From: Gemmatimonadota bacterium
Lineage (GTDB): Bacteria > Gemmatimonadota > Gemmatimonadetes > Gemmatimonadales > GWC2-71-9
NCBI GenBank assembly: GCA_039589275.1
Contig: JBDHHP010000029.1
Span: 1,109 to 65,108 of the forward strand
Direction of reading: 5' to 3'
Length of the DNA: 64,000 bases
Shown here: one piece after another, positions 1 to 64,000 of the stretch
How the letters are laid out: each line of letters begins with the position of its first letter
Position numbering within the stretch: position 1 is the stretch's first letter
Notes under the pieces: model-generated
Databases searched by the model: none
What the model was told of the DNA's origin: nothing
The model's input: the letters and a program-made list of their open reading frames with translations, nothing else
Translations under genes and position numbers: made by a program

Positions 1-102
1 TGCCGCCGCACTCTGCGGAACCCTGCCCATCTCATGCGCAGGCGAGGAAGCGCCCACTGAAGAAACGCAACACACTCGGCGTCCCGCATCAACACTCCCA
101 CA

Positions 103-306
103 TCAGCGTCTTTGGTACGTTCCTACCAGCTGTGCCTGCGCGATGATGTGACCCGCCATGGCCCTCTCCAGCGCCGATTTCGGCGCCGCACCTAGATCGG
201 GCAGCTCCACTTCGAGCGCGTACAGCTTGCGGAAGCAGCGATGACGACCAATGGGAGGAATCTCCTGTCCGTCGGCAAATGCCGTAGTGGTGAGTCTGAA
301 CTGCAT
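103..306 (-). pseudogene. PEBP (YbhB/YbcL) family protein remnant with a large in-frame internal deletion
   Basis: The 67-codon reading MQFRLTTTAFADGQEIPP|IGRHRCFRKLYALEVELPDLGAAPKSALERAMAGHIIAQAQLVGTYQRR joins the family N-terminus (M.L.S.AF.DG..IP) directly to the C-terminal PP.G.HRY.F.LYAL...GH.LA.A.L.G.Y block. The ~90-aa core is missing. The internal ATG at 306 lies inside ORF 103..561. Confidence 0.6.
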
Positions 307-520
307 GGCGAAGCTCTCCTTCTGGACTGGATTGCATGCGTCCGGTCGCGCCCACCCCCATCTATGCCGCGCAACATGGTGGCACGCAAGCTGGTCAAGT
401 CCGACCGCGGGGTCGACTTGCCACGGCAAGGACCAGTCGTAGCTTTTCCCATTGGCACCTGTCCTTTCCAGTCCGCGTGTTTTGCGGGCTCCGTTGAGTG
501 CACCGGCAAGCAGACATGAC

Positions 521-3500
521 ATGTATGTAGTGGGTATCGATGTAGGATCGGTAAGCATCAACTGCGTGGTCCTGGACGAGCAGAGGGAACTCGTCTACGA
601 GCACCCCTACGAGCGCCATTTCCAGAAAACGGCACATCACGCACTCCAGGCCCTGAAGGCCGTCTATCTGCGTCTGGGCCACGAGCGGATAGGGAGAGTT
701 GCGTTCACCGGGAACCATGGGAAGATCATCGCCGAGCAGGTTGCCGCTCTCTACGAGTACAACTCGATCACAGAGGTGCTCGGAGTACTGCGGCTGACGC
801 CTGATGCCAAGACCATCATCAGCATGGGTGGTCAGAATGCTGCGTTGTACCAACTGTCTCGCACGAACGGGCGGTGGCAGCTGAGCTCCTTCGCCATGAA
901 CGGACCTTGTGCGTCTGGCACGGGTTCTTTCATCGATCAGCAAGCTGAAAGGCTAGCGTCGTCTCTGTATCGCGAACACGGCTCGTTCTCGCAGGAACAT
1001 ATCTCCGACACCCTTGCCGACTTCATTACACTGGGAAAGACGAGTGCTGCTGCAGCGCCCGTTGCCTGCCGTTGCACCGTCTTCACCAAGTCGGACATGA
1101 TCCACCTGCAAAACAAGGGCGAGCCGCTCGCGAACATCATTGCAGGTCTGCACCGGGGCAACGCCGCCAACTTCATCAGCACGCTCGTCGCCAATCGCTC
1201 GGTCGAGGATCCTGTAGTCTTCATCGGAGGCGTCGCCAGCAACGAACTCCAGGTGCAGGCGTTTCGCCGCAGCTACGCTGGGTTACGTGTGCCTCCCCAC
1301 CATGCGTCAGTCGGCGCGCTGGGCGCAGCGCTTGTCGCGGCTGACCACACGGAACAGAGTCCCCTCGAGCTTGCCAGCTTGGAAGCGGTGGTGCGGCGTG
1401 AGCACGGAGAATTCCCCCGCGCCCCGGCTCTGCGGCTTCACACGACCGCAGTCGGCAATGACGCCGTCATTAGGGGGCGCGAGCAGCCTGACTCCGTACT
1501 GCGAGCATATCTGGGGGTCGATATCGGATCCACCACGACCAAGACCGTGCTCATGGACGTCAACAAGAACATCGTTCACAAGCAGTACGTTCAGACGCAA
1601 GGCAGACCGATCGAGGTGACTCAGAGCCTGCTCGCCGGTATTCACGACATTTTCGGCAACACCCTCGAGCTCGAAGGTACCGCCACTACTGGCTCGGGGC
1701 GGTACGTCGTAGGCGATTTCCTCGACGCCGACCTCATCATCGATGAGATAACAGCACATGCAAGGGCTGCCGTGCACTGGGAGCCAAGTGCCGCTACCGT
1801 GTTCGAGATCGGCGGCCAGGATTCGAAGTACATCCAGATCGAGAACGGCAGTCCGCTGGACTTCGATATGAACAAGGTTTGCGCCGCAGGGACCGGCAGC
1901 TTTCTCCACGAACTGGCCAACAAACTGAATATCAACATCGTCAGGCAGTTCGAGGAGATCGCACTTTCGTCCGAGAATCCCATCAGCCTGGCCGAGCGTT
2001 GTACTGTCTTCATGGAATCGGACCTGGTCTCCTATTCACAACGCGGTGCCCGCCTCGAAGATCTCATCGCCGGTCTCTGCTACGCAGTGGTCCACAACTA
2101 CCTGAACCGCGTCGTCCAGAACCGACCCGTTCGTGAACCGATCATGTTCTTAGGCGGCCCCTCGCTGAACAAGGCTGTCGTCGCCGCTTTCGAGAACGTC
2201 CTCCAACGGCCCATCCTCGTGCCTCCACACCGCGAGGTATTGGGTGCGCACGGCGCAGCTCTGAGTGTGATGGAGAAACACCTGAACGACCAGATACCTG
2301 AATCAAGAACCGCAGATCTTGACTCCCTCATCCGTGCCACCATCGCCGTGAAGGAGAAGACGTGCCGAGCCGACAGGAGCTGCCACAACGAATGCAAGTT
2401 GAAGATCTACGACTTTAGCGGTCGCAAGAGCGTGTGGGGAGGGGACTGCGGCCGCTACGAGAGGAGACACGCTCAGCAAGAGCGAGAAGTCAACTGGTTC
2501 AAGCAGCGCGAACGGCTGTACGCCAAACACCTGAAGGGGAGGATCCTGGATCCGGCGGGACTGCGATCTCACCACGAGGTGGACACACCAGAGTGGGAAG
2601 GAGTCAAGGGCCGTCCTACCATTGGCATTCCCCAGTCACTGTACTCTCTGCAATTCGGCGTCCTCTGGACTCATTTCTGGGCCAACTTGGGCTTCCCGGT
2701 CGTTCTCACACCCAAGACGACCCAGCAAATGGCGATGCTGGGGATCGAGTCGATGACTTCCGAGACCTGTTATCCCATCAAGGTGTTCCACGGCCACGTG
2801 AAGTCGCTGATCGGCCATGTCGGTTACGTTTTCCTTCCGACGATCATCAACGTCCCGACGCCCCGTCCAGAGGAGACCGGCTTCCACTGTCCCCTCGTTC
2901 AGGGCAGTCAATACATGGTGACTGCTGCCCTCAATATCCACCGGGAGTCGCTGCTCTCACCAACCGTCTGCTTGAACGATCCTGTTGATCGAATAGTCAT
3001 GGATCTCCACCGCGATCTCAAACGGCCACTTGGGCTGAGCCGACGGCAGGTGGACCGCGCTTTCCAGCGCGCCCTGGATGCGCAGCACACGTTCGAGCTC
3101 GAACTGCTCGAGTTGGGACGGAGTTTCAAGCAGTCGCTGCAGCCTGGCGATCTGTGGGTCGCAGTGACCGGCCGGCCTTACAACCTGCACGATGAGCGCT
3201 TGAACCTCCATCTCGGGCAGAATCTGGCCAAGCTGGGAATCAAGGCCGTTCCACACGATCTGCTCGATACCGGCAACGTCGATCTGAGCGACTTCCCCAA
3301 CATGTACTGGGGCCTGGGAGCGCAGATTCTCCGGACTGCCAAGACAGTGAAGCAGTGCTCAAACGCATACGGCATGCACATCACGAACTTCAGCTGCGGT
3401 GCGGACTCATTCCTGGAGCACTTCTACCGCCACGTGATGAAGCCAAAGCCGTACCTGATCCTCGAATTGGACGAGCACAGCGCAGTGGCTGGAATGCTCA

Positions 3501-3589
3501 CCCGACTCGAGGCGTTCCGCGGCGTGATCCACAACGAGCACAACTCGGCTCCGATCGACGAGCGGCCGATGGAAGCATGTACAGTATGA
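521..3589 (+). CDS. CoA-substrate-specific enzyme activase-like protein (two BcrAD/BadFG/HgdC-type ATPase domains plus a C-terminal dehydratase-associated region)
   Basis: From ORF 452..3589. The ATG at 521 gives the conserved start MYVVGIDVGSVSINCVV. A second actin-fold repeat begins at LGVDIGSTTTKTVL. CASGTGSF and CAAGTGSF motifs are present, followed by a ~400-aa C-terminal extension as in long activase homologues. Confidence 0.8.
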   Translation: MYVVGIDVGSVSINCVVLDEQRELVYEHPYERHFQKTAHHALQALKAVYLRLGHERIGRVAFTGNHGKIIAEQVAALYEYNSITEVLGVLRLTPDAKTIISMGGQNAALYQLSRTNGRWQLSSFAMNGPCASGTGSFIDQQAERLASSLYREHGSFSQEHISDTLADFITLGKTSAAAAPVACRCTVFTKSDMIHLQNKGEPLANIIAGLHRGNAANFISTLVANRSVEDPVVFIGGVASNELQVQAFRRSYAGLRVPPHHASVGALGAALVAADHTEQSPLELASLEAVVRREHGEFPRAPALRLHTTAVGNDAVIRGREQPDSVLRAYLGVDIGSTTTKTVLMDVNKNIVHKQYVQTQGRPIEVTQSLLAGIHDIFGNTLELEGTATTGSGRYVVGDFLDADLIIDEITAHARAAVHWEPSAATVFEIGGQDSKYIQIENGSPLDFDMNKVCAAGTGSFLHELANKLNINIVRQFEEIALSSENPISLAERCTVFMESDLVSYSQRGARLEDLIAGLCYAVVHNYLNRVVQNRPVREPIMFLGGPSLNKAVVAAFENVLQRPILVPPHREVLGAHGAALSVMEKHLNDQIPESRTADLDSLIRATIAVKEKTCRADRSCHNECKLKIYDFSGRKSVWGGDCGRYERRHAQQEREVNWFKQRERLYAKHLKGRILDPAGLRSHHEVDTPEWEGVKGRPTIGIPQSLYSLQFGVLWTHFWANLGFPVVLTPKTTQQMAMLGIESMTSETCYPIKVFHGHVKSLIGHVGYVFLPTIINVPTPRPEETGFHCPLVQGSQYMVTAALNIHRESLLSPTVCLNDPVDRIVMDLHRDLKRPLGLSRRQVDRAFQRALDAQHTFELELLELGRSFKQSLQPGDLWVAVTGRPYNLHDERLNLHLGQNLAKLGIKAVPHDLLDTGNVDLSDFPNMYWGLGAQILRTAKTVKQCSNAYGMHITNFSCGADSFLEHFYRHVMKPKPYLILELDEHSAVAGMLTRLEAFRGVIHNEHNSAPIDERPMEACTV

Positions 3590-4932
3590 ACAGGACCGTG
3601 GCAGGGTTTGACTCGGTGAGCAACGAGGTTGGCAAGTTCGGTCTGGCCAGCAAGACCGTGCTCGTACCTGAAATGAGTCGGTCGGGCAGCCGTCTAGTCG
3701 TCGCCACTCTGAGAGGCTTCGGAATCGACGCGCAACTCATGGATACCTACGAGGGTCTCCAGCTTGGCAAGCGGTTCACATCGGGCAAAGAGTGCTTCCC
3801 GTGTCAGGTGACGCTGGGAGACGTGATTCATCGCCTCGAGAGCGAGAAAGACCGGCTCGGCGATTCATTCAGGGCTGGGAACTACGTCTACTGCATGGCC
3901 GAGGCGGAGGGTCCGTGTCGCTTCGGCATGTATACCAGACTGCATCGGATTGTCCTCGATTCGCTGGACGCCTGTAACAAGGTGGGCATTGCATCGCTTA
4001 CGTCGGCGGATTCCTACTCCATCGGCGGCGCGTTGCACCCGAGGCTGCATTCCCGACTTCGGAAAACGGCCTTCGTGGCAATCGCCATCGGTGACGTACT
4101 GGATCGAATGCTATGGCGCACACGACCGTACGAAAGGGAGCAGGGCCAGGCCGAGGCACACTACGAGGACGCCCTGACCACTATGTCGAGCCTTATCGAG
4201 GCACATGGCTGGAACAATGGGTTTCCCCGAATCCTGAATACGCTGGAGCAGATCGCCAGACAAGCCGTAGATATTGTCGATCCCTCCATCTCTCCAAAGC
4301 CGCTGATCGGCATCGTCGGTGAGATCTATCTCCGAAGTCACACGGCCTCAAACCAGAATCTGATAAGGCTGCTTGAAGGTCATGGCGCCGAGGTCGTGAA
4401 CGCATCCCTGGCCGAGTGGATCAACTACGTTCCCTATCGCTTAGCGCAAAAGGCCCGCCGGAACGCTGCGTACGCTCTCGGGCGCCGAGATTTCGGTTCA
4501 TTGTACAGACAGCTCGGGCTTTGGCTCCGCCACCGGACTGAACTGGCGTACCAGTACCTCCGGCTAGATCAGCTCTACAGGAGGGTTACGAGGCACCTCT
4601 CGATCCATGAGGATCACCGGATGGGTCGCGTTGAAAGGCAACTCAACGACGACCGTGTCTTTTCCTTCCGACTGGGCACGGAGGCACCGCTGAGCATTGG
4701 TGGTGCCCTGGAGTGCGGGCTCGCGGGTTTCGACGGCATTGTGAACGTGTTCCCCTTTGGATGCATGCCCAGTACGATGTCCTCGGCGATCCTGAGGCCG
4801 ATTCTGGAACAGCTGCAGGTTCCCTACGTGGATTCTGTGTACGACGGCACCGTTCAGCCCAACCGTGAAGCCTCGATTCGTGCCTTCATGTACCAGGCTA
4901 CGGAGCACCAGGAGGCCAGAATAGCCCAATGA
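3577..4932 (+). CDS. activase-associated dehydratase-like (DUF2229-type) protein
   Basis: From ORF 3355..4932. The ATG at 3577 overlaps the upstream stop by 13 nt. The sequence (GKECFPCQVTLGD, EGPCRFGMY, IVGEIYLR, FPFGCMPS) resembles the region that is fused to the activase in single-chain homologues. Confidence 0.6.
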   Translation: MYSMNRTVAGFDSVSNEVGKFGLASKTVLVPEMSRSGSRLVVATLRGFGIDAQLMDTYEGLQLGKRFTSGKECFPCQVTLGDVIHRLESEKDRLGDSFRAGNYVYCMAEAEGPCRFGMYTRLHRIVLDSLDACNKVGIASLTSADSYSIGGALHPRLHSRLRKTAFVAIAIGDVLDRMLWRTRPYEREQGQAEAHYEDALTTMSSLIEAHGWNNGFPRILNTLEQIARQAVDIVDPSISPKPLIGIVGEIYLRSHTASNQNLIRLLEGHGAEVVNASLAEWINYVPYRLAQKARRNAAYALGRRDFGSLYRQLGLWLRHRTELAYQYLRLDQLYRRVTRHLSIHEDHRMGRVERQLNDDRVFSFRLGTEAPLSIGGALECGLAGFDGIVNVFPFGCMPSTMSSAILRPILEQLQVPYVDSVYDGTVQPNREASIRAFMYQATEHQEARIAQ

Positions 4933-5039
4933 AAACGTGGTCGGGCCCTGCGGCAGACGGCGCTCCTCGACAAGATCTCGTAGGGTGGTTAATCGAGATT
5001 CAAATCGGCGTGCCACACATTGGCTGCGGCTCGCGCGAG

Positions 5040-6389
5040 TCAGTTCCGAGCGGCACCTCCAATCAGATGAATCTCCTCCTGCCGCGGCACCACGTAGCTG
5101 AAACCGCTCTCGGTTAGAACAACATCCTCTTCCGTATTGATGCGAACCTCTTGGCCGCCCCACTCCGGCACCTCTGTCACGGCGTGCGACTCGAGTGCGT
5201 AGTAGGCTCCGACACGGAGCGGGAGTGTTGCACGTGCTCCGTAACGGTCCGGCCAGTCGGGATTCATCCACGCGCCTATGCCGTGCCCTCCCACCGCTAC
5301 CGAGTGCGAGTACACCCTCGCCTCGAGACCCCACTCTTCGCATAGTGCGTGCGACTGAGTCACGACCTCGTGTCCTATTACTCCTTCGCGAGCGACTTCG
5401 AACACCGCGTCCTGCACTCGCAGCGAGTTGCGGAACGCCTGCTGTAGGCCCTCCGGAGGCTCTGTCTCACCCTGCTTCAGTACGTACCCTGTGCCCTTGT
5501 AGTCGGTGTGGAACCCCATGTACACCACACCGATATCGTTGTTGATCAAGTCACCGGGTTGAACCACCGTTGCATCCTCATCCAACCGTTCTGACAGACC
5601 TTCTCGATGGACCCTGAGACCGTGGAAATACCAGGTGTCGATATCTAGTTCGGCCAGGCGCTTGTATATCCACCAGCGCATGTCGCCTATGGTCGTCTCC
5701 CCCGGGGTGATCATGTCCAGCACTCCGAAGTGGATCTGCTTGCTCAGGTGGGCTGCCGTACGAAAGTGCACCACCTCTTCGGGAAGTCTGGTATCAAGGA
5801 AATCCACGATCATCGATTCGGCCGAGACCAGTCGTGCTGCGTACCTGGGCCCAACGGCATCGATCAGGAACTGCTTCATCTCGACGGTGAGTCCGTCAGC
5901 CATGGGGATGGTACGAGACTCATTGACTCCGATTCTTTGCGGATCCAGGTCGCGGATCGTCTCTCGGAGTATTGGCGTCAGCGAAGGACCCTCATCACCT
6001 GAGCCGCTGTGATATGAGATCATCTCGTCCCAGAGACGGCTCCTGCCCGGGAGATGGGTTCCGATCAAGATCTTGCGCAGCTCGTCGGACCCGTCATCGA
6101 AGAAAATGTGGGCGTTTCTGTGTCCGCCGGGCGTACTCTCCAAGTTGTCCTCGATGTACTCGAGCACGAAGTCCTTGTTGAACTCGCGGGACATGGTGAT
6201 CCAGCAATCGATGTTGGCCGCCCTCATGGCGGGTAGCAACAGTTGGTCGACTCGTTTGAGGTTCAATTCGCCGCGGATACGGGCCCGTTCTCTCAAGGGA
6301 AGGCCGACAGTACTAGTACCGGTGTCGGCCGGAGTGCAACACAGAAACGCGCCGAGAATCGGAGCGATAGCCAAAGACGATGCCTTCAT
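5040..6389 (-). CDS. M24 family metallopeptidase (Xaa-Pro aminopeptidase/creatinase-like), probable lipoprotein
   Basis: From ORF 5040..6422. A TGGAGG Shine-Dalgarno lies 7 nt before the ATG at 6389. The signal MKASSLAIAPILGAFLCC is lipoprotein-like. The C-terminal pita-bread region reads HGIGAWMNPDWP...YALESH. Confidence 0.8.
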   Translation of the reverse strand: MKASSLAIAPILGAFLCCTPADTGTSTVGLPLRERARIRGELNLKRVDQLLLPAMRAANIDCWITMSREFNKDFVLEYIEDNLESTPGGHRNAHIFFDDGSDELRKILIGTHLPGRSRLWDEMISYHSGSGDEGPSLTPILRETIRDLDPQRIGVNESRTIPMADGLTVEMKQFLIDAVGPRYAARLVSAESMIVDFLDTRLPEEVVHFRTAAHLSKQIHFGVLDMITPGETTIGDMRWWIYKRLAELDIDTWYFHGLRVHREGLSERLDEDATVVQPGDLINNDIGVVYMGFHTDYKGTGYVLKQGETEPPEGLQQAFRNSLRVQDAVFEVAREGVIGHEVVTQSHALCEEWGLEARVYSHSVAVGGHGIGAWMNPDWPDRYGARATLPLRVGAYYALESHAVTEVPEWGGQEVRINTEEDVVLTESGFSYVVPRQEEIHLIGGAARN

Positions 6390-6431
6390 CACAGACCTCC
6401 AAAAGCCGCGGAGCAGCTGCACTAGGCGGGA

Positions 6432-9009
6432 TTATCTGCTTGCCGCAGCATAAAGGGGATTGAACAGCAGCTTGAACGCGTTGCGTGACTGTCCCCGCGT
6501 GTCAGGCCGGAACCCAATCAATACGACCTGCCCCCGTCCCAAGGGCACGCGTATCACCGCGGGCCGCCCGGCGAGGTAGCGGTCTTCCCCTATGACCCAG
6601 CCGTCGGCGAGCACGTCGTCCTCGGGGAAGCTTGCGTACACCACGATATCGCGCTCTTGCCTCATCTCGCCCGCAGCCGAAGACTCTTCCTTTGCCGCCG
6701 GGATGATCTCCATCACCAAACCATGGCGCCAGAACAGCGCCGTCGCGTTTGCGTCCATGCCGTAGGCCAGTGGATCGATGGGATCCGGCTCGAACCGAAT
6801 CAGCGAGCCAGGAGCGAAGAACTGCCGAGGATCTACTCCGGCTACTGAGTTCCTCACAGGGAGGCCGAGCATCTTGGTCGCGAACTCGACAGAGCGGTGA
6901 AACGCCATCAGCCAGCCGCCGTCCACAACATACTGCTTCAAAGCCGCTGCTCCTTCGACTCCGACTCCGCCCACGTACACGGACGGCATGGTGAGCGGCG
7001 CATGCCCGTTCAGTATCGACTCCGCATCCTGGTCGGGTAGCAGGATGATATCGAACAGCCCGAGGTTGCCGGAGCGAAGATCGGCGTCGTGCAAGGTCTC
7101 GACCTGGAACTCGTATTGGTCCAGCACCCAGCGGGTCCAGCCTTCGGCCATGCTGGCCACATAGCTCTGATAAATGCCTACCCGGGGCGCGGCCATTTGC
7201 TGCGTTGGTGTGTCGGGATTCTCGTTCAGTGCAAAGAAGTCGAGGCCCAGCTCAGTCGCGAGCGCCTCGACGGTGTTCCTGTCTGCGTTCCTCACATGCA
7301 TGGTCCCCGGCGGCCAGCTCTGTCCCTGCGCCTGGAAGGACTCGGTCGTCCACGCCAGGCGCGCTCCAGAGGCGAGCAACCGGTTGGCGGCAAGGACAGT
7401 CGCGTTGGGCGCTCGGGAGAGCAGGTAACCTCGCGAGCCCGACCCGTGAATCCGCCCCGCCGGCGGAGCGAGCTCACTTAGAGCCGGACCGGGCATGTCG
7501 AACTGTTGCGTCACCCTATGGAACCGCACGCCGAGCTGGTCCGGCAGGTTGTACCCGGTGACATCGTAGGGACGCTCAGGCGGTCCGCCCGGGTAGTCGA
7601 ACCGGTCCGGATGGTGCTTCGGTTCCATCAGGTCCAACACGAACGGTCGGAACGCCTGCGGCGGGACGACGTAGCTGCCCGCGGCAAACTCCCACTTGCA
7701 CCAGTTCCACTGCCGCACCGGGATCGTGTTGTTGCGCAGGATCGATCACGTAGGCGAACGGACCGCCCTCGGCAGCCATGCCTCTGGCGATCTGGCGCTT
7801 GCCCATGTGATAGATGTCGTACAGGTAGTCCTGTTTGAGCTGGGCCGCGACATCCAGCACCGCTCGCGATCCGGTCATCACGTACTCCACCGCGTCACCG
7901 ATACGCCACCATCCTCCTTCCCACGGCACCGGATAGTTCATGCTCGGTTCTCGCGTGGAAAGAGGCACGCCGCGAGAGAAGGTCTCGCCAATTTCCTCGT
8001 CGGCGTAGTGGTGTGGTGTGGCGTAGCTGTACAACGCGGTCTCAGTAAACAGCCCAAGGATGTTGTGGAACTGAGGCGCAGCGTGCATGAACCCGGCCGA
8101 CCATGCCACACGATAGCTGATGGCCGTACTGACTCCCGGTTTCCCCTCCTTCATGAACCGCTGCAACATGTACTGACCGATGTGACTGTAACTGCTGACT
8201 ATCAGTGGATCGAGATGGTGGTTTAGGGGATCGATCGCTGGCGGCACCCAGATTCTACCCGGAAATGGGCCGGTCTGGTGATGGTTGTAGAAGATCTGCG
8301 GGAACCACTCGTGGTACACGACGTTGGCCACCGCCTGGGTCTCGACCTGCGTGAACATGTACGCGTCGCGATTGTTGTCGTGGCCGACGTAGTGATGATA
8401 CAGCTCCGGTACCGGCGCGGTCTCGAACGGCGTACCCAGGTTCTTGCGGTACCAACTAGTGACGATGTCGAGCCCGTCCGGGTTCACGTTCGGCATGAGC
8501 AGCAGGATGACGTTCTCACGGACCCGTTGCGCCTCTGCTGATTCGTCGGCTGCAAGCCAGTAGGCGAGTCTGGGTGTGTGCATCGAGGGCGCCAGCTCCG
8601 TTGCATGGAGCCCACCGTCGATCCACACCGTGGCCTTTCCCTCCTGTGCGAGCCGCATCGCTTCAGCGTCGGTCAAACCCTCGGCCAGAGCCAGCTGACG
8701 GTTGATCGCTCGATACCGCTCTCTGTTCAGCAGGTTCTCCTCGCTGGACATGAACGCGAGAAGCATGGGTTTCCCCAGAGTGGTGGTGCCGATTTGTTCC
8801 ACGACCACCCGATCCGAAGCCTCGTCCAGTGCACGGAAGTAACTCTGGATCTGATCGTAGTCGGCAAGTCTGTGATCTTCTCCCGGCTCGAAGCCGATTA
8901 CCTGTGCCGGAGTGGGCACCTGAGCGAGAGCTTGTTGCGAGACGGGGCAAAGCAGAAAGGCAACCACATAGAACGCGCAGAAGACAGCTCGATGTGCCGG
9001 CATCGACAT
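6432..9009 (-). pseudogene. M14 zinc carboxypeptidase-like exoprotein, frameshifted
   Basis: ORF 7576..9009 carries the signal peptide and catalytic domain (GGLHATE, NPDG, DNNRD, NHHQTG, LFTET). ORF 6432..7718 carries the C-terminal half. Together they are collinear with the intact 880-aa paralog at 30504..33146. The frames switch near 7683-7700. The total length of 2578 nt is not a multiple of 3. Confidence 0.75.
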
Positions 9010-9208
9010 CTCCTTTGGAGGGAACTAGCATACGATGTGGATAGACTACCGCCGGGTGGCGGGAAAAGCGAGGTACGGCGAGAATCGTCCGGACGATCTC
9101 CTGCCGTACTATTGCAGATCTTGACCCAAGTAACATATGGTATTGAACTGAGTTCCGGTGCGGCAAGACGCCGCTCGATTTGACCCGGTTCGAGGTAGAC
9201 TGACTGAC

Positions 9209-9793
9209 ATGCGGATCTTGATTGCGGAAGATGACAGAGTCACCCGCCTGATGCTCGCCAAGATGATCGAAGTACAGGGGCACGACGTGGTGCAGGCGAC
9301 AGATGGTGCCGAGGCATGGGAGCTGTTCCAGAGACATGAGACGAGACTGATCATTACCGATTGGCTCATGCCGAACGTAGACGGATTGAAGCTGTGCCAA
9401 ATGGTGCGCGCCCAGCGCCACGCACGCTACGTCTACATCATGGTACTCACCTCCCTCGAAAGAAAGCAGAACTACCTCGAGGCGATGGATGCTGGTGCGG
9501 ACGACTTCCTCAACAAGCCGGTGGATGTGGCCGAGCTGAAGGCGCGGCTGCGAGTTGCCGAGCGCATCCTCGCGCTCCAGGGCGAGGTCGACTTGTTGGA
9601 GGGGTTGCTGCCGATCTGCATGTACTGCAAGAAGATCCGGGACGATGACGAGAGTTGGCATCAGTTGGAGCAGTACGTTGAAGACCGCTCAGAAGTTGAA
9701 TTCTCCCATGGAGTCTGCCCGAACTGCTACGAGCTTCACATGAAGCCGCATATAGATGCTGCTGGTGGCCCTGGATCCAGAGGCAAGGGGTAG
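9209..9793 (+). CDS. response regulator: REC domain plus Cys/His-rich C-terminal module
   Basis: From ORF 9158..9793 with the ATG at 9209 (MRILIAEDD). REC signatures are present (DD, IITDWLMP, LTS, NKP). The C-terminus reads LPICMYCKKIRDDDESWHQLEQYVEDRSEVEFSHGVCPNCY. Confidence 0.85.
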   Translation: MRILIAEDDRVTRLMLAKMIEVQGHDVVQATDGAEAWELFQRHETRLIITDWLMPNVDGLKLCQMVRAQRHARYVYIMVLTSLERKQNYLEAMDAGADDFLNKPVDVAELKARLRVAERILALQGEVDLLEGLLPICMYCKKIRDDDESWHQLEQYVEDRSEVEFSHGVCPNCYELHMKPHIDAAGGPGSRGKG

Positions 9794-9828
9794 CAGGAGC
9801 TGCTACCTTCGGACCTAAGGCCAGCAAC

Positions 9829-10983
9829 ATGACAGCCGATCACCCCGACGTCATTCGGGCTGATGTCCTCCGCTCCCTCGGTGCGGACCGGGAGACCGTT
9901 GAAGAGCTTTCTACCTATTGTGACAATCCGTTCCCGGTCGATGCTCTTCCCCAACCCCCCGCCTTACCGCTTCCAGAGGAAGCACACACTACCGATTGGC
10001 GAGACTACCTCGACGAACAGGGCGATGACCCCTTCGGCTTTCTGCAATCACGACTGGTTCAGCTCAACATCCCGATCCAAGAGGGTGTTTCGAAGACCGC
10101 TGCGTATGCTGACGTCGTTCGCCGCGGCAAACCGTTTGACGAAAGTGCCTTTGGCGGCCGGCTGACGCTGAAACAACCGGAGCTCTTTCGCGTCTCGGTG
10201 CACGAGCATCCCGCCGGGGCTCTTCCTGTGTTGCTCACACCCAACCGTTCGGATTTCGAGACCGTTGTCCAGGCATTGGCGTTTCGCTGCGAGCCAGCCA
10301 CGATCGGCCCTGCGGTCAACGCACAGATGATCGCCGGACTGATCAACTGGGATCGGATGCATCGCTATAAGTCATCATGGCTCGAGCGCAACAGCGAGAT
10401 CGGATATGTCGGCTGGCCGGCAGAAATGCAGCGCGTCGCATCATCGGAGAAGTGGCGCTTTCTGGACCGATTGATAGTCGTTACCGACAGTCCCTATAGC
10501 AGCGTGTCGGCCGCCGCGCTTGGTCTGGAGTGGGACGCCGCGACATGGCGCGAGAGGTCCGCTGCGCTACGAATGGAACACGAGTTTACGCACCACGCCA
10601 CCAAGCGGCTGTACGGTAAGATGACTCTCAATGTGCTGGACGAAATCATCGCGGACTGGGCAGGCATGTCCAGCGCCATGGGCGACTTTCGATCCGCTTG
10701 GTTTGTTCGCTTCCTGGGTCTAGACGATCTACCCAAGGCGCGAGAAGACGGCAGAATCCATACCTACCGACAGACACTCAGTGACGAAGCGTTCCGGATT
10801 CTCGCGCCGCTGACGCTCCAAGCCGCTGAGGGTCTCGAAGCTCTGCATCAAGCGCACTACACCAGCGAACAACGTCCCCGTTTCCTGTTGGCTCTAACTC
10901 GACTCACCCTCGAGCTCCTGGCTGCCGATAACCGTGAGCGCTTCTTTGGTGACGCCTATGAATGGGCAGCTGGAATGCTCTGA
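9829..10983 (+). CDS. hypothetical protein with an HExxH motif (possible gluzincin-like metalloprotein)
   Basis: A 384-aa ORF starting 36 nt after the response regulator. HEFTHH lies at 10579-10596, with LDE about 18 residues downstream. I do not recognise the family. Confidence 0.55.
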   Translation: MTADHPDVIRADVLRSLGADRETVEELSTYCDNPFPVDALPQPPALPLPEEAHTTDWRDYLDEQGDDPFGFLQSRLVQLNIPIQEGVSKTAAYADVVRRGKPFDESAFGGRLTLKQPELFRVSVHEHPAGALPVLLTPNRSDFETVVQALAFRCEPATIGPAVNAQMIAGLINWDRMHRYKSSWLERNSEIGYVGWPAEMQRVASSEKWRFLDRLIVVTDSPYSSVSAAALGLEWDAATWRERSAALRMEHEFTHHATKRLYGKMTLNVLDEIIADWAGMSSAMGDFRSAWFVRFLGLDDLPKAREDGRIHTYRQTLSDEAFRILAPLTLQAAEGLEALHQAHYTSEQRPRFLLALTRLTLELLAADNRERFFGDAYEWAAGML

Positions 10984-10994
10984 CGCAACCGTCT

Positions 10995-12794
10995 TCACAC
11001 CGCGCCGGGGTCGGCCCTGCCTTCCCAGCCTTTTTCGGCATAGTAGTCCTGCACCATTCGACCGATGTCTACGACCGTGCCCTTGGCCGGGCCATCCGGG
11101 ATTGGCTCGCCGACAAAACGAGGTGGCAAAGTGTCTTCTTCGGGCCTTAATCCTTCCCGTAGATTGAAGTCGCGCTCGACCTGGCTCACGTGAGAACAGA
11201 CCTTCCATAGATCGTGAGCCGCGATGTCCCGTCCCAGCAATCCCGAGTAGGCCTCCGCCGCCAAATCGAAGTCCACGACGTCCATGCAGCAGGAGATGTT
11301 CTTGCAGATCGTCATACTGTCAGACAGGAGGCCCATATGCTCAGCGTAATTGACCAGAGCGCCCTTACCGTCCTCCTTTAGACGGTGTGCCGCGTTGCGG
11401 TTACCCACACGGCGCATGGCGAGATCCTCGTCTCCAGTCAGCTCGATCATCGGCTCACCACGGTAGTGATCACCGCCCCGCGAGTTGACGGCGTTCATCA
11501 AGGCGTAACCTTTGATCCCACGCGGATCGGCGGAGAACAGTTCCAGTCCTTTTACTTCTGCAGTGAGCTTGCGGGCATTGGTCCCGAATTCCCTGGCCGC
11601 GCGCTTTGTCCCCTGGGCCAGGAGATCACCAATACCCTCGCGGCGCGCAATCACTTCGGGAAGTCGCAGGAGCGCGTCGCGCGAGCCCCAAGAGAGGTCG
11701 ACGCCATCCACGTCACCGTCTGAGATCACACCTTCGTGACGGCACTCCATGAGCCATGCAATCACTTCCGCCGTACTGATGCAGTCGAGGCCGAGCCGAT
11801 TCACCAGGTTCGACACATGCACGCCGAGTTCCAGATCGGAGTTGCCGCACTTGACGGTGAATCCTGCCTGCGCCTCGTACTCTGGGCCTTCTCCCTCACT
11901 GTAGCTGGTGTAATTGTACCGGGAGCAGTAAACGTTGCAGTTGTAGCAGGCCTTGGCCTTCACCACGTGATCTCTGCGCAGTGCGTCGGCGTTGACCTTC
12001 TCAAGGTCAGCATAGAGCGCACTGCGATAGTGATAAGCGGGCAGCACACCCATATCGGCCAGCGAATCCATGATGCGGGTCGTGCCATACTTTCGGCGTG
12101 ACTCGAACTGACGATGCTCCTCGATGTTCGATTGAAGCAACGCACAGGCTTTCTTGAACCTCTCCCTATCTGCGGGTTTCACGGGTTGGTCGCCCCGCAC
12201 CACAATGGCCTTCAGCTTCTTCGATCCCATCACTGCACCCATTCCGGTCCGTCCGGCTGCACGCGTGAGATTGCAGGAGATGATGGCGTACCGGACCAGG
12301 TTTTCACCCGCAGGTCCTATCGTGGCTACCTGGATGTCGGGATCGCGTAACTCGCTCTGCAGCTTGACGGTAGTCTCAGTGATGTCCAGCCCTACGAGAT
12401 GGGAGGCATCACGGATTTCGACGCGATCGTTGTCTATGAACAGGTAGACCCAGCGGTTAGACACACCGGTGAACACTATCTGATCGTGACCGGCCCAGCG
12501 AAGCTCGGGCGCGAAGAACCCCCGCGCACCCGAGTCGCCCAGGTACCCCGTCAAGGGGCTCTTGGCGCTCGCGATGAACCGGCACGTAGAGATCAGCTCG
12601 CTTCCGGTGAGCGGACCAACCGAGATACAGAGCAGGTTTTCTGGTCCGAGCGGGTCGATGCTCGGTCTTAGCTCGTCGAGTAGAGTAACGCTGTTCCAGG
12701 TCCTGCCGCCGATTCCGTTTTCCGGAGTCAGCCCTCGGTTGATCTCGCCGTCGGTAAGGTCGACGCGCAGGGAGTTGCCACGGTAGATGCTCAT
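10995..12794 (-). CDS. aor: aldehyde:ferredoxin oxidoreductase family (tungsten/molybdopterin AOR)
   Basis: 599 aa. The N-terminal AOR domain reads LRVDLT...GGR...LLDE...DPLGPENLL.ISVGPLTG, followed by IGPAGENLVRYA and GMGAVMGSKKLKAIVV. The start overlaps the upstream ferredoxin stop (ATGA at 12791-12794). Confidence 0.9.
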   Translation of the reverse strand: MSIYRGNSLRVDLTDGEINRGLTPENGIGGRTWNSVTLLDELRPSIDPLGPENLLCISVGPLTGSELISTCRFIASAKSPLTGYLGDSGARGFFAPELRWAGHDQIVFTGVSNRWVYLFIDNDRVEIRDASHLVGLDITETTVKLQSELRDPDIQVATIGPAGENLVRYAIISCNLTRAAGRTGMGAVMGSKKLKAIVVRGDQPVKPADRERFKKACALLQSNIEEHRQFESRRKYGTTRIMDSLADMGVLPAYHYRSALYADLEKVNADALRRDHVVKAKACYNCNVYCSRYNYTSYSEGEGPEYEAQAGFTVKCGNSDLELGVHVSNLVNRLGLDCISTAEVIAWLMECRHEGVISDGDVDGVDLSWGSRDALLRLPEVIARREGIGDLLAQGTKRAAREFGTNARKLTAEVKGLELFSADPRGIKGYALMNAVNSRGGDHYRGEPMIELTGDEDLAMRRVGNRNAAHRLKEDGKGALVNYAEHMGLLSDSMTICKNISCCMDVVDFDLAAEAYSGLLGRDIAAHDLWKVCSHVSQVERDFNLREGLRPEEDTLPPRFVGEPIPDGPAKGTVVDIGRMVQDYYAEKGWEGRADPGAV

Positions 12795-13303
12795 GAGTCA
12801 ATCCTCACTCCCTCCATCCAGCCCTCACGAATCGGCAGCGCCATACTCTCCGAGTAGAGGGCACGCTTCTCGCGAGGAAGACCCTCTAGCCCGAGGTAGG
12901 CGGCCAGCGACACACCCGTTTCTCGGTTCGACAGCGCTCTGGTAGGGCATACTTCGACACAGCAAGTGGCACCACCGCAAATATCGCAAAACAGCGGCTG
13001 CCCATCGAGAAATCCGACCGCACCCACCGGACATGCCTCGACACAAGTCTCGCAAGCGTTGCACAGGTCTGGGTCGAGCAGAATCTCTCCCCTTGTGCCC
13101 ACCGAAAGAGCGTCGGTCGGACACTCGAGGCAGGGCCTTTCGTCACAGCTCAAGCACGCAATTGCCGCGTCGATACCGATTGCCTCCAGCTTCACTACCC
13201 TGATGCGCGACAACGCAGGAGAGACTGCGCCGAAGTGGAAAGCACTGCACGCCACCTCGCACATCCTGCAGCCAACACAGAGCGCAACATCACAGTGGAT
13301 CAT
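12791..13303 (-). CDS. 4Fe-4S dicluster ferredoxin-type protein
   Basis: 170 aa with several CxxCxxC...C(P) groups (CVGCRMCEVAC, CLSCDERPCLECP, CNACETCVEACP, CDICGG..CCVEVCP). It is translationally coupled to the AOR gene. Confidence 0.85.
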   Translation of the reverse strand: MIHCDVALCVGCRMCEVACSAFHFGAVSPALSRIRVVKLEAIGIDAAIACLSCDERPCLECPTDALSVGTRGEILLDPDLCNACETCVEACPVGAVGFLDGQPLFCDICGGATCCVEVCPTRALSNRETGVSLAAYLGLEGLPREKRALYSESMALPIREGWMEGVRIDS

Positions 13304-13310
13304 CTCCCTA

Positions 13311-13946
13311 TCACTCCATCCGATCGATTCGCAATATCACGTTCCCCGCCGGATCGGGACAGAGGACCCGATGGTCTTCTTTGAGCCAGTCGCCGTCTTG
13401 CAGGGAGCGCTGCTTGGCCGGCAGCAGCGGCATGGCCGCGTGCAACGCGTAAAGGCACGCGTGGCCACCGGCCGGAATGTAGAGCCGACCGCTACACAAC
13501 TCGAACTCGTCGCCGCGTTTCATCCGGGACGTGCAGTGGCCTCCGACCTCTTCGACGCCGATGCGCAGACGCTTCAGCCCGGCCTCAGATGCTCCATTGC
13601 CGTTCGCCTTCACCTTTCTCGGTGACCGGGGGGATTCGGGAGCATCGGGTGTGCGCGCCTCCACATTCCCCGTGCGCTCGATCTGGAAGACCACACGGCC
13701 CGCTGGATCAGGACACTGGACATGGTGGACTCGCCACATCCAATCTCCGTCCCTTTGCTCAGTGACCTTTCTTTCCTTTGGCGTGATCACCGGTATTAGG
13801 CTCTGCAGTGCATAGAGGCAGATGTAGCCACCCTCCGGAACTTGGATATCGCCGTCGCTCACAGTGAAGAAGTCGCCCGGCTTCATAGGGGGATCAGCCG
13901 TGCACGTACCCATTACCTTCTTAACCGTCACTTTGAGCTCATACAT
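13311..13946 (-). CDS. tandem two-domain protein resembling the uncharacterised TIGR04076 family
   Basis: From ORF 13311..14132. An AAGGAG lies 6 nt before the ATG at 13946. It has two ~90-aa repeats (MYELKVTV...GGYICLYALQSLIPVI...QCPDPAGRVVFQIER and LRIGVEEV...GGHACLYALHAAMPLL...LCPDPAGNVILRIDR) joined by a Pro/Ala/Gly-rich linker. Confidence 0.5.
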   Translation of the reverse strand: MYELKVTVKKVMGTCTADPPMKPGDFFTVSDGDIQVPEGGYICLYALQSLIPVITPKERKVTEQRDGDWMWRVHHVQCPDPAGRVVFQIERTGNVEARTPDAPESPRSPRKVKANGNGASEAGLKRLRIGVEEVGGHCTSRMKRGDEFELCSGRLYIPAGGHACLYALHAAMPLLPAKQRSLQDGDWLKEDHRVLCPDPAGNVILRIDRME

Positions 13947-14215
13947 CAGTGCTCCTTGTACAGACCGGCCCGTCGCCGCACTGGCGTAGCGCAAACGGCA
14001 ACGGGCGCCCTTCCCAGCTTTGAGAAGTGCGCCCGTCGCCAATCGAATCCGGAAGTCTGCTCGGTCTAGCCGATCACCCTCCGGGACACGCGCACCACTC
14101 GTCGCGGCCCGTACCAGCGCCAGGACCACCATCCAGACGAGTTCTGTAGCTTGCGTGTCATGAGGAAACGGTAGTCCGCCCCAGCCGAAAGGTCAAGAGC
14201 GACATCCCGACCAGC

Positions 14216-16603
14216 TCAGCCCTTATGGGTCTCGGCGGCCTCCACCGCTTGGCGTAGCCGCCGCAGCCGGTCGTCACGGTCGCGCACGAAACGCTCGATT
14301 CCTTCGAGAATGTGGTCGGCGCTCAGGTGAGCCTCCTCGATGACTTCATCGACGCTACCACCCGTGCGCCAGCGGTTATCCCAATCGGAGCACAGCGAGT
14401 ACTCGGCAACCAGAGGATGCGTGACCCAGTCACGGGTGACTCGAAGCGCGCGATTGGAGATGACCATCGAGTTCCATCGATCGGCCGTTGTCACAACCGA
14501 TTCGCGGTAGGCGTTGTCCTGCAGATCGAACAGCTGCGGACTGATGGCCGCGACCACCTTGACGTTGAGACCTGCGCTGTCCAATTCCGGCAGCACCTTC
14601 ACCAGATTGGCGGTCGAGGTCGTACCTTGAACGAAAACCGTTCCGGCGCGCGGTTGACCTGCGCGGAACTGACGCATGACATAGGCTCCGCGAGCGGCCT
14701 CGAAGTGAGATGCAATACCGAGCGCCTCACGGTCGGGAATCTCGATCGGTGGCCTGGTGAGATGTAGCGCTACGATCGGCGTCTTCTGCCTGAGAGCCGC
14801 GCCGAGCACGACCGGCACCTCATTGTATTCCCAGGGATGAACATCGATCACGTGCCCGTCTGGAAATAGCTGCGTGACTCCTGGCGCGAACACTCCGAAG
14901 TGCGTGCGGGAATCCTCGGCGGTTTCGGGTCCGGAGTGCCCCGCGATCCAGATGACCTTGCCAACCTTGAGCTGGCAGTCCTGGGCCAGTTGGCTGAACA
15001 ATCGCATGGGCCCGTACTTGAGATAGCTGAACGAGCCGTACGTGGAGCACGCGCCCCAGAACCCGTTGAAGTCCTTGAAGGGGTCATCCGCCATATTCAC
15101 CGTGGCCATACCGACCATGATCCCGGAGTTGGCGAACTCGGTGATCTCCTGCGGTAGCAGTGTGCCACGCGGGTTGCTTTCCCGTTCATACCAGCCCCAG
15201 CCCTGAACGCCATCGTAATCGTGCGCAAAGCCGGCGATGTTCGTCGAACCCGCCAGGTCAGCGGAGCACGCGACGACGAGTGGCCGATTGTACTCTTTAC
15301 GCGCATAGGTGTTAACCCACGCGCCCCACGCCGCGAGCGCGGCGCGGTTGGGCTTTTTGTCTCCGGGCTTGGCCCACATTGTCTCCGGGTAGTGGCGGAA
15401 GTCGTAGATCCGTTCGTCCTCGACGATCTTCGCCGCCTTCCCACCCAGATTGAACGATGCGGGGTTGTCTGGGACATTGGCAGCGAGCTCGACCAATCGG
15501 TCCGACAGGTACTCGAGCACCGCCTCGTGCGAGTGCAGCACGCTGATCGCGGTCTTGAAGTTGTTGGCGGCCTGCTGCCGCAGCGCTTCGGCATCGTTGG
15601 GAGCAGACTCGTCAACGCCGTCGTATTCGACGCCGTACTGCTGCATGAACCGCTTGCGGACTTCCCAGAAGCCCGCACTGTTCATCTTGTGAGGTACGCC
15701 GTGGGACTTGTTGTCGTAGACACCGTACTCACGACCCTTGCGGGTCTTGGCCCACGCCATAGAGGGGACCTTATCGGGGTTTTCGCCGCGGGCTGCCTCG
15801 AGTACCGCTTGCGCCACCGGCGCCCACTCCATGCCCTGCTCCGTTCCCAGCACTCGCCAGCCGCATGATCTGAACCAGGTCTCGGGATCGCCGCTCACGA
15901 CTGAGCTTATCCGCTGATCGTCGATTCCGAAGTCGTTCCAGTCGACCAGAAAGACCAGATTCGACAGTCCGAGTCCCCAGGCCGAGTTCCTCGTCTCGAA
16001 CCCGCCCCCAGGCGTCAACCCGCCCTCACCTTCGATGGCAAAAACCTTGACCTCTTCCAGTCCGGCGAGCTTGAGGGCGAGCGCCTCGCCTGCGGAAGGG
16101 GGCATGCCGTGTCCTGAGGGCCCCGTGTTGAACTTGAGGAACAGGGTCTTCCCTTCCATCTCGGCATGACCGGCCAATCCTCCACGCCGCCGCAGCATGA
16201 GCAGTTCCTCCCACGTGAGCGCCCACTTGCCGCCGTCCGGGAAGGCAAACCGGGAGTCTCCTGTCTTCCGATGACGCTCGCGCATCGCCTCGTTGAAGAC
16301 AGCGAGCATGGCGTACACCAGCGGGACCGTGTGCCCGGCTGAGAGAACGAAACGATCCTGGAACGGTCGCCACGGCCGCAGCAGATCCCAGCGCATCGCG
16401 CCTGAGAGCAACAGGCTCACGAGTAGATGGACCTTCGAACGGGAGCCTCCCGGATGACCGCTCTGGCGATAGTTGAGCATGAGGTCGATCATCTCGTCAA
16501 TGAGATCCTTGATCACTTCCCAATGCTCGAACGCTTTCTCCGCCTCGGCGTACAGACCGGCAACGGTGACATCCTCGACTTTGTCTACGCTGCTTGCAGA
16601 CAT
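14216..16603 (-). CDS. transketolase family protein (long, ~795 aa)
   Basis: From ORF 14216..16663. An AAGGGAG lies 5 nt before the ATG at 16603. ThDP-enzyme motifs are present: SGHPGGS, GPSGHGMP, and EGEGGLTPGG with NL..LVDWND. Confidence 0.75.
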   Translation of the reverse strand: MSASSVDKVEDVTVAGLYAEAEKAFEHWEVIKDLIDEMIDLMLNYRQSGHPGGSRSKVHLLVSLLLSGAMRWDLLRPWRPFQDRFVLSAGHTVPLVYAMLAVFNEAMRERHRKTGDSRFAFPDGGKWALTWEELLMLRRRGGLAGHAEMEGKTLFLKFNTGPSGHGMPPSAGEALALKLAGLEEVKVFAIEGEGGLTPGGGFETRNSAWGLGLSNLVFLVDWNDFGIDDQRISSVVSGDPETWFRSCGWRVLGTEQGMEWAPVAQAVLEAARGENPDKVPSMAWAKTRKGREYGVYDNKSHGVPHKMNSAGFWEVRKRFMQQYGVEYDGVDESAPNDAEALRQQAANNFKTAISVLHSHEAVLEYLSDRLVELAANVPDNPASFNLGGKAAKIVEDERIYDFRHYPETMWAKPGDKKPNRAALAAWGAWVNTYARKEYNRPLVVACSADLAGSTNIAGFAHDYDGVQGWGWYERESNPRGTLLPQEITEFANSGIMVGMATVNMADDPFKDFNGFWGACSTYGSFSYLKYGPMRLFSQLAQDCQLKVGKVIWIAGHSGPETAEDSRTHFGVFAPGVTQLFPDGHVIDVHPWEYNEVPVVLGAALRQKTPIVALHLTRPPIEIPDREALGIASHFEAARGAYVMRQFRAGQPRAGTVFVQGTTSTANLVKVLPELDSAGLNVKVVAAISPQLFDLQDNAYRESVVTTADRWNSMVISNRALRVTRDWVTHPLVAEYSLCSDWDNRWRTGGSVDEVIEEAHLSADHILEGIERFVRDRDDRLRRLRQAVEAAETHKG

Positions 16604-16697
16604 GTAGCTCCCTTCGTGGTTCGACTGAGCGTGCTCTTCGCCGCGTGCAGCGACGGCGAACAAACGTAATCAACGGAGGCCGATGCGCACAATCGTC

Positions 16698-16775
<78 letters not shown>

Positions 16776-16776
16776 C

Positions 16777-17868
16777 CTACCGCACCACTCTGCCTGAGCC
16801 AGACCCGCTCATGAGCGATTCCACTTCGGCCCGGCTGGAGTAGTTGAGATCGCCCACAATGGAATGCGCCAGGCACGACGCGGCGGTGGCAAACCGAACG
16901 GCCGTGTCGGGTGAGTTGAGATCCGCATCGGTCAGTGCGAAGATCAGGCCGGCTGAGAACGCGTCGCCACCGCCCACACGATCAATGATGTTGCGTATCT
17001 CGTACGGCCGATGAGATCCGCCCTGCATTGGCGCGAAGTAGGCTCCGTCCTCCTCCGCACAATAGAGCATCGCACTCCAGTTGTTGTGCGACGCCGAGAT
17101 GCTCTCACGCAGCGTGATGCCAACCTTCGTCACGTTCGGGAACTGCGCCACGACCCGACGAGCCACGTCCGGGTAGCTCGCGATCCGCAGGTCGCCAGCC
17201 TCCACGTTTGATTCGGCTGCATGGATTCCCAGTACGGCGGCGCAGTCTTCCTCGTTGGCAACCACCAGGTCCGCGTGCTGCAACACCTGTCGCATAGTGT
17301 CTTCGGCCAGCTCCCTGGGCGAGGTAGACGGATCCCAGCGCCAGAGCTTCTTGCGATAGTTCAGATCACACGACACGGTAACGCCGGCCGCCTCCGCAGC
17401 TCGGCTCGCCGCCAATGTGGCCTCTGCCGCCGCTCGCGATATGGAGGGTGTAATGCCGGTGACGTGGAACCACACCGCCCCATCGAGAATCGCCGGCCAA
17501 TCGTACGAGTCCGCCGCCGTCAGGCTCACAGCAGATCCCGCGCGATCGTACACCACGCGGCTCGGTCGTTGGTTCGCTCCCGTCTCAAGGAAGTAGAGAC
17601 CCAAGCGACCTTCGTCGGTACGTACAATGTGCTCAGTATCGATCCCCAACGCCCGCAGTGCAGCGATGCACGCATCACCAATTGCATTACTCGGCAGAGC
17701 GGTAACGAACGCCGCCCGCGCTCCAAGCATGGTGAGCGACCCAGCGACATTCGCCTCCGCGCCGCCGAACGTCACATCTAAAGACCCGGGTAACGCCTGC
17801 CGTAGACGAAGCGAATTCGGTGCCGCCATCCGCCCCATGATCTCACCGAAAGTCACGACTCTCGCCAT
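16777..17868 (-). CDS. kdgK: 2-dehydro-3-deoxygluconokinase (PfkB family)
   Basis: From ORF 16777..17880. A TGGAGAA lies before the ATG at 17868 (MARVVTFGEIMGR). FGGAEANVA and a C-terminal GGGDAF motif are present. Confidence 0.85.
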   Translation of the reverse strand: MARVVTFGEIMGRMAAPNSLRLRQALPGSLDVTFGGAEANVAGSLTMLGARAAFVTALPSNAIGDACIAALRALGIDTEHIVRTDEGRLGLYFLETGANQRPSRVVYDRAGSAVSLTAADSYDWPAILDGAVWFHVTGITPSISRAAAEATLAASRAAEAAGVTVSCDLNYRKKLWRWDPSTSPRELAEDTMRQVLQHADLVVANEEDCAAVLGIHAAESNVEAGDLRIASYPDVARRVVAQFPNVTKVGITLRESISASHNNWSAMLYCAEEDGAYFAPMQGGSHRPYEIRNIIDRVGGGDAFSAGLIFALTDADLNSPDTAVRFATAASCLAHSIVGDLNYSSRAEVESLMSGSGSGRVVR

Positions 17869-17910
17869 TGAATTCTCCAATTCAACTGGATGCGCGAAGC
17901 CTGGGCAGCG

Positions 17911-18585
17911 CTAGCTGTTAGCCGGTGCCGCCCCCAGTTCATCGACAAGCGTTCGGGCCTGTGCGGCTTTCTCGCGGATTGCACCCCAGTCTCCCTCTCG
18001 GATTGCGTCGCGAGGCGCAATCCACGACCCTCCGACAGCAAGAACGAGGGGACTCGACAGGTACTCAAGCACGTTGTCCGGCTTGAGCCCGCCCAACGGA
18101 ACAAAACGGACGCCCAAGTGCGCGTACGGGGCTGCCATGCTATTCAAGTAGGGCAACCCACCGGTCGGTTCGGCTGGGAAGAACTTGACTTCGCGGCACC
18201 CCAGTTCCAACGCCGCCTCCAAGTCGGACGCCGTCGTGACACCCGGCGCGAACGGTAACCCAACGTCTTGTGCGGCTTGGACCACGCGCGGGTTCAATCC
18301 CGGGGCGACTCCGAACGCGGCGCCGGCCGTAGCGGCCTTGCTCGCCTGCTCGGGTGTCAGCACGGTTCCCACACCAGGCAACATGTCAGGCACCTGCGCC
18401 CGAATCGCTGCGAGAGCGTCGAGCGCTACGGGCGTCCTGAGCGTGAGCTCCATGGCGTCGATGCCACCGTCGACCAACGCCCTTGCCAACGGCACCGCGT
18501 CCGCTAGCTCGTCCACCACTAGAACGGCAACCACCCCGCACCGTTCGATTCTTTTCAGGAGTTCAGTAGGTAGTCGCGATTGCAC
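17911..18585 (-). CDS. eda: KDPG / 4-hydroxy-2-oxoglutarate aldolase
   Basis: 224 aa with a GTG start. Family-typical stretches: GVVAVLV, GIDAMELTLRTP, GVGTVLTPEQ, FPA.P.GG...L. Confidence 0.9.
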   Translation of the reverse strand: MQSRLPTELLKRIERCGVVAVLVVDELADAVPLARALVDGGIDAMELTLRTPVALDALAAIRAQVPDMLPGVGTVLTPEQASKAATAGAAFGVAPGLNPRVVQAAQDVGLPFAPGVTTASDLEAALELGCREVKFFPAEPTGGLPYLNSMAAPYAHLGVRFVPLGGLKPDNVLEYLSSPLVLAVGGSWIAPRDAIREGDWGAIREKAAQARTLVDELGAAPANS

Positions 18586-18751
18586 GGGATTGCCTCGTTA
18601 GATGAGCCTCAATGTACGCGCCGTTCGAGATACGGCCAGCGCGGGACTTGGAGCGCTACCTGGCCGACACCGGTCACGCGCCGTATTGTATGTGCCAGAC
18701 ATCCTCCACGCGCTCTAGTTTTCTGGATCACCGGCCTTCTGGAGCACAAAC

Positions 18752-19555
18752 ATGAACCGTACAGAGCTTCTCCCAACGTCATGCGTCGCCTTGGCCCTGC
18801 TACTCGCCTGCAGTACCGAGCGGGGAGAAGGCGCAGCCGCTCGCAGCGACACGCAACAGGCACACAATGCTCTCACCGCCACAGAGGAGGCTGCCGGCTG
18901 GAAGCTGTTGTTCGATGGCAGGACGTTCCAGGGTTGGCGCGGGCTAGGCCGCGACTCGGTACCGGAGGGACACTGGGTCATTGAGGACGGCACCATCCGC
19001 AAGATCGCGAGTGGCAACGTACCCACCGCTCCTGACGGACAACCGTTGGAGGGCGGGGACATCATGAGCAGAGCTGCCTACCGGGACTTCGAGTTGACGT
19101 TCGAGTGGAAGGTCAGTCCCGGCGGCAACAGCGGCATCAAGTACAACGTTTCGGAGGAGATGTCCACGGCATCACCGCCAATCCACGCCGCGCTTGGTTT
19201 CGAGTACCAGATCCTGGACGATGATCTGCACCCCGACGCTCAGAACGGACCAACGCGGATCGCGTCCGCATTATATGACCTAATGCCGCCTGCTGCAGCG
19301 AGGCAAGTGCGCCCTGTGGGATCCTACAATCAGGGTCGAGTTGTCTTCCGCGGTACGAGCGGGGAGCACTGGCTGAACGGCGCCAAAGTGCTTGAGTTCG
19401 AATTGGGAAGTGCCACCTTCGACTCGGCGTTTGCGATTAGCAAGTACCAACCGATAGAAGGTTTCGCCAACAAACGGTCGGGACACATAGTGCTGCAGGA
19501 CCACGGCGACGACGTTTGGTTCCGCAATATCAAGATCCGGGAGCTTTCACCATGA
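18752..19555 (+). CDS. DUF1080 (3-keto-disaccharide hydrolase-like) lipoprotein
   Basis: Lipoprotein-type signal ...LALLLAC. Motifs WKLLFDG.TF.GWRG, GGNSGIKY, EYQILDD, and GHIVLQDHGDDVWFRNIKIRE. Confidence 0.85.
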   Translation: MNRTELLPTSCVALALLLACSTERGEGAAARSDTQQAHNALTATEEAAGWKLLFDGRTFQGWRGLGRDSVPEGHWVIEDGTIRKIASGNVPTAPDGQPLEGGDIMSRAAYRDFELTFEWKVSPGGNSGIKYNVSEEMSTASPPIHAALGFEYQILDDDLHPDAQNGPTRIASALYDLMPPAAARQVRPVGSYNQGRVVFRGTSGEHWLNGAKVLEFELGSATFDSAFAISKYQPIEGFANKRSGHIVLQDHGDDVWFRNIKIRELSP

Positions 19556-20928
19556 CGAACGAGATCGACCGCCGCACTTTCGTTGCGCAGGGTGCTGCTG
19601 CGGGCCTGGGGCTGAGTGCCTGGAGTACTCTTCCGATGGCTCGCCCGCATCGCGCTCCGAGCGATCAGATCAGGGTCGCAGTAATGGGCGTCAACAGCCG
19701 AGGCTTCGTGTTGGCGCAGAGTTTCGCCAAGGCCGGCGCCGACGTCGCCTACATCTGCGACGTCGATTCCCGTGCGGCAGAAGCCGCCATCGCCGGAGTC
19801 AGCGAGCCACGACAGGCAAAGGTCCCTGAAGGTCAGCCACCTCAGACTCTCCCGGCGCTGCAACAACGCCGGCCCCGGAGCGTGACTGATCTTCGTCGAG
19901 CGCTGGACGATTCTGAGGTCGACGTCCTGGTCGTCGCAGCCCCGGATCACTGGCACGCGCCCGCAGCCATTCTCGCACTCCAGGCCGGCAAACATGTGTA
20001 CCTCGAGAAGCCTTGCAGCCACAATCCGCGGGAGGGCGAACTACTGGTGGAGGCGCAGCGCCGCTATGGTGGACTGGTGCAGATGGGCAACCAGCAGCGC
20101 TCCGCTCCCGAGTCAATCGCTGCGATACAAGAAATCCGCGACGGGATAATCGGCAGGCCCTACTACGTCCGCACCTGGTACGCAAACACGCGTGGTCCCA
20201 TCGGCCACGGTAGCGTGGCTCAGGTACCGGATTGGCTCGACTACGAGCTGTGGCAGGGACCGGCTCCGCGCACGCCCTACAGAGACAACGTAGTGCACTA
20301 CAACTGGCACTGGTTCTGGCGCTGGGGCACCGGCGAGATCAACAACAACGCCGCGCACGAGCTCGACGTGGCTCGCTGGGCGCTAGGGGTCGATTACCCG
20401 ATACGGGTTATGTCGGCGGGGGGCCGCTACCATTTCGACGACGACTGGGAGTGCCCAGACACGCAGGTGGCGTCATTCGATTTCGAGGGGGGAAAAACGA
20501 TCACCTGGGACGGTCGCAGCTGCAACGGGCGCCCGGTGGAGGGCCGCGGCCGTGGCTCGGCGATCCACGGTACCGACGGGACGATGGTGATTGATCGTTC
20601 AGGCTATGTCGCCTACGACAACGACAACAACGAGATCAGGCAGGCAATGAGGCCGCAGGCTGAAGCTGCTCTCGATACGAGCGGAGCCGGACCGTTGACC
20701 GACATGCACATCTCCAACTTCCTGGCCACCATCCGGGGAGAGAGCACGCTCCGCGCACCTATCGACGACGGGCGTAAGAGCGTGCTGTTATGCCATCTCG
20801 GCAACATCGCCCAGCGCACGGGCCGCACGCTCCACTGCGATCCCACGACCGGACGCATTCAGGACGACGTTGAGGCTATGGCACTCTGGTCACGCGAATA
20901 CGAACCGGGTTGGGAGCCCAAGGTCTAG
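19552..20928 (+). CDS. Gfo/Idh/MocA family oxidoreductase with Tat signal
   Basis: The ATG at 19552 overlaps the upstream stop (ATGA). Tat motif DRRTFVAQGAAAGLG, followed by Rossmann IRVAVMGVNSRG and the EKP motif. Confidence 0.85.
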   Translation: MTNEIDRRTFVAQGAAAGLGLSAWSTLPMARPHRAPSDQIRVAVMGVNSRGFVLAQSFAKAGADVAYICDVDSRAAEAAIAGVSEPRQAKVPEGQPPQTLPALQQRRPRSVTDLRRALDDSEVDVLVVAAPDHWHAPAAILALQAGKHVYLEKPCSHNPREGELLVEAQRRYGGLVQMGNQQRSAPESIAAIQEIRDGIIGRPYYVRTWYANTRGPIGHGSVAQVPDWLDYELWQGPAPRTPYRDNVVHYNWHWFWRWGTGEINNNAAHELDVARWALGVDYPIRVMSAGGRYHFDDDWECPDTQVASFDFEGGKTITWDGRSCNGRPVEGRGRGSAIHGTDGTMVIDRSGYVAYDNDNNEIRQAMRPQAEAALDTSGAGPLTDMHISNFLATIRGESTLRAPIDDGRKSVLLCHLGNIAQRTGRTLHCDPTTGRIQDDVEAMALWSREYEPGWEPKV

Positions 20929-20947
20929 AAAGCAAACGGAGGCACTG

Positions 20948-22321
20948 ATGAGGAAGGACAAACCCGCGGTTTCTCGCAGGGACTTCATCAAGACGGGCGG
21001 CGGCGCCGTTGCCGCGTCAATGGTGGCACAGCCATCCTATCGCGACATGCCGTTTCTCTCCCAGCTCAGACGTCCGGCCAAGATGCGGTATGCCATTGTC
21101 GGGACCGGGATCCGGGCGGTTAACATGTGGGGCCGAGACGTCGCGCAGGAATACGCTGACTACGTCGACTTCGTGGGCTTGTGTGACATCAATCCAGGAC
21201 GCCTGGCGTTTGCGAGAGACTACATCGGCGTCGACTGCCCGACTTTCACAGATTTCTCGGAGATGATTCGACAGACCCGTCCAGACACCTTGTGTGTCAC
21301 TACCGTCGATAACACCCATGACGAGTTCATCGTCAAGGGAATGGAAATGGGCTGCAACATCGTGACTGAGAAGCCCATGACCACCGATGAGTTCAAGTGC
21401 CAGGCGATCCTCGACGCGCATGCGCGCACGCGCAAGAACATCGCCGTCACGTTCAACTACCGTTACTCACCTCATCGGACGAAGATGAAGGAACTCCTGA
21501 TGGAAGGACGGATCGGCCGCCTCACCTCAGTCGACTTCCATTGGTACCTGGACATCTACCACGGTGCTTCGTACTTCCGCCGCTGGCACGGCAAAGAACG
21601 CTACGGCGGCACTCTGTTCCTTCACAAGGCGACGCATCACTTCGACCTGCTCAACTGGTGGATAGACTCTGAGCCCGAGGAGGTCTTCGCACACGGCGCC
21701 CTGGAGCACTATGGGCACAATCATCCGTTCCGTCACACCAACTGCCGGGGTTGTCGCCACGCAGACCAGTGCCAGCACTATTGGGACATCACTGAAGACC
21801 AGCTGCTGACCAACCTGTACGTCGATAACGAGCACCACGACGGCTATCTGAGGGACGGATGCGTTTGGTCCACCGATATCGACATCTTCGACAAGATGGC
21901 AGCTCAGATCAGATACATGAACGGTGTGCAGGTGAGCTACTCGTGTACTACGTACTCGCCCTATGAGGGTTATCGCATCGCCTTCAACGGTACTAAGGGG
22001 AGAATGGAGGCCTGGATAAAGGAGCGGCAACCGTGGCAGGCTGAAGACTACGATGAAATTCGGGTCACCGACAACTTCGGCGACACGGAGTTGATTCAGA
22101 TTGCTCACGGGGGCGGCGGCCACGGCGGTGGTGATACACGGCTCCGGGATCGCATCTTCAAAGACCCGACTGCGCCGGACCCCTACCGCCACGCTGCCGG
22201 TGTCCGAGACGGAGCGATGTCCATTCTGATCGGGATTGGTGCCCGAACGAGCGTAAAGACGGGCGAACCTGTCAAGGTCGCGTCGCTGACCACGTTGAAG
22301 CCGCGCCTCGCGCGGCCCTGA
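20948..22321 (+). CDS. Gfo/Idh/MocA family oxidoreductase with Tat signal (paralog)
   Basis: An ACGGAGG lies before the ATG at 20948. Tat motif SRRDFIKTGGG, followed by MRYAIVGTGIRA and TEKPM. Confidence 0.85.
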   Translation: MRKDKPAVSRRDFIKTGGGAVAASMVAQPSYRDMPFLSQLRRPAKMRYAIVGTGIRAVNMWGRDVAQEYADYVDFVGLCDINPGRLAFARDYIGVDCPTFTDFSEMIRQTRPDTLCVTTVDNTHDEFIVKGMEMGCNIVTEKPMTTDEFKCQAILDAHARTRKNIAVTFNYRYSPHRTKMKELLMEGRIGRLTSVDFHWYLDIYHGASYFRRWHGKERYGGTLFLHKATHHFDLLNWWIDSEPEEVFAHGALEHYGHNHPFRHTNCRGCRHADQCQHYWDITEDQLLTNLYVDNEHHDGYLRDGCVWSTDIDIFDKMAAQIRYMNGVQVSYSCTTYSPYEGYRIAFNGTKGRMEAWIKERQPWQAEDYDEIRVTDNFGDTELIQIAHGGGGHGGGDTRLRDRIFKDPTAPDPYRHAAGVRDGAMSILIGIGARTSVKTGEPVKVASLTTLKPRLARP

Positions 22322-22346
22322 AGACTGGGAGTCGAGACAAGTACCC

Positions 22347-23216
22347 ATGACTGACAATACGAGAAGCAGAAGAGAGTTCCTCAAGACGGCCGCGCTGGGT
22401 ACCGTAGGCGTGGCGCTTCCCTCCGCCGCAGTCGCATGCGCTGCAGAAGAGCCCCCCGCTCCATCGACGGGGATTAGGCTCGGTGTCGCGAGCTACTCGC
22501 TCAGAGAGCTGACCCGGGCAGATGCGATCGCCGCCATCACGGCAATCGACACCCGTTACGTCAGCATCAAGTCTTTCCATCTACCGTACGAGAACACAGC
22601 CGAGCAATTGGCGGCCGGGCGTAGAGAGTTCCAGGATGCTGGTCTTGAAATCGTGGGCGGCGGCGTGATCACGTTGCAGCAGGAAGACGACGACGACATC
22701 CGCAGCTACTTCGAGTACGCCCGAGACAGCGGCATGCCACTGATGGTGATTGCGCCCACGCGGGCAACGATGCCCCGTATCGAACGGTTCGTACGCGAGT
22801 ACGACATCAAGGTCGCAATTCACAATCACGGGCCAGAGGACCAGCACTTTCCCGGACCGCGGGATGCCCTACCCGTGATTCAAGACATGGATCCTCGAGT
22901 AGGCCTGTGCGTCGACCTGGGTCACACCACACGAACCGGTGTCGACATCGTGGAATCGCTGGCCCAAGCGGGCGACCGCGTGCTCGACGTACACGTCAAA
23001 GACCTACACGACCTGATGGATCGAGACAGTCAATGCGTAGTAGGTGAGGGTGCAATGCCGATACCGGCAATCTTCAAGCAACTGGTGTCAATGGGCTATT
23101 CGGGGTACGTGAACCTCGAGTACGAGATCGATGCTTCCGATCCCCTGCCCGGTATGCAGCGGTCCTTTGCCTACATGCGCGGTGTGTTGGCAGGCCTCGA
23201 TATCGCGGAGGCCTAG
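22347..23216 (+). CDS. xylose isomerase-like TIM-barrel sugar (phosphate) isomerase/epimerase with Tat/lipoprotein signal
   Basis: Tat motif SRREFLKTAALG...AVAC. TIM-barrel family stretches are present: IKVAIHNH, DLGH, NLEYE. Confidence 0.8.
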   Translation: MTDNTRSRREFLKTAALGTVGVALPSAAVACAAEEPPAPSTGIRLGVASYSLRELTRADAIAAITAIDTRYVSIKSFHLPYENTAEQLAAGRREFQDAGLEIVGGGVITLQQEDDDDIRSYFEYARDSGMPLMVIAPTRATMPRIERFVREYDIKVAIHNHGPEDQHFPGPRDALPVIQDMDPRVGLCVDLGHTTRTGVDIVESLAQAGDRVLDVHVKDLHDLMDRDSQCVVGEGAMPIPAIFKQLVSMGYSGYVNLEYEIDASDPLPGMQRSFAYMRGVLAGLDIAEA

Positions 23217-23217
23217 C

Positions 23218-24677
23218 TCAGAGCGTCACGCCGGTCTTCCAGATGGCAATGTCGCGGTAATCGTGCCGCTCGTTGTTGGCCTGCTTGCGGCCGCTGGCTA
23301 CGTCCAGCAGTAGATCGAAGAGATCTAACTCCAGGTTACCCATCTCGGCGGACCCATCCTGCACGGCTCCTGCGTTGAAATCGATCCAACGCGGCTTCCT
23401 CTCATAAACTGCGGTGTTTGAGGAGATCTTGATCGTCGGCACCGGCGAGCCCATAGGCGTGCCGCGGCCAGTGGTGAAGAGCAAGACAGTTGCCCCTGCC
23501 GCTACCAACGCTGTCGTTGAGACGCCGTCATTGCCTGGGGCCTCAAGCAGCGAGAGCCCCGCGGTTCCCTTTCGTTCCCCATAACGAAGCACTTCGGTCA
23601 CAGTCGCGCTGCCGCCCTTCCTGATAGCACCCAGGGCCTTTTCCTCCAGTGTAGTCAGACCGCCCTCGAGGTTACCCGGCGACGGGTTTTCATAGATAGG
23701 GCGAACGTGGGTCAAGTAGTACTGCTTGAAATCGTTCACCAGACGTTCAATCTCGCGAAATAGCAGCTCGCTGGCGGCACGGTTCATGAGCATCTGTTCT
23801 GCGCCGAACATCTCCGGCACTTCGGTGAGAATGGCCCCACCCCCCTGCGCGGTGATCCGGTCGGCAATTCGCCCCACCAGTGGATTGGCTGTGATACCAC
23901 TCAATCCATCCGAACCCCCGCACTTGAGTCCCACGACGAGACCCGAGAGGGGATGCTCGGTGCGACGATCCTGCTGCATAAGGCTGACCAGCTCCCCGGC
24001 CATTGCCACACCATGCTCCACCTCGTCGCCAACGTCCTGTGCGTTGAAGTAGCGTATCCGCGCGGCATCGATGTCCCCGGCGACCTGCAGAAGGCTGTCG
24101 ACTCGATTGTCCTCGCACCCCAAGCCCAACAGAAGCACACCTCCAGCATTCGGATGACCGATCAATCCCGCGAGTATGCGCCGAGTGGTTTCCAGATCGT
24201 CGCCCGACTGGCTGCAGCCATAGGGATGCGCGAAAGCGTGAACGCCATCGATGGCCTCACCGAACCGCTCACTGCAGATCCGAGTGATGCGATCCGCCGA
24301 CCGGTTGACACAACCGACGGTGTTCAGAACCCAGACTTCATTGCGCGTTCCCACAGCGCCGTTCGACCGGCGGTACCCGTCGAAGGTGTCGCCGGCACCG
24401 GTCACTTGGAGCGGAGAATCCGTCGGCTCATACCGATAGCCCACGACTCCTTCCAGGTTCGTCTTCATGTTGTGTGAGTGGAGCCAGTAGCCTCGCCCAA
24501 CGGACCGCGTGACCGTCCCGATGGTGTGTCCGTACTTCACCACGGATGCGCCAGTCTCCAGATCAGCAAGTGCGATCTTGTGACCGACCGCTACGTCCTC
24601 CTGGCACCTGCAGGTAACCGAGTCGCCGCTAGCGCCACGTTGTCCGATTGATCCAACTTGAGCAGGTCAGATCCCAT
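23218..24677 (-). pseudogene. uxaA: altronate/galactarate dehydratase family (UxaA), N-terminal frameshift
   Basis: ORF 23218..24543 starts at an internal GTG. The same frame stays homologous upstream (..QEDVAVGHKIALADLETGASVVKYG) back to a TGA at 24667 with no start codon. The true N-terminus MGSDLLKLDQSDNVALAATRLPAGA (ATG at 24677) is in another frame and ends at a TAG at 24591. The total of 1460 nt is not a multiple of 3. Confidence 0.7.
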
Positions 24678-24713
24678 TCTTCGCTCTCAGTCATTTTGGT
24701 GCGTTGCTCGATT

Positions 24714-24726
24714 GGTCTGGCAGACC
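24714..24726. promoter_or_regulatory. perfect 6-1-6 palindrome GGTCTGgCAGACC in the divergent uxaA/SDR promoter region
   Basis: Read directly from the sequence. It lies in the 160-nt gap between divergent starts at 24677 (-) and 24838 (+), 15 nt upstream of a TAATAT element at 24741-24746. The GT..AC half-sites are of the kind used by GntR-type sugar-acid regulators. Confidence 0.35.
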
Positions 24727-24837
24727 GGAGTGATTTCGCATAATATAGCGCCGGTTGGCCCTACGGCTGTAAGACGCAGCGCGTCGAACACTTACTCCGG
24801 TTGTCGTCAATCTCAACGCTCTCCGAGGTGCTGTTGC

Positions 24838-25582
24838 ATGGGTCACAATACCCTCGATCTCGCTGGACGCACGGCAGTGGTTATCGGCGGAACGTCCGGG
24901 ATCGGACGCCGACGTGGTCGCCACCTCGCGGCATGCCGAGAGGGTGGCTTCGGCGGCCGATGAAATCGAAAGACTCGGCCGCCGTACGATCCGGATCACG
25001 GCGGACGCAACCGACTCCGCCTCGCTGAAGGGGCTCCTCAACGCGTGCGTCGATGTATTCGGTCAGGTCGACGTGCTGGTGAACTGTGCCGGCACAACCA
25101 AGAAGGTCGCCGCTCTTGAGATGGAGATGAGTGATTGGGATAGGATCATAGACGTCAATCTCACCGGTACGTTGCGCGCATGCTTGCTGTTCGGAGAACA
25201 CATGCTCGAACGCGGATGGGGCCGCATCATCAACATCGCCTCCCTGGCTTCATTTGTGGGTCTGTATCAAGTGGTGGCCTATGGAGCGAGCAAGGCGGCC
25301 GTCGTCGCTCTGACCAAGTCGCTGGCGGTCGAGTGGGCTCCCAAGGGCGTGTGTGTGAATGCGATAGCACCAGGAGTGTTCCCCACTGATCTCAACCGAG
25401 AACTACTGGAAGGCACCGAGCGCGGAAGAGAACTGATAATGCGCACGCCCATGAAGCGGTTCGGCGACGTCGCTGAGATTGCCGGTGCAGCTGTTTTTCT
25501 CGCCTCCGAGGCGGCAAGCTTCGTGACCGGACAGGTCGTGGTCGTGGATGGCGGGTTCCTTGCCAGCGGAGTCAACCAGTGA
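24838..25582 (+). pseudogene. short-chain dehydrogenase/reductase (KduD/gluconate 5-dehydrogenase-like) with ~10-codon deletion and frameshift
   Basis: The ATG at 24838 gives MGHNTLDLAGRTAVVIGGTSGIGR and then nonsense to a TGA at 24963. ORF 24914..25582 in another frame continues (A)DVVATSRHAERV...NCAG...YGASKAAV...PG...VDGG. The helix normally between GIG and the GA.VV strand (about 10 aa) is absent. The total of 745 nt is not a multiple of 3. Confidence 0.75.
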
Positions 25583-26391
25583 ATCACCCAAGCAACCGTG
25601 GGGGTCAGACCCTATCCGACACGCTCTACAGAGTCACCCGGCAAGACGGCCTCCATCCAGTGCAGATACGCGGACAAGGCGGAGCCAAAGAACTGAGCAG
25701 CTGGAGGCTGAGACTCAGTGCGTCTGGCAGCGCAGCATTCCAGTCACCAGACGAAGAGGCGGTGCTGGTACTCCAAGAAGGGGCAGGTAGACTCCGTGCA
25801 TTGGACGGCACTTGGGAGGTGAGTCGCAGCGGCGTGTTTGACCAACCGGCCACTGCTCTGTATCTGCCACCAGGAGTCGAACTCGCGGTAACGGCGCACA
25901 TTCCCTTGGAGGCAATCATCGTCTCCGCACCAGCGGAGCCCGGTGGCCAACCAGTGTTGGTGGGCGCCGACCAGGTGCGTGTGCAACAACGTGGAACAGG
26001 GAATTACAGCCGTGAAGTCCACGACATTTTCGTGAACGACCCCCATGCTAGGCGGCTGCTGGTCGGTGAGACGTTCAACCCGCCCGGGAATTGGAGCAGC
26101 TATCCGCCACACAAGCACGACGGTAAGGATGGGGAACCACGACTGGAAGAGGTATATCACTACCGCGTGGATCCACCACAGGGGTTCGGCCACCAGTCGC
26201 TTTACACGGCCGATGGAGAATCTGTCACCCATATGGTCAGAGACGGCGACGCGGTGGTCATTCCGTGCGGGTATCACCCGGTCTCAGCGCCACCGGGATA
26301 CCGCTTGTACTATCTGTGGGCTCTGGTAGGAGAGCAGAGAGCCCTTGCGGTCTTTGAGGACCCGCAGCACAGCTGGATCACCGCTTCATGA
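25579..26391 (+). CDS. iolB: KduI/IolB family isomerase (5-deoxy-glucuronate isomerase-like)
   Basis: The GTG start overlaps the SDR stop. Motif GNWSSYPPHKHD....LEEVYHYR..PPQGFG.Q..YT......V...D.V..P.GYHPV.APPGY..YYLW. Confidence 0.75.
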   Translation: MNHPSNRGGQTLSDTLYRVTRQDGLHPVQIRGQGGAKELSSWRLRLSASGSAAFQSPDEEAVLVLQEGAGRLRALDGTWEVSRSGVFDQPATALYLPPGVELAVTAHIPLEAIIVSAPAEPGGQPVLVGADQVRVQQRGTGNYSREVHDIFVNDPHARRLLVGETFNPPGNWSSYPPHKHDGKDGEPRLEEVYHYRVDPPQGFGHQSLYTADGESVTHMVRDGDAVVIPCGYHPVSAPPGYRLYYLWALVGEQRALAVFEDPQHSWITAS

Positions 26392-26418
26392 ACGGAACAA
26401 GTTGAAAGTGAGTCTGTC

Positions 26419-27627
26419 ATGAGAATCGTAGGCGGGCGCGTGGTCGTCTGCTGTCCCGGTCGCAACTTCGTCACGCTCAAACTCGAAACGGATAAGGGGA
26501 TCTACGGCCTCGGCGACGCGACGCTGAACGGTCGGGAACTCGCCGTGGCGAGTTACCTGAAAGACCACGTGTTGCCACTCCTCATCGGCCGCGATCCATG
26601 CCGAATCGAAGACACGTGGCAATACCTGTACAAAGGGGCTTACTGGCGCCGCGGACCGGTTACCATGGCCGCAATCGGGGCGGTCGACATGGCGCTGTGG
26701 GACATACAGGGAAAGGCCCTCGGCGTCCCCATTCATCAACTGTTGGGTGGGCCGTCGCGCGACCGCGTGCTGGTCTACGGACACGCGAGTGGTACTGACG
26801 TCGATGACACTCTCAAAGCAATCGAGCGCTACTGCGAGCTCGGTTACCAGGCTATACGCGTGCAATCCGGCATTCCGGGGCTCGAGGGTACGTACGGTGT
26901 GGGAAGAGGAGACCTGTACTATGAGCCTGCCGAACCCGGACTGCCGCCGGAACAGCGCTGGAGCACGGAGCGGTACTTAGACTTCGTGCCCCAGCTGTTT
27001 GCCCGGGTCCGCTCCGAGTTCGGTCCCGAGCCGTTGTTCCTCCACGATGCGCATCACCGGCTCACGCCGATCGAGGCCGCGCAGCTCGGGAAGAGCCTCG
27101 AGCCGCACCGGTTGTTCTGGCTGGAGGATCCGGTCCCGGCGGAACTGCAAGAGGGCTTCCGCCTAATCCGGCAGCACACTACTACTCCTCTCGCCGTCGG
27201 TGAGGTGTTCAACACTATCCACGACTGCCAACGACTGATACACGAGCAACTCATCGACTACATTCGGACGACGGTTGTCCACGCCGGCGGCATCAGCCAC
27301 CTCCGTAAGATCGCAAGCCTCGCCGAGTTGTATCACGTACGAACCGGCTGCCACGGAGCCACCGACTTGAGCCCGGTATGCCTGGCCGCAGCTCTCCACT
27401 TTGACCTGAGCGTGCACAACTTCGGCATCCAGGAGTACATGCGGCACAGCAAAGAGACAGATCGCGTCTTCCCTCACGAGTACACGTTCGAGCGCGGAAC
27501 GATGCATCCGGGAGACGCACCGGGCCTAGGCGTTGATATCGACGAGGAACTGGCCGCAAAGTATCCGTACAAACGAGCGTATCTGCCGGTCAATAGGAAG
27601 CTTGACGGCACCATGCACAGTTGGTAG
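26419..27627 (+). CDS. manD: D-mannonate dehydratase, enolase-superfamily type (ManD)
   Basis: 402 aa. Reads [42 protein letters not shown]...IED.WQY...GAYWRRGPV...A...[10 protein letters not shown]. Confidence 0.85.
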
Positions 27628-27643
27628 CACATCATCCACGGTG

Positions 27644-28636
27644 ATGAATCGCTGCGGGCATCTCGCATTGGCTCTGTCTCTGGCAGTGGCCGCGTGTGGA
27701 ACCGGGAGCGACGTGACTGTCATCAAGCTGGCGCACGGCCTCGATCCAACCCACCCGGTGCACCGCGCGATGGAGTTCTTGGCCGAACGGGTCCAAGAAG
27801 AGTCGGGCGCGACGATGCGCATCGACATCTATCCTAGCGAGCAACTCGGCACGGAACGACAGGCGCTGGAACTGCTCCAGATCGGTAGCCTAGGAATGAC
27901 CAAGGTGTCGGCCGCCGTGCTGGAGAATTTCGCGGCGCCGTTCAAGGTATTGAGTCTGCCCTACATCTTCCGCAACGAGGCGCACAAGTGGGCAGTCTTG
28001 GAGGGTCCGATCGGCCGCGACATGCTGGACATGGGGACACAGTTTCGGCTGCGCGGCCTCTGCTTCTACGATGCGGGAAGCAGGAGCTTCTACACGAAAG
28101 ACCGACCCATCTTGGTACCGGAGGACCTCGAAGGACTCAAGATCCGCACGCAGGAGAGTGCCACCGCAACCAGAATGGTGAGCCTACTGGGTGGCTCCGC
28201 CACGCCCATCGCCTGGGGTGAGCTGTACACGGCTTTGCAACAGGGTGTCGTGGACGGTGCAGAGAACAACCCGCCGTCATTCCACCTATCCCGACACTAC
28301 GAGGTCGCCCGCTACTACTCGCTCAACGAACACACTGGCGTCCCGGACGTACTGCTCATCAGCACGGTGGTGTGGAACGATCTGACCATGCAGCAGCAAC
28401 GGTGGCTGCGGGAGACAGCCGACGAGTCGGCGCAGTACCAGAAGCTCCTGTGGCAAGAGGCGACGGAAGAGGCGCTGCGTGTCGTTCAAGCTGACGGTGT
28501 CCAAGTCACCCGGCCGGACAAGACTCCGTTTGCCGACCTGCTCGTCTCCATGTACGAAGCGTACCGCGACGAACCCACCGTATACGGGCTGATCGAACGG
28601 ATACGAGCAGCAACCAGGATCTCTGGCGAGCAATAG
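27644..28636 (+). CDS. dctP: TRAP transporter substrate-binding protein (DctP family), lipoprotein
   Basis: From ORF 27533..28636 with an internal ATG at 27644 (MNRCGHLALALSLAVAAC). Typical stretches: LGTERQALELLQIGSL, FYDAGSRSFYT, IRTQES, and a GELYTALQQGVVDGAENN-type motif. Confidence 0.8.
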   Translation: MNRCGHLALALSLAVAACGTGSDVTVIKLAHGLDPTHPVHRAMEFLAERVQEESGATMRIDIYPSEQLGTERQALELLQIGSLGMTKVSAAVLENFAAPFKVLSLPYIFRNEAHKWAVLEGPIGRDMLDMGTQFRLRGLCFYDAGSRSFYTKDRPILVPEDLEGLKIRTQESATATRMVSLLGGSATPIAWGELYTALQQGVVDGAENNPPSFHLSRHYEVARYYSLNEHTGVPDVLLISTVVWNDLTMQQQRWLRETADESAQYQKLLWQEATEEALRVVQADGVQVTRPDKTPFADLLVSMYEAYRDEPTVYGLIERIRAATRISGEQ

Positions 28637-28655
28637 TGAGCATCTCGTCTCATCG

Positions 28656-29171
28656 ATGACTAGAACTACCAGAGTGGTCGACAGCGTACTCGGTTGGGTG
28701 CTCGTTGCCCTAATGGGCATTGCCGTAGTGAACGTCCTGTGGCAGGTGTTCACGCGGTTCGTGCTCGCAGATCCCAGCTCCTTCACGGACGAGCTAGCTC
28801 GATATCTCCTGATCTGGATCGGACTCCTGGGTGCCAGTTATGCGGCCGGTAGACAAATGCACCTCGCCATCGACCTCCTCCCGGCGAGGCTCACGGGACG
28901 TCCTCGGTTCTATTTGGGCGTATTGATAGAGGCCTGCATCTTCCTGTTCGCGCTATCGGTGCTCGTAATCGGTGGAATCCACCTCGTTGCTCTTACGCTG
29001 ACACTCGGCCAGACCTCCGCCGCACTCCACGTGCCGCTTGGCTACGTCTACTTCGTGCTACCATTAAGCGGGCTCCTGATGATGTTCTTCTCGGTCGGCG
29101 CCGTAATGCAGCAACGCGCAGCGCTGCACGAAGGGGATGGTGACACAGAGGAAGCCGGCGAGACACGCTGA
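28656..29171 (+). CDS. dctQ: TRAP transporter small permease (DctQ)
   Basis: 171 aa with four predicted helices, positioned between the dctP and dctM genes. The stop overlaps the dctM start (29171). Confidence 0.8.
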   Translation: MTRTTRVVDSVLGWVLVALMGIAVVNVLWQVFTRFVLADPSSFTDELARYLLIWIGLLGASYAAGRQMHLAIDLLPARLTGRPRFYLGVLIEACIFLFALSVLVIGGIHLVALTLTLGQTSAALHVPLGYVYFVLPLSGLLMMFFSVGAVMQQRAALHEGDGDTEEAGETR

Positions 29172-30469
29172 TGGAATGGGTCGACGTCATCGTGCTCGGG
29201 TGTTCGTTCATTATCCTGTTGGCGATCGGTGTGCCGGTAGCGTTCTCCATCGGCATTTCCACCGTGCTCACCATGCTGTTGAGCATCAAGACAGGGCCCG
29301 CCCTCACAACAATGGCACAGCGGATCGCCACGGGACTCGATTCGTTCACGCTCTTGGCGATTCCCTTCTTCATACTTGCCGGGCAGTTGATGAGCCGTGG
29401 AGGCATTGCTCGTCGGCTGATCGAATTCGCCAAGGCTCTATTAGCCGGCCTTCCGGGCGGGCTTGCACACGTCAATATCCTCGCGGCCATGCTATTCGCG
29501 GCAATATCGGGCTCGTCGGTGGCCACAGCGTCAGCGGTCGGCAGTATCATGGGACCGCGTATGGAAGAAGATGGTTACGAGCGGAGCTTCGGCGCCGCTG
29601 TCAACATCACAGCTGCGACTACAGGCCTCATAATCCCTCCGAGTAACATCCTCATCGTGTTTTCGTTGGCGAGCGGCGGGGTGTCGATCACCGCGTTATT
29701 CCTAGCTGGATACCTGCCCGGCGTGCTGGTGGGACTCTCGCTAATGCTAGTAGCCGGGGTTCTAGCCGTGCGGAGGAAGTATCCTGTGGCGCGCCGCACG
29801 GGATGGCGGCAGATAGGCAAGCGATTCCTTGCTGCGTTACCAAGTCTGCTGATGCTTGTCGTGGTCATGGGCGGGATCGTATCCGGGGTGTTTACTGCGA
29901 CAGAAGCAGCTGCGGTCGCCGTGCTCTACGCCCTCATCCTCGCCCTGGCCTACCGGGAGATCACGTTTCGTGACCTTCCACAAATACTCCTCAGCACGTC
30001 AGCCACGACTGCTATCGTGCTGCTGCTGGTGGGCACATCCATCGGCATGTCCTGGATCCTCGCGTACGAGAGCATCCCACAGAACGTGAGTCTGGCGCTG
30101 ATCGGACTCACCGAGAACAAGATCCTGGTGCTTCTCATCATCAACGTGATTCTGCTGGCCGTTGGGGTGTTCATGGACATAACACCTGCGGTGTTGATTT
30201 TCACTCCTATCTTCCTACCGATCGCAGTGCAACTCGGCGTGGACCCGACTCACTTCGGCATCATCATGGTCCTCAACCTGTGCATCGGCCTTTGCACACC
30301 TCCCGTGGGGACCGTGTTATTCGTCGGGGTGGGCGTGGCGCAGACCACCATCACACGCGTCATACGGCCGCTGCTACCCCTTTACATCGCGATGATCGTG
30401 GCATTGATGATCGTGACGTACCTTCCCGGCCTGAGCTTGTGGTTGCCGAAGTTGTTTGGAGCGCAGTGA
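29171..30469 (+). CDS. dctM: TRAP transporter large permease (DctM)
   Basis: 432 aa, polytopic. Typical DctM stretches are present: FILAG, AISGSS.AT and PPS..LI. Confidence 0.9.
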   Translation: MEWVDVIVLGCSFIILLAIGVPVAFSIGISTVLTMLLSIKTGPALTTMAQRIATGLDSFTLLAIPFFILAGQLMSRGGIARRLIEFAKALLAGLPGGLAHVNILAAMLFAAISGSSVATASAVGSIMGPRMEEDGYERSFGAAVNITAATTGLIIPPSNILIVFSLASGGVSITALFLAGYLPGVLVGLSLMLVAGVLAVRRKYPVARRTGWRQIGKRFLAALPSLLMLVVVMGGIVSGVFTATEAAAVAVLYALILALAYREITFRDLPQILLSTSATTAIVLLLVGTSIGMSWILAYESIPQNVSLALIGLTENKILVLLIINVILLAVGVFMDITPAVLIFTPIFLPIAVQLGVDPTHFGIIMVLNLCIGLCTPPVGTVLFVGVGVAQTTITRVIRPLLPLYIAMIVALMIVTYLPGLSLWLPKLFGAQ

Positions 30470-30503
30470 CGGAGGCAGCGCCTCTCAAACCTCGGCAGGA
30501 ACC

Positions 30504-33146
30504 TCAGTTGCTCGTCGACCTCCGCCGCAGTGTCGTTGCCCTGTTGATCGCGTTGAACACCAGTTTGTAGGTCCCACGCGGCTGGCCTCGGAATTGGGGC
30601 CGGAATCCGAACAGCACCACGCGGCCGTTGCCTAGCCCAACGCTCACCATCGCAGCCCTTCCAGCCAGATAGCGTTCCTCTCCCATCGCCCATCCGCTCA
30701 TCAACAGATCCTCCCGAGCGTATTGGGCAATCACCTCCACTGGCGGCGGTGCGGCCTCGGGGATCGCTTCGCGCCCGCCCTCCCCCGCCCGCGGCAGCCG
30801 GACGATCTCGAAAGCGCGGCTCTGCGAATACGAAGCGGCCACCTGCGGCTGCATACCGTATGCAAGCGGGTCGTCGGTGTTGATGTCGGTCCGAATCAGT
30901 GACCCTGGTATGAAGAACCGCTCGGCAGGCAGCCCGGCCACGGCGTTGCGGACAGGCAGCCCGAACTGATCGATCGGAAAATCGGTCGACGCATCGAAGG
31001 CGATGAGAGTCCCACCCGCCTCCACAAACCGTTGCAGTGCCGCAGCCCCGGCCGCGCCTAGGCCCCCGACGTGTTCGTCGGGCATTGTACCGGGCAGATT
31101 GCCAAGGAGTATCTGATCGCCGGGGTGGTTCGGCAAGATGATCGCGTCATACGACGAGAGGTCTCCGGACCGGATATCCGCATCGTGCAAGGTGTCGACC
31201 GGAAACTCATACTGTTCCATCAGCCAGAGGGTCCAACCTTGATCGTCGACCCGCGAGTGCCATGCCTTGTACAGGCCGACTCGCGGCAAACGTAATTCGT
31301 CCGACGCGGCTTCCGGCGAATTCTCCAGACCCACGAAATCGAGGCCGAACTGGCGAGCGAGGGACCGCACCGCATCGCCCGCACCACGCCCGGCGCGCAC
31401 GATGAAGCTCCCCGCGGCAATCGAGTTTCCGCTGGCCTCGAACGCTTCATTGGTGACGGCAACGCCGTGCCCCTGGGCTAGGAGACGGTTTACGGCGCGG
31501 AACGCTGCGTTGGTCGTCGGGCCAAATGCGTATCCGTACGCCCCCGAACCCGTTACCGACCCTGGGTCCGCAGACGCCAGCTCGGTGATCTCCTCGGTCC
31601 GGGCCTGGAACCGTTCTTCGATCCGGTCCGCGCGCACACCCATTTGCATCGGGAGCGTCCAACCGGCGAGGTCATAGGGTGTCTCCGGCGGCCCGCCGGG
31701 ATACTGTTCGCGCTCAGGATAGCGCCGCGGCTCCATCAGGTTCACAACGTGCGGACGGAATGCCTGCGCAGCGTACAGGACGTACGAGCCGGTCGGATAC
31801 TCAACTCCGTCAGCGTTGAACGACTGCGTGGCGCGATGTACCTCGACTCCACTATATCGGAAGACGTTGACCAGATTCACTGCCTCGCTGTGATCCCACT
31901 GGTCGGATGGAATGACGTAGGCAAACGGACCGCCTCGCTCACCAGCTTCGATCGCATCCCGACCCATCTTGTAGACATTGAACAGGAATCTTTCGCGGTA
32001 CCGTGCCGCCAGGTCCAGAGTCGCGATCGTCGCTTCCTGCATGTAGTCGAACGCGTCCCTGATGTGCGACTCGGTATCGAACCAGGGATCCGGATACGAG
32101 ATGCTGGTGCTGTCGGTTCTCGCGGGCAGCCCTCGTCGTACCGAAATGACCTCGGGAAAATCAGCTAGATCGTACGTTCGCGGTGTTGGAGTGCGATGCG
32201 AGGTCTCGGTAAGTAGACCAACCTGGTTATGGAAGTAAGGCGTGAGACGCATCCCACCGTTCCACCACATGCTGTACACGGATCGCGAGATGTACCCGGA
32301 CATGCCCAGCTGGGCGTACCTTGCAGCCATCGCCGCGCCCACCAAATTGACGCCCGTGGTCACACCGGGATGGATATCCGGATTCACGGGATCGGCAAAC
32401 GGCGGTATGAAGATGCGTGTGTACGACGGTCCTGTTTGGTGGTGGTTGTACACAATCTGGGGATACCACTCCTTGTACAGGATACGCGAAGCCGCACGGG
32501 TCTCCGGCTGGTTGTTCATGAACCAGTCGCGGTTGTTGTCGGTGCCGGCCCACGGCTGACCCAACCGCGGCGGCCTAGTGGTCTCGAACGGCGTCCCTCG
32601 CACGCGCCGGTACCAGTCAACGTCGTTCGCAATCGCGTCGGGGTTCAGGATTGGCATGAGCAAGACGATCACGTTCTCGCGTATGTTCCTGATCTCCTCA
32701 GCCTCAGAAGTCACCAGTCGGTGCGCTAGCTCCGGCGTCATCTGCGCGGCGGCGAACTCCTGGTCGTCCATTCCCCCATCGACCCAGACGATCGCCTTGC
32801 CCTGTGCCACCAGGGAGCGGGCTTCATCTTCGTCGATCCGAGCCCGCGCCAATCGTTCGCTGATCGAGCGCCACCGGTCGAGCTGGCGCATGTTCTCATC
32901 ACTCGAGATGAACATCAGGAGCATCGGGCGGTTCATGGCCGAACGTCCGATCTCAATGAGCTGAGCGCGGTCCGTCGCGTCGGCGAGCTGGCGGAAATAC
33001 TGCTGCATCTGCTCGTAGTCGGCGACCTCGTAGTCGGCTCCAGGGACCCACCCGAACACATCTAGAGGCGAGGGCACCTGGGCGGAGACGGACTGGGCTG
33101 CCGCGGTCAGTGCAGCAGCAACGAGAAGAAGAACGAGGCGTTGCAT
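30504..33146 (-). CDS. M14 carboxypeptidase-like exoprotein (intact paralog, non-canonical metal motif)
   Basis: 880 aa with a signal peptide ...AAAQSVSAQ and a CCGAGGAA ribosome-binding site. It is collinear with the broken copy at 6432..9009. It has DDQE (32757-32768) where that copy has HATE. Confidence 0.85.
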   Translation of the reverse strand: MQRLVLLLVAAALTAAAQSVSAQVPSPLDVFGWVPGADYEVADYEQMQQYFRQLADATDRAQLIEIGRSAMNRPMLLMFISSDENMRQLDRWRSISERLARARIDEDEARSLVAQGKAIVWVDGGMDDQEFAAAQMTPELAHRLVTSEAEEIRNIRENVIVLLMPILNPDAIANDVDWYRRVRGTPFETTRPPRLGQPWAGTDNNRDWFMNNQPETRAASRILYKEWYPQIVYNHHQTGPSYTRIFIPPFADPVNPDIHPGVTTGVNLVGAAMAARYAQLGMSGYISRSVYSMWWNGGMRLTPYFHNQVGLLTETSHRTPTPRTYDLADFPEVISVRRGLPARTDSTSISYPDPWFDTESHIRDAFDYMQEATIATLDLAARYRERFLFNVYKMGRDAIEAGERGGPFAYVIPSDQWDHSEAVNLVNVFRYSGVEVHRATQSFNADGVEYPTGSYVLYAAQAFRPHVVNLMEPRRYPEREQYPGGPPETPYDLAGWTLPMQMGVRADRIEERFQARTEEITELASADPGSVTGSGAYGYAFGPTTNAAFRAVNRLLAQGHGVAVTNEAFEASGNSIAAGSFIVRAGRGAGDAVRSLARQFGLDFVGLENSPEAASDELRLPRVGLYKAWHSRVDDQGWTLWLMEQYEFPVDTLHDADIRSGDLSSYDAIILPNHPGDQILLGNLPGTMPDEHVGGLGAAGAAALQRFVEAGGTLIAFDASTDFPIDQFGLPVRNAVAGLPAERFFIPGSLIRTDINTDDPLAYGMQPQVAASYSQSRAFEIVRLPRAGEGGREAIPEAAPPPVEVIAQYAREDLLMSGWAMGEERYLAGRAAMVSVGLGNGRVVLFGFRPQFRGQPRGTYKLVFNAINRATTLRRRSTSN

Positions 33147-33334
33147 TTGAAGTTCCTCGGATTACGGTCGCATAGGGTACGGGTTGAGATCCTGCCCGGC
33201 ATCGAGATTCTACCGTTGGGACGCCCGAAGGCAAGCTCGCGGCGACGGCCGAGTACAACGCCTGAATCGGTTCATTCGTATATCATTAAGGATTATTACA
33301 ACTTTCGACCGTCCAAATCTCTAGGAGGAACACC

Positions 33335-34315
33335 ATGCTCAGTCGCCGAGAATGGATTGGGATCACCGTGGGCGCGGGTGGCGCGCTCGCACTCCACCCG
33401 CGCCTGCTCCAGGCCTTGCGGCAAGGTCAGCTGATTCAACGTGCCGTTCCGTCATCCGGTGAGATGCTCCCCGCAGTCGGCCTCGGAAGCTCGGCCACGT
33501 TCTCGCGGGTCGCGCGGAGCGAAGACGTGGCCGCACTGCGGGACGTGATGCAGGCCATGGTCGATGGCGGTGCCGCTGTCTTTGATACCGCGCCCAGCTA
33601 CGGAGCGTCAGAGAAGGTAGCGGGCGATATCGCGAACGAGCTGGGTATCGCCGACAAGATCTTTTGGGCAACCAAGGTCAACGTTGCCGGCCGCGGTGGC
33701 GGCGCGGCCGACCCCGATGCGGCCCGCGAACAGATCCACGCTTCGTTCCAGAAGTTCCAGGTACCCAAGATCGATCTGATTCAGGTGCATAATCTGGCCG
33801 ACGTGCCGACTCAGCTGGGTATCCTGAAGGAGCTGAAGCAGCAGGGTCACATTCGCTACATCGGCGTGACCACGACCAGCGCCGGACGATACGAGGATCT
33901 CGATCAGGTCATGCGCAACGAGCCAATTGACTTCATCGGCATCGACTACGCTGTTGACAACCGTGGAATCGAATCCAGCATTCTGCCGTTGGCAGCCGAG
34001 CGGAAGATCGGTGTGCTCGTGTACCTGCCGTTCGGCCGCACCCGATTGTGGCAGCGTGTGGAGGGTCGAGAGCTGCCCAAGTGGGCGAGCGAATTCGACG
34101 CCACGACCTGGGCGCAGTTCTTCATCAAGTATGTGGTCGCACATCCCGCGGTCACGGTGGTGACGCCCTCGACCAGTAAGGCCAATCATATGATTGACAA
34201 TATCGGTGGCGGGATCGGGCGCCTGCCGGATGACGCCATGCGGCAGAGGATGGCGGAATTGGTGGATGCGCTGCCGCCGGCGCCGCCAAGACGCCGCCCC
34301 GGCGGAACGCGCTGA
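33335..34315 (+). CDS. aldo/keto reductase with Tat-like signal
   Basis: An AGGAGG lies 6 nt before the ATG. N-terminus SRREWIGITVGAGGALAL. AKR stretches are present: DTAPSYG.SE, IDLIQVHN, YIGVT. Confidence 0.8.
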   Translation: MLSRREWIGITVGAGGALALHPRLLQALRQGQLIQRAVPSSGEMLPAVGLGSSATFSRVARSEDVAALRDVMQAMVDGGAAVFDTAPSYGASEKVAGDIANELGIADKIFWATKVNVAGRGGGAADPDAAREQIHASFQKFQVPKIDLIQVHNLADVPTQLGILKELKQQGHIRYIGVTTTSAGRYEDLDQVMRNEPIDFIGIDYAVDNRGIESSILPLAAERKIGVLVYLPFGRTRLWQRVEGRELPKWASEFDATTWAQFFIKYVVAHPAVTVVTPSTSKANHMIDNIGGGIGRLPDDAMRQRMAELVDALPPAPPRRRPGGTR

Positions 34316-34326
34316 CAATAGCAAAA

Positions 34327-34359
34327 GGGCGATGCTCGGTGGACGACCGAGCATCGCCC
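34327..34359. terminator. 14-bp perfect hairpin between convergent genes (probable bidirectional terminator)
   Basis: GGGCGATGCTCGGT ggacg ACCGAGCATCGCCC, preceded by CAAAA. It lies between the stops at 34315 (+) and 34403 (-). Confidence 0.55.
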
Positions 34360-34402
34360 TGCGTCAGGCCCGCTCCCTACCCCGTACCACCCGTGACAGC
34401 AA

Positions 34403-35593
34403 TCAACCCAAGGCCAGGAACAGCATGTGGCCAAAAATGCCGGCGCAGAGGCCGCCGACGAAATGAGTACCGATGGCCGCATTGGTCAGGTCACGCTCGC
34501 CGATGCCATCCATCATCCCCACATGAGTGCTCAGAAACCCGGCGTTACAGATGCCAATGGCAGTGAAGACACAGATTTCTTTGGCACCGACCACTCCGCT
34601 TTCCAGGAACTCGGGCACAATGGCGATAGCGGCTCCGACAGATCCGAACGACGTGACCGGAAAGGCGATTGCTTCGGGGTTCGAGAACCCAAACAACGGC
34701 TCGATCACGAATGACAGCTTTTCTCCAACCCAAGGGAAGAAAGCGACCCCTTCGAAAGCGCCACCAGTATACACACCCTGGTTGGGCCCGTATGCCAACA
34801 TCATGACGATCGTGGTGATAATGACTACTCCCGGCATGATATCCAGGCCGGTCTTGACACCGTGGATGCCTCCGTCAAGCATTGCCTGCAGAGCACGCTG
34901 CGCAACAGTTCCTTGCCGCACTTCCCGGAAGCGCAAGATGTCGTAGCCTTCGTCGCTCTCGGAAATCACAGCTTTGCTCTTGCCGTACTTCCTTTTCCCA
35001 AAGAACCCCATCAGTCTGACACTCACGATGCCGCCGAGTATCGCTCCAACGTTGCCCAATAGCACGGCTCTGCCCAGTGATGTGGAATCGGACGACTGTG
35101 CCAGCATGAAGGTGGTCACGATGAGACCCATACCGAACACGGTCCCAAGATTTACCAGAGTCACGACCTGCCATTTCCTGAAGTACTTCATGAAACCCTT
35201 GTCGGCACACAGGGGCATGATTGCGGGATTGTCCGATAGATAGGTTGTCACGGCCCCGATCGAAGTCGCGCCCGGGAGTCCGAAGAGGGGTCTCATGAGT
35301 GGAGACACCGCACGGTTGGCGATGCTCACCACGCCAAACTCCGCGATAAGCGACGTGAACGCACCTGCGATGATTATCACTCCCATCAAGAACAGAACCG
35401 TGTTCAGTATTAGATCATGTGCAGTCCCCATCATCGTCTTGAACATGTTGGCGAGTCCCATTCGCCAGGCGAAGACGGCAAACAGGGCTACGACTATGAC
35501 TAGAGCGGCGATCGTCTCGGTGGTGATAGCCTTGACGATCTTCTTCTCTGGTGGTGTTACGACTTCAGGGTTTGTGCTGACTCCGAATCCCAT
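34403..35593 (-). CDS. polytopic inner-membrane protein (possibly a nucleoside-recognition/Gate-domain family transporter)
   Basis: From ORF 34403..35602. An AGAGGTG lies 7 nt before the ATG at 35593. About 10 hydrophobic helices. The function call is weak. Confidence 0.5.
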   Translation of the reverse strand: MGFGVSTNPEVVTPPEKKIVKAITTETIAALVIVVALFAVFAWRMGLANMFKTMMGTAHDLILNTVLFLMGVIIIAGAFTSLIAEFGVVSIANRAVSPLMRPLFGLPGATSIGAVTTYLSDNPAIMPLCADKGFMKYFRKWQVVTLVNLGTVFGMGLIVTTFMLAQSSDSTSLGRAVLLGNVGAILGGIVSVRLMGFFGKRKYGKSKAVISESDEGYDILRFREVRQGTVAQRALQAMLDGGIHGVKTGLDIMPGVVIITTIVMMLAYGPNQGVYTGGAFEGVAFFPWVGEKLSFVIEPLFGFSNPEAIAFPVTSFGSVGAAIAIVPEFLESGVVGAKEICVFTAIGICNAGFLSTHVGMMDGIGERDLTNAAIGTHFVGGLCAGIFGHMLFLALG

Positions 35594-35669
35594 GTTGGGC
35601 ACCTCTATGATGTTGGCAGCGGCGTATCAGGAATGAGTGGGGCGATCAGGCGACTCTGCGACATAGAGG

Positions 35670-36653
35670 CTACCAGTGTATTTCCACCACATCACCTTCT
35701 TCCAGAACGTGTGCATCCTTGACTGACTGCCCGTCGAATACGCTGGGTCCCCAAATGCGAGCGAACTTAAAGCCCTCGGCGATGTCCTTGTGAATCGTAC
35801 GGGCCAAATCACCGACGGTTGATCCGCGAGATAGAGTAAAGGGTTGGGAAAGGTCCGCTTCCTTGCGGGGTTCTTTGGTGTAAATGCGGATAATGTCCAG
35901 GGCTTCGAAGGTCCGCTTGCCCAGCTCCTCGAACCCGACATCGGTTGCTGTTGACACAGCGACGGTAGGCCAGTTGGTCTCTAGCAGTTCCGCGAGCGCC
36001 TTTAGGTCACCATCCGCACCCTCTCGATCCATTCCAGTGACCACTAAGAGAGTAGGTTGATAGATCCATCCCGGCCGCACGTCATCAGGTGCACTGCTGC
36101 CCGCCGGGTAGAAACCGATGGCCTTCGCCTCCAGAACATCCATCACCGAGTCGAAGCCAGCTAGCGGGTGCTCAATCGAGACCACGAGCCAAACCAGGTC
36201 ACCAGCACGAATCAGATCGTAGACCCATTGATCCACGTGCTCTTCGCACAGCGGCGGCAGGTCAATTAGCTGAAACGCGACATCGTCGAACGCCATCATC
36301 CCCGGGGTTGCCTCCCGGGTTGTCAGGGGGTAGGGAGCAACCTCGGGGTGAGCGTGCGTCAGGGCAGCGACGAGACTGGACTTTCCTGCATTGGGTGGTC
36401 CAACCAGTACAACCTGCCCCGCCCCTTCCCGGGGTATCCTGTGGCCGTGCCCCCTCGCAGGTCCCTTCTTCGTGGGCCCGCGCTTGAGCTTCGATATTCG
36501 GGAGCGAAGATCGGCCTGGAGTTTGTCCGTACCCTTGTGCTTCGGAATGACCCGAAGCATCTCCTCCAGACCGGCGATCTTCTCTTCCCGCGTCACCGCC
36601 TCGCGGAATCTGGCTTCGGCTTCCTTATAAGCCGGCGTGAGGTTGGCTGGCAT
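35670..36653 (-). CDS. OBG/DRG-like GTPase with C-terminal TGS domain
   Basis: P-loop GPPNAGKSSL, then YPLTT and DLPP. The C-terminus GDVVEIHW is TGS-like. Confidence 0.75.
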   Translation of the reverse strand: MPANLTPAYKEAEARFREAVTREEKIAGLEEMLRVIPKHKGTDKLQADLRSRISKLKRGPTKKGPARGHGHRIPREGAGQVVLVGPPNAGKSSLVAALTHAHPEVAPYPLTTREATPGMMAFDDVAFQLIDLPPLCEEHVDQWVYDLIRAGDLVWLVVSIEHPLAGFDSVMDVLEAKAIGFYPAGSSAPDDVRPGWIYQPTLLVVTGMDREGADGDLKALAELLETNWPTVAVSTATDVGFEELGKRTFEALDIIRIYTKEPRKEADLSQPFTLSRGSTVGDLARTIHKDIAEGFKFARIWGPSVFDGQSVKDAHVLEEGDVVEIHW

Positions 36654-36698
36654 AGGCCGTCCTCGCCCCTCTCAGTTCGTCCTTGACCGTCCTGGACG

Positions 36699-39600
36699 CT
36701 ACGGCCTCCAATTCGGAATCCTCCCACTGGTCCACGGCGCCCCCGCCGCTTCTGCGGATTGCTCGATGCGCTTCAGGTCCACGTCGATCGAGCGGCGCAG
36801 CCGCTCGAGGATGCCACCAAACTCGGCCGCAACGATGTCGTATTGCTCGCGCTGGAAACCAGTGACATCATGCAGTGCACCCGAGAACGCTCCACCGGTA
36901 ATCCGACCGAGTCGTGTCATCAGAGACGGCGGTGTCGCTTCCCTCCTGCGCCTCACCGTGGGATCGCCGCCCATCGCCCACTGGATCGCGCGGACGCTGT
37001 CCTCTATTGCTCGCAGTTCGTCGTTCAGCTCCGTGCCTGCGGTCGGTGTTTGCATGAGTGCGCGTTTGAGCAAACCGATGCGATTCATCGCTTCACCTGC
37101 CGCTGCGCTAGCACCCAGCACCGCGCGCTGCAGCGCGGCAGTCTGCTGCTGGAACGCGAGTACGGTCGACGAACGCGGCGTCGCTACATCATCGAGTGGA
37201 TAAACCTCAAACGACTGTGGCTGCCCAAGCGGAGTCGTCACACCGTCGACCACCTTGGCCAGCGAAACGGTGTAGGTACCTGGCACCACATAGGGACCTC
37301 CTCCACTGCCACCAAAGCCTCCGGATCCACTACCACCGCCGGTTGCCCTAATCGGGTTAGCGGAGGGATACCGCAGATCCCAGCTGACCTTGGTGACTCC
37401 GGCCGACGTGCGCCCGGTGAGTCGCCGAACGGTCCGGCCCTCCTGGTCTGTAACCGTGAGCATCATCTGGGGATTCTCTTCGAGGTCTTCCACCCGCAGC
37501 GAGTCCCACGACGGATAGAACACATCTTCGCCACGTCTCCTCGCCGCGGCCTCGGCGCGTTGCCGTGTGGCCCGACGAGTGCGAATGGCATCCTTCAGGT
37601 AGTAGTGGAACGTGGCCCCGGCGCTCGGGTTGTCAAAAGCGGCGAACCGCTCACCTTGCCAAGACGGATCGGGATTCGACTGCACGAACAGCGGCACGCG
37701 GTTCACCGGCAGCAATCCCCCCTCGCTCGCAACAAACTCCGGCGTCAACGCTCGCAGCGCCTCGAGATCGTCCAGCACGTAGAACCCCCGCCCAAACGTC
37801 GCAATGACCAAATCGTCGTGCTGCGTCTGGAACACCATGTCGCGCACGTAGATCGTCGGCAGTCCACCACGCAAACGAGTCCACTTCTCACCGCCGTTGT
37901 TCGAGAAGTAGATGCCGAATTCCGTGCCAGCGAACAGGAGATTCGGATCTTTGTAATCCTCGAGTATCGTGTAGGCCGTGCCGCGCTCGGGGAGGTCGCT
38001 TTGAATCAGCTCCCAGGACCGGCCCAAATCAGTGCTCCTCGCGACGTAGGGTTTGTAATCACCCACCTTGTGGTTGTCGAAGGCTACGTAAACGGTGTTC
38101 ACGTCGTGCCACGAAGGTTGGATGTCGGAGATGAACGTCGTATCCGGCACACCGCGCACCGAGGGTATGGCACGCCAGTTTTCGCCCCCGTCTTCGCTGA
38201 TCTGTATCATCCCGTCATCGCTGCCGGCAAACAACAGACCCTCCTGGAGCGGCGACTCGGCGAGACTCACGATCGAGTTCCAAACCGAAGTCGATGCGTT
38301 CTTCGCCACAGCGTCCACACCCCACACGCGACCCATCACCTTCAGGCGGTTGCGGTCGATCTGCTTGGTGAGGTTCGGGCTCACCTGCTCCCAGCTACCG
38401 CCGCGATCATCACTGCGGAAGATGACATTGGCCGCAAAGTAGAGTCGCGAAGGAGAATGCGGACTGATGATCAGCGGCGCGTCCCAGTGCCACACGAGCG
38501 GAGGATCACCCGGTGCCGGCTCGGGCCGGATCGAGACCCGCTCGCCTGTTTCCAGATTGAATCGCGTCAGTCCTGCATGCTGCGACTCGGCGTAGACGAT
38601 GTTCGGGTTGATCGGGTCGATACGCGAATAGAACCCGTCGCCACCCTGAGTCAGGAACCAGTCGGCGTTTCTGCCGCCACGACGAGTACGGGTGCGCGAG
38701 GGCCCGCCAAACGAACTGTTGTCCTGCGTTCCGCCGAACACGCGATAGAACGGTCGTGTGCTGTCGACCTCCACTCTGTAGAACTGACCGAGTGGAAGGT
38801 TGGGGAAGAAATCGTAGGTGGCACCACGGTCGAAACTCTCGTATAGCCCGCCGTCACAACCGAGGATGAGATGGTTGTTGTCGTCGGGATCGATCCACAA
38901 CGCCTGATTGTCGACGTGCTTGTTCCGCTCGCCCAACACCTCAAACGTCTTGCCGCCGTCATCGCTGATCCAGTTGCGAGTATCCATCGCGTAAACCCGA
39001 TCTACCTTGACCGGATCGGCTTCGATCTCCTGATAGTAGAGTCCGATCGTGACCCTATCGCTCATCCGTTGCCACGTGACGCCGTTGTTCTGCGACCGGT
39101 AGAAGCCACCGTTTTCGGCTGCCTCGACTATCGCATACACGACATCGGGGTCGACGGGCGAGATGGCGAGTCCGATGCGGCCCAGGTCTCCGCTCGGCAA
39201 ACCGCGCTGGGACTTGGTCCAGGTGTCGCCGCCATCGGTGGATCGGTGCACCCCCGACTCGGGACCGCCCGCTATGTATGCGAACTGACGCCGAGCACGC
39301 TGCCATGTCGATGCGATGAGTACGTCGGGCTTGCGTGGGTCCATTACCACATCACTCACCCCAGCCCACTCACCGGCATCCAAGATCTTGGTCCACGTCT
39401 CGCCACCGTCGGTAGTCTCGTAGAGCCCCCGGTCGCCACCACCGTTGAACACCGGTCCCTGAGAAGCCACATAGACGTGGTCGGAGTCACGCGGATCGAT
39501 CAGGATTCTGCCGATGTGCTCCGATTGCTTGAGGCCCATGTTCTTCCAGCTGCGGCCCCCGTCGATCGACTTGTACACGCCGTCACCATAAGACACCGAG

Positions 39601-39998
39601 CGCTGGGCGTTGTTCTCGCCCGTGCCCACCCATACGACGTGCGGGTTGTTCGGGTCGACTACCACCTCGCCGATCGAATACGAGGCTTGACTATCGAAGA
39701 GCGGCGAGAACGACGTGCCGGCATTGGTGGTCTTCCACAAGCCGCCCGACGCAGCGGCCACGTACCAGGTCGACCGTTTGGTCGGGTGAATCGCGATGTC
39801 GCTGATACGACCGGACACCACCGATGGCCCGATAGATCGGAATTTCAAACCGCCCACAGCCCTGCTCAGAGGATCGCGCTGATCGCTCGAGTCAGAATCC
39901 TCGTCGCCACGCTGGGCTACCGCTGCGCTCGCGGCAAGTGTGAGAAACGCCACCATCCCGATGGCTGCAGTGATCAGTACGGCTCTACGAGAGTACAT
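36699..39998 (-). CDS. large secreted BNR/Asp-box (sortilin/VPS10-like) repeat protein
   Basis: From ORF 36699..40211. An AAGAGGTGGG lies before the ATG at 39998 (MYSRRAVLITAAIGMVAF...). It has at least 9 SxDxGxTW-type boxes (SIDGGRSW, TTDGGETW, STDGGDTW, SDDGGKTF, SEDGGENW, among others). Confidence 0.8.
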   Translation of the reverse strand: MYSRRAVLITAAIGMVAFLTLAASAAVAQRGDEDSDSSDQRDPLSRAVGGLKFRSIGPSVVSGRISDIAIHPTKRSTWYVAAASGGLWKTTNAGTSFSPLFDSQASYSIGEVVVDPNNPHVVWVGTGENNAQRSVSYGDGVYKSIDGGRSWKNMGLKQSEHIGRILIDPRDSDHVYVASQGPVFNGGGDRGLYETTDGGETWTKILDAGEWAGVSDVVMDPRKPDVLIASTWQRARRQFAYIAGGPESGVHRSTDGGDTWTKSQRGLPSGDLGRIGLAISPVDPDVVYAIVEAAENGGFYRSQNNGVTWQRMSDRVTIGLYYQEIEADPVKVDRVYAMDTRNWISDDGGKTFEVLGERNKHVDNQALWIDPDDNNHLILGCDGGLYESFDRGATYDFFPNLPLGQFYRVEVDSTRPFYRVFGGTQDNSSFGGPSRTRTRRGGRNADWFLTQGGDGFYSRIDPINPNIVYAESQHAGLTRFNLETGERVSIRPEPAPGDPPLVWHWDAPLIISPHSPSRLYFAANVIFRSDDRGGSWEQVSPNLTKQIDRNRLKVMGRVWGVDAVAKNASTSVWNSIVSLAESPLQEGLLFAGSDDGMIQISEDGGENWRAIPSVRGVPDTTFISDIQPSWHDVNTVYVAFDNHKVGDYKPYVARSTDLGRSWELIQSDLPERGTAYTILEDYKDPNLLFAGTEFGIYFSNNGGEKWTRLRGGLPTIYVRDMVFQTQHDDLVIATFGRGFYVLDDLEALRALTPEFVASEGGLLPVNRVPLFVQSNPDPSWQGERFAAFDNPSAGATFHYYLKDAIRTRRATRQRAEAAARRRGEDVFYPSWDSLRVEDLEENPQMMLTVTDQEGRTVRRLTGRTSAGVTKVSWDLRYPSANPIRATGGGSGSGGFGGSGGGPYVVPGTYTVSLAKVVDGVTTPLGQPQSFEVYPLDDVATPRSSTVLAFQQQTAALQRAVLGASAAAGEAMNRIGLLKRALMQTPTAGTELNDELRAIEDSVRAIQWAMGGDPTVRRRREATPPSLMTRLGRITGGAFSGALHDVTGFQREQYDIVAAEFGGILERLRRSIDVDLKRIEQSAEAAGAPWTSGRIPNWRP

Positions 39999-40211
39999 GG
40001 GTATCCCACCTCTTCGTGATAGACATGGGGTGTGTCGAGCCCGGCGGAAGACCGGGTCATTGACGCATGGAAAGTACTGCCGCGAGCAGGCGTGTGCACG
40101 CTCTGAGCGACACGTATCTGGCTCAGAGACAGGTGCGTGTTTCTGCACCGCCTTGGAACACTCTCGATGCCTAGACGCGGAGGCCCCGCAAGCTTCTGGT
40201 CGATAGCCCAT

Positions 40212-40238
40212 GAGGGTTCAAATCCCTCCGCCGGAACC
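40212..40238 (+). other. isolated tRNA-like T-arm plus acceptor 3-prime strand fragment
   Basis: GAGGG TTCAAAT CCCTC CGCCGGA A CC. It has a 5-bp T-stem, a canonical 7-nt T-loop and a 7-nt acceptor-like strand. No matching 5-prime acceptor strand, D-arm or anticodon arm lies upstream. Confidence 0.3.
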
Positions 40239-40382
40239 GCCACATCATTTGCCGCGATCGTGGTCCAATCGATCGCCCTCTCCAAACCGAGCGTGGAGAG
40301 ATAAGTTGTACCGGTCAACCACGCGCCAATAACCCCGGCTCAAGCCGGGGGTCGAGAACGGAAACATCAGGAAGTCGCAACC

Positions 40383-41519
40383 ATGAACGTTCAAGTCAGA
40401 CAAATCGACTCCAGATCCGACCGGAGGAAGTTCGTGAAGGTGCCCTGGGTCACACAGCGAAGTGATCCCAAGTGGGTGCCGCCGCTCATGGCGGACGTGC
40501 TGGACACCCTCAGCCCGCGCAAGAATCCCTTCTTTGAGCACGGATCGGCGTCGTTGTTCTTGGCCGAACGCGAGAACGGTGATGCCGTAGGCCGGATCAC
40601 TGCCCACACCAACACTCTGCACAACGAGTACCACAAGGACAAGGCCGGATTCTTCGGATTCTTCGAGTGCGTCGACGATGAAACAGTGTCTGCCGCTCTC
40701 TTTGAGGCCGCCGAGGATTGGTTGCTGCAGCAGGGTTGTGACAAGGCGCTGGGGCCGGAGAGCCTCTCGACCAACGAAGAAGTGGGGTTGCTGGTGGAGG
40801 ATCGCAAAGGTCCGCGTATGCTACTCTGCGCACAGAGCCCGCCTCACTATATGCGACTCCTCGAGTCTGCTGGTTACGAGAAAGCCAAAGACCTATTCGG
40901 CTGGCATTACGAGGTCGGCAAGATATCCGACGAGGCGATGAAGATCGCCATGGCTGTGGAGAAGCACCCCGATCTGACTGTGCGTCAAGCAGATCCCAAG
41001 CATCTGGAGCGCGACGTCCACATTGTCCGCGAGGTCTTCAACGCCGCTTGGAGCAAGAACTGGGGTTACGTGCCGTGGACCGACAACGAGGTCAAGCACG
41101 GGGCCAAAGCCATGGGAATGATCTTGGCGCCAGAGATCACGGCCATCGCCGAAGTCGAGGGTAAACCGGCAGGGATCATGATAGCGCTTCCCAACATCAA
41201 CGAGGTCATCGCGGACCTAGATGGCCGTCTGTTCCCGACCGGTCTGATCAAGCTGATCTGGCGGCTGAAGCTGAAGGGTCACCGCTTCAACTCGGGAAGG
41301 CTGCTGTTGCTCGGTATCAAGCCCGAGTTTCGCGGCAGCGCGCTTGGCGGGTTGAGCGTCTTACTGTACGTTCACGCTCATCGCGGTGCTGAGAAGCTGG
41401 GCATAAAGGTGGGCGAGCTGGGCTGGACGCTGGAGGACAACGAGAAGATCAACACCGGCATTCAGTTCATGGGAGGGCGCATCGGCAAGGTGTATCGGAT
41501 CTACGGGAAGGACCTCTAG
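40383..41519 (+). CDS. GNAT-like N-acetyltransferase family protein (~380 aa class)
   Basis: 378 aa. The C-terminal part (LLLLGIKPEFRGSALGG...ELGWTLEDN) looks like an acetyltransferase fold. The family call is tentative. Confidence 0.5.
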   Translation: MNVQVRQIDSRSDRRKFVKVPWVTQRSDPKWVPPLMADVLDTLSPRKNPFFEHGSASLFLAERENGDAVGRITAHTNTLHNEYHKDKAGFFGFFECVDDETVSAALFEAAEDWLLQQGCDKALGPESLSTNEEVGLLVEDRKGPRMLLCAQSPPHYMRLLESAGYEKAKDLFGWHYEVGKISDEAMKIAMAVEKHPDLTVRQADPKHLERDVHIVREVFNAAWSKNWGYVPWTDNEVKHGAKAMGMILAPEITAIAEVEGKPAGIMIALPNINEVIADLDGRLFPTGLIKLIWRLKLKGHRFNSGRLLLLGIKPEFRGSALGGLSVLLYVHAHRGAEKLGIKVGELGWTLEDNEKINTGIQFMGGRIGKVYRIYGKDL

Positions 41520-41540
41520 TTCACTCCCGGTTTACCCGCT

Positions 41541-42050
41541 TCAGAAGCGAATCAAAGCGGCCACGCCAAAGCTCTCGCGCAGCCCCGTCGGGGCCAATGC
41601 CAACCGATCGAGGGAAACTTCCTCCCAATCCTCGTAGTTGATCAGCAATCCGGCAACGAAACCCAACGCGGCGCCGGCCGCTGCATACCAGCCGGTCGTT
41701 CCGAGCATCACACTCGTTGCCCCTCCAACAACGGAGCCGATGCCCGCACCCTTGCCCACTCCGAGCGCCGTCCTGCCCAAGTAAAGGTCCAGGTGCCTGA
41801 CGGAATCCAGCGGCAGGGCCATCCGGGCGCCTAACGCTTCGTCAATCAGTACCACTCTGGTGGTGTCGGCGCTGACGAAGTCGCCAATGTGCTTGGGGCA
41901 TCTGATGCCACGCCCAATGGAGGTATTCGTGGCAAACTGCCGGCACCCTTTCCTTACCCGGACTCGCTCACCCGGTTCGACTGGATTCTCCTGGGCCGAC
42001 GAGGGCGATACGGCAAAGCAGAGAGCAATCGTCACGAACGCAGCGCGCAT
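41541..42050 (-). CDS. hypothetical secreted protein with Gly-zipper region and C-terminal Phe
   Basis: From ORF 41541..42125. A GAGGAG lies 7 nt before the ATG at 42050. Signal MRAAFVTIALCFAVSPSSAQ, then GVGKGAGIGSVVGG..., ending in ...LIRF. Confidence 0.45.
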   Translation of the reverse strand: MRAAFVTIALCFAVSPSSAQENPVEPGERVRVRKGCRQFATNTSIGRGIRCPKHIGDFVSADTTRVVLIDEALGARMALPLDSVRHLDLYLGRTALGVGKGAGIGSVVGGATSVMLGTTGWYAAAGAALGFVAGLLINYEDWEEVSLDRLALAPTGLRESFGVAALIRF

Positions 42051-42350
42051 GGCTTGCTCCTCGGGAGTCTCCTCCGGATAGGTGATGCCAGGCGTTGAGA
42101 GTCCCGTCTGCCCGGATATGTCCATGGTATGCCGTGAGCAACAACGGGGCGGACTGAAGAGTTCCGCCGGGCCGGACGAGGGCGGCGCCGCGCGTCACCA
42201 CCCCGCCGGAGGGTGAGGGACGGTGGAGGGCTAGCGCTGCAGATGTTCTGCATGCGTTTGCACCACCCCCGCACCATTGACTCGGCCACGGGATCTACCA
42301 TAGGTTACCGTACGACTTGCGAGATCGCGTGGCCACTTCGCTACGTCCGA

Positions 42351-42387
42351 AGGCCGGGGGCGAACATGTTCCCCGGCCTTTGCGTTG
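42351..42387 (+). terminator. plus-strand-oriented intrinsic-terminator-like hairpin with no plus-strand gene upstream
   Basis: AGGCCGGGG gcgaacatgtt CCCCGGCCT, followed by TTTGCGTTG. It lies between two minus-strand genes (42430..43521 and 41541..42050). Confidence 0.4.
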
Positions 42388-42429
42388 CTCCGTCTTCCAC
42401 CGTCTGGTGTGGTGTAGACACGGACGGGT

Positions 42430-43521
42430 CTATTGGGCCACAAACTTCTGCACCCGCTGCCCCGTATCAACCTCTGTCGTGTAGACGTTGCCGTGTGAAT
42501 CCACAGCAACACTGTGCACCCAGTGGAACTGCCCGGCGTAGCGCCCACTGCGACCGAAGTGGTCCAGTACTGTGAGCTCCGCTCGATTCAGGATCCAAAC
42601 TCGATCGTTCGTGCCATCGGTCACGTACATGTATGTCTGTTCCGTGTCCGGTGAGAAGTCCACGTCCCAGGCAGATCCCATTGACAGCGTCGGCTTAGCG
42701 ATCACAACCTCTGTCAGGAACTCGCCGTCCCTCTGAAACACTTGCACCCGGTTGTTCACCCGGTCGGCAACGTAGACCCGGCCGTCGTGCGACAGGCGCA
42801 CGGCGTGCGTTGGTGTTCTGAAAGACCGCAGTGGCGCCGCGGTGGGATCGTAGGCAGCGAGTTCGCCATCGTGGGGTGGATCGCCGTACGCGCCCCAATG
42901 GCGTTTGTATTCGCCGGTCTCGGCATCGAACACGATGATGCGGCGGTTGCCGTAGCCGTCGGCGATGTAGACCTCGTTCGTCTCAGGATCGACGGCGATA
43001 TCGGCGGGGCTGCCCAGCAGCCGCGGGTCGTTGCTGCCACCGGTCTCGCCGAACTCGCCAAGCTGCAGCAACTGCTGCCCGTCACGTGTGAACTTGAGCA
43101 CCACGTGGCTGGTGCCGCCGATCCATACGTTGTCACTGTGATCCACGGAGATGCCGTGTTCCGACTCGGGCCAGGCCTGCGACGACTGCTTACCGCCCCA
43201 GGCTTGCACCATCTGCCCGGCTTGATCGAACTCGATCACCGGTGGTGCTGGAATACAGCACTCGGAGATGGGTGGCTGCTGCGCGGCACCTGTGTCTGTA
43301 GGCGTCAGGCTACTGGGACGGTGCAGCACCCAGACGTGATCCCGGGAATCCACGGCCACGCCGGACACTTGACCCATAATCCAACTGTGCGGAAGCGGCT
43401 GAGGCCAGAACGGATCGACCTGGAAAGACGGGGGGCCCGGCTTGGGCGGGTATGACGAGATGCTGACAAGAACAAAGGTCGCGAGACCGACTGGGACAAC
43501 GGCACTACGCTTCAGCTTCAT
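42430..43521 (-). CDS. NHL-repeat beta-propeller protein (peptidyl-alpha-hydroxyglycine lyase-like)
   Basis: From ORF 42430..43674. An AAGGAG lies 7 nt before the ATG at 43521 (MKLKRSAVVPVGLATFVLV). It has repeated ..V.VD..G.V.V.DR.N.R.Q.F-type blades. Confidence 0.7.
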   Translation of the reverse strand: MKLKRSAVVPVGLATFVLVSISSYPPKPGPPSFQVDPFWPQPLPHSWIMGQVSGVAVDSRDHVWVLHRPSSLTPTDTGAAQQPPISECCIPAPPVIEFDQAGQMVQAWGGKQSSQAWPESEHGISVDHSDNVWIGGTSHVVLKFTRDGQQLLQLGEFGETGGSNDPRLLGSPADIAVDPETNEVYIADGYGNRRIIVFDAETGEYKRHWGAYGDPPHDGELAAYDPTAAPLRSFRTPTHAVRLSHDGRVYVADRVNNRVQVFQRDGEFLTEVVIAKPTLSMGSAWDVDFSPDTEQTYMYVTDGTNDRVWILNRAELTVLDHFGRSGRYAGQFHWVHSVAVDSHGNVYTTEVDTGQRVQKFVAQ

Positions 43522-43630
43522 GGTCGACTCCTTGTTGCGGCTCGGCGTGGTCCCGTGGAGCTTAAGGTGAGCCCGTAGGCTCGGTCGCGCTAGATGTTTG
43601 GACCTCACCCATCTCCACCAAATGGACGAG

Positions 43631-43660
43631 GGCGGTGGACGACGGTAAGGGACGGTGGAC
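43631..43660. repeat. three tandem 10-nt units (GGCGGTGGAC GACGGTAAGG GACGGTGGAC) flanked by inverted TCTCCACC boxes
   Basis: Read directly from the sequence. TCTCCACC occurs at 43612-43619 and 43675-43682 and is complementary to the GGTGGA cores. It lies in the divergent promoter gap 43522..43791. Confidence 0.6.
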
Positions 43661-43791
43661 AGAACACCATTCATTCTCCACCGTCTCTCACCACCTTCCC
43701 GTAGCCGGAGCGGCGATGCAGTGGCGAAGCCGCGGCAAGGCCATCATCTTATGCCCTGACAATTCACCTCTCATACCCGGAGCAAGCTTCG

Positions 43792-45309
43792 ATGCGTACC
43801 CTGCACTTCCTGGCCCTTGCGTCCTCGCTCCTCGCCATCACCGCCTGTGCGCCCGAGTCAGAAGAGACAACTGACTTGAGCGCAGCTCTCATAGCGCGCG
43901 GCGCCGAGTTCGAGCTGGACACCGAATGGGAGACTCCACCCGGTGATCCGATGGAACACGCTACTGCAGGATTCGCCAAGATCCTCTGCTCGGCACTGTT
44001 CGTTACGGGATTGGACCTCGCTGAGGCCGCGGAGAAAGTCGGTTACTTCGTGTCGAAACCGGAAGAGAGGGCCATCGTCACCGACACCGTGGTGGATATG
44101 GAGTCGCAGACGGTACGGCTTGGCCTTGCAAGCGGCGTGACGCGCGCAGCCAGGTTCTTCGGCGATCAGGGTTGTGTGATCCTGCCACCGGGTGAAAACG
44201 ACGTGAATTTCACGCCGGTGGAAGTCGAATCCGCCCTGCCGGACGCGATGAGCCAGCCATGGCCCATGGGCGACGTGCTCTCTGATGCGCCACTGCCTGC
44301 CGAGGTGGACGCCGCCAAGGTCTTGGCCGCGGTCGACTCAGCCTTCGAGCCACCTGACGGCCTGACCGCAGCGTTCGTGGTCGTTCACAAAGGTCGCATC
44401 ATCGGCGAGCGCTACGGAGAGGAAATCGACAAGGACACACAACTCGAGAGCTGGTCAATGGGTAAGAGCCTCATCGGCACGCTGATGGGTACGTTGATTC
44501 AGCAAGGCGTGTACGAGCTGTGGCAGCCCGCGCCGATCGACGCGTGGCATGAAGATCCAGATGACCCGCGCGCAGCAATACGCATTGGCGATATCATGCG
44601 CATGTCCTCCGGTCTCCGTTTCGTTGCGCCACAGGATCCCGACTACGAACTCGAATACGGATATCCTCAAGGCTATCCGGACCACCTTTACGTCTATACT
44701 GGTGCCATTAACTCATTCGAGTGGGCCATCACTCGACCGGCCCAGTGGCCGCCCAATACAGTGGGGCGTTACCGCAACTCCGATCCTCTGTCGACCAACT
44801 ACCTAGTTCGCAAAGGCGTTGAACAGGTATTGGGTCAGGATTATCACACCTACCCGCAGCGCGCCCTGTTCGACAAGATCGGAATTCGCAAGATGGTGCT
44901 GGAGACCGATCCCTACGGCAACTTCCTTACGCAGGGCTTCGAGTACGGCACCGGCCGCAACTGGGCTCGTTTGGGCATGTTGTATCTACGGGACGGAGTC
45001 TGGGACGGCGAGCGGATTCTACCGGAGGGTTGGGTGGAGTACGCCAGTGCCGTGGCACCCGCCTGGGAGGCCGACGGCCGGCCCATCTACGGCGGCTCGT
45101 TCTTCTGGATCAATGGCACCCAATCGTTCCCAGTACCAGCGGAAGCGTTTTATATGGCAGGCGCCGGCGGCCAATACACCATCGTCATACCATCGCACGA
45201 CATGGTAGTGGTGCGTCTGGGACATGCCAAAGGAGCGGGACCCGGTGGCCGCGCACTGAGACGCGCCCTGTCGTTGCTGATGGAAGCGGTGCCACCGGTC
45301 AACGAATAA
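43792..45309 (+). CDS. serine hydrolase, beta-lactamase/PBP-related family, lipoprotein
   Basis: Signal ...LLAITAC. An SxxK motif in WSMGKSL. 505 aa. Confidence 0.75.
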   Translation: MRTLHFLALASSLLAITACAPESEETTDLSAALIARGAEFELDTEWETPPGDPMEHATAGFAKILCSALFVTGLDLAEAAEKVGYFVSKPEERAIVTDTVVDMESQTVRLGLASGVTRAARFFGDQGCVILPPGENDVNFTPVEVESALPDAMSQPWPMGDVLSDAPLPAEVDAAKVLAAVDSAFEPPDGLTAAFVVVHKGRIIGERYGEEIDKDTQLESWSMGKSLIGTLMGTLIQQGVYELWQPAPIDAWHEDPDDPRAAIRIGDIMRMSSGLRFVAPQDPDYELEYGYPQGYPDHLYVYTGAINSFEWAITRPAQWPPNTVGRYRNSDPLSTNYLVRKGVEQVLGQDYHTYPQRALFDKIGIRKMVLETDPYGNFLTQGFEYGTGRNWARLGMLYLRDGVWDGERILPEGWVEYASAVAPAWEADGRPIYGGSFFWINGTQSFPVPAEAFYMAGAGGQYTIVIPSHDMVVVRLGHAKGAGPGGRALRRALSLLMEAVPPVNE

Positions 45310-45324
45310 ACACGTAGCTTACCG

Positions 45325-46869
45325 TCAAGGCACCTGGCGCACCACTGCACTGGCGGCGGCAGCCAATATCTCGACCGCCCGGAACACGTGACCCAAACGC
45401 ACGTTCTCGTTCCGGGCGTGTTGATTGTTGTCGTGGTTCACCGTGGGAACGACCACGAACGGCGCACCGAGGATCTCGGTATAGACATATGCCGGCCCTG
45501 AGCCTCCCATAGTGGGACTGACAACCGGAACTCCTAGACCCACACCTTCCAGCGAAGCGACCAACCCTCGCGCGGCTGCCGATGAGAGTGGCGTGCGGCC
45601 GGCGGGATAGCCGCCGCGCGCCTCGACCATGAGGAGGCGCGGCGTACTGACTCGCGTGATCGAGTCGGGCTCCTCTCTAACGACCGTGTATCCCTGCCGC
45701 TCGACGTGGCGTACCAGTTTCTCCACCTGAACTCCCGGATGGTTTCCAGAAACCAAGCGGAGATCAAGCTCGGCAACTGCAACATCCGGAATCGCCGTAC
45801 GAGCCTGTGCACCGACGAACAGGCTCTGTAATCCACGTACGTTGAGAGACGGCCGCGCCACCATTTCGAGCCGCTTGCCGCCTCTGCCATCTAGCGACCC
45901 CAGCTGAAGCTGCGCTCTGCGAAGATCGTCGTCATGAGGATACGCGTCCAGCGCCGCCTGCTCCGCCGGACCCAGCGGCACCATGTCGTCTTCCCAGCCT
46001 TCCACCAGCACCTCACCGTCCGGACCCTTCATTGTGGCGAGTAGCTGCGCTAAGCGCATGGCGGGATTTGGTACCCAGTTCCCGTAGTGTCCCGAATGGA
46101 GCGGAACGATGGGGCCGTACAGCGTGAGCCGCACGCTCACCATGCCGCGCAAACCAAAGTCCGCCGTTGGACGCCCCGACGGATGGATGGGACCGTCCGC
46201 CATTACGACTAAGTCGGCCGAGAACAGCTCGCGATGCTCACGCATCAGATCATCCAGATGCGGTGATCCCGCTTCTTCTTCACCCTCGAACAGGAACTTG
46301 ATTCTATTCGGGGGCGTGATCCCCGCTTCGCGCCACGCGTCGAGCACGTGCATCAACGCCACAATAGGGGATTTGTCATCGCTGGCCGACCGCGCGAACA
46401 TGCGCCAGTCAGACTCCACCAGATCGCCTGGCTCTGGCCAAGCCTCAATCACCTGCCCGCCGGCCTCCATCGACTCGGTGCGCAACACCGCCATCCAGGG
46501 CGACTGCTGCTCCCACCCACCGGGATCAGCCGGCTGGCCGTCGTAGTGGCAGTAAAACAAAACCGTCGGCAACTCAGCATCACCGATCTCGCCGTATACA
46601 ACCGGCGGTCCTCCGGCTCTCAGCAACCGGGTGCTGATTCCGCGTCGCTGCATCATCTCAACCAACGCTACCGCATTGCGCTCGATATTTGCGGAATCCG
46701 ATGCAACGTTTGGTATTGCGAGGAAGTCCCGCAATTCGGCCACGATTTCCGCGCGGTGAACGTCGGTGTACTGTCGGGCGGCCTCTACTGGGTGTTGTGC
46801 GGACAGTGCGCCGGTAGCACCGAGCAGCAACAGGGCTGACGCCATTGAGACTGGACTCTTGAACATCAT
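45325..46869 (-). CDS. M20 family dipeptidase/carboxypeptidase, secreted
   Basis: From ORF 45325..46935. An ACGAGGA lies before the ATG at 46869 (MMFKSPVSMASALLLLG). Contains YCHYDGQP, ARSASDDKSP, FEGEEE.GS and a conserved C-terminal half. Confidence 0.85.
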   Translation of the reverse strand: MMFKSPVSMASALLLLGATGALSAQHPVEAARQYTDVHRAEIVAELRDFLAIPNVASDSANIERNAVALVEMMQRRGISTRLLRAGGPPVVYGEIGDAELPTVLFYCHYDGQPADPGGWEQQSPWMAVLRTESMEAGGQVIEAWPEPGDLVESDWRMFARSASDDKSPIVALMHVLDAWREAGITPPNRIKFLFEGEEEAGSPHLDDLMREHRELFSADLVVMADGPIHPSGRPTADFGLRGMVSVRLTLYGPIVPLHSGHYGNWVPNPAMRLAQLLATMKGPDGEVLVEGWEDDMVPLGPAEQAALDAYPHDDDLRRAQLQLGSLDGRGGKRLEMVARPSLNVRGLQSLFVGAQARTAIPDVAVAELDLRLVSGNHPGVQVEKLVRHVERQGYTVVREEPDSITRVSTPRLLMVEARGGYPAGRTPLSSAAARGLVASLEGVGLGVPVVSPTMGGSGPAYVYTEILGAPFVVVPTVNHDNNQHARNENVRLGHVFRAVEILAAAASAVVRQVP

Positions 46870-46957
46870 TGGGTTGATCCTCGTTGGGCTGCTGCGATAG
46901 ACAACGAGCCGCTGCAGAAGCCAGGCAGCGGCCATTGCGGATGGCGTGGGTGTCTTG

Positions 46958-47410
46958 CTATTCGCCGATCAACTCCTTCACGGCGTCGATCAGCTCGTCG
47001 GGGTCTATCGGTTTGTCGATAAACTTCTCCGGCCGCACCAACCCCTCGTCTCTCATCTTGATGATCGTCTTCTTGAGACTCTCGCGCAGGCTATCGAAGG
47101 GACGCTCAAATGTATCTCCGGTAGCCTGGCTCTCGTCTTCCTCGAGCACCTCGGCTACGGCGGTGAGCATGATGACCGGGATGTCTTTGTATTCGTCCTT
47201 CCTGCGCAGCTGTTTGAACATGACGAAGCCGGTCTTCTTCGGCATCATCACATCCAACAGAATCAGATCGGGCTTTGATTCCCCGACCATCCTGAGCCCC
47301 TCGTCTCCGTCGGAAGCCGTGACCGGATCGTATCCATTTTCGCTCAGCGCAACCGAAAGGAACCTGCGTGTATTATCATCATCATCGACTACCAACACCC
47401 GCTTCGACAT
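46958..47410 (-). CDS. single-domain (CheY-like) response regulator
   Basis: A GGAGGAGG lies just before the ATG at 47410. Reads MSKRVLVVDDDD...DLILLDVMMP...MLTA.... No output domain is present. Confidence 0.85.
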   Translation of the reverse strand: MSKRVLVVDDDDNTRRFLSVALSENGYDPVTASDGDEGLRMVGESKPDLILLDVMMPKKTGFVMFKQLRRKDEYKDIPVIMLTAVAEVLEEDESQATGDTFERPFDSLRESLKKTIIKMRDEGLVRPEKFIDKPIDPDELIDAVKELIGE

Positions 47411-49370
47411 CAACCTCCTCCTCTCTCATACTTGGGCCCTTGATCGGCAACATGACGCGGAACGCTGCTCCCTTGCCCGGCTCGGACTCGACAGCGGTGC
47501 TACCGCCGTGGGAGCCCACGATTCGAGCCACAACTGCCAATCCCATTCCAGTGCCCTTCTTCTTCTTGGTGCTGAAGAACGGCGTGAAGATCTTGGCCTG
47601 GACTTCCTCAGCTATTCCTTCCCCGTTGTCGCTGACCTCAATTTCCACATAACCGTCGACGCTGGCCCGCTCCACCTTCAGCCTAACCTCTGGTTGTTCC
47701 TCCTCACCGTACTTCTTCCATGAACAAGCGTCTTGGGAGTTTGAAAGTAAATCCATCACTACCGAACGGATCAACTCCGGGTCGCACTCGATCATTGGCA
47801 AATCATCAGTCACCTCGACGGACAATTGTATGCCAGACCCTTTGAACTTAGCATCGCTCAGCGAGTGGATCTTGTTCGCCAGGGCGGCCAAGTCAGTGGG
47901 TTTCAGATCGAGATCCCGTTCCCTGGCAAAGTCCAACATGCTCTTTGACATCTCGGTCATGTTGGTAATACCCTCTTCCACCATCTGCCACCCCTCACTC
48001 AGCATCTGCTTGTTGTCCTTCGACAAGCCCAGCCTGACCATGTAGGATCCGCCCTTGAGGACGTTGAGCAGGTTCTTGATGGAATGCTGGATCCCGGTCA
48101 ACGCCTGTCCCAAAGCTGCCATTCTCTCGGATTGGAGCAGCTTCCGCTGCAGTCGGATTTCCCTAGTGACGTCCTTACTGATACCGATTGTCCCGATGGC
48201 CATGCCCTCCGGATCCCGCAGCCGCGACAGGGTCAGCAAGACGTGCCGAGCATCTCCACCTTTGGTCTTGAAACGAGTCAGATAATTCACCACGTGGTCG
48301 GTATCACGCAGTTGATCGATGGCGACGTCTCGCTCTCGTGGATCGGCGAACAGCATCTCGATTCTGCGCCCAACCACTTCCTCCCGATTGTATCCCAGTA
48401 TCTGCTCCGCGCCTCTGTTGAAGGAGTCGATCAGACCGGTGGGATCCACGGTAATGATAATGTCAGGAGAGTTCTCGACGATTTCCTGCAAGTACTCCTG
48501 CGTGTTCAGGAGCTCGGAGTAGGTTGTGGAGAACTCTGACGTGATGCTGTCGAAAATCTGCTCAACCTGAGCTAAGCCATCCCTCTTGGGATCACTGAAC
48601 CTGAAACTGTAGTCATGGTCAGCGAGGCGCTGCGCTCCCTCACGAAGTGCACGGATCCGGGTGCCCACGAGTCTGTCCGTCATCCACCAGGTGGCTGCCG
48701 TGCCGATCAACAAGGCTACGAGGACAATCATCGCAGTCTGAAAGTTGCGTTGCGCGATGAGATCGTCGACGCGGGCCAAGGAATAATCCGCCTGAATCAC
48801 CCCAAGCAACTGGCCATCCGCCGCCCCGGAGTGACACTCGGCAGCGCTGCACCCTGCCTCGCTGACGACGGGTGTCACTACCGACACAACCCTTTCGCCA
48901 TCCGCCAAACTGAGGACTTCATCAAAGCTCCCAACAATCCAGTCCAAGGTCTGACCCGATGGCCCATGACAAACGTTGCAGGGCCAGGACTCCGGTTGTA
49001 CGGTGACATCGCCTTCCTGCAACTGGGATGCTACCACCCGTCCGTCGTGCGCGATGAGCCGGATGTCTCGGAAGGCGGGGTTCTCCGACGCCATCCGATT
49101 GACCGTGGCCCCGAGGGTCGGGTGCCCGTCACGCAGCATGAGATCCTCGATCCTGCCATGGATTCTCTCAGATGTCACTCTCGATAGGTCGCGTGCGGAG
49201 CTCAACTCTGCGCGCTCGAAACTCAGGTTGGTTAGGTAACTCGAGATTCCGAGAACGCAAACGAGTATGACCAGCATCACACCGTTCACCTGCCAGACCA
49301 GTCGCCGCCTTCTCAACACGGCCGGCAGAACCTGACTGTCTCTGGCTGGTTCGATTTGGTCTCTGCTCAT
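47382..49370 (-). CDS. sensor histidine kinase (periplasmic loop with haem-c motifs, HAMP, PAS, HisKA, HATPase)
   Basis: From ORF 47382..49448, with the likely ATG at 49370. Two TM helices bracket a ~165-aa loop containing CNVCH and CSAAECH. A PAS region follows (IITVDPTGLI...). The H-box-like segment is IQHSIKNLLN, and the G-boxes are DNGEGI and GTGMGL. Confidence 0.85.
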   Translation of the reverse strand: MSRDQIEPARDSQVLPAVLRRRRLVWQVNGVMLVILVCVLGISSYLTNLSFERAELSSARDLSRVTSERIHGRIEDLMLRDGHPTLGATVNRMASENPAFRDIRLIAHDGRVVASQLQEGDVTVQPESWPCNVCHGPSGQTLDWIVGSFDEVLSLADGERVVSVVTPVVSEAGCSAAECHSGAADGQLLGVIQADYSLARVDDLIAQRNFQTAMIVLVALLIGTAATWWMTDRLVGTRIRALREGAQRLADHDYSFRFSDPKRDGLAQVEQIFDSITSEFSTTYSELLNTQEYLQEIVENSPDIIITVDPTGLIDSFNRGAEQILGYNREEVVGRRIEMLFADPRERDVAIDQLRDTDHVVNYLTRFKTKGGDARHVLLTLSRLRDPEGMAIGTIGISKDVTREIRLQRKLLQSERMAALGQALTGIQHSIKNLLNVLKGGSYMVRLGLSKDNKQMLSEGWQMVEEGITNMTEMSKSMLDFARERDLDLKPTDLAALANKIHSLSDAKFKGSGIQLSVEVTDDLPMIECDPELIRSVVMDLLSNSQDACSWKKYGEEEQPEVRLKVERASVDGYVEIEVSDNGEGIAEEVQAKIFTPFFSTKKKKGTGMGLAVVARIVGSHGGSTAVESEPGKGAAFRVMLPIKGPSMREEEVDVEAGVGSR

Positions 49371-49672
49371 CGCGCTCGATTCCTCGCAAACAGTGCATGA
49401 CGATCGGGTTGGAGCATCGCCACCTAGAACGCACATGAGAAGTGCCACTCCGACTGGCCCTGCGTAGTCCTGCGCGGCACTTCGTTTTGAATCTAGCGCC
49501 GAAGCGCATGATCCACGAGGTTCTCACTTGACCCGCCAACATGTTGTACAAAGCGCGCACACGTTTCGAGCGAACGTTTGATCTAGTGGCTGCTTTCGCC
49601 ACCCCACACAACTGGCTTTTGGACAGCGCGTGGCGTAAAACCACCTAATCGTGATAAAAATCTCAATGGGGG

Positions 49673-49700
49673 TTGACGCACGGTCAGTGTGAGGTAGAAT
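49673..49700 (+). promoter_or_regulatory. sigma-70-like promoter candidate for the qmo operon
   Basis: TTGACG (49673-49678), a 16-nt spacer, then TAGAAT (49695-49700). It lies about 240 nt upstream of the qmoA ATG. Confidence 0.4.
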
Positions 49701-49940
49701 CAAGAAGCGGCACAAAACGTGAAAAAAATCGCGGAAGCCTTGGCCAAGATGGTTCGCCAGAGAATTCGGCTCGACTTGAGGGGTTTATGGGCAGATACCG
49801 CAGCCATCCACATTCCCGCACTCCAAGCTCGCTTGGGTCGGGCATCGTGTTACCAGTCGTCAAGGCGTCAAGGTCACCCACTACACCATCCCTGAGACGA
49901 CACAACCAGCGTGTCGCAACTTGCATCCAGAGAGCGTGCT

Positions 49941-51200
49941 ATGAGTGGTGAGGCAAAGCCAATTCTAGTAATAGGAGGAGGGATTGCGGGAATGACCGCG
50001 GCGCTGGAAGCCGCGGAAGTCGGTTGCCCCGTGATTCTGGTCGAGAAGGACGCGTTCCTTGGCGGGCGCGTGATGCGCTCCTACAAATACTTCCCGAAGA
50101 TGTGTCCGCCAACTTGCGGGTTCGAGATCAACGCCCGCAGGATACGGCGCAATCCCAGGATAACCGTGCACACGCTGTCCACAGTGGAACAGGTTGCCGG
50201 TAAGGCGGGTGACTTCACCGTCAAGATCAAGAAGCGACCGCGTTACGTCACTGGGCAGTGCTCACTGGACGAGTCTATCGCGGAACAGCTCACATCCGAA
50301 CGGCCCGACGACTTGAACATGGGAATGGGCACAACCAAGGCCCTGTACTACCCGCACGACATGGCGTACCCGCCGTTCCACATGCTCGACAAGGAGGCCC
50401 TTTCTGAGTCTGACGTTCAGACCCTCACTAAGGTGGCCCCCGCAGGAGCCATTGACCTGGACATGGCGGAAGAAGACCTCGAGGCCGACGTTGGCGCGAT
50501 CATAATCGCGACCGGCTGGAGGCCCTATGATGCCAGCAAGCTCGACAACCTAGGCTTCGGGCAGTGCGAAAACGTCATCACCAACGTGATGATGGAGCGT
50601 ATAGCTGACCCTCGAGGACCCACGGGTGGAAAGATCTTACGCCCCTCTGACGGGAACAGCGCCAAGAACGTTGCGTTCGTGCAATGTGCGGGCTCGAGAG
50701 ACGAGAACCACCTGCCCTACTGCTCCGCGGTTTGTTGTATGGCGTCGCTCAAACAGGCTCGATACCTGAGGGAAAGCAATGAAGACGCTAAGGTGACCGT
50801 GTTCTACATCGACATTCGCACCATCGGCCGATTGGAGAAGTTCTACTACGGCCTGCTGGAAGACGCCAACGTCTCGTTTGTCAAAGGCAAAGTAGGCAAG
50901 ATTACAGAAGACCCGGGCAGCAAGGACTTGATCCTGGACGTAGAAGACACCATAGCCGGTGAGAAGCCCGAACAGAGCTTCGACATGGTGGTGCTGGCCA
51001 CTGGCATCGTGCCAAATACGGCCGATGTCAAGATACCGTTCGAGTTGGAGTACGATGAGTACGGCTTTGTCGATAGTGTCACGGACGTGGACGGAATCTA
51101 TGCCGCAGGTTGCGCAAAGCACCCCTGCGATGTCTCCCGTGCGACCAAGGAATCGACGGCAGCCGCACTGAAGGCAATTCAGTGCGTCAAAAGAGGATGA
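49941..51200 (+). CDS. qmoA: QmoA (HdrA-like FAD/FeS flavoprotein)
   Basis: From ORF 49911..51200 with the ATG at 49941. Reads PILVIGGGIAGMTAALEAAEVGCPVILVEK...LGGR....YKYFPKMCPPTCG.EIN.RRI..NP.... Confidence 0.8.
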   Translation: MSGEAKPILVIGGGIAGMTAALEAAEVGCPVILVEKDAFLGGRVMRSYKYFPKMCPPTCGFEINARRIRRNPRITVHTLSTVEQVAGKAGDFTVKIKKRPRYVTGQCSLDESIAEQLTSERPDDLNMGMGTTKALYYPHDMAYPPFHMLDKEALSESDVQTLTKVAPAGAIDLDMAEEDLEADVGAIIIATGWRPYDASKLDNLGFGQCENVITNVMMERIADPRGPTGGKILRPSDGNSAKNVAFVQCAGSRDENHLPYCSAVCCMASLKQARYLRESNEDAKVTVFYIDIRTIGRLEKFYYGLLEDANVSFVKGKVGKITEDPGSKDLILDVEDTIAGEKPEQSFDMVVLATGIVPNTADVKIPFELEYDEYGFVDSVTDVDGIYAAGCAKHPCDVSRATKESTAAALKAIQCVKRG

Positions 51201-51205
51201 CCCCA

Positions 51206-53479
51206 ATGGAAGACAAGATCGGTGTTTTCGTCTGTACCGGTTATGGAATAGCAGAGGCCCTCGACGTCGATGCGCTGTGCAAAGTGGCAACCGAAGAGTT
51301 CAGTGTGCCATTCTGCAAAGCAGTCGAGTCCTGCGAGGGGCCGGGACTAGCGGCGATCAACGAGGATATCAACAACGAAGGCCTGAACAAGGCACTCATT
51401 GCCGGCATATCTCCGCGCCGCTATCCCGATGATGCGTTTCCGGACGGTGTGATCGTCGAGCCCGTGGCCATTCGGGAGCACGTCGTGTGGAGCCTGCCCG
51501 GAAGCGAGGAAGACACGCAGATGGCGGCGCAGGATTACCTCCGCATGTACCTAACGAAACTGCAGAAGACGAAGCCGTTAGAGCCGTTTCAGCCCGATGA
51601 GGAGATTGATAAGAGCCTCCTCGTGGTTGGTGGCGGAATAGCAGGTTTGACTGCGGCGGTGGAAGCGGCCAACGCGGGATATGATGTGAGGCTGGTGGAG
51701 AGAACTGACAAGCTCGGTGGCTGGCTGGCCAAGCAGCACAAATCGATTCCCACCAAACCTCCGTACCGCGAACTCGAGGACACAGGCATTGACGCCCTGA
51801 TCGCGGAGGTCGACGGGCATCCGAGAATCCAACTGTACACATCGGCCACTACTAGCCAGATCCTCGGAGCGCCGGGCCTATTCGACGTCACACTGAAGTC
51901 GACGGGAAACGGAAAACCTGAGGGCGAGGTCATCGACGAGTTCCGCATCGGAGCGATCGTTCAGGCTACGGGTTGGACGCCGGACGATCCCCGTGACAAC
52001 CTGCCGTACGGCGGACTCGACGACGTGATTCGAAACGTCGACCTCGAGGAGATGGTCAAGAACCAGGGCCGCATTACCCGCCCGTCCGACGGCAAAGAAG
52101 TGAAGAACATTGCCTTCATACAGTGTGGCGGGTGCAAAGACAAAGAGCACCATTCATACTGTTCGTCCATCTGCTGTCTCACCTCGCTCAAACAGGCACT
52201 TTACCTGCGCGAGCAAGACAAGGACTCCAAGGCCTACATCTTCTACGAGTTCATGCGTACGCCAGGTAAGTACGAGAGCTTCTACCGCAGGACGCAAGAA
52301 GATGAGGGAGTGTTCCCGACGAGGGGAGAAGTGACAGACGTTCAGCGCGGCGATGACGGTGTGCTCAACGTAACGGTTCGCGACACAATGCTTGGCAAAC
52401 AGATACAGGTCAACGTGGATCTCGTGGTCCTGGCAGCCGGCATGATCCCGAATTCGGCGGACGGAGAAGCCATCCGGGCACTGGAGGATGCCAAGATAAC
52501 ACTCGTCGAGGGGGATTCGGAGACCAAGAAGAAGGACGCCGCTGAAACAGTCGAGAAGCTCATACAACACGAGGGAACCGAGATACTGAACCTCGGTTAC
52601 CGGCAGGGCCCCGACCTGCCGACCCTGGAGTATGGTTTCCCGGATTCACACTTCATCTGCTTTCCCTATGAAAGCCGTCGCACAGGCATCTATCCCACAG
52701 GTGCCGCACGCCAGCCGATGGACGGTCTGGGAAGCAGAGAAGACGCAACAGGTGCCGCATTGAAGGCAATTCAATGCGTCGAGATGACTTCGCGGGGAGA
52801 GGCAGTACACCCCCGTGCCGGTGACAGATCCTACCCGGACTTCTTTATGCAGCGATGCACGAAGTGCAAGCGTTGCACAGAGGAGTGTCCTTTCGGCGTT
52901 CTCAATGAGGACAAGGAGGGCACGCCGCTGCTGAGAGCCACGCGGTGCCGCCGCTGTGGAGTCTGTATGGGTGCCTGTCCCGAGAGAATCGTCTCCTTCA
53001 AGGATTACTCGGTCGACATTGTCGGATCGATGATAAAGGCGGTCGACGTCCCGGACGAGTTTGAGGAGAAACCCAGGATCCTCGTGATTGCCTGCGAGAA
53101 CGACGCTTTCCCGGCATTCGACCTACTAGGCCAGCGTAGACTGGAGGGCAATCCATGGGTCAGAGTCGTGCCAGTCAGGTGTCTGGGATCCGTCAACTTC
53201 GTTTGGATTACTGATGCAATGTCAGCCGGATATGACGGAGTGATCTTGATGGGCTGTAAGTACGGCGATGACTATCAGTGCCATTTCGTCAAAGGCAGTG
53301 AACTGGCATCGGTGCGTGAGAAGAACGTCAGAGAGAAACTCGAACAGATGGCAATGGACACGGAGAGGGTAGAACTCCATCAGCTGCAGATCGACGAATA
53401 CTACAAGCTCCCAGGCATATTTGAGAAATTCACGGAGCTGATCGATGAAATCGGTATGAACCCGTTCAAGGGGATGTAA
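51206..53479 (+). CDS. qmoB: QmoB (HdrA-like flavoprotein with C-terminal MvhD-like domain)
   Basis: From ORF 51110..53479. An AGAGGA lies ~9 nt before the ATG at 51206 (MEDKIGVFVCTGYGI); an alternative ATG at 51197 overlaps the qmoA stop. Contains VVGGGIAGLTAA, two CxxCxxCxxxCP groups, and the MvhD-like RILVIACENDA...VRCLGSV...GCKYGDDYQCHF. Confidence 0.8.
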   Translation: MEDKIGVFVCTGYGIAEALDVDALCKVATEEFSVPFCKAVESCEGPGLAAINEDINNEGLNKALIAGISPRRYPDDAFPDGVIVEPVAIREHVVWSLPGSEEDTQMAAQDYLRMYLTKLQKTKPLEPFQPDEEIDKSLLVVGGGIAGLTAAVEAANAGYDVRLVERTDKLGGWLAKQHKSIPTKPPYRELEDTGIDALIAEVDGHPRIQLYTSATTSQILGAPGLFDVTLKSTGNGKPEGEVIDEFRIGAIVQATGWTPDDPRDNLPYGGLDDVIRNVDLEEMVKNQGRITRPSDGKEVKNIAFIQCGGCKDKEHHSYCSSICCLTSLKQALYLREQDKDSKAYIFYEFMRTPGKYESFYRRTQEDEGVFPTRGEVTDVQRGDDGVLNVTVRDTMLGKQIQVNVDLVVLAAGMIPNSADGEAIRALEDAKITLVEGDSETKKKDAAETVEKLIQHEGTEILNLGYRQGPDLPTLEYGFPDSHFICFPYESRRTGIYPTGAARQPMDGLGSREDATGAALKAIQCVEMTSRGEAVHPRAGDRSYPDFFMQRCTKCKRCTEECPFGVLNEDKEGTPLLRATRCRRCGVCMGACPERIVSFKDYSVDIVGSMIKAVDVPDEFEEKPRILVIACENDAFPAFDLLGQRRLEGNPWVRVVPVRCLGSVNFVWITDAMSAGYDGVILMGCKYGDDYQCHFVKGSELASVREKNVREKLEQMAMDTERVELHQLQIDEYYKLPGIFEKFTELIDEIGMNPFKGM

Positions 53480-53560
53480 TCGGGATGTGATTGACGTGTA
53501 GCGGGCCGCAGCAGCTGGAGTTGGTGACAACTCGAGGTGGTAGTTGGAGGAGCGACGACC

Positions 53561-54895
53561 ATGGTGACTGCTGGAATCGCGGCACCCGGGAAACCGGACA
53601 TGACCGAGCAGGGGACTTCTCAAACCACCCCTGCCCAGTTCAACGACAGTGGATCGGCTCTGATCGATCCCGATCTCGACTTCATCCGGACGCTGTCCCA
53701 ACAGAGCGGCGAGTCATACAGGAAGTGCTTCCAGTGCGGTACGTGCTCGGCAACCTGCCCCATCTCGCCAGACAAAGATCCCTTCCCACGCAAGGAGATG
53801 GCCTGGGCTGTCTGGGGCCTGAAAGATCGCCTCCTACAGGACCCTGACGTATGGCTGTGTCACCACTGCAACGACTGCTCGGTTAGTTGCCCGCGTAGCG
53901 GCGGCCCAGGAGATGTACTGGCAGCGGTGCGGAGAGCAAGCGTAATACACTACGCTGCCCCACGTTTCCTAGCGAGATGGGTTAACCAACCGCGCTTCGT
54001 GCCGCTCCTCTTGGGTCTCCCTGCGCTCCTGTTGGGACTCGCGGTATGGCTGCGCGAGCCGATCGGAAACGCTCTGGGATTCGCCGTGCCTACTGGTGAC
54101 TCGATCGTGTATGCCTACTCCTACATGTATCCGCATTGGCTGCTCAATAGCTTCTTCGGCATCTTCACACTACTGGCCCTGACCGCCGCGATCATCGGAC
54201 TAGTGCGATTCATCCGAGTCATTAAGGCCCCTAAGGTCTGGGGTGCCACCGGTCCGCCGGATCGCAGCTTCGTGGGCAGCGCGTGGACAGCAATCAAGCA
54301 GATCTTCACACACGACAAGTTCACGTCATGCACTGCCGAGCACTCACGTCCGCTGTCTCATCTATGTGTGTTCATCGGCTTCATCGCGCTCTCCGTTGTC
54401 ACGTTCTGGGTGATCACGGGGCCAATCAATCCCTTGCTCAAAGACGGATTCATCTACCCGTTCAGTTTCTGGAGTCCCTGGAAGCTGTTGGCAAATGTCG
54501 GCGGAGCGGCGGTCTTCTTCGGATGCGTTCTGATGATTAGGCAGCGGCTCCGCAACCGAGACAACGCTGGCTTGAGCACCTACTTCGACTGGGCGCTTGT
54601 CTGGACTCTGTTCGCCGTAGTAGTGAGCGGCTTCGCCACAGAAGCGCTGCATTACTTGCGGATGGTACCACACCGGCACGTTGTCTACTTCATTCACCTC
54701 ATCTTCGTATTCGCCCTCCTCATCTACCTACCCTACTCGAAGTTCGCACACATACTGTATCGCACCGCGGCCATGATCTACGCTGAGTACTACGGTCGCA
54801 ACGGCAGCGGGTCCAGTGTTGCCACTTCGCGCGTGGGAAGAACCGATGACGAGTTACACGTCCAAACCCCAACGAGCGGTGGAGCGTTGCCATGA
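53561..54895 (+). CDS. qmoC: QmoC (HdrC-like FeS domain fused to NarI/HdrE-like membrane cytochrome b domain)
   Basis: From ORF 53537..54895. A GGAGGAG lies 8 nt before the ATG at 53561. Contains CFQCGTCSATCP and CHHCNDCSVSCP, followed by ~6 hydrophobic helices with conserved His. Confidence 0.75.
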   Translation: MVTAGIAAPGKPDMTEQGTSQTTPAQFNDSGSALIDPDLDFIRTLSQQSGESYRKCFQCGTCSATCPISPDKDPFPRKEMAWAVWGLKDRLLQDPDVWLCHHCNDCSVSCPRSGGPGDVLAAVRRASVIHYAAPRFLARWVNQPRFVPLLLGLPALLLGLAVWLREPIGNALGFAVPTGDSIVYAYSYMYPHWLLNSFFGIFTLLALTAAIIGLVRFIRVIKAPKVWGATGPPDRSFVGSAWTAIKQIFTHDKFTSCTAEHSRPLSHLCVFIGFIALSVVTFWVITGPINPLLKDGFIYPFSFWSPWKLLANVGGAAVFFGCVLMIRQRLRNRDNAGLSTYFDWALVWTLFAVVVSGFATEALHYLRMVPHRHVVYFIHLIFVFALLIYLPYSKFAHILYRTAAMIYAEYYGRNGSGSSVATSRVGRTDDELHVQTPTSGGALP

Positions 54896-55299
54896 AGCTC
54901 AGCACAGCACTGCGCGGCAAGAAACTCGGCGCCGTCGTCACCGTCATGATCGTCATCATTCTGCTGCCATTCGGATTCAGCGTTGCCAGTCTCGCAATCC
55001 CGGGTGGTGACCAGATGCCAGACGTGTTCCTCGAGATGCCGGCAGCTCAGTTCGATAGCTGTGTCAGGGACACGGAATACATGCGCTTTCGCCACATGGA
55101 TCTCCTCAAGCAGATCAGAGAGGAGTTCATCCGCGACGGCATTAGGGGAAACGTGTCACTGACGGGCTGCAGGGACTGCCACACGAGCAGAGAGCGGTTC
55201 TGTGACCAGTGCCATCAGGCCGCCACCGTCATCCTCGATTGCTTCGGTTGTCACTACTATCCGGAGCCCGGCGAAGATAGCCGGCAGCTCGGATCGTGA
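54892..55299 (+). CDS. DsrJ-like membrane-anchored triheme cytochrome c
   Basis: 135 aa. The ATG overlaps the qmoC TGA. One N-terminal helix, then CRDCH, CDQCH and CFGCH, plus a conserved upstream Cys (FDSCVR). Confidence 0.7.
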   Translation: MKLSTALRGKKLGAVVTVMIVIILLPFGFSVASLAIPGGDQMPDVFLEMPAAQFDSCVRDTEYMRFRHMDLLKQIREEFIRDGIRGNVSLTGCRDCHTSRERFCDQCHQAATVILDCFGCHYYPEPGEDSRQLGS

Positions 55300-55307
55300 G
55301 GCGCAAC

Positions 55308-56054
55308 ATGGGCACCATGGATAGAAGGGACTTCCTGAAGAAGAGTGGTGCCGTCTTGGCCGGCACCTCTGGTGCGTTGAGCCTACCTCTTCTGACAGCG
55401 TGCGATGCCAATACTGCAAGTGCAGATAGTCCCCTGGCTGGACGCAAGTGGGGCATGGTGATCGATCTGAGCAAGTGCCAAGACGACTGTACCGCCTGCT
55501 TGGATGCGTGCAGGCACGAGAACAACGTGGCCTTTCATAACGACAAGCGATGGGACATACACTGGATCAGGAAGGTCAATATCAAGAGTAAGGAGTCCGA
55601 GGAACACGCCGAGAAATCCGTCATTTTGCTGTGCAACCACTGTGAGAACCCACCGTGTGCTCAGGTCTGCCCAGTACAGGCTACCTACAAACGAGCCGAC
55701 GGTATCGTCGTGGTGGATCACCACCGGTGTATCGGGTGTCGCTATTGCATGGTCGCTTGCCCTTACAACGCCAGGTTCTTCAACTACAAAGAGACCGAAG
55801 AATGGCCCAACACTGACTTCCCCAAGAGATCCCATGGGGTGGCCGAGTCATGCAACTTCTGCGCTCATTTGCTCGATCAAGGCAGAATGCCTGCGTGTGT
55901 CGAGGCGTGCGACGCGATGGAAATCCGAGCGCTGCATTTTGGGGACCTCAACGATCCGGGAAGCGAAGTGTCGCAGATCATTGAGACCACCCCCGTGAAG
56001 CGGATCCGCGATGATTGGGGCACCGAACCGAAAGTCTACTACTTGGGCCTGTAG
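55308..56054 (+). CDS. DsrO/NrfC/HybA-like Tat-exported 4Fe-4S ferredoxin subunit
   Basis: From ORF 55296..56054. The GTG at 55296 overlaps the upstream TGA, and a GTGAGG precedes the ATG at 55308. Tat motif DRRDFLKK. Cluster motifs CNHCENPPCAQVCP, CIGCRYCMVACP and CNFC...CVEAC. Confidence 0.85.
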   Translation: MGTMDRRDFLKKSGAVLAGTSGALSLPLLTACDANTASADSPLAGRKWGMVIDLSKCQDDCTACLDACRHENNVAFHNDKRWDIHWIRKVNIKSKESEEHAEKSVILLCNHCENPPCAQVCPVQATYKRADGIVVVDHHRCIGCRYCMVACPYNARFFNYKETEEWPNTDFPKRSHGVAESCNFCAHLLDQGRMPACVEACDAMEIRALHFGDLNDPGSEVSQIIETTPVKRIRDDWGTEPKVYYLGL

Positions 56055-56077
56055 GCCCGTTACCGTGAGGTAGTCGG

Positions 56078-57268
56078 ATGCAAGTCGAGTTCGCGAAGAT
56101 AGAGGGAAGGTCGGTGGGTTTCTATATGGCGGCTGCCGTGCTAGCTGTATTCGGCATTGCCGGCGTCTACTCCACGTACCTCATGAGCGTGCACGGGCTG
56201 TATCTGTCGGGGATGACGAACCGCGTGCCATGGGGACTGCAGATCTCGATGGCCATCTTCTACATTGGTCTGTCGGCTGGTTCCCTGGTGGTTTCGGGTC
56301 TATATGGCATCTTCGGCAAGGTAGAGTACAAGCCGTTTGCCCGAATTGCCGCGTATCTCGCGATGCTGTTCTTGATCGCCGGACTGCTGTCCATTCTGAC
56401 TGACCAAGGCAGAATCGACAGGGTGTTCGTCAAGCCATTCACCTACTTCAACTTCTCGTCGATGTTCTCGATCAACCCGTCGCTGTACTCGGGTCACGTG
56501 TTGATCTGCATCATCTACCTGTGGGCCCTGTTCAGGGAAAAAGGCACGCTCACCAAGATCGCGTCCTTCACGGTGTGCTTGTGGGCAATAGGAACCCACA
56601 CCGGCACAGGCGCCATCTTCGCGTTCGTACCGCGCGAGCTGTACAACTCCGCCCTACTTCCACCCAGCTTTGTTGCGGCCGCACTCTCATCCGGAGCCGC
56701 CCTGATGATACTCGTCAAGGTTGGGCTGTTCCGCGGTACAGGGCGTCACATGGACGACAAGTTGGTGATATGGCTTGGAAGGCCTCTGCTTGCAGTCTTC
56801 CTGGTTTGCACCCTATACGTGCTACTGATCGAGAACCTGCATCGCTTCTACCTCGCCGAGTCCCATGAAGCAGGCATGTTCTTCCTGTTTGGTGGCCTTC
56901 ACAGCGCTATGTTCTGGTTCGGTCTGATAATATTCGGCTGCGTAATCCCGGCAATACTGCTCTTCGTCAAGCGAACCGGGACCTCGGTGCCGTGGATAGT
57001 CTTCGCGTCTACGCTCGTAGTGGTTGGAGTGCTGTTCGAGCGATTCCTCATCGTGATACCGGGTCTGATCCACCCACCAGAGCTCTTCCCGGGATGGGAG
57101 ATCACTGGAACGGTACTGTGGGAGGGAATAGTGGACTACTCGATCAGTTTCTACGAAATACTCCAGGCTCTGGGAGTACTCGGCATAGTCGGGTTTGCGT
57201 TCCTGATGGGACTCAAGTTCCTGCCCCTGGCTCCGACTAAAGCGGTGGCGCTACCGACAGCGGCGTAG
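56078..57268 (+). CDS. DsrP/NrfD/PsrC-like polytopic quinone-interacting membrane subunit
   Basis: 396 aa with ~10 helices. The NrfD-type N-terminal region reads TNRVPWGLQISMAIFYIGLSAG. A GTGAGG ribosome-binding site is present. Confidence 0.85.
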   Translation: MQVEFAKIEGRSVGFYMAAAVLAVFGIAGVYSTYLMSVHGLYLSGMTNRVPWGLQISMAIFYIGLSAGSLVVSGLYGIFGKVEYKPFARIAAYLAMLFLIAGLLSILTDQGRIDRVFVKPFTYFNFSSMFSINPSLYSGHVLICIIYLWALFREKGTLTKIASFTVCLWAIGTHTGTGAIFAFVPRELYNSALLPPSFVAAALSSGAALMILVKVGLFRGTGRHMDDKLVIWLGRPLLAVFLVCTLYVLLIENLHRFYLAESHEAGMFFLFGGLHSAMFWFGLIIFGCVIPAILLFVKRTGTSVPWIVFASTLVVVGVLFERFLIVIPGLIHPPELFPGWEITGTVLWEGIVDYSISFYEILQALGVLGIVGFAFLMGLKFLPLAPTKAVALPTAA

Positions 57269-57348
57269 CAGGTATTCTCAAGATGGTCGGTCGCGTTGGC
57301 AGTCAAGTGCTGCTGCCGCCGCCGTCTTCGACCGCCCTGGTCCGTCTT

Positions 57349-58329
57349 TCACCGCCCCTCGACCACTAACGTCCCCCGCTCATACATGTGATAGTCACTG
57401 CACCAGATCCCACAGTTAAACAGATACTCACCGGCCACGTCGGGAGTAAACGTCACCTCCCGCACATCACCGGGCTTGATTGGACCAGTGTCCAGATCGA
57501 ACGTCGGCAGGTAGGGGCTATGGGTCACCACGTCGACGTTCCGTATCACGATAGTCACGGGCTTTCCCTGCTCGCTGTTGTGTCGGTACCAACACCAAAG
57601 GCTGGACGATCGATATGGATTTCATGGCAAACGCTTCCATCTGCGCGCCGTCCCACACGGCGAAGGAAATCAGGGATGTACTCCCCAGCGAGAGTTCCCA
57701 CCCTCTTGTTGGTTCGACAGAGATCGCTTGAAGACGACACGCCACTTGCCGTCTCGATAATCTCCCTTACCCATGACGGTCTGATCGGGCAGGGGTGTCT
57801 GAGTTCCTGGACCCACCGTGATCAACTCCAGCACGGCATGCAGTGAATCAACGCCGTTCACATACTGCTCGGTGTCCCTGTCGGCCAACCAATGCCACAG
57901 GTTGCCAGTGGCATCCTGCCCCATCATCTGCGCTGCGGGGGGTGAATCCTCCGGGCCCAGAAACACCGCACAGGCATCGGGTGTCGACGATGTATCCCGA
58001 TTCTCTGTTTCGTCCTCAAACTCGACCAGTAGCGAGACATCGACATCGTTGAACGCGCCTCGTACCAGGATGTCCCGCTCCTCTCTGCCGTAGGGTAACC
58101 TGGCGTTCTGAGGCCAAAGATGGATCTGCATAGGCTCGATGGTGGTCCAGAACTCAGCGAAGGGGTCTATTGGCAGGGTGGAGCTTGTGTATCCGACAAC
58201 CAGAGGTTCTGGTTTAGTTACTCCCACTAGCTGGTCGCGGGTAACGCTGTAGACCACCAAGAAGTACCCTACACCCAGGAGCAGCAGCGTAACCGAGAAC
58301 GTCAAGACGGCCTTGGTGGAGCCTCTCAT
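57349..58329 (-). pseudogene. membrane-anchored EB_dh/DOMON-like haem-binding domain fused to a cupredoxin-like domain, interrupted by two compensating frameshifts
   Basis: ORF 57670..58329 (TM helix, ...MMGQDATGNLWHW..., DGKWRVVFKRSL) ends at a TGA at 57670. The conserved continuation LISFAVWDGAQME is in another frame (ORF 57518..57745). The cupredoxin-like end GKPVTIVIRNVDVVTHS...GEYLFNCGIWCSDYHM...TLVV (ORF 57349..57558) is back in the first frame. The span is 981 nt, which is 327 codons. The shifts map near 57694-57705 (GGGTGGG) and 57559-57568 (GGGAAAGCCC). Confidence 0.6.
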
Positions 58330-58577
58330 GTTCTATCCTCGAGGCGGAAAATCCTCCCAGCGACGCGCACCCCACGTTTGCTGAGCGGCGGCCGGACTCC
58401 AAGCCTCGGCATGCTTGTGGAGCCAGAAGGCAATCTACAGAACTGTGGTCTTACGGTCCCATTCGAATTCGAAAGGTACGCAGCCACAGACGGCCTGACC
58501 AGCAGCCGGCGCATGGTTTGGAAACAAACGTTCGGTCTGCCACGTATACAATTGAGACACCAACCATTGGGTGGCCC

Positions 58578-60968
58578 GTGGAATCCCTCGTTAACGACAT
58601 CCGCTACGCCCTGCGTACCATCCGCAGGAGTCCTGGCCTGATTGCGGTGGCCGTGTTGTCCTTATCCTTGGGCATTGGGGCCAACACAGCCGTGTTCTCG
58701 GCCGTCGACGTGTTCATGCTCCGTCCCCTCCCCTATCCGGAGGCGGACCGTCTAGTCCACGTCTATAGCACGGTTCCGGAGCGCGGCTGGAACTACAGTT
58801 CCGTGTCCATCCCCGACTATCTCGATCTCCGCGAGCAAAGCACTACGGTAGATCTAGCGACCAGCTATGGGCGGGACTTCAATGTCTCCGGCCCAGGAGA
58901 GCGGCCTGAACGGATCAATGGAGAGCGAGCCTCCTGGAATTACTTTCGCATACTCCAGATTCAACCAATACTGGGCCGCACGTTTGCTCCAGACGAGGAG
59001 CGCGACGGCCAGCATTTCGTTGCGATCCTGAGCAACGAACTCTGGCAGCGCAGATTCGGCGCCGATCCGTCCATCTTGGGCCAGTCATTGTTGCTTGATG
59101 GAGAGTCCTACACTGTCATCGGAGTCCTGCCGGCCAAGTTCCGCTTTTATGAGAGCAGGACCGACGTATGGACACCTATTCCGATGACGGGCGAGGAAAG
59201 TCGCGGTAGCCACTTCTTGGGACCAGTGGGCCGGCTGCGTCCCGGAGCGACCATCGAGCAGGCCAATGCGGAGATGGCAGCCATTGCCGGCCGATTGGCG
59301 GGGCAGTACCCAGAGTCCAATGAGGGATGGAGCGCGGGCGCTCGAGATCTGCACCAGCGCATCTTCTCGATCGAGTTCAGGATGGGCACGCTGATCGGCT
59401 CGGTTGCCGTCGCTTTCGTCTTGCTGATAGCCTGCGCAAACGTGGCCAATCTCATGCTCACGAGAGTCTCCGGCCGCGGACGGGAGATCGCCGTGCGGGG
59501 AGCGCTTGGCGCCGGTCGGGCTCGCATCGTGCGTCAGCTACTCACCGAATCGATGGTCGTCTCGTTCTTGGGGGGTACGCTCGGGGTGGTTCTTTCGATC
59601 GCTGGAATCCGCGGGTTGGTTTCAGTAATGCCGGCCTGGTTTCCGCGAGTCGAAGACATCGCGTTGGACGGCAGAGTATTGCTGTTCGCCTTGGTGATAA
59701 CGGTGATCACCGGGATCCTGTTCGGAGCTGCTCCAGCCCTACAGAGTTCGCGGCCCAACATCACTGACGCCCTGAAGGAAGGTGGCCGTGGCCACGTGGG
59801 CGCCAAAGGCGATAGGCTGCGGAAGACGCTCGTCATAGCTGAAGTTGCTCTTTCTCTTGCTCTTCTCGTGGCGTCAGCTCTGCTGGTCAAGGGCTTTTTG
59901 AGACTGCAAACGGCAGATTTCGGTTGGGTCACCGAAAACCTGCTGACGTTCGAGGTCGCTCTTCCCGCGACTGAGTATGAAACCGACGAGTCGGTGGACC
60001 GGTTCTACCGAGAACTGATGCCGCGCTTGGCGGCGATACCTGGAGTCGAGTCGATTGGCGCTACGAACCTGCTGCCCATGGAAGGGAATTCGAACACGTT
60101 CTTTCAGATCATCGGACGTGAGGTTGACGACCTGCAGCAGCGTCCCCTCACCGAGTTCCGCCGTGTATCTCCTGACTACCACCAAACGATGGGAACGTCC
60201 TTGCTACGTGGCCGCGGCTTTGGCACGGACGACCGGTCAGATACGCACCCTGTCGTTCTAATCAACGAGTCATTGGCCGAGCAGTACTTCCCTGGTGAGG
60301 ATCCCATCGGCAAGCAGATAGAACTCTGGACTGGGACACATGAGATAGTGGGGGTGGTACAGAACACGCTAGACGTGGATCAGTATCCGCAGCCAATGAG
60401 CTTCGTGTCGTCATTTCAGTTTCCTACACGCAACATGAGCGTGGTTGCCCGGACTTCCGGTCGCCCAACCGCGATAACCGATGCCGCGAGATCCGCTGTG
60501 GTTGGACTTGACCCCGACCTGCCCATCTACGCGGTGCGGACACTTCAGAGTCACATTGACGAGGAGCAAGGTGGCAGCACCATAATGGCCAAGATCATGG
60601 GTGCGGTTGCCGTGATCGCTCTGTTCCTCGCCGTGATTGGAGTGTACGGCGTGATGGCTTATTCGGTGTCCCAACGGACCCAAGAGGTAGGTATCCGGAT
60701 GGCGCTTGGTGCGCAGCGCGGCAGCGTGCTCGGCATGATCTTGAGGCAGGGGGCCGGGCTCGCCCTCATCGGTGTGGTGATCGGAATCGGAATCGCGGCC
60801 TTGGTGAGCCGCAGCCTATCGATCTTTTTGTTTGGTGTGAATCCGTTTGACCCCGTGACGTTTGCCGGGGTGTCGATCACTCTGCTGTCCGCCGGAGTGG
60901 CGGCGACGTACCTACCCGCGCTGCGGGCGACCAAGGTTGATCCGCTGGAGGCCCTACGTAACGAGTGA
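58578..60968 (+). CDS. ADOP-type duplicated FtsX/MacB-like permease
   Basis: From ORF 58518..60968 (TTG). The in-frame GTG at 58578 gives the family-typical start (M)ESLVNDIRYALRTIRRSPG...LSLGIGANTAVFS..D....RPLPYPEADRLV. Two FtsX-type 4-helix modules are present. Confidence 0.8.
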   Translation: MESLVNDIRYALRTIRRSPGLIAVAVLSLSLGIGANTAVFSAVDVFMLRPLPYPEADRLVHVYSTVPERGWNYSSVSIPDYLDLREQSTTVDLATSYGRDFNVSGPGERPERINGERASWNYFRILQIQPILGRTFAPDEERDGQHFVAILSNELWQRRFGADPSILGQSLLLDGESYTVIGVLPAKFRFYESRTDVWTPIPMTGEESRGSHFLGPVGRLRPGATIEQANAEMAAIAGRLAGQYPESNEGWSAGARDLHQRIFSIEFRMGTLIGSVAVAFVLLIACANVANLMLTRVSGRGREIAVRGALGAGRARIVRQLLTESMVVSFLGGTLGVVLSIAGIRGLVSVMPAWFPRVEDIALDGRVLLFALVITVITGILFGAAPALQSSRPNITDALKEGGRGHVGAKGDRLRKTLVIAEVALSLALLVASALLVKGFLRLQTADFGWVTENLLTFEVALPATEYETDESVDRFYRELMPRLAAIPGVESIGATNLLPMEGNSNTFFQIIGREVDDLQQRPLTEFRRVSPDYHQTMGTSLLRGRGFGTDDRSDTHPVVLINESLAEQYFPGEDPIGKQIELWTGTHEIVGVVQNTLDVDQYPQPMSFVSSFQFPTRNMSVVARTSGRPTAITDAARSAVVGLDPDLPIYAVRTLQSHIDEEQGGSTIMAKIMGAVAVIALFLAVIGVYGVMAYSVSQRTQEVGIRMALGAQRGSVLGMILRQGAGLALIGVVIGIGIAALVSRSLSIFLFGVNPFDPVTFAGVSITLLSAGVAATYLPALRATKVDPLEALRNE

Positions 60969-61131
60969 CGGGGGTTTGCGCGCAACCATTTGCCACCGGC
61001 CTCTCACGACGATACCCTTAGGCGTTTCGCATTTCGGATGCGCACGCTGAGAGCGCGTCATTCAGGCTACCCAGCGTAGGCGCGCACAAGGTGCCCGTCC
61101 CACTCCAAGGACCGTCTTACGGAGGAAACTG

Positions 61132-62673
61132 ATGAGAACTCGCTTCGTTCTCTCGACTCTACTTCTATTCGTCTTTGCCATCTGCTCCGTTCCCGCCTTT
61201 GCACAACAAGCACAACCCGCACAGCAGTCCAATGCCGGTAAGGCGGGCAAGGAGGCGGAGTTACTGCCGGATGAACCGGTCGTTACTCAGCACAGCGCAC
61301 GCATCAACGGTCAAGCGGTGGACTACACGGCCGAGGCTGGTTGGCTCCCCATTCGGGAAGATGGCAAGGTCACTGCCCGGATGTTCTACATCGCGTACAT
61401 CCGCGATGGGATCGAAGACAAGAGCACGCGCCCGCTCATCTTCTCTTTCAACGGTGGCCCCGGTACAGCATCAGTGTGGATGCATATGGGGTATACCGGC
61501 CCGCGTCGCGTCGTCTACGACGATGACGGTTTTGCACTCAGGCCACCGGGTAACGTCGAGGACAATCCGCACTCGATCTTGGATGCGGCCGACATCGTTT
61601 ACATCGACCCCATCGCCACCGGTTTCAGTCGGATGGTAGAGGGTGAGGCCCTACACAAGTACCATGGTACGCTGTCGGACATTCAGTCTGTGGCCGAGTT
61701 CATTCGCTTGTACATACTGCGAAAAGACAGATGGATGTCGCCCAAGTTCCTGATCGGCGAGAGCTACGGCACTACTCGGGCTTCGGGGCTAGCCGGCCAC
61801 TTGCTCCGGTCGCACAGGATCTACCTGAACGGAGTGATTTTGGTCTCAATGACAGGACTCGATGTGAATGCGGGTGTAGACGTCTCCTTCGCTACGTCGC
61901 TTCCCCATCTTGCAGCCACGGCTTGGTATCACGGCCAGCTTGCCGACAGCTACCAGTCGCGCGACATCCGCAGCTTCTTGGATGAGGTTGAGTCGTTCTC
62001 CATGGGAACTTACCTCATGGCCCTGGTAAAGGGTGACCAGCTGGAAGACACCGAGCGACAGGAAATCGCGCGCCGGGTGGCAGGGTACACCGGCCTCACG
62101 TCCGAGTATGTGGTCTCAACCAACCTTCGCATCAACTCGCGCCGCTTCTGGAAAGAGCTGTTACGCGACCAGCGACTCACAGTGGGACGCCTCGACAGCC
62201 GCTACCTTGGAGTTGACCTAGATGCAGCCGGTGAGAATCCCGAGTACGACCCGGCGATGGCGGACTGGAACGGCCCGTTCAGTGACGCAGTAAACCGCTA
62301 CATCCGTGAAGAACTGGACTATGGCCCCGACCTCGAGTACAACGTCTGGGGCAATGTTCGGCCTTGGCAGCGAGATCAGTCCGCCAATGTCAGCGAGATG
62401 TTGCGGGGCGCCATGCGGGACAACCCCTACCTGAAGGTCCTTATTCAAGGCGGCTATTATGACGCCGCGACGGACTACTACAGCGCCGTGTATACGATCT
62501 CACATATACAGCCCGGCGGTGAGTACCGCGACCGGTTCCGCTTTGCGTGGTACGAGAGCGGACACATGATGTACCTGCGGAAGCCCGATCTGGCCAATGC
62601 CAACAACGATCTGCGGGACTTCATTCGCTGGAGTCTCGAGGAACTGCCAGATTATCCGAGAAAGGCCCAGTGA
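61132..62673 (+). CDS. S10 family serine carboxypeptidase, secreted
   Basis: A GGAGGAA ribosome-binding site and a signal ...SVPAFAQQ. Contains FNGGPG.AS.W and the catalytic GESYG (FLIGESYGT). Confidence 0.85.
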   Translation: MRTRFVLSTLLLFVFAICSVPAFAQQAQPAQQSNAGKAGKEAELLPDEPVVTQHSARINGQAVDYTAEAGWLPIREDGKVTARMFYIAYIRDGIEDKSTRPLIFSFNGGPGTASVWMHMGYTGPRRVVYDDDGFALRPPGNVEDNPHSILDAADIVYIDPIATGFSRMVEGEALHKYHGTLSDIQSVAEFIRLYILRKDRWMSPKFLIGESYGTTRASGLAGHLLRSHRIYLNGVILVSMTGLDVNAGVDVSFATSLPHLAATAWYHGQLADSYQSRDIRSFLDEVESFSMGTYLMALVKGDQLEDTERQEIARRVAGYTGLTSEYVVSTNLRINSRRFWKELLRDQRLTVGRLDSRYLGVDLDAAGENPEYDPAMADWNGPFSDAVNRYIREELDYGPDLEYNVWGNVRPWQRDQSANVSEMLRGAMRDNPYLKVLIQGGYYDAATDYYSAVYTISHIQPGGEYRDRFRFAWYESGHMMYLRKPDLANANNDLRDFIRWSLEELPDYPRKAQ

Positions 62674-62679
62674 CACAAC

Positions 62680-62711
62680 GGCGCCCGGCTCACAGCCGGG
62701 CGCCTTGGTTT
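62680..62711 (+). terminator. intrinsic terminator
   Basis: GGCGCCCGGCT cac AGCCGGGCGCC, followed by TTGGTTT. It starts 7 nt after the S10 stop and lies between convergent genes. Confidence 0.6.
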
Positions 62712-62759
62712 CGTGCCGCGGTCGGCCGGACTGCTATTCCGAAGCCCGGCCGCCGATCC

Positions 62760-64000
62760 TCACGTCGTCGGTCTGCTTTGGGCCTGGAACTCGTATTCCC
62801 TGGGAGGCTCCGCGCCCATGAGATGACGCACAAAATAGTCCCAACGACGGCGCATCATGTAGGGCTCGTTGCCGAACCCATGACCTCGGTTGGGAAACAG
62901 GACGAGATCGAAGTCCTTATTGGCCGCTATCAGTTCGTTCACCACCAGCAGTGTGTTGTAGTAAGGTACGTTAGCATCCATTGTCCCATGGGCGATGAGC
63001 AGTTTTCCCTTGAGGTTGCCGGCAAGCAGTTGGTTAGCCTGGTTATCGTAGTTGGTCGACCCATCAGGATAGGTCTCCAGCAACCCCTGCCACTTCTCTC
63101 CCCAATCGTCTTCATAGTTGCGGTTGTCATGGTTACCCGCCTGCGAGACAGCGACCTTGTAGAAGTCCGGATACCGCATAATCGCGTCGGCCGCAGCAAA
63201 ACCGCCGCCGGAGTGGCCGTAGACTCCTACCCGATCGATGTCCATCCAGCCGTGGCGCTGCGCCAGCTGTTCGATTCCTGCAATCTGATCCGGCAGGCCG
63301 TTGTCACCCATGTTGCCGTAGTATGCGTCGTGAAAGGACTTGGAGCGCATCGGCGTGCCCATCGCGTCGAGTTCCACCACAATGAAGCCCAGCTCCGCGA
63401 TGGCACCCTTATCCCGCCTGGACGCGCTGAAGCTGCGGCTTCCGACACTCCCCGTTTGAGGTCCCGGGTATATGTAGTTGATGACCGGGTACTTCCGAGT
63501 CGGGTCTAACTCGGTCGGCCGGTACATCAGTCCGTAGAGATCCGTTTCTCCATCTCTCGCTTTGACTCTGAACGGAATCGGTGGCTTCCAACCCGCGGCG
63601 ACGAGCCGCGTGATATCGGTCCTCTCGAGATCCAAAACCCTACGTCCTCTTCTGTCCCGCAGCACGCTTACTGTTGGAATGGTGGGAGTGGAGTAGCTGT
63701 CCACGAAGTAGCGACCAGACGGCGACAGGGTGACCTCGTGATTCGCGCTGTCCGGAGTGAGCAGTGTGAGATCTCTCCCGTCAATCCCCACCCGGTAGAG
63801 GTATTGGAAGTACGGGTCACCGGGTTCTCGCCCTGCTCCCAGGAAATAGAGTTGTCGCTCGTCCCGGTCAATTCGCAATAGCTGAAGCACGTTCCAAGCA
63901 CCATCGGTGATCTGACTCTCGAGTTCCCCGGTACGCAGATCGTACAGATAAAGGTGACCCCAGTCGTCTCGCTGTGAAAACCAGATTACCTCGTTCGATT
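62760..64000 (-). CDS. S9 family peptidase (DPP IV / prolyl oligopeptidase-like), N-terminus beyond the window
   Basis: ORF 62760..63890 starts at an internal GTG. The same frame stays open and homologous to the window edge (...WFSQRDDWGHLYLYDLRTGE...). The catalytic GHSGGG is present (GVYGHSGGGF). Confidence 0.85.
   Translation of the reverse strand, partial: SNEVIWFSQRDDWGHLYLYDLRTGELESQITDGAWNVLQLLRIDRDERQLYFLGAGREPGDPYFQYLYRVGIDGRDLTLLTPDSANHEVTLSPSGRYFVDSYSTPTIPTVSVLRDRRGRRVLDLERTDITRLVAAGWKPPIPFRVKARDGETDLYGLMYRPTELDPTRKYPVINYIYPGPQTGSVGSRSFSASRRDKGAIAELGFIVVELDAMGTPMRSKSFHDAYYGNMGDNGLPDQIAGIEQLAQRHGWMDIDRVGVYGHSGGGFAAADAIMRYPDFYKVAVSQAGNHDNRNYEDDWGEKWQGLLETYPDGSTNYDNQANQLLAGNLKGKLLIAHGTMDANVPYYNTLLVVNELIAANKDFDLVLFPNRGHGFGNEPYMMRRRWDYFVRHLMGAEPPREYEFQAQSRPTT

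Follow-up and report, generated by a model that had tools for sequence, protein, structure and literature searches.

What is the function of a conserved operon of sediment bacteria that, to judge by its predicted products, couples Qmo, an electron-transfer complex known from sulfate reducers, with a DsrJOP-like periplasmic and quinone module, and whose genes carry sulfate-reduction labels in current databases? Such an operon lies at positions 49941-57268 of the window (the whole 64-kb stretch of Gemmatimonadota DNA that was analysed), as six forward-strand open reading frames: qmoA, qmoB, qmoC, and genes resembling dsrJ, dsrO and dsrP, the products of which are called J, O and P below.

The initial annotation described these co-directional genes as coupled at their junctions. 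Gene content, order and four of the five junctions (each an overlap or a gap of 23 nt or less) bear this out; the qmoB/qmoC junction does not. The stop codon of qmoA (49941-51200; TGA at 51198-51200) is overlapped by a possible qmoB ATG at 51197, and the JGI-called start gives qmoB at 51206-53479. The TAA of qmoB (53477-53479) is followed by an uncoupled gap of ~81 nt before qmoC (53561-54895), for which the best start is the ATG at 53561, with GGAGGA ahead of it (alternatives lie at 53537 and 53600); across related loci this gap has a median of 76 nt, and it would allow separate translation or RNA processing. Downstream, qmoC and the J gene (54892-55299) share an ATGA overlap at 54892-54895, the J and O genes (O at 55296-56054, with an alternative ATG at 55308) share a GTGA overlap at 55296-55299, and a 23-nt gap containing GAGG separates the O stop codon (TAG, 56052-56054) from the ATG of the P gene (56078-57268). 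Between 49300 and 57800, 10 terminator-like matches were observed against an expectation of 5.8 +/- 2.2, all of them weak (5-7-bp stems) and most on the opposite strand; none falls at a forward-strand gene junction in that region. A weak candidate for a sigma-70-like promoter (TTGACG-16-TAGAAT, forward strand, 49673-49700, a 10/12 match) lies ~240 nt upstream of qmoA, in a region where the number of such sites does not exceed that in shuffled sequence. No sigma-54 pattern was found upstream of qmoA (the window-wide count is at chance level), and an Rfam scan of 46000-58500 at E <= 0.1 matched nothing.

The first three products were assigned in the initial annotation to QmoA, QmoB and QmoC, and profile-HMM results agree. 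QmoA (419 aa), an HdrA-like FAD and iron-sulfur flavoprotein that also carries the name QmoA in the JGI annotation, scores 260 bits against a solved HdrA and ~440 bits (52-54% identity) against QmoA of Desulfobacterales. QmoB (757 aa) is likewise an HdrA-like flavoprotein, with a ferredoxin region for two [4Fe-4S] clusters and a C-terminal MvhD-like domain (MvhD/FlpD, residues 626-751, E 5e-35 in a profile search), and scores ~690 bits against QmoB and 209 bits against the solved methanogen HdrA. Both are 43-58% identical to their Desulfobacterales counterparts and fall far below the HdrA equivalog cutoffs (341 versus 1100 bits). They are thus Qmo-type proteins rather than generic HdrA, by these scores and by a clade of their own. 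QmoC reaches 373 bits against the NCBIfam qmoC model (NF038018; cutoff 300); its N-terminal HdrC-like region for two [4Fe-4S] clusters is followed by a di-haem b domain with six predicted transmembrane segments, and eight cysteines and four histidines (H238, H254, H366 and H384) are invariant across all Qmo groups. Two cysteines of QmoA specific to the related loci (Cys396 and Cys415) were considered as ligands of an extra cluster; this idea is unsupported, canonical QmoA also having variable C-terminal cysteines elsewhere.

The DsrJ-like and DsrO/NrfC-like labels of the last part of the operon agree with profile matches as well, J falling under the DsrJ cutoff. J (135 aa) is a membrane-anchored tri-haem cytochrome c with one predicted N-terminal transmembrane segment; DsrJ is its best and sole profile match (72.7 bits, under the cutoff of 100), and its three CxxCH motifs, Cys57, Met64 and His68 are invariant in 57 proteins from the related loci (‘group 1’) and eight further DsrJ-family proteins, six from canonical dsrMKJOP loci and two from Terriglobales. 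O (252 aa), a Tat-exported ferredoxin for four [4Fe-4S] clusters with an RRDFLK Tat motif, scores 296.8 bits against the DsrO equivalog (cutoff 200); all 16 of its cysteines are invariant within group 1, and H143, R149 and the Tat-motif arginines R10 and R11 do not vary in either group 1 or canonical DsrO. P (396 aa, ~10 transmembrane helices) is an NrfD-family quinone-interacting membrane subunit (174 bits against Pfam NrfD). For P the earlier DsrP-like label holds in part: DsrP is its best NCBIfam match, but a distant one (76.7 bits against a cutoff of 350, where canonical DsrP scores 457 bits; 28% identity to canonical DsrP), and P clusters not with DsrP but within a wider group of uncharacterised DsrP-like NrfD proteins. 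D109 and E360 are nevertheless invariant in group 1 and canonical DsrP, and with this Asp and Glu kept P probably works like DsrP without being DsrP. Cofactor ligands are kept in all six operon proteins. Searches of PDB sequences returned no solved Qmo or Dsr membrane subunit among the matches to QmoC, O and P, and nothing for J.

A cryo-EM preprint on the DsrMKJOP complex of A. fulgidus describes an electron path DsrP→DsrO→DsrJ→DsrM, in which His148 of DsrO is a haem ligand for DsrJ and electrons reach the b-type cytochrome through J (10.64898/2026.08.25.746951). The residues of DsrJ, DsrO and DsrP that serve subunit contacts and quinol chemistry in that structure are kept in J, O and P: DsrO His148 and Arg154 correspond to H143 and R149 of O (a mapping by spacing only, the six-residue spacing being the same), and DsrP Asp107 and Glu359 to D109 and E360 of P (a mapping by numbering and spacing only), while J retains Cys57 and His68.

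The same six-gene synteny was sought in other genomes, the proteins for comparison being taken from tblastn matches, and the order qmoABC-J-O-P proved to be kept in 42 of the 42 group-1 loci that have 3.3 kb or more of sequence downstream of qmoC. Because it recurs in every related locus with such downstream room, the six-gene arrangement is far beyond chance. Group-1 loci carry about eight phylum-level labels (chiefly Gemmatimonadota, Planctomycetota and Acidobacteriota), and the operon is present in 21 Gemmatimonadota species representatives; at 72% identity or more, relatives of QmoA form more than 120 clusters (90% identity) in metagenomes. At the qmoC/J junction the median spacing is -4 nt. 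In neighbour-joining trees, group-1 QmoA, QmoB and O are each monophyletic with 100% bootstrap support and QmoC with 88%, the QmoA and QmoB clades standing apart from their aprBA-linked counterparts. Group-1 QmoC and J cluster with those of Terriglobales (98% and 98%), in which J directly follows qmoC and no O or P is found, whereas QmoA and QmoB of Terriglobales join the apr-linked proteins instead (99% and 98%); membrane/J part and cytoplasmic head therefore behave as separate modules. Ten positions of QmoC are clade-specific, eight of them in two loops (273-294 and 351-359) that hydropathy and the cytoplasmic iron-sulfur domain would place in the periplasm, adjoining the outer haem. Seven of the ten are common to Terriglobales QmoC, where the gene is followed by J alone; these residues are phylogenetically correlated and so do not count as independent evidence.

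Gene content, gene order, conservation, cofactor motifs and clade structure, all directly observed, lead us to infer a physical complex: with a probability of roughly 0.6, the six genes encode one DsrMKJOP-like transmembrane electron-transfer complex in which QmoC would stand in for DsrM and QmoAB for DsrK. The initial annotation had proposed these positions, and they are supported by the strict synteny across phyla, the usual qmoC/J overlap, the congruent, well-supported phylogenies of QmoC and J, and the retained contact and quinol residues of J, O and P. The module would be the Qmo counterpart of the upgrade from DsrMK to DsrMKJOP. A complex with this subunit set had been thought uncharacterised, and the searchable literature yielded no account of the qmoABC-J-O-P arrangement, a scope outside which a 2021 review of NrfD and NrfCD proteins (Duarte et al., BBA) falls.

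Does such a complex serve sulfur metabolism? The operon had been noted to lack aprBA, sat and dsrMK, and tblastn with AprA, AprB, Sat, DsrM, DsrK and DsrA from a canonical locus found none of them in the 64-kb window, in which dsrAB and dsrC are likewise absent. DsrM and DsrK adjoin no group-1 operon by tblastn, and DsrA adjoins only one (L047). The separation from sulfur genes thus stands for the window and for 60 of 63 group-1 loci (~0.9 Mb), which hold no apr, sat or dsr genes, but not for three loci, all from Acidobacteriota, where aprBA, dsrA or sat is adjacent. At L047 one side of the operon holds dsrA, a CxxCxxCC-domain gene, aprA, aprB and a MarR-family gene, and the other side cobA, a dsrN-like gene and sat; at L020 and L022, aprBA adjoins the operon.

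On these data it is fairly unlikely that the operon encodes an ordinary Qmo serving APS reductase in an organism that reduces sulfate, oxidises sulfite or disproportionates sulfur, with aprBA, sat and dsr genes elsewhere, JOP as an energy-coupling add-on, and only the gene order new. That QmoC passes the QmoC equivalog model would fit such an enzyme, as would the three sulfur-linked loci (a frequency exceeding random placement in a 3-5 Mb genome), the 21-kb locus of L047, which is without a second qmoABC, and the occurrence of MAGs with canonical apr-qmo-sat islands in Gemmatimonadota, Planctomycetota and Latescibacteria. Yet AprA, found at 3 of 63 group-1 loci, accompanies every canonical qmoABC locus with upstream room, and the 100% bootstrap support that sets group-1 QmoA and QmoB apart from the apr-linked proteins also speaks against it. 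Moreover, at L020 and L022 the group-1 operon has a canonical, apr-linked qmoA as its immediate neighbour, and the two Qmo types are therefore not simple substitutes. Dsr or Apr, finally, is reported for only ~15% of marine Gemmatimonadota MAGs (PMC11316326), to be set against the 21 species representatives that carry the operon. In the few Acidobacteriota where aprBA, dsrA or sat adjoins the operon, the partner is likely to be APS reductase; for most carriers, the candidates are an AprAB encoded elsewhere, ferredoxin, and flavin-based bi- or confurcation linked to NAD(P).

The most constant neighbours of the operon are regulatory. A divergently transcribed sensor histidine kinase (reverse strand, 47382-49448; JGI start 49370) carries CxxCH and CX4CH haem-c motifs in its sensor domain, followed by PAS, HisKA and HATPase domains, and next to it lies a single-domain response regulator (reverse strand, 46958-47413; Response_reg is the sole domain matched), a receiver without a DNA-binding output domain. 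Among 28 kinase orthologues, 25 retain the haem motifs, and the domain that bears them would be periplasmic, residues 69-230 being flanked by transmembrane segments; a PDB sequence search with it gave nothing meaningful. Of the 22 loci with both flanks, 16 have a kinase orthologue no more than 1.5 kb from the operon, joined in related loci by the response regulator, and the pair probably links the module with a redox or ligand signal in the periplasm. Beyond this pair no gene family occurs in more than ~12 of 82 loci, and the families that recur among those 82 are either apr genes from canonical loci or artefacts of antisense gene calls in this high-GC DNA.

If the six proteins form one complex homologous to the A. 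fulgidus DsrMKJOP model, menaquinol would be oxidised at a periplasm-facing pocket of P, with protons released to the periplasm, and electrons would pass through the four [4Fe-4S] clusters of O to the three haems c of J. They would then cross the membrane by way of the two haems b of QmoC to its cytoplasmic HdrC-like clusters, and go on through the iron-sulfur, FAD and MvhD-like cofactors of QmoB and QmoA to a cytoplasmic acceptor. Two quinone-facing subunits had been predicted at first, but the 2026 DsrMKJOP structure favours a single active quinol site, at P, over two working ones.

The path would be reversible in principle, and the single complex may run outward, from ferredoxin, NAD(P)H or a hydrogenase docked at the MvhD-like domain through QmoAB, QmoC and J to menaquinone at P or to periplasmic acceptors. 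It would then have no relation to sulfur and serve as an entry point of the ferredoxin/NADH:quinone or extracellular-electron-transfer kind. The absence of sulfur-gene linkage at most loci fits this reading; the carriers are from anoxic sediments, among them lineages with many fermentative and ferredoxin-dependent enzymes, and the window itself encodes an aldehyde:ferredoxin oxidoreductase and a BcrAD/BadFG-type activase. The related Qrc module reportedly reduces menaquinone. HdrA-type flavins and MvhD domains, too, are classic points of contact for ferredoxin and hydrogenase (PMC3333476). Beside the operon, however, no gene for a ferredoxin, a hydrogenase or a multihaem conduit is conserved, and the homologous P site in DsrMKJOP oxidises quinol. 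Outward flow, with the sulfur-unrelated role attached to it, is unlikely.

Several known systems come close to the proposed complex. With QmoABC it shares all three subunits, their domain layout and cofactor ligands; it differs in lacking aprBA at nearly all loci, in forming its own clade, in always being followed by J, O and P, and in the loop residues of QmoC. DsrMKJOP likewise combines a tri-haem, anchored J with a Cys ligand, a Tat-exported O with four clusters and (by spacing) the His ligating the J haem, a 10-TM NrfD-type P that has an Asp and a Glu at its quinol and proton-exit site, and a b-type cytochrome with a cytoplasmic iron-sulfur head. Here, in contrast, there is no DsrM or DsrK and hence no catalytic subunit with a CCG domain (non-cubane cluster), the head being an HdrA-type flavoprotein; J and P score under their equivalog cutoffs, O has 16 cysteines of which the six canonical DsrO compared lack two, and dsrAB and dsrC are not nearby. 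Hmc, Tmc, Qrc and HdrABC-MvhAGD draw on the same kit of periplasmic cytochrome c, NrfC, NrfD, NarI-like cytochrome b and cytoplasmic Hdr-type subunit, and the MvhD-like domain that links Mvh to HdrA is also found on QmoB. The heads of Hmc and Tmc, however, are HdrD-like, Qrc is without a cytoplasmic head, and HdrABC is soluble and has HdrB; HdrABC-like disulfide reduction was ruled out for the present operon, which encodes no CCG-domain subunit. To our knowledge, none of these four joins HdrA-type flavoproteins to a J/O/P module.

Recombination of DsrJ/O/P-type parts is documented in cable bacteria, which have DsrMKJ and a DsrOhPh-tetrahaem locus; such recombination extends to organisms without sulfur metabolism, and DsrOP-like modules can combine with other cytochromes into complexes of their own (PMC13047784). 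The DsrMKJ of these bacteria is paralleled by the aprBA-qmoABC-J of Terriglobales, whereas their DsrOhPh locus differs from the present operon in its tetrahaem cytochrome, its all-His/His ligation and its lack of a Qmo/HdrA-type head (PMC13047784). That the operon encodes two complexes, QmoABC as a quinol-linked flavoprotein and JOP as a quinol:cytochrome c oxidoreductase for periplasmic partners, has models in that DsrOhPh-tetrahaem module and in Qrc/ACIII-type modules, in DsrOP homologues that have their own cytochrome apart from DsrMK (PMC13047784; 10.64898/2026.08.25.746951), in the clustering of P away from DsrP, and in the view that canonical QmoC oxidises quinol alone (PMC3333476), but is very unlikely in the face of overlapping or abutting qmoC and J genes (28 of 40 loci), the unbroken co-inheritance of all six genes, the retention of J without O and P in Terriglobales, the congruent QmoC and J trees with their J-correlated loop signatures in QmoC, and a J of the type that touches the b-type cytochrome in DsrMKJOP.

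In 2024 the function of DsrJOP was termed enigmatic (PMC10861901); not until the 2026 preprint was a role proposed on structural grounds (10.64898/2026.08.25.746951). A JOP-like arm on a second, unrelated cytoplasmic head supports the view of JOP as a portable quinol-oxidising and coupling module, and the Qmo-JOP operon offers an independent system for testing it. A Qmo that is always paired with JOP also bears directly on the long-standing thermodynamic problem of APS reduction, namely that menaquinol alone should not reduce APS and that a third partner has been postulated (PMC3333476). Because metagenome relatives of QmoA are automatically annotated as QmoA or HdrA-family proteins, KEGG-style surveys are likely to count these genes as capacity for sulfate reduction or sulfite oxidation, and inferences about sulfur in Gemmatimonadota, Planctomycetota, Acidobacteriota, Zixibacteria and Latescibacteria may be wrong. 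A further reading, tentative and on balance doubtful, sees in the complex a respiratory enzyme that many anaerobic lineages of sediments would use independently of sulfur, a proton-motive quinol:ferredoxin or quinol:NAD(P) oxidoreductase (or the reverse) in which the quinol-oxidising, DsrJOP-like arm would feed a flavin-based bifurcating or confurcating QmoAB. If true, this would add a hitherto overlooked class to the energy-converting membrane complexes and provide a natural experiment on the contribution of the JOP arm.

The operon at 49941-57268 consists of six co-directional reading frames on the + strand, which were verified in the sequence as the initial annotation gave them: qmoA, qmoB and qmoC, followed by dsrJ-like, dsrO-like and dsrP-like genes (here termed J, O and P). 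The translational coupling claimed for the whole set holds at four of the five junctions (by overlap, or by a spacing of no more than 23 nt) but not between qmoB and qmoC, which are separated by roughly 81 nt. Read from the sequence, the qmoA TGA (51198-51200) is overlapped by a possible qmoB ATG at 51197 (the JGI start is at 51206); the qmoB TAA lies at 53477-53479 and the best qmoC ATG at 53561, 8 nt 3' of a GGAGGA; qmoC and J share an ATGA at 54892-54895; J and O share a GTGA at 55296-55299, with another possible O start at an ATG at 55308; and the O TAG (56052-56054) is followed, after a 23-nt gap containing GAGG, by the P ATG at 56078. A sigma-70-like site (TTGACG-16-TAGAAT) is found on the + strand at 49673-49700, upstream of qmoA. 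Between 49300 and 57800, ten terminator-like matches were observed against an expectation of 5.8 ± 2.2, all of them weak stems of 5-7 bp, and none falls at a + strand gene junction. Gene calls are also available from JGI, for sediment metagenome contigs (samples 3300041079 and 3300041080) that match the window; there, QmoC is called at 54032-54895 (287 residues, comprising the membrane, or CitB, part only) rather than at 53561-54895, and thus lacks an HdrC-like FeS domain that is nevertheless kept in all relatives.

Profile searches backed all of the assignments made originally from the sequence (HdrA-like QmoA and QmoB, QmoC, J, O and an NrfD-type P). At 373 bits, QmoC exceeds the cutoff of 300 set for the NCBIfam qmoC equivalog, and it keeps eight cysteines for two [4Fe-4S] clusters together with four histidines (H238, H254, H366 and H384), spaced by 16 and 18 residues on two helices as in the ‘NarI-type’ di-haem proteins. 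QmoB adds to its HdrA-like part a ferredoxin region with two clusters and a domain of the MvhD/FlpD type (E 5e-35). QmoA and QmoB score approximately 440 and 690 bits against their Desulfobacterales counterparts (43-58% identity), versus 260 and 209 bits against a solved methanogen HdrA, and their lengths and domain orders are those of QmoA and QmoB; on these grounds the two proteins are Qmo-type rather than generic HdrA, and the identity originally proposed for them is upheld.

The three remaining products resemble their Dsr namesakes to differing degrees. With 296.8 bits, O passes the DsrO equivalog cutoff of 200, and it begins with an RRDFLK Tat motif, while J, for which DsrJ is the sole profile match, scores 72.7 bits, below its cutoff of 100. 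P clearly falls in the NrfD family (Pfam, 174 bits) and has approximately ten hydrophobic segments, like DsrP, but shows only a weak likeness to DsrP itself (76.7 bits against a cutoff of 350) and 28% identity to a canonical DsrP. When 1.84 billion cluster representatives were searched with P, 52 matched at E <= 1e-30 and 457 at E <= 1e-10. The matches include full-length relatives (among P0242-P0332), 30-49% identical to P, that reach the threshold of no curated NrfD-family model and have DsrP as their best, if weak, match; P thus belongs to a wider and sizeable NrfD subfamily of DsrP-like proteins yet to be characterised. A review of the NrfD family lists no Qmo-linked member (PMC8076601).

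A search with QmoC, using one genome per GTDB species, yielded 80 loci, of which 63 (including the window's own contig) display the same arrangement as the window and are referred to as group 1. These are labelled as Gemmatimonadota (21 loci), Planctomycetota (15) and Acidobacteriota (10), with further representatives from Zixibacteriota, Latescibacterota, Fibrobacteraceae, LCP-89 and Ca. Electryonea and a few that are doubtful or unclassified; the genome closest to the window, the chromosome CP070666.1 of a Gemmatimonadota MAG, shares 80-90% amino-acid identity with it. Wherever at least 3.3 kb of sequence is available 3' of qmoC, as in 42 of the group-1 loci, qmoABC is followed by J, O and P (39 of these loci pass an automated adjacency test; the failure of the remaining three is due to parsing, since J, O and P can be seen in them). 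The qmoABC-J-O-P arrangement is, as such, a conserved unit and no local accident. The median gaps at its junctions are 4 nt for qmoA/qmoB, 76 nt for qmoB/qmoC, -4 nt for qmoC/J (overlapping or abutting in 28 of 40), 7 nt for J/O and 22 nt for O/P.

The other loci are organised differently. Group 3 (mostly Desulfobacterales) displays the canonical aprBA-qmoABC order; group 2b (other Gemmatimonadota and one MAG labelled Planctomycetales, L072) carries an island of the form aprBA-X-qmoABC-sat-OsmC-dsrMKJOP-dsrAB, in which the DsrP score is 457 bits and the identity of DsrM, DsrK and DsrA is beyond doubt; and group 2a comprises two Terriglobales loci with aprBA-qmoABC-J, but without O or P. In these two MAGs (L062 and L063, Terriglobales/Acidobacteriaceae), the lone dsrJ-like gene lies at about 9160-9490 and at 11226-11615, an arrangement that is the Qmo analogue of DsrMKJ in cable bacteria, where a separate DsrOhPh-tetrahaem locus has been described (PMC13047784).

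The lack of aprBA, sat and dsrMK noted by the initial annotation was confirmed by tblastn, in which AprA, AprB, Sat, DsrM and DsrK from a canonical locus matched nothing in the 64 kb of the window; a DsrA query likewise found no match there. Across approximately 0.9 Mb, 60 of the 63 group-1 loci contain no apr, sat or dsr genes, whereas aprA is present in every canonical locus with upstream room. The three exceptions all belong to Acidobacteriota MAGs, and their number exceeds random placement, which counts in favour of a link to sulfur metabolism. In two of them (L020 and L022), a canonical aprBA-X-qmoA comes immediately after the group-1 operon with its kinase and regulator, such that both Qmo sets coexist side by side. 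This coexistence and the lack of such genes in the 60 loci argue for a separation of the module from APS reductase. In the third (L047; contig CAZHQK010000180.1, 1-21158), the operon resides inside a dissimilatory sulfur island, with dsrA, a CxxCxxCC-domain gene, aprA, aprB and a MarR-family gene on the divergent upstream side and a CoA-disulfide-reductase-like gene, cobA, a dsrN-like gene, sat and a NarI-like gene downstream; no other qmoABC, canonical or not, is found in this 21-kb locus. A link to sulfur metabolism is also favoured by this locus and by the canonical rex-aprBA-qmoABC-sat islands of MAGs labelled Planctomycetota, Latescibacteria and Gemmatimonadales; the AprA proteins of MAGs with these labels and of Phycisphaerae are 85-89% identical to a Gemmatimonadota query. 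All three contexts inspected (loci L083-L085) have at their core aprBA, Ogr_Delta, a CxxCxxCC-domain gene and qmoA, in that order, with qmoBC-sat-OsmC next in the two longer ones and a rex-like gene 5' of aprB in two of three; these findings suggest a laterally shared sulfur island.

In neighbour-joining bootstrap trees of the Qmo and Dsr-like proteins from these loci, the members of group 1 are monophyletic in the case of QmoA (100), QmoB (100), QmoC (88) and O (100). The Terriglobales proteins are divided in their placement: QmoC and J branch as the sister of group 1 (98 for both), while QmoA and QmoB cluster with the apr-linked group 2b (99 and 98), which implies that the membrane/J part and the cytoplasmic ‘head’ have had partly separate histories, with QmoC tracking J. 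At ten positions of QmoC, group 1 is conserved and differs from the canonical protein; seven of these are common to the J-linked Terriglobales proteins. Eight of the ten are within residues 273-294 and 351-359, and they include the motif E-x-L-H-Y-x-R-x-x-P-H-R-H (canonical QmoC has Arg in place of His351). Given a cytoplasmic FeS domain and six transmembrane segments, these two loops are probably periplasmic and beside the outer haem (H254, H366), where a docking surface for J would be expected. Near the C-terminus of QmoA (51126-51200), which is the main AprAB-binding subunit of the known complex (PMC3333476), cysteines specific to group 1 are found at C396 (41 of 46 sequences) and C415 (39 of 46); the cysteines of canonical QmoA are at other, variable positions.

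The cryo-EM structures of A. fulgidus DsrMKJOP, reported in an August 2026 preprint that makes no mention of Qmo (10.64898/2026.08.25.746951), provide a framework for reading these features. In that complex, its authors conclude, quinol is oxidised at DsrP and electrons pass through DsrO, DsrJ and the DsrM haems to DsrK; DsrJ is met by the periplasmic face of DsrM, its Cys/His haem is not catalytic, DsrO His148 supplies an axial ligand to a DsrJ haem, and DsrO Arg154 with DsrP Asp107 and Glu359 lines the quinol and proton-exit site (10.64898/2026.08.25.746951). In group-1 O and canonical DsrO the only invariant histidine is H143, with an invariant R149 six residues on, the same spacing as His148/Arg154; neither D109 nor E360 of P varies within group 1 or canonical DsrP (these residues are matched to A. 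fulgidus by spacing and near-identical numbering, rather than by alignment). All 16 cysteines of O are invariant in group 1, two of which are lacking in the six canonical DsrO proteins compared. Every J sequence compared, 57 from group 1 and eight further members of the DsrJ family (six from canonical dsrMKJOP loci and two from Terriglobales), retains the three CxxCH motifs together with Cys57, Met64 and His68. The changes in the QmoC loops parallel those between DsrM-1 and DsrM-2 (10.64898/2026.08.25.746951).

Read against that structure, the kept O and P residues and the QmoC loop signature point to a single complex, and the placement of QmoC at the DsrM position and QmoAB at the DsrK position gains support from synteny, from the usual overlap of qmoC with J, from the congruence of the QmoC and J trees and from the retained residues of J, O and P. 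In such a complex, quinol would be oxidised at P and electrons would pass via O to J, and then through the b haems and clusters of QmoC to QmoB/QmoA, with protons released outside; the direction could also be reversed. Of the two quinone-facing subunits originally predicted, P is retained as probably the working site, but a second working site at QmoC is not favoured by the DsrMKJOP structure. The module is not QmoABC in the sense defined by aprBA linkage, and it is not DsrMKJOP, since it lacks DsrM and DsrK and its P subunit does not reach the family cutoff; judged from sequence, it most likely functions like a Qmo complex with its membrane entry rebuilt on the DsrMKJOP plan.

Divergent from the operon lies a sensor kinase gene (47382-49448, - strand), encoding an N-terminal transmembrane segment, a putative periplasmic domain of approximately 160 residues, a second transmembrane segment and PAS, HisKA and HATPase domains. 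Its partner, on the same strand at 46958-47413, is a response regulator with a receiver domain only, in which an apparent insertion of about 45 residues precedes the conserved KP motif. The predicted periplasmic domain of the kinase contains two motifs for c-type haem attachment, a CxxCH (C157-H161) and a CX4CH (C200-H206), kept in 25 of 28 orthologues, which suggests that the kinase senses redox state or a ligand in the periplasm by way of haem c. An orthologue is located within 1.5 kb of the operon in 16 of the 22 loci with both flanks, either divergent upstream, as in the window, or downstream on the same strand; besides this pair, no broadly conserved gene families were found in the flanks of the related loci. 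Two genes convergent with P, an EB_dh (ethylbenzene-dehydrogenase gamma-like, haem-b DOMON-type) gene at 57670-58329 (- strand) and a small reading frame at about 57349-57558 (- strand) that JGI links to Cupredoxin_1, are found in the closest relatives only and are outside the conserved unit. Elsewhere in the window, a CoA-enzyme activase (a BcrAD/BadFG-type double ATPase fused to DUF2229, 1045 residues; 452-3589, + strand) and an aldehyde:ferredoxin oxidoreductase (10995-12794, - strand) point to an anaerobic, ferredoxin-dependent metabolism in a Gemmatimonadota-like host.

The searchable full-text literature (subscription-only papers being outside its scope) yielded no account of qmoABC joined to a dsrJOP-type module, either as an operon or as a complex, and the arrangement is provisionally regarded as undescribed. 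The DsrO proteins of Acidobacteria, Zixibacteria and others branch apart from the main groups. The function of DsrJOP itself has been called ‘an enigma’ (PMC10861901). For Qmo, menaquinol alone proved insufficient for APS reduction in vitro, a failure that prompted the suggestion that a third partner takes part and that electrons are confurcated (PMC3333476). A Qmo with an obligate JOP arm bears upon that problem, and the qmoABC-JOP module is of interest both to anaerobic bioenergetics and to those who use qmoABC as a marker gene.
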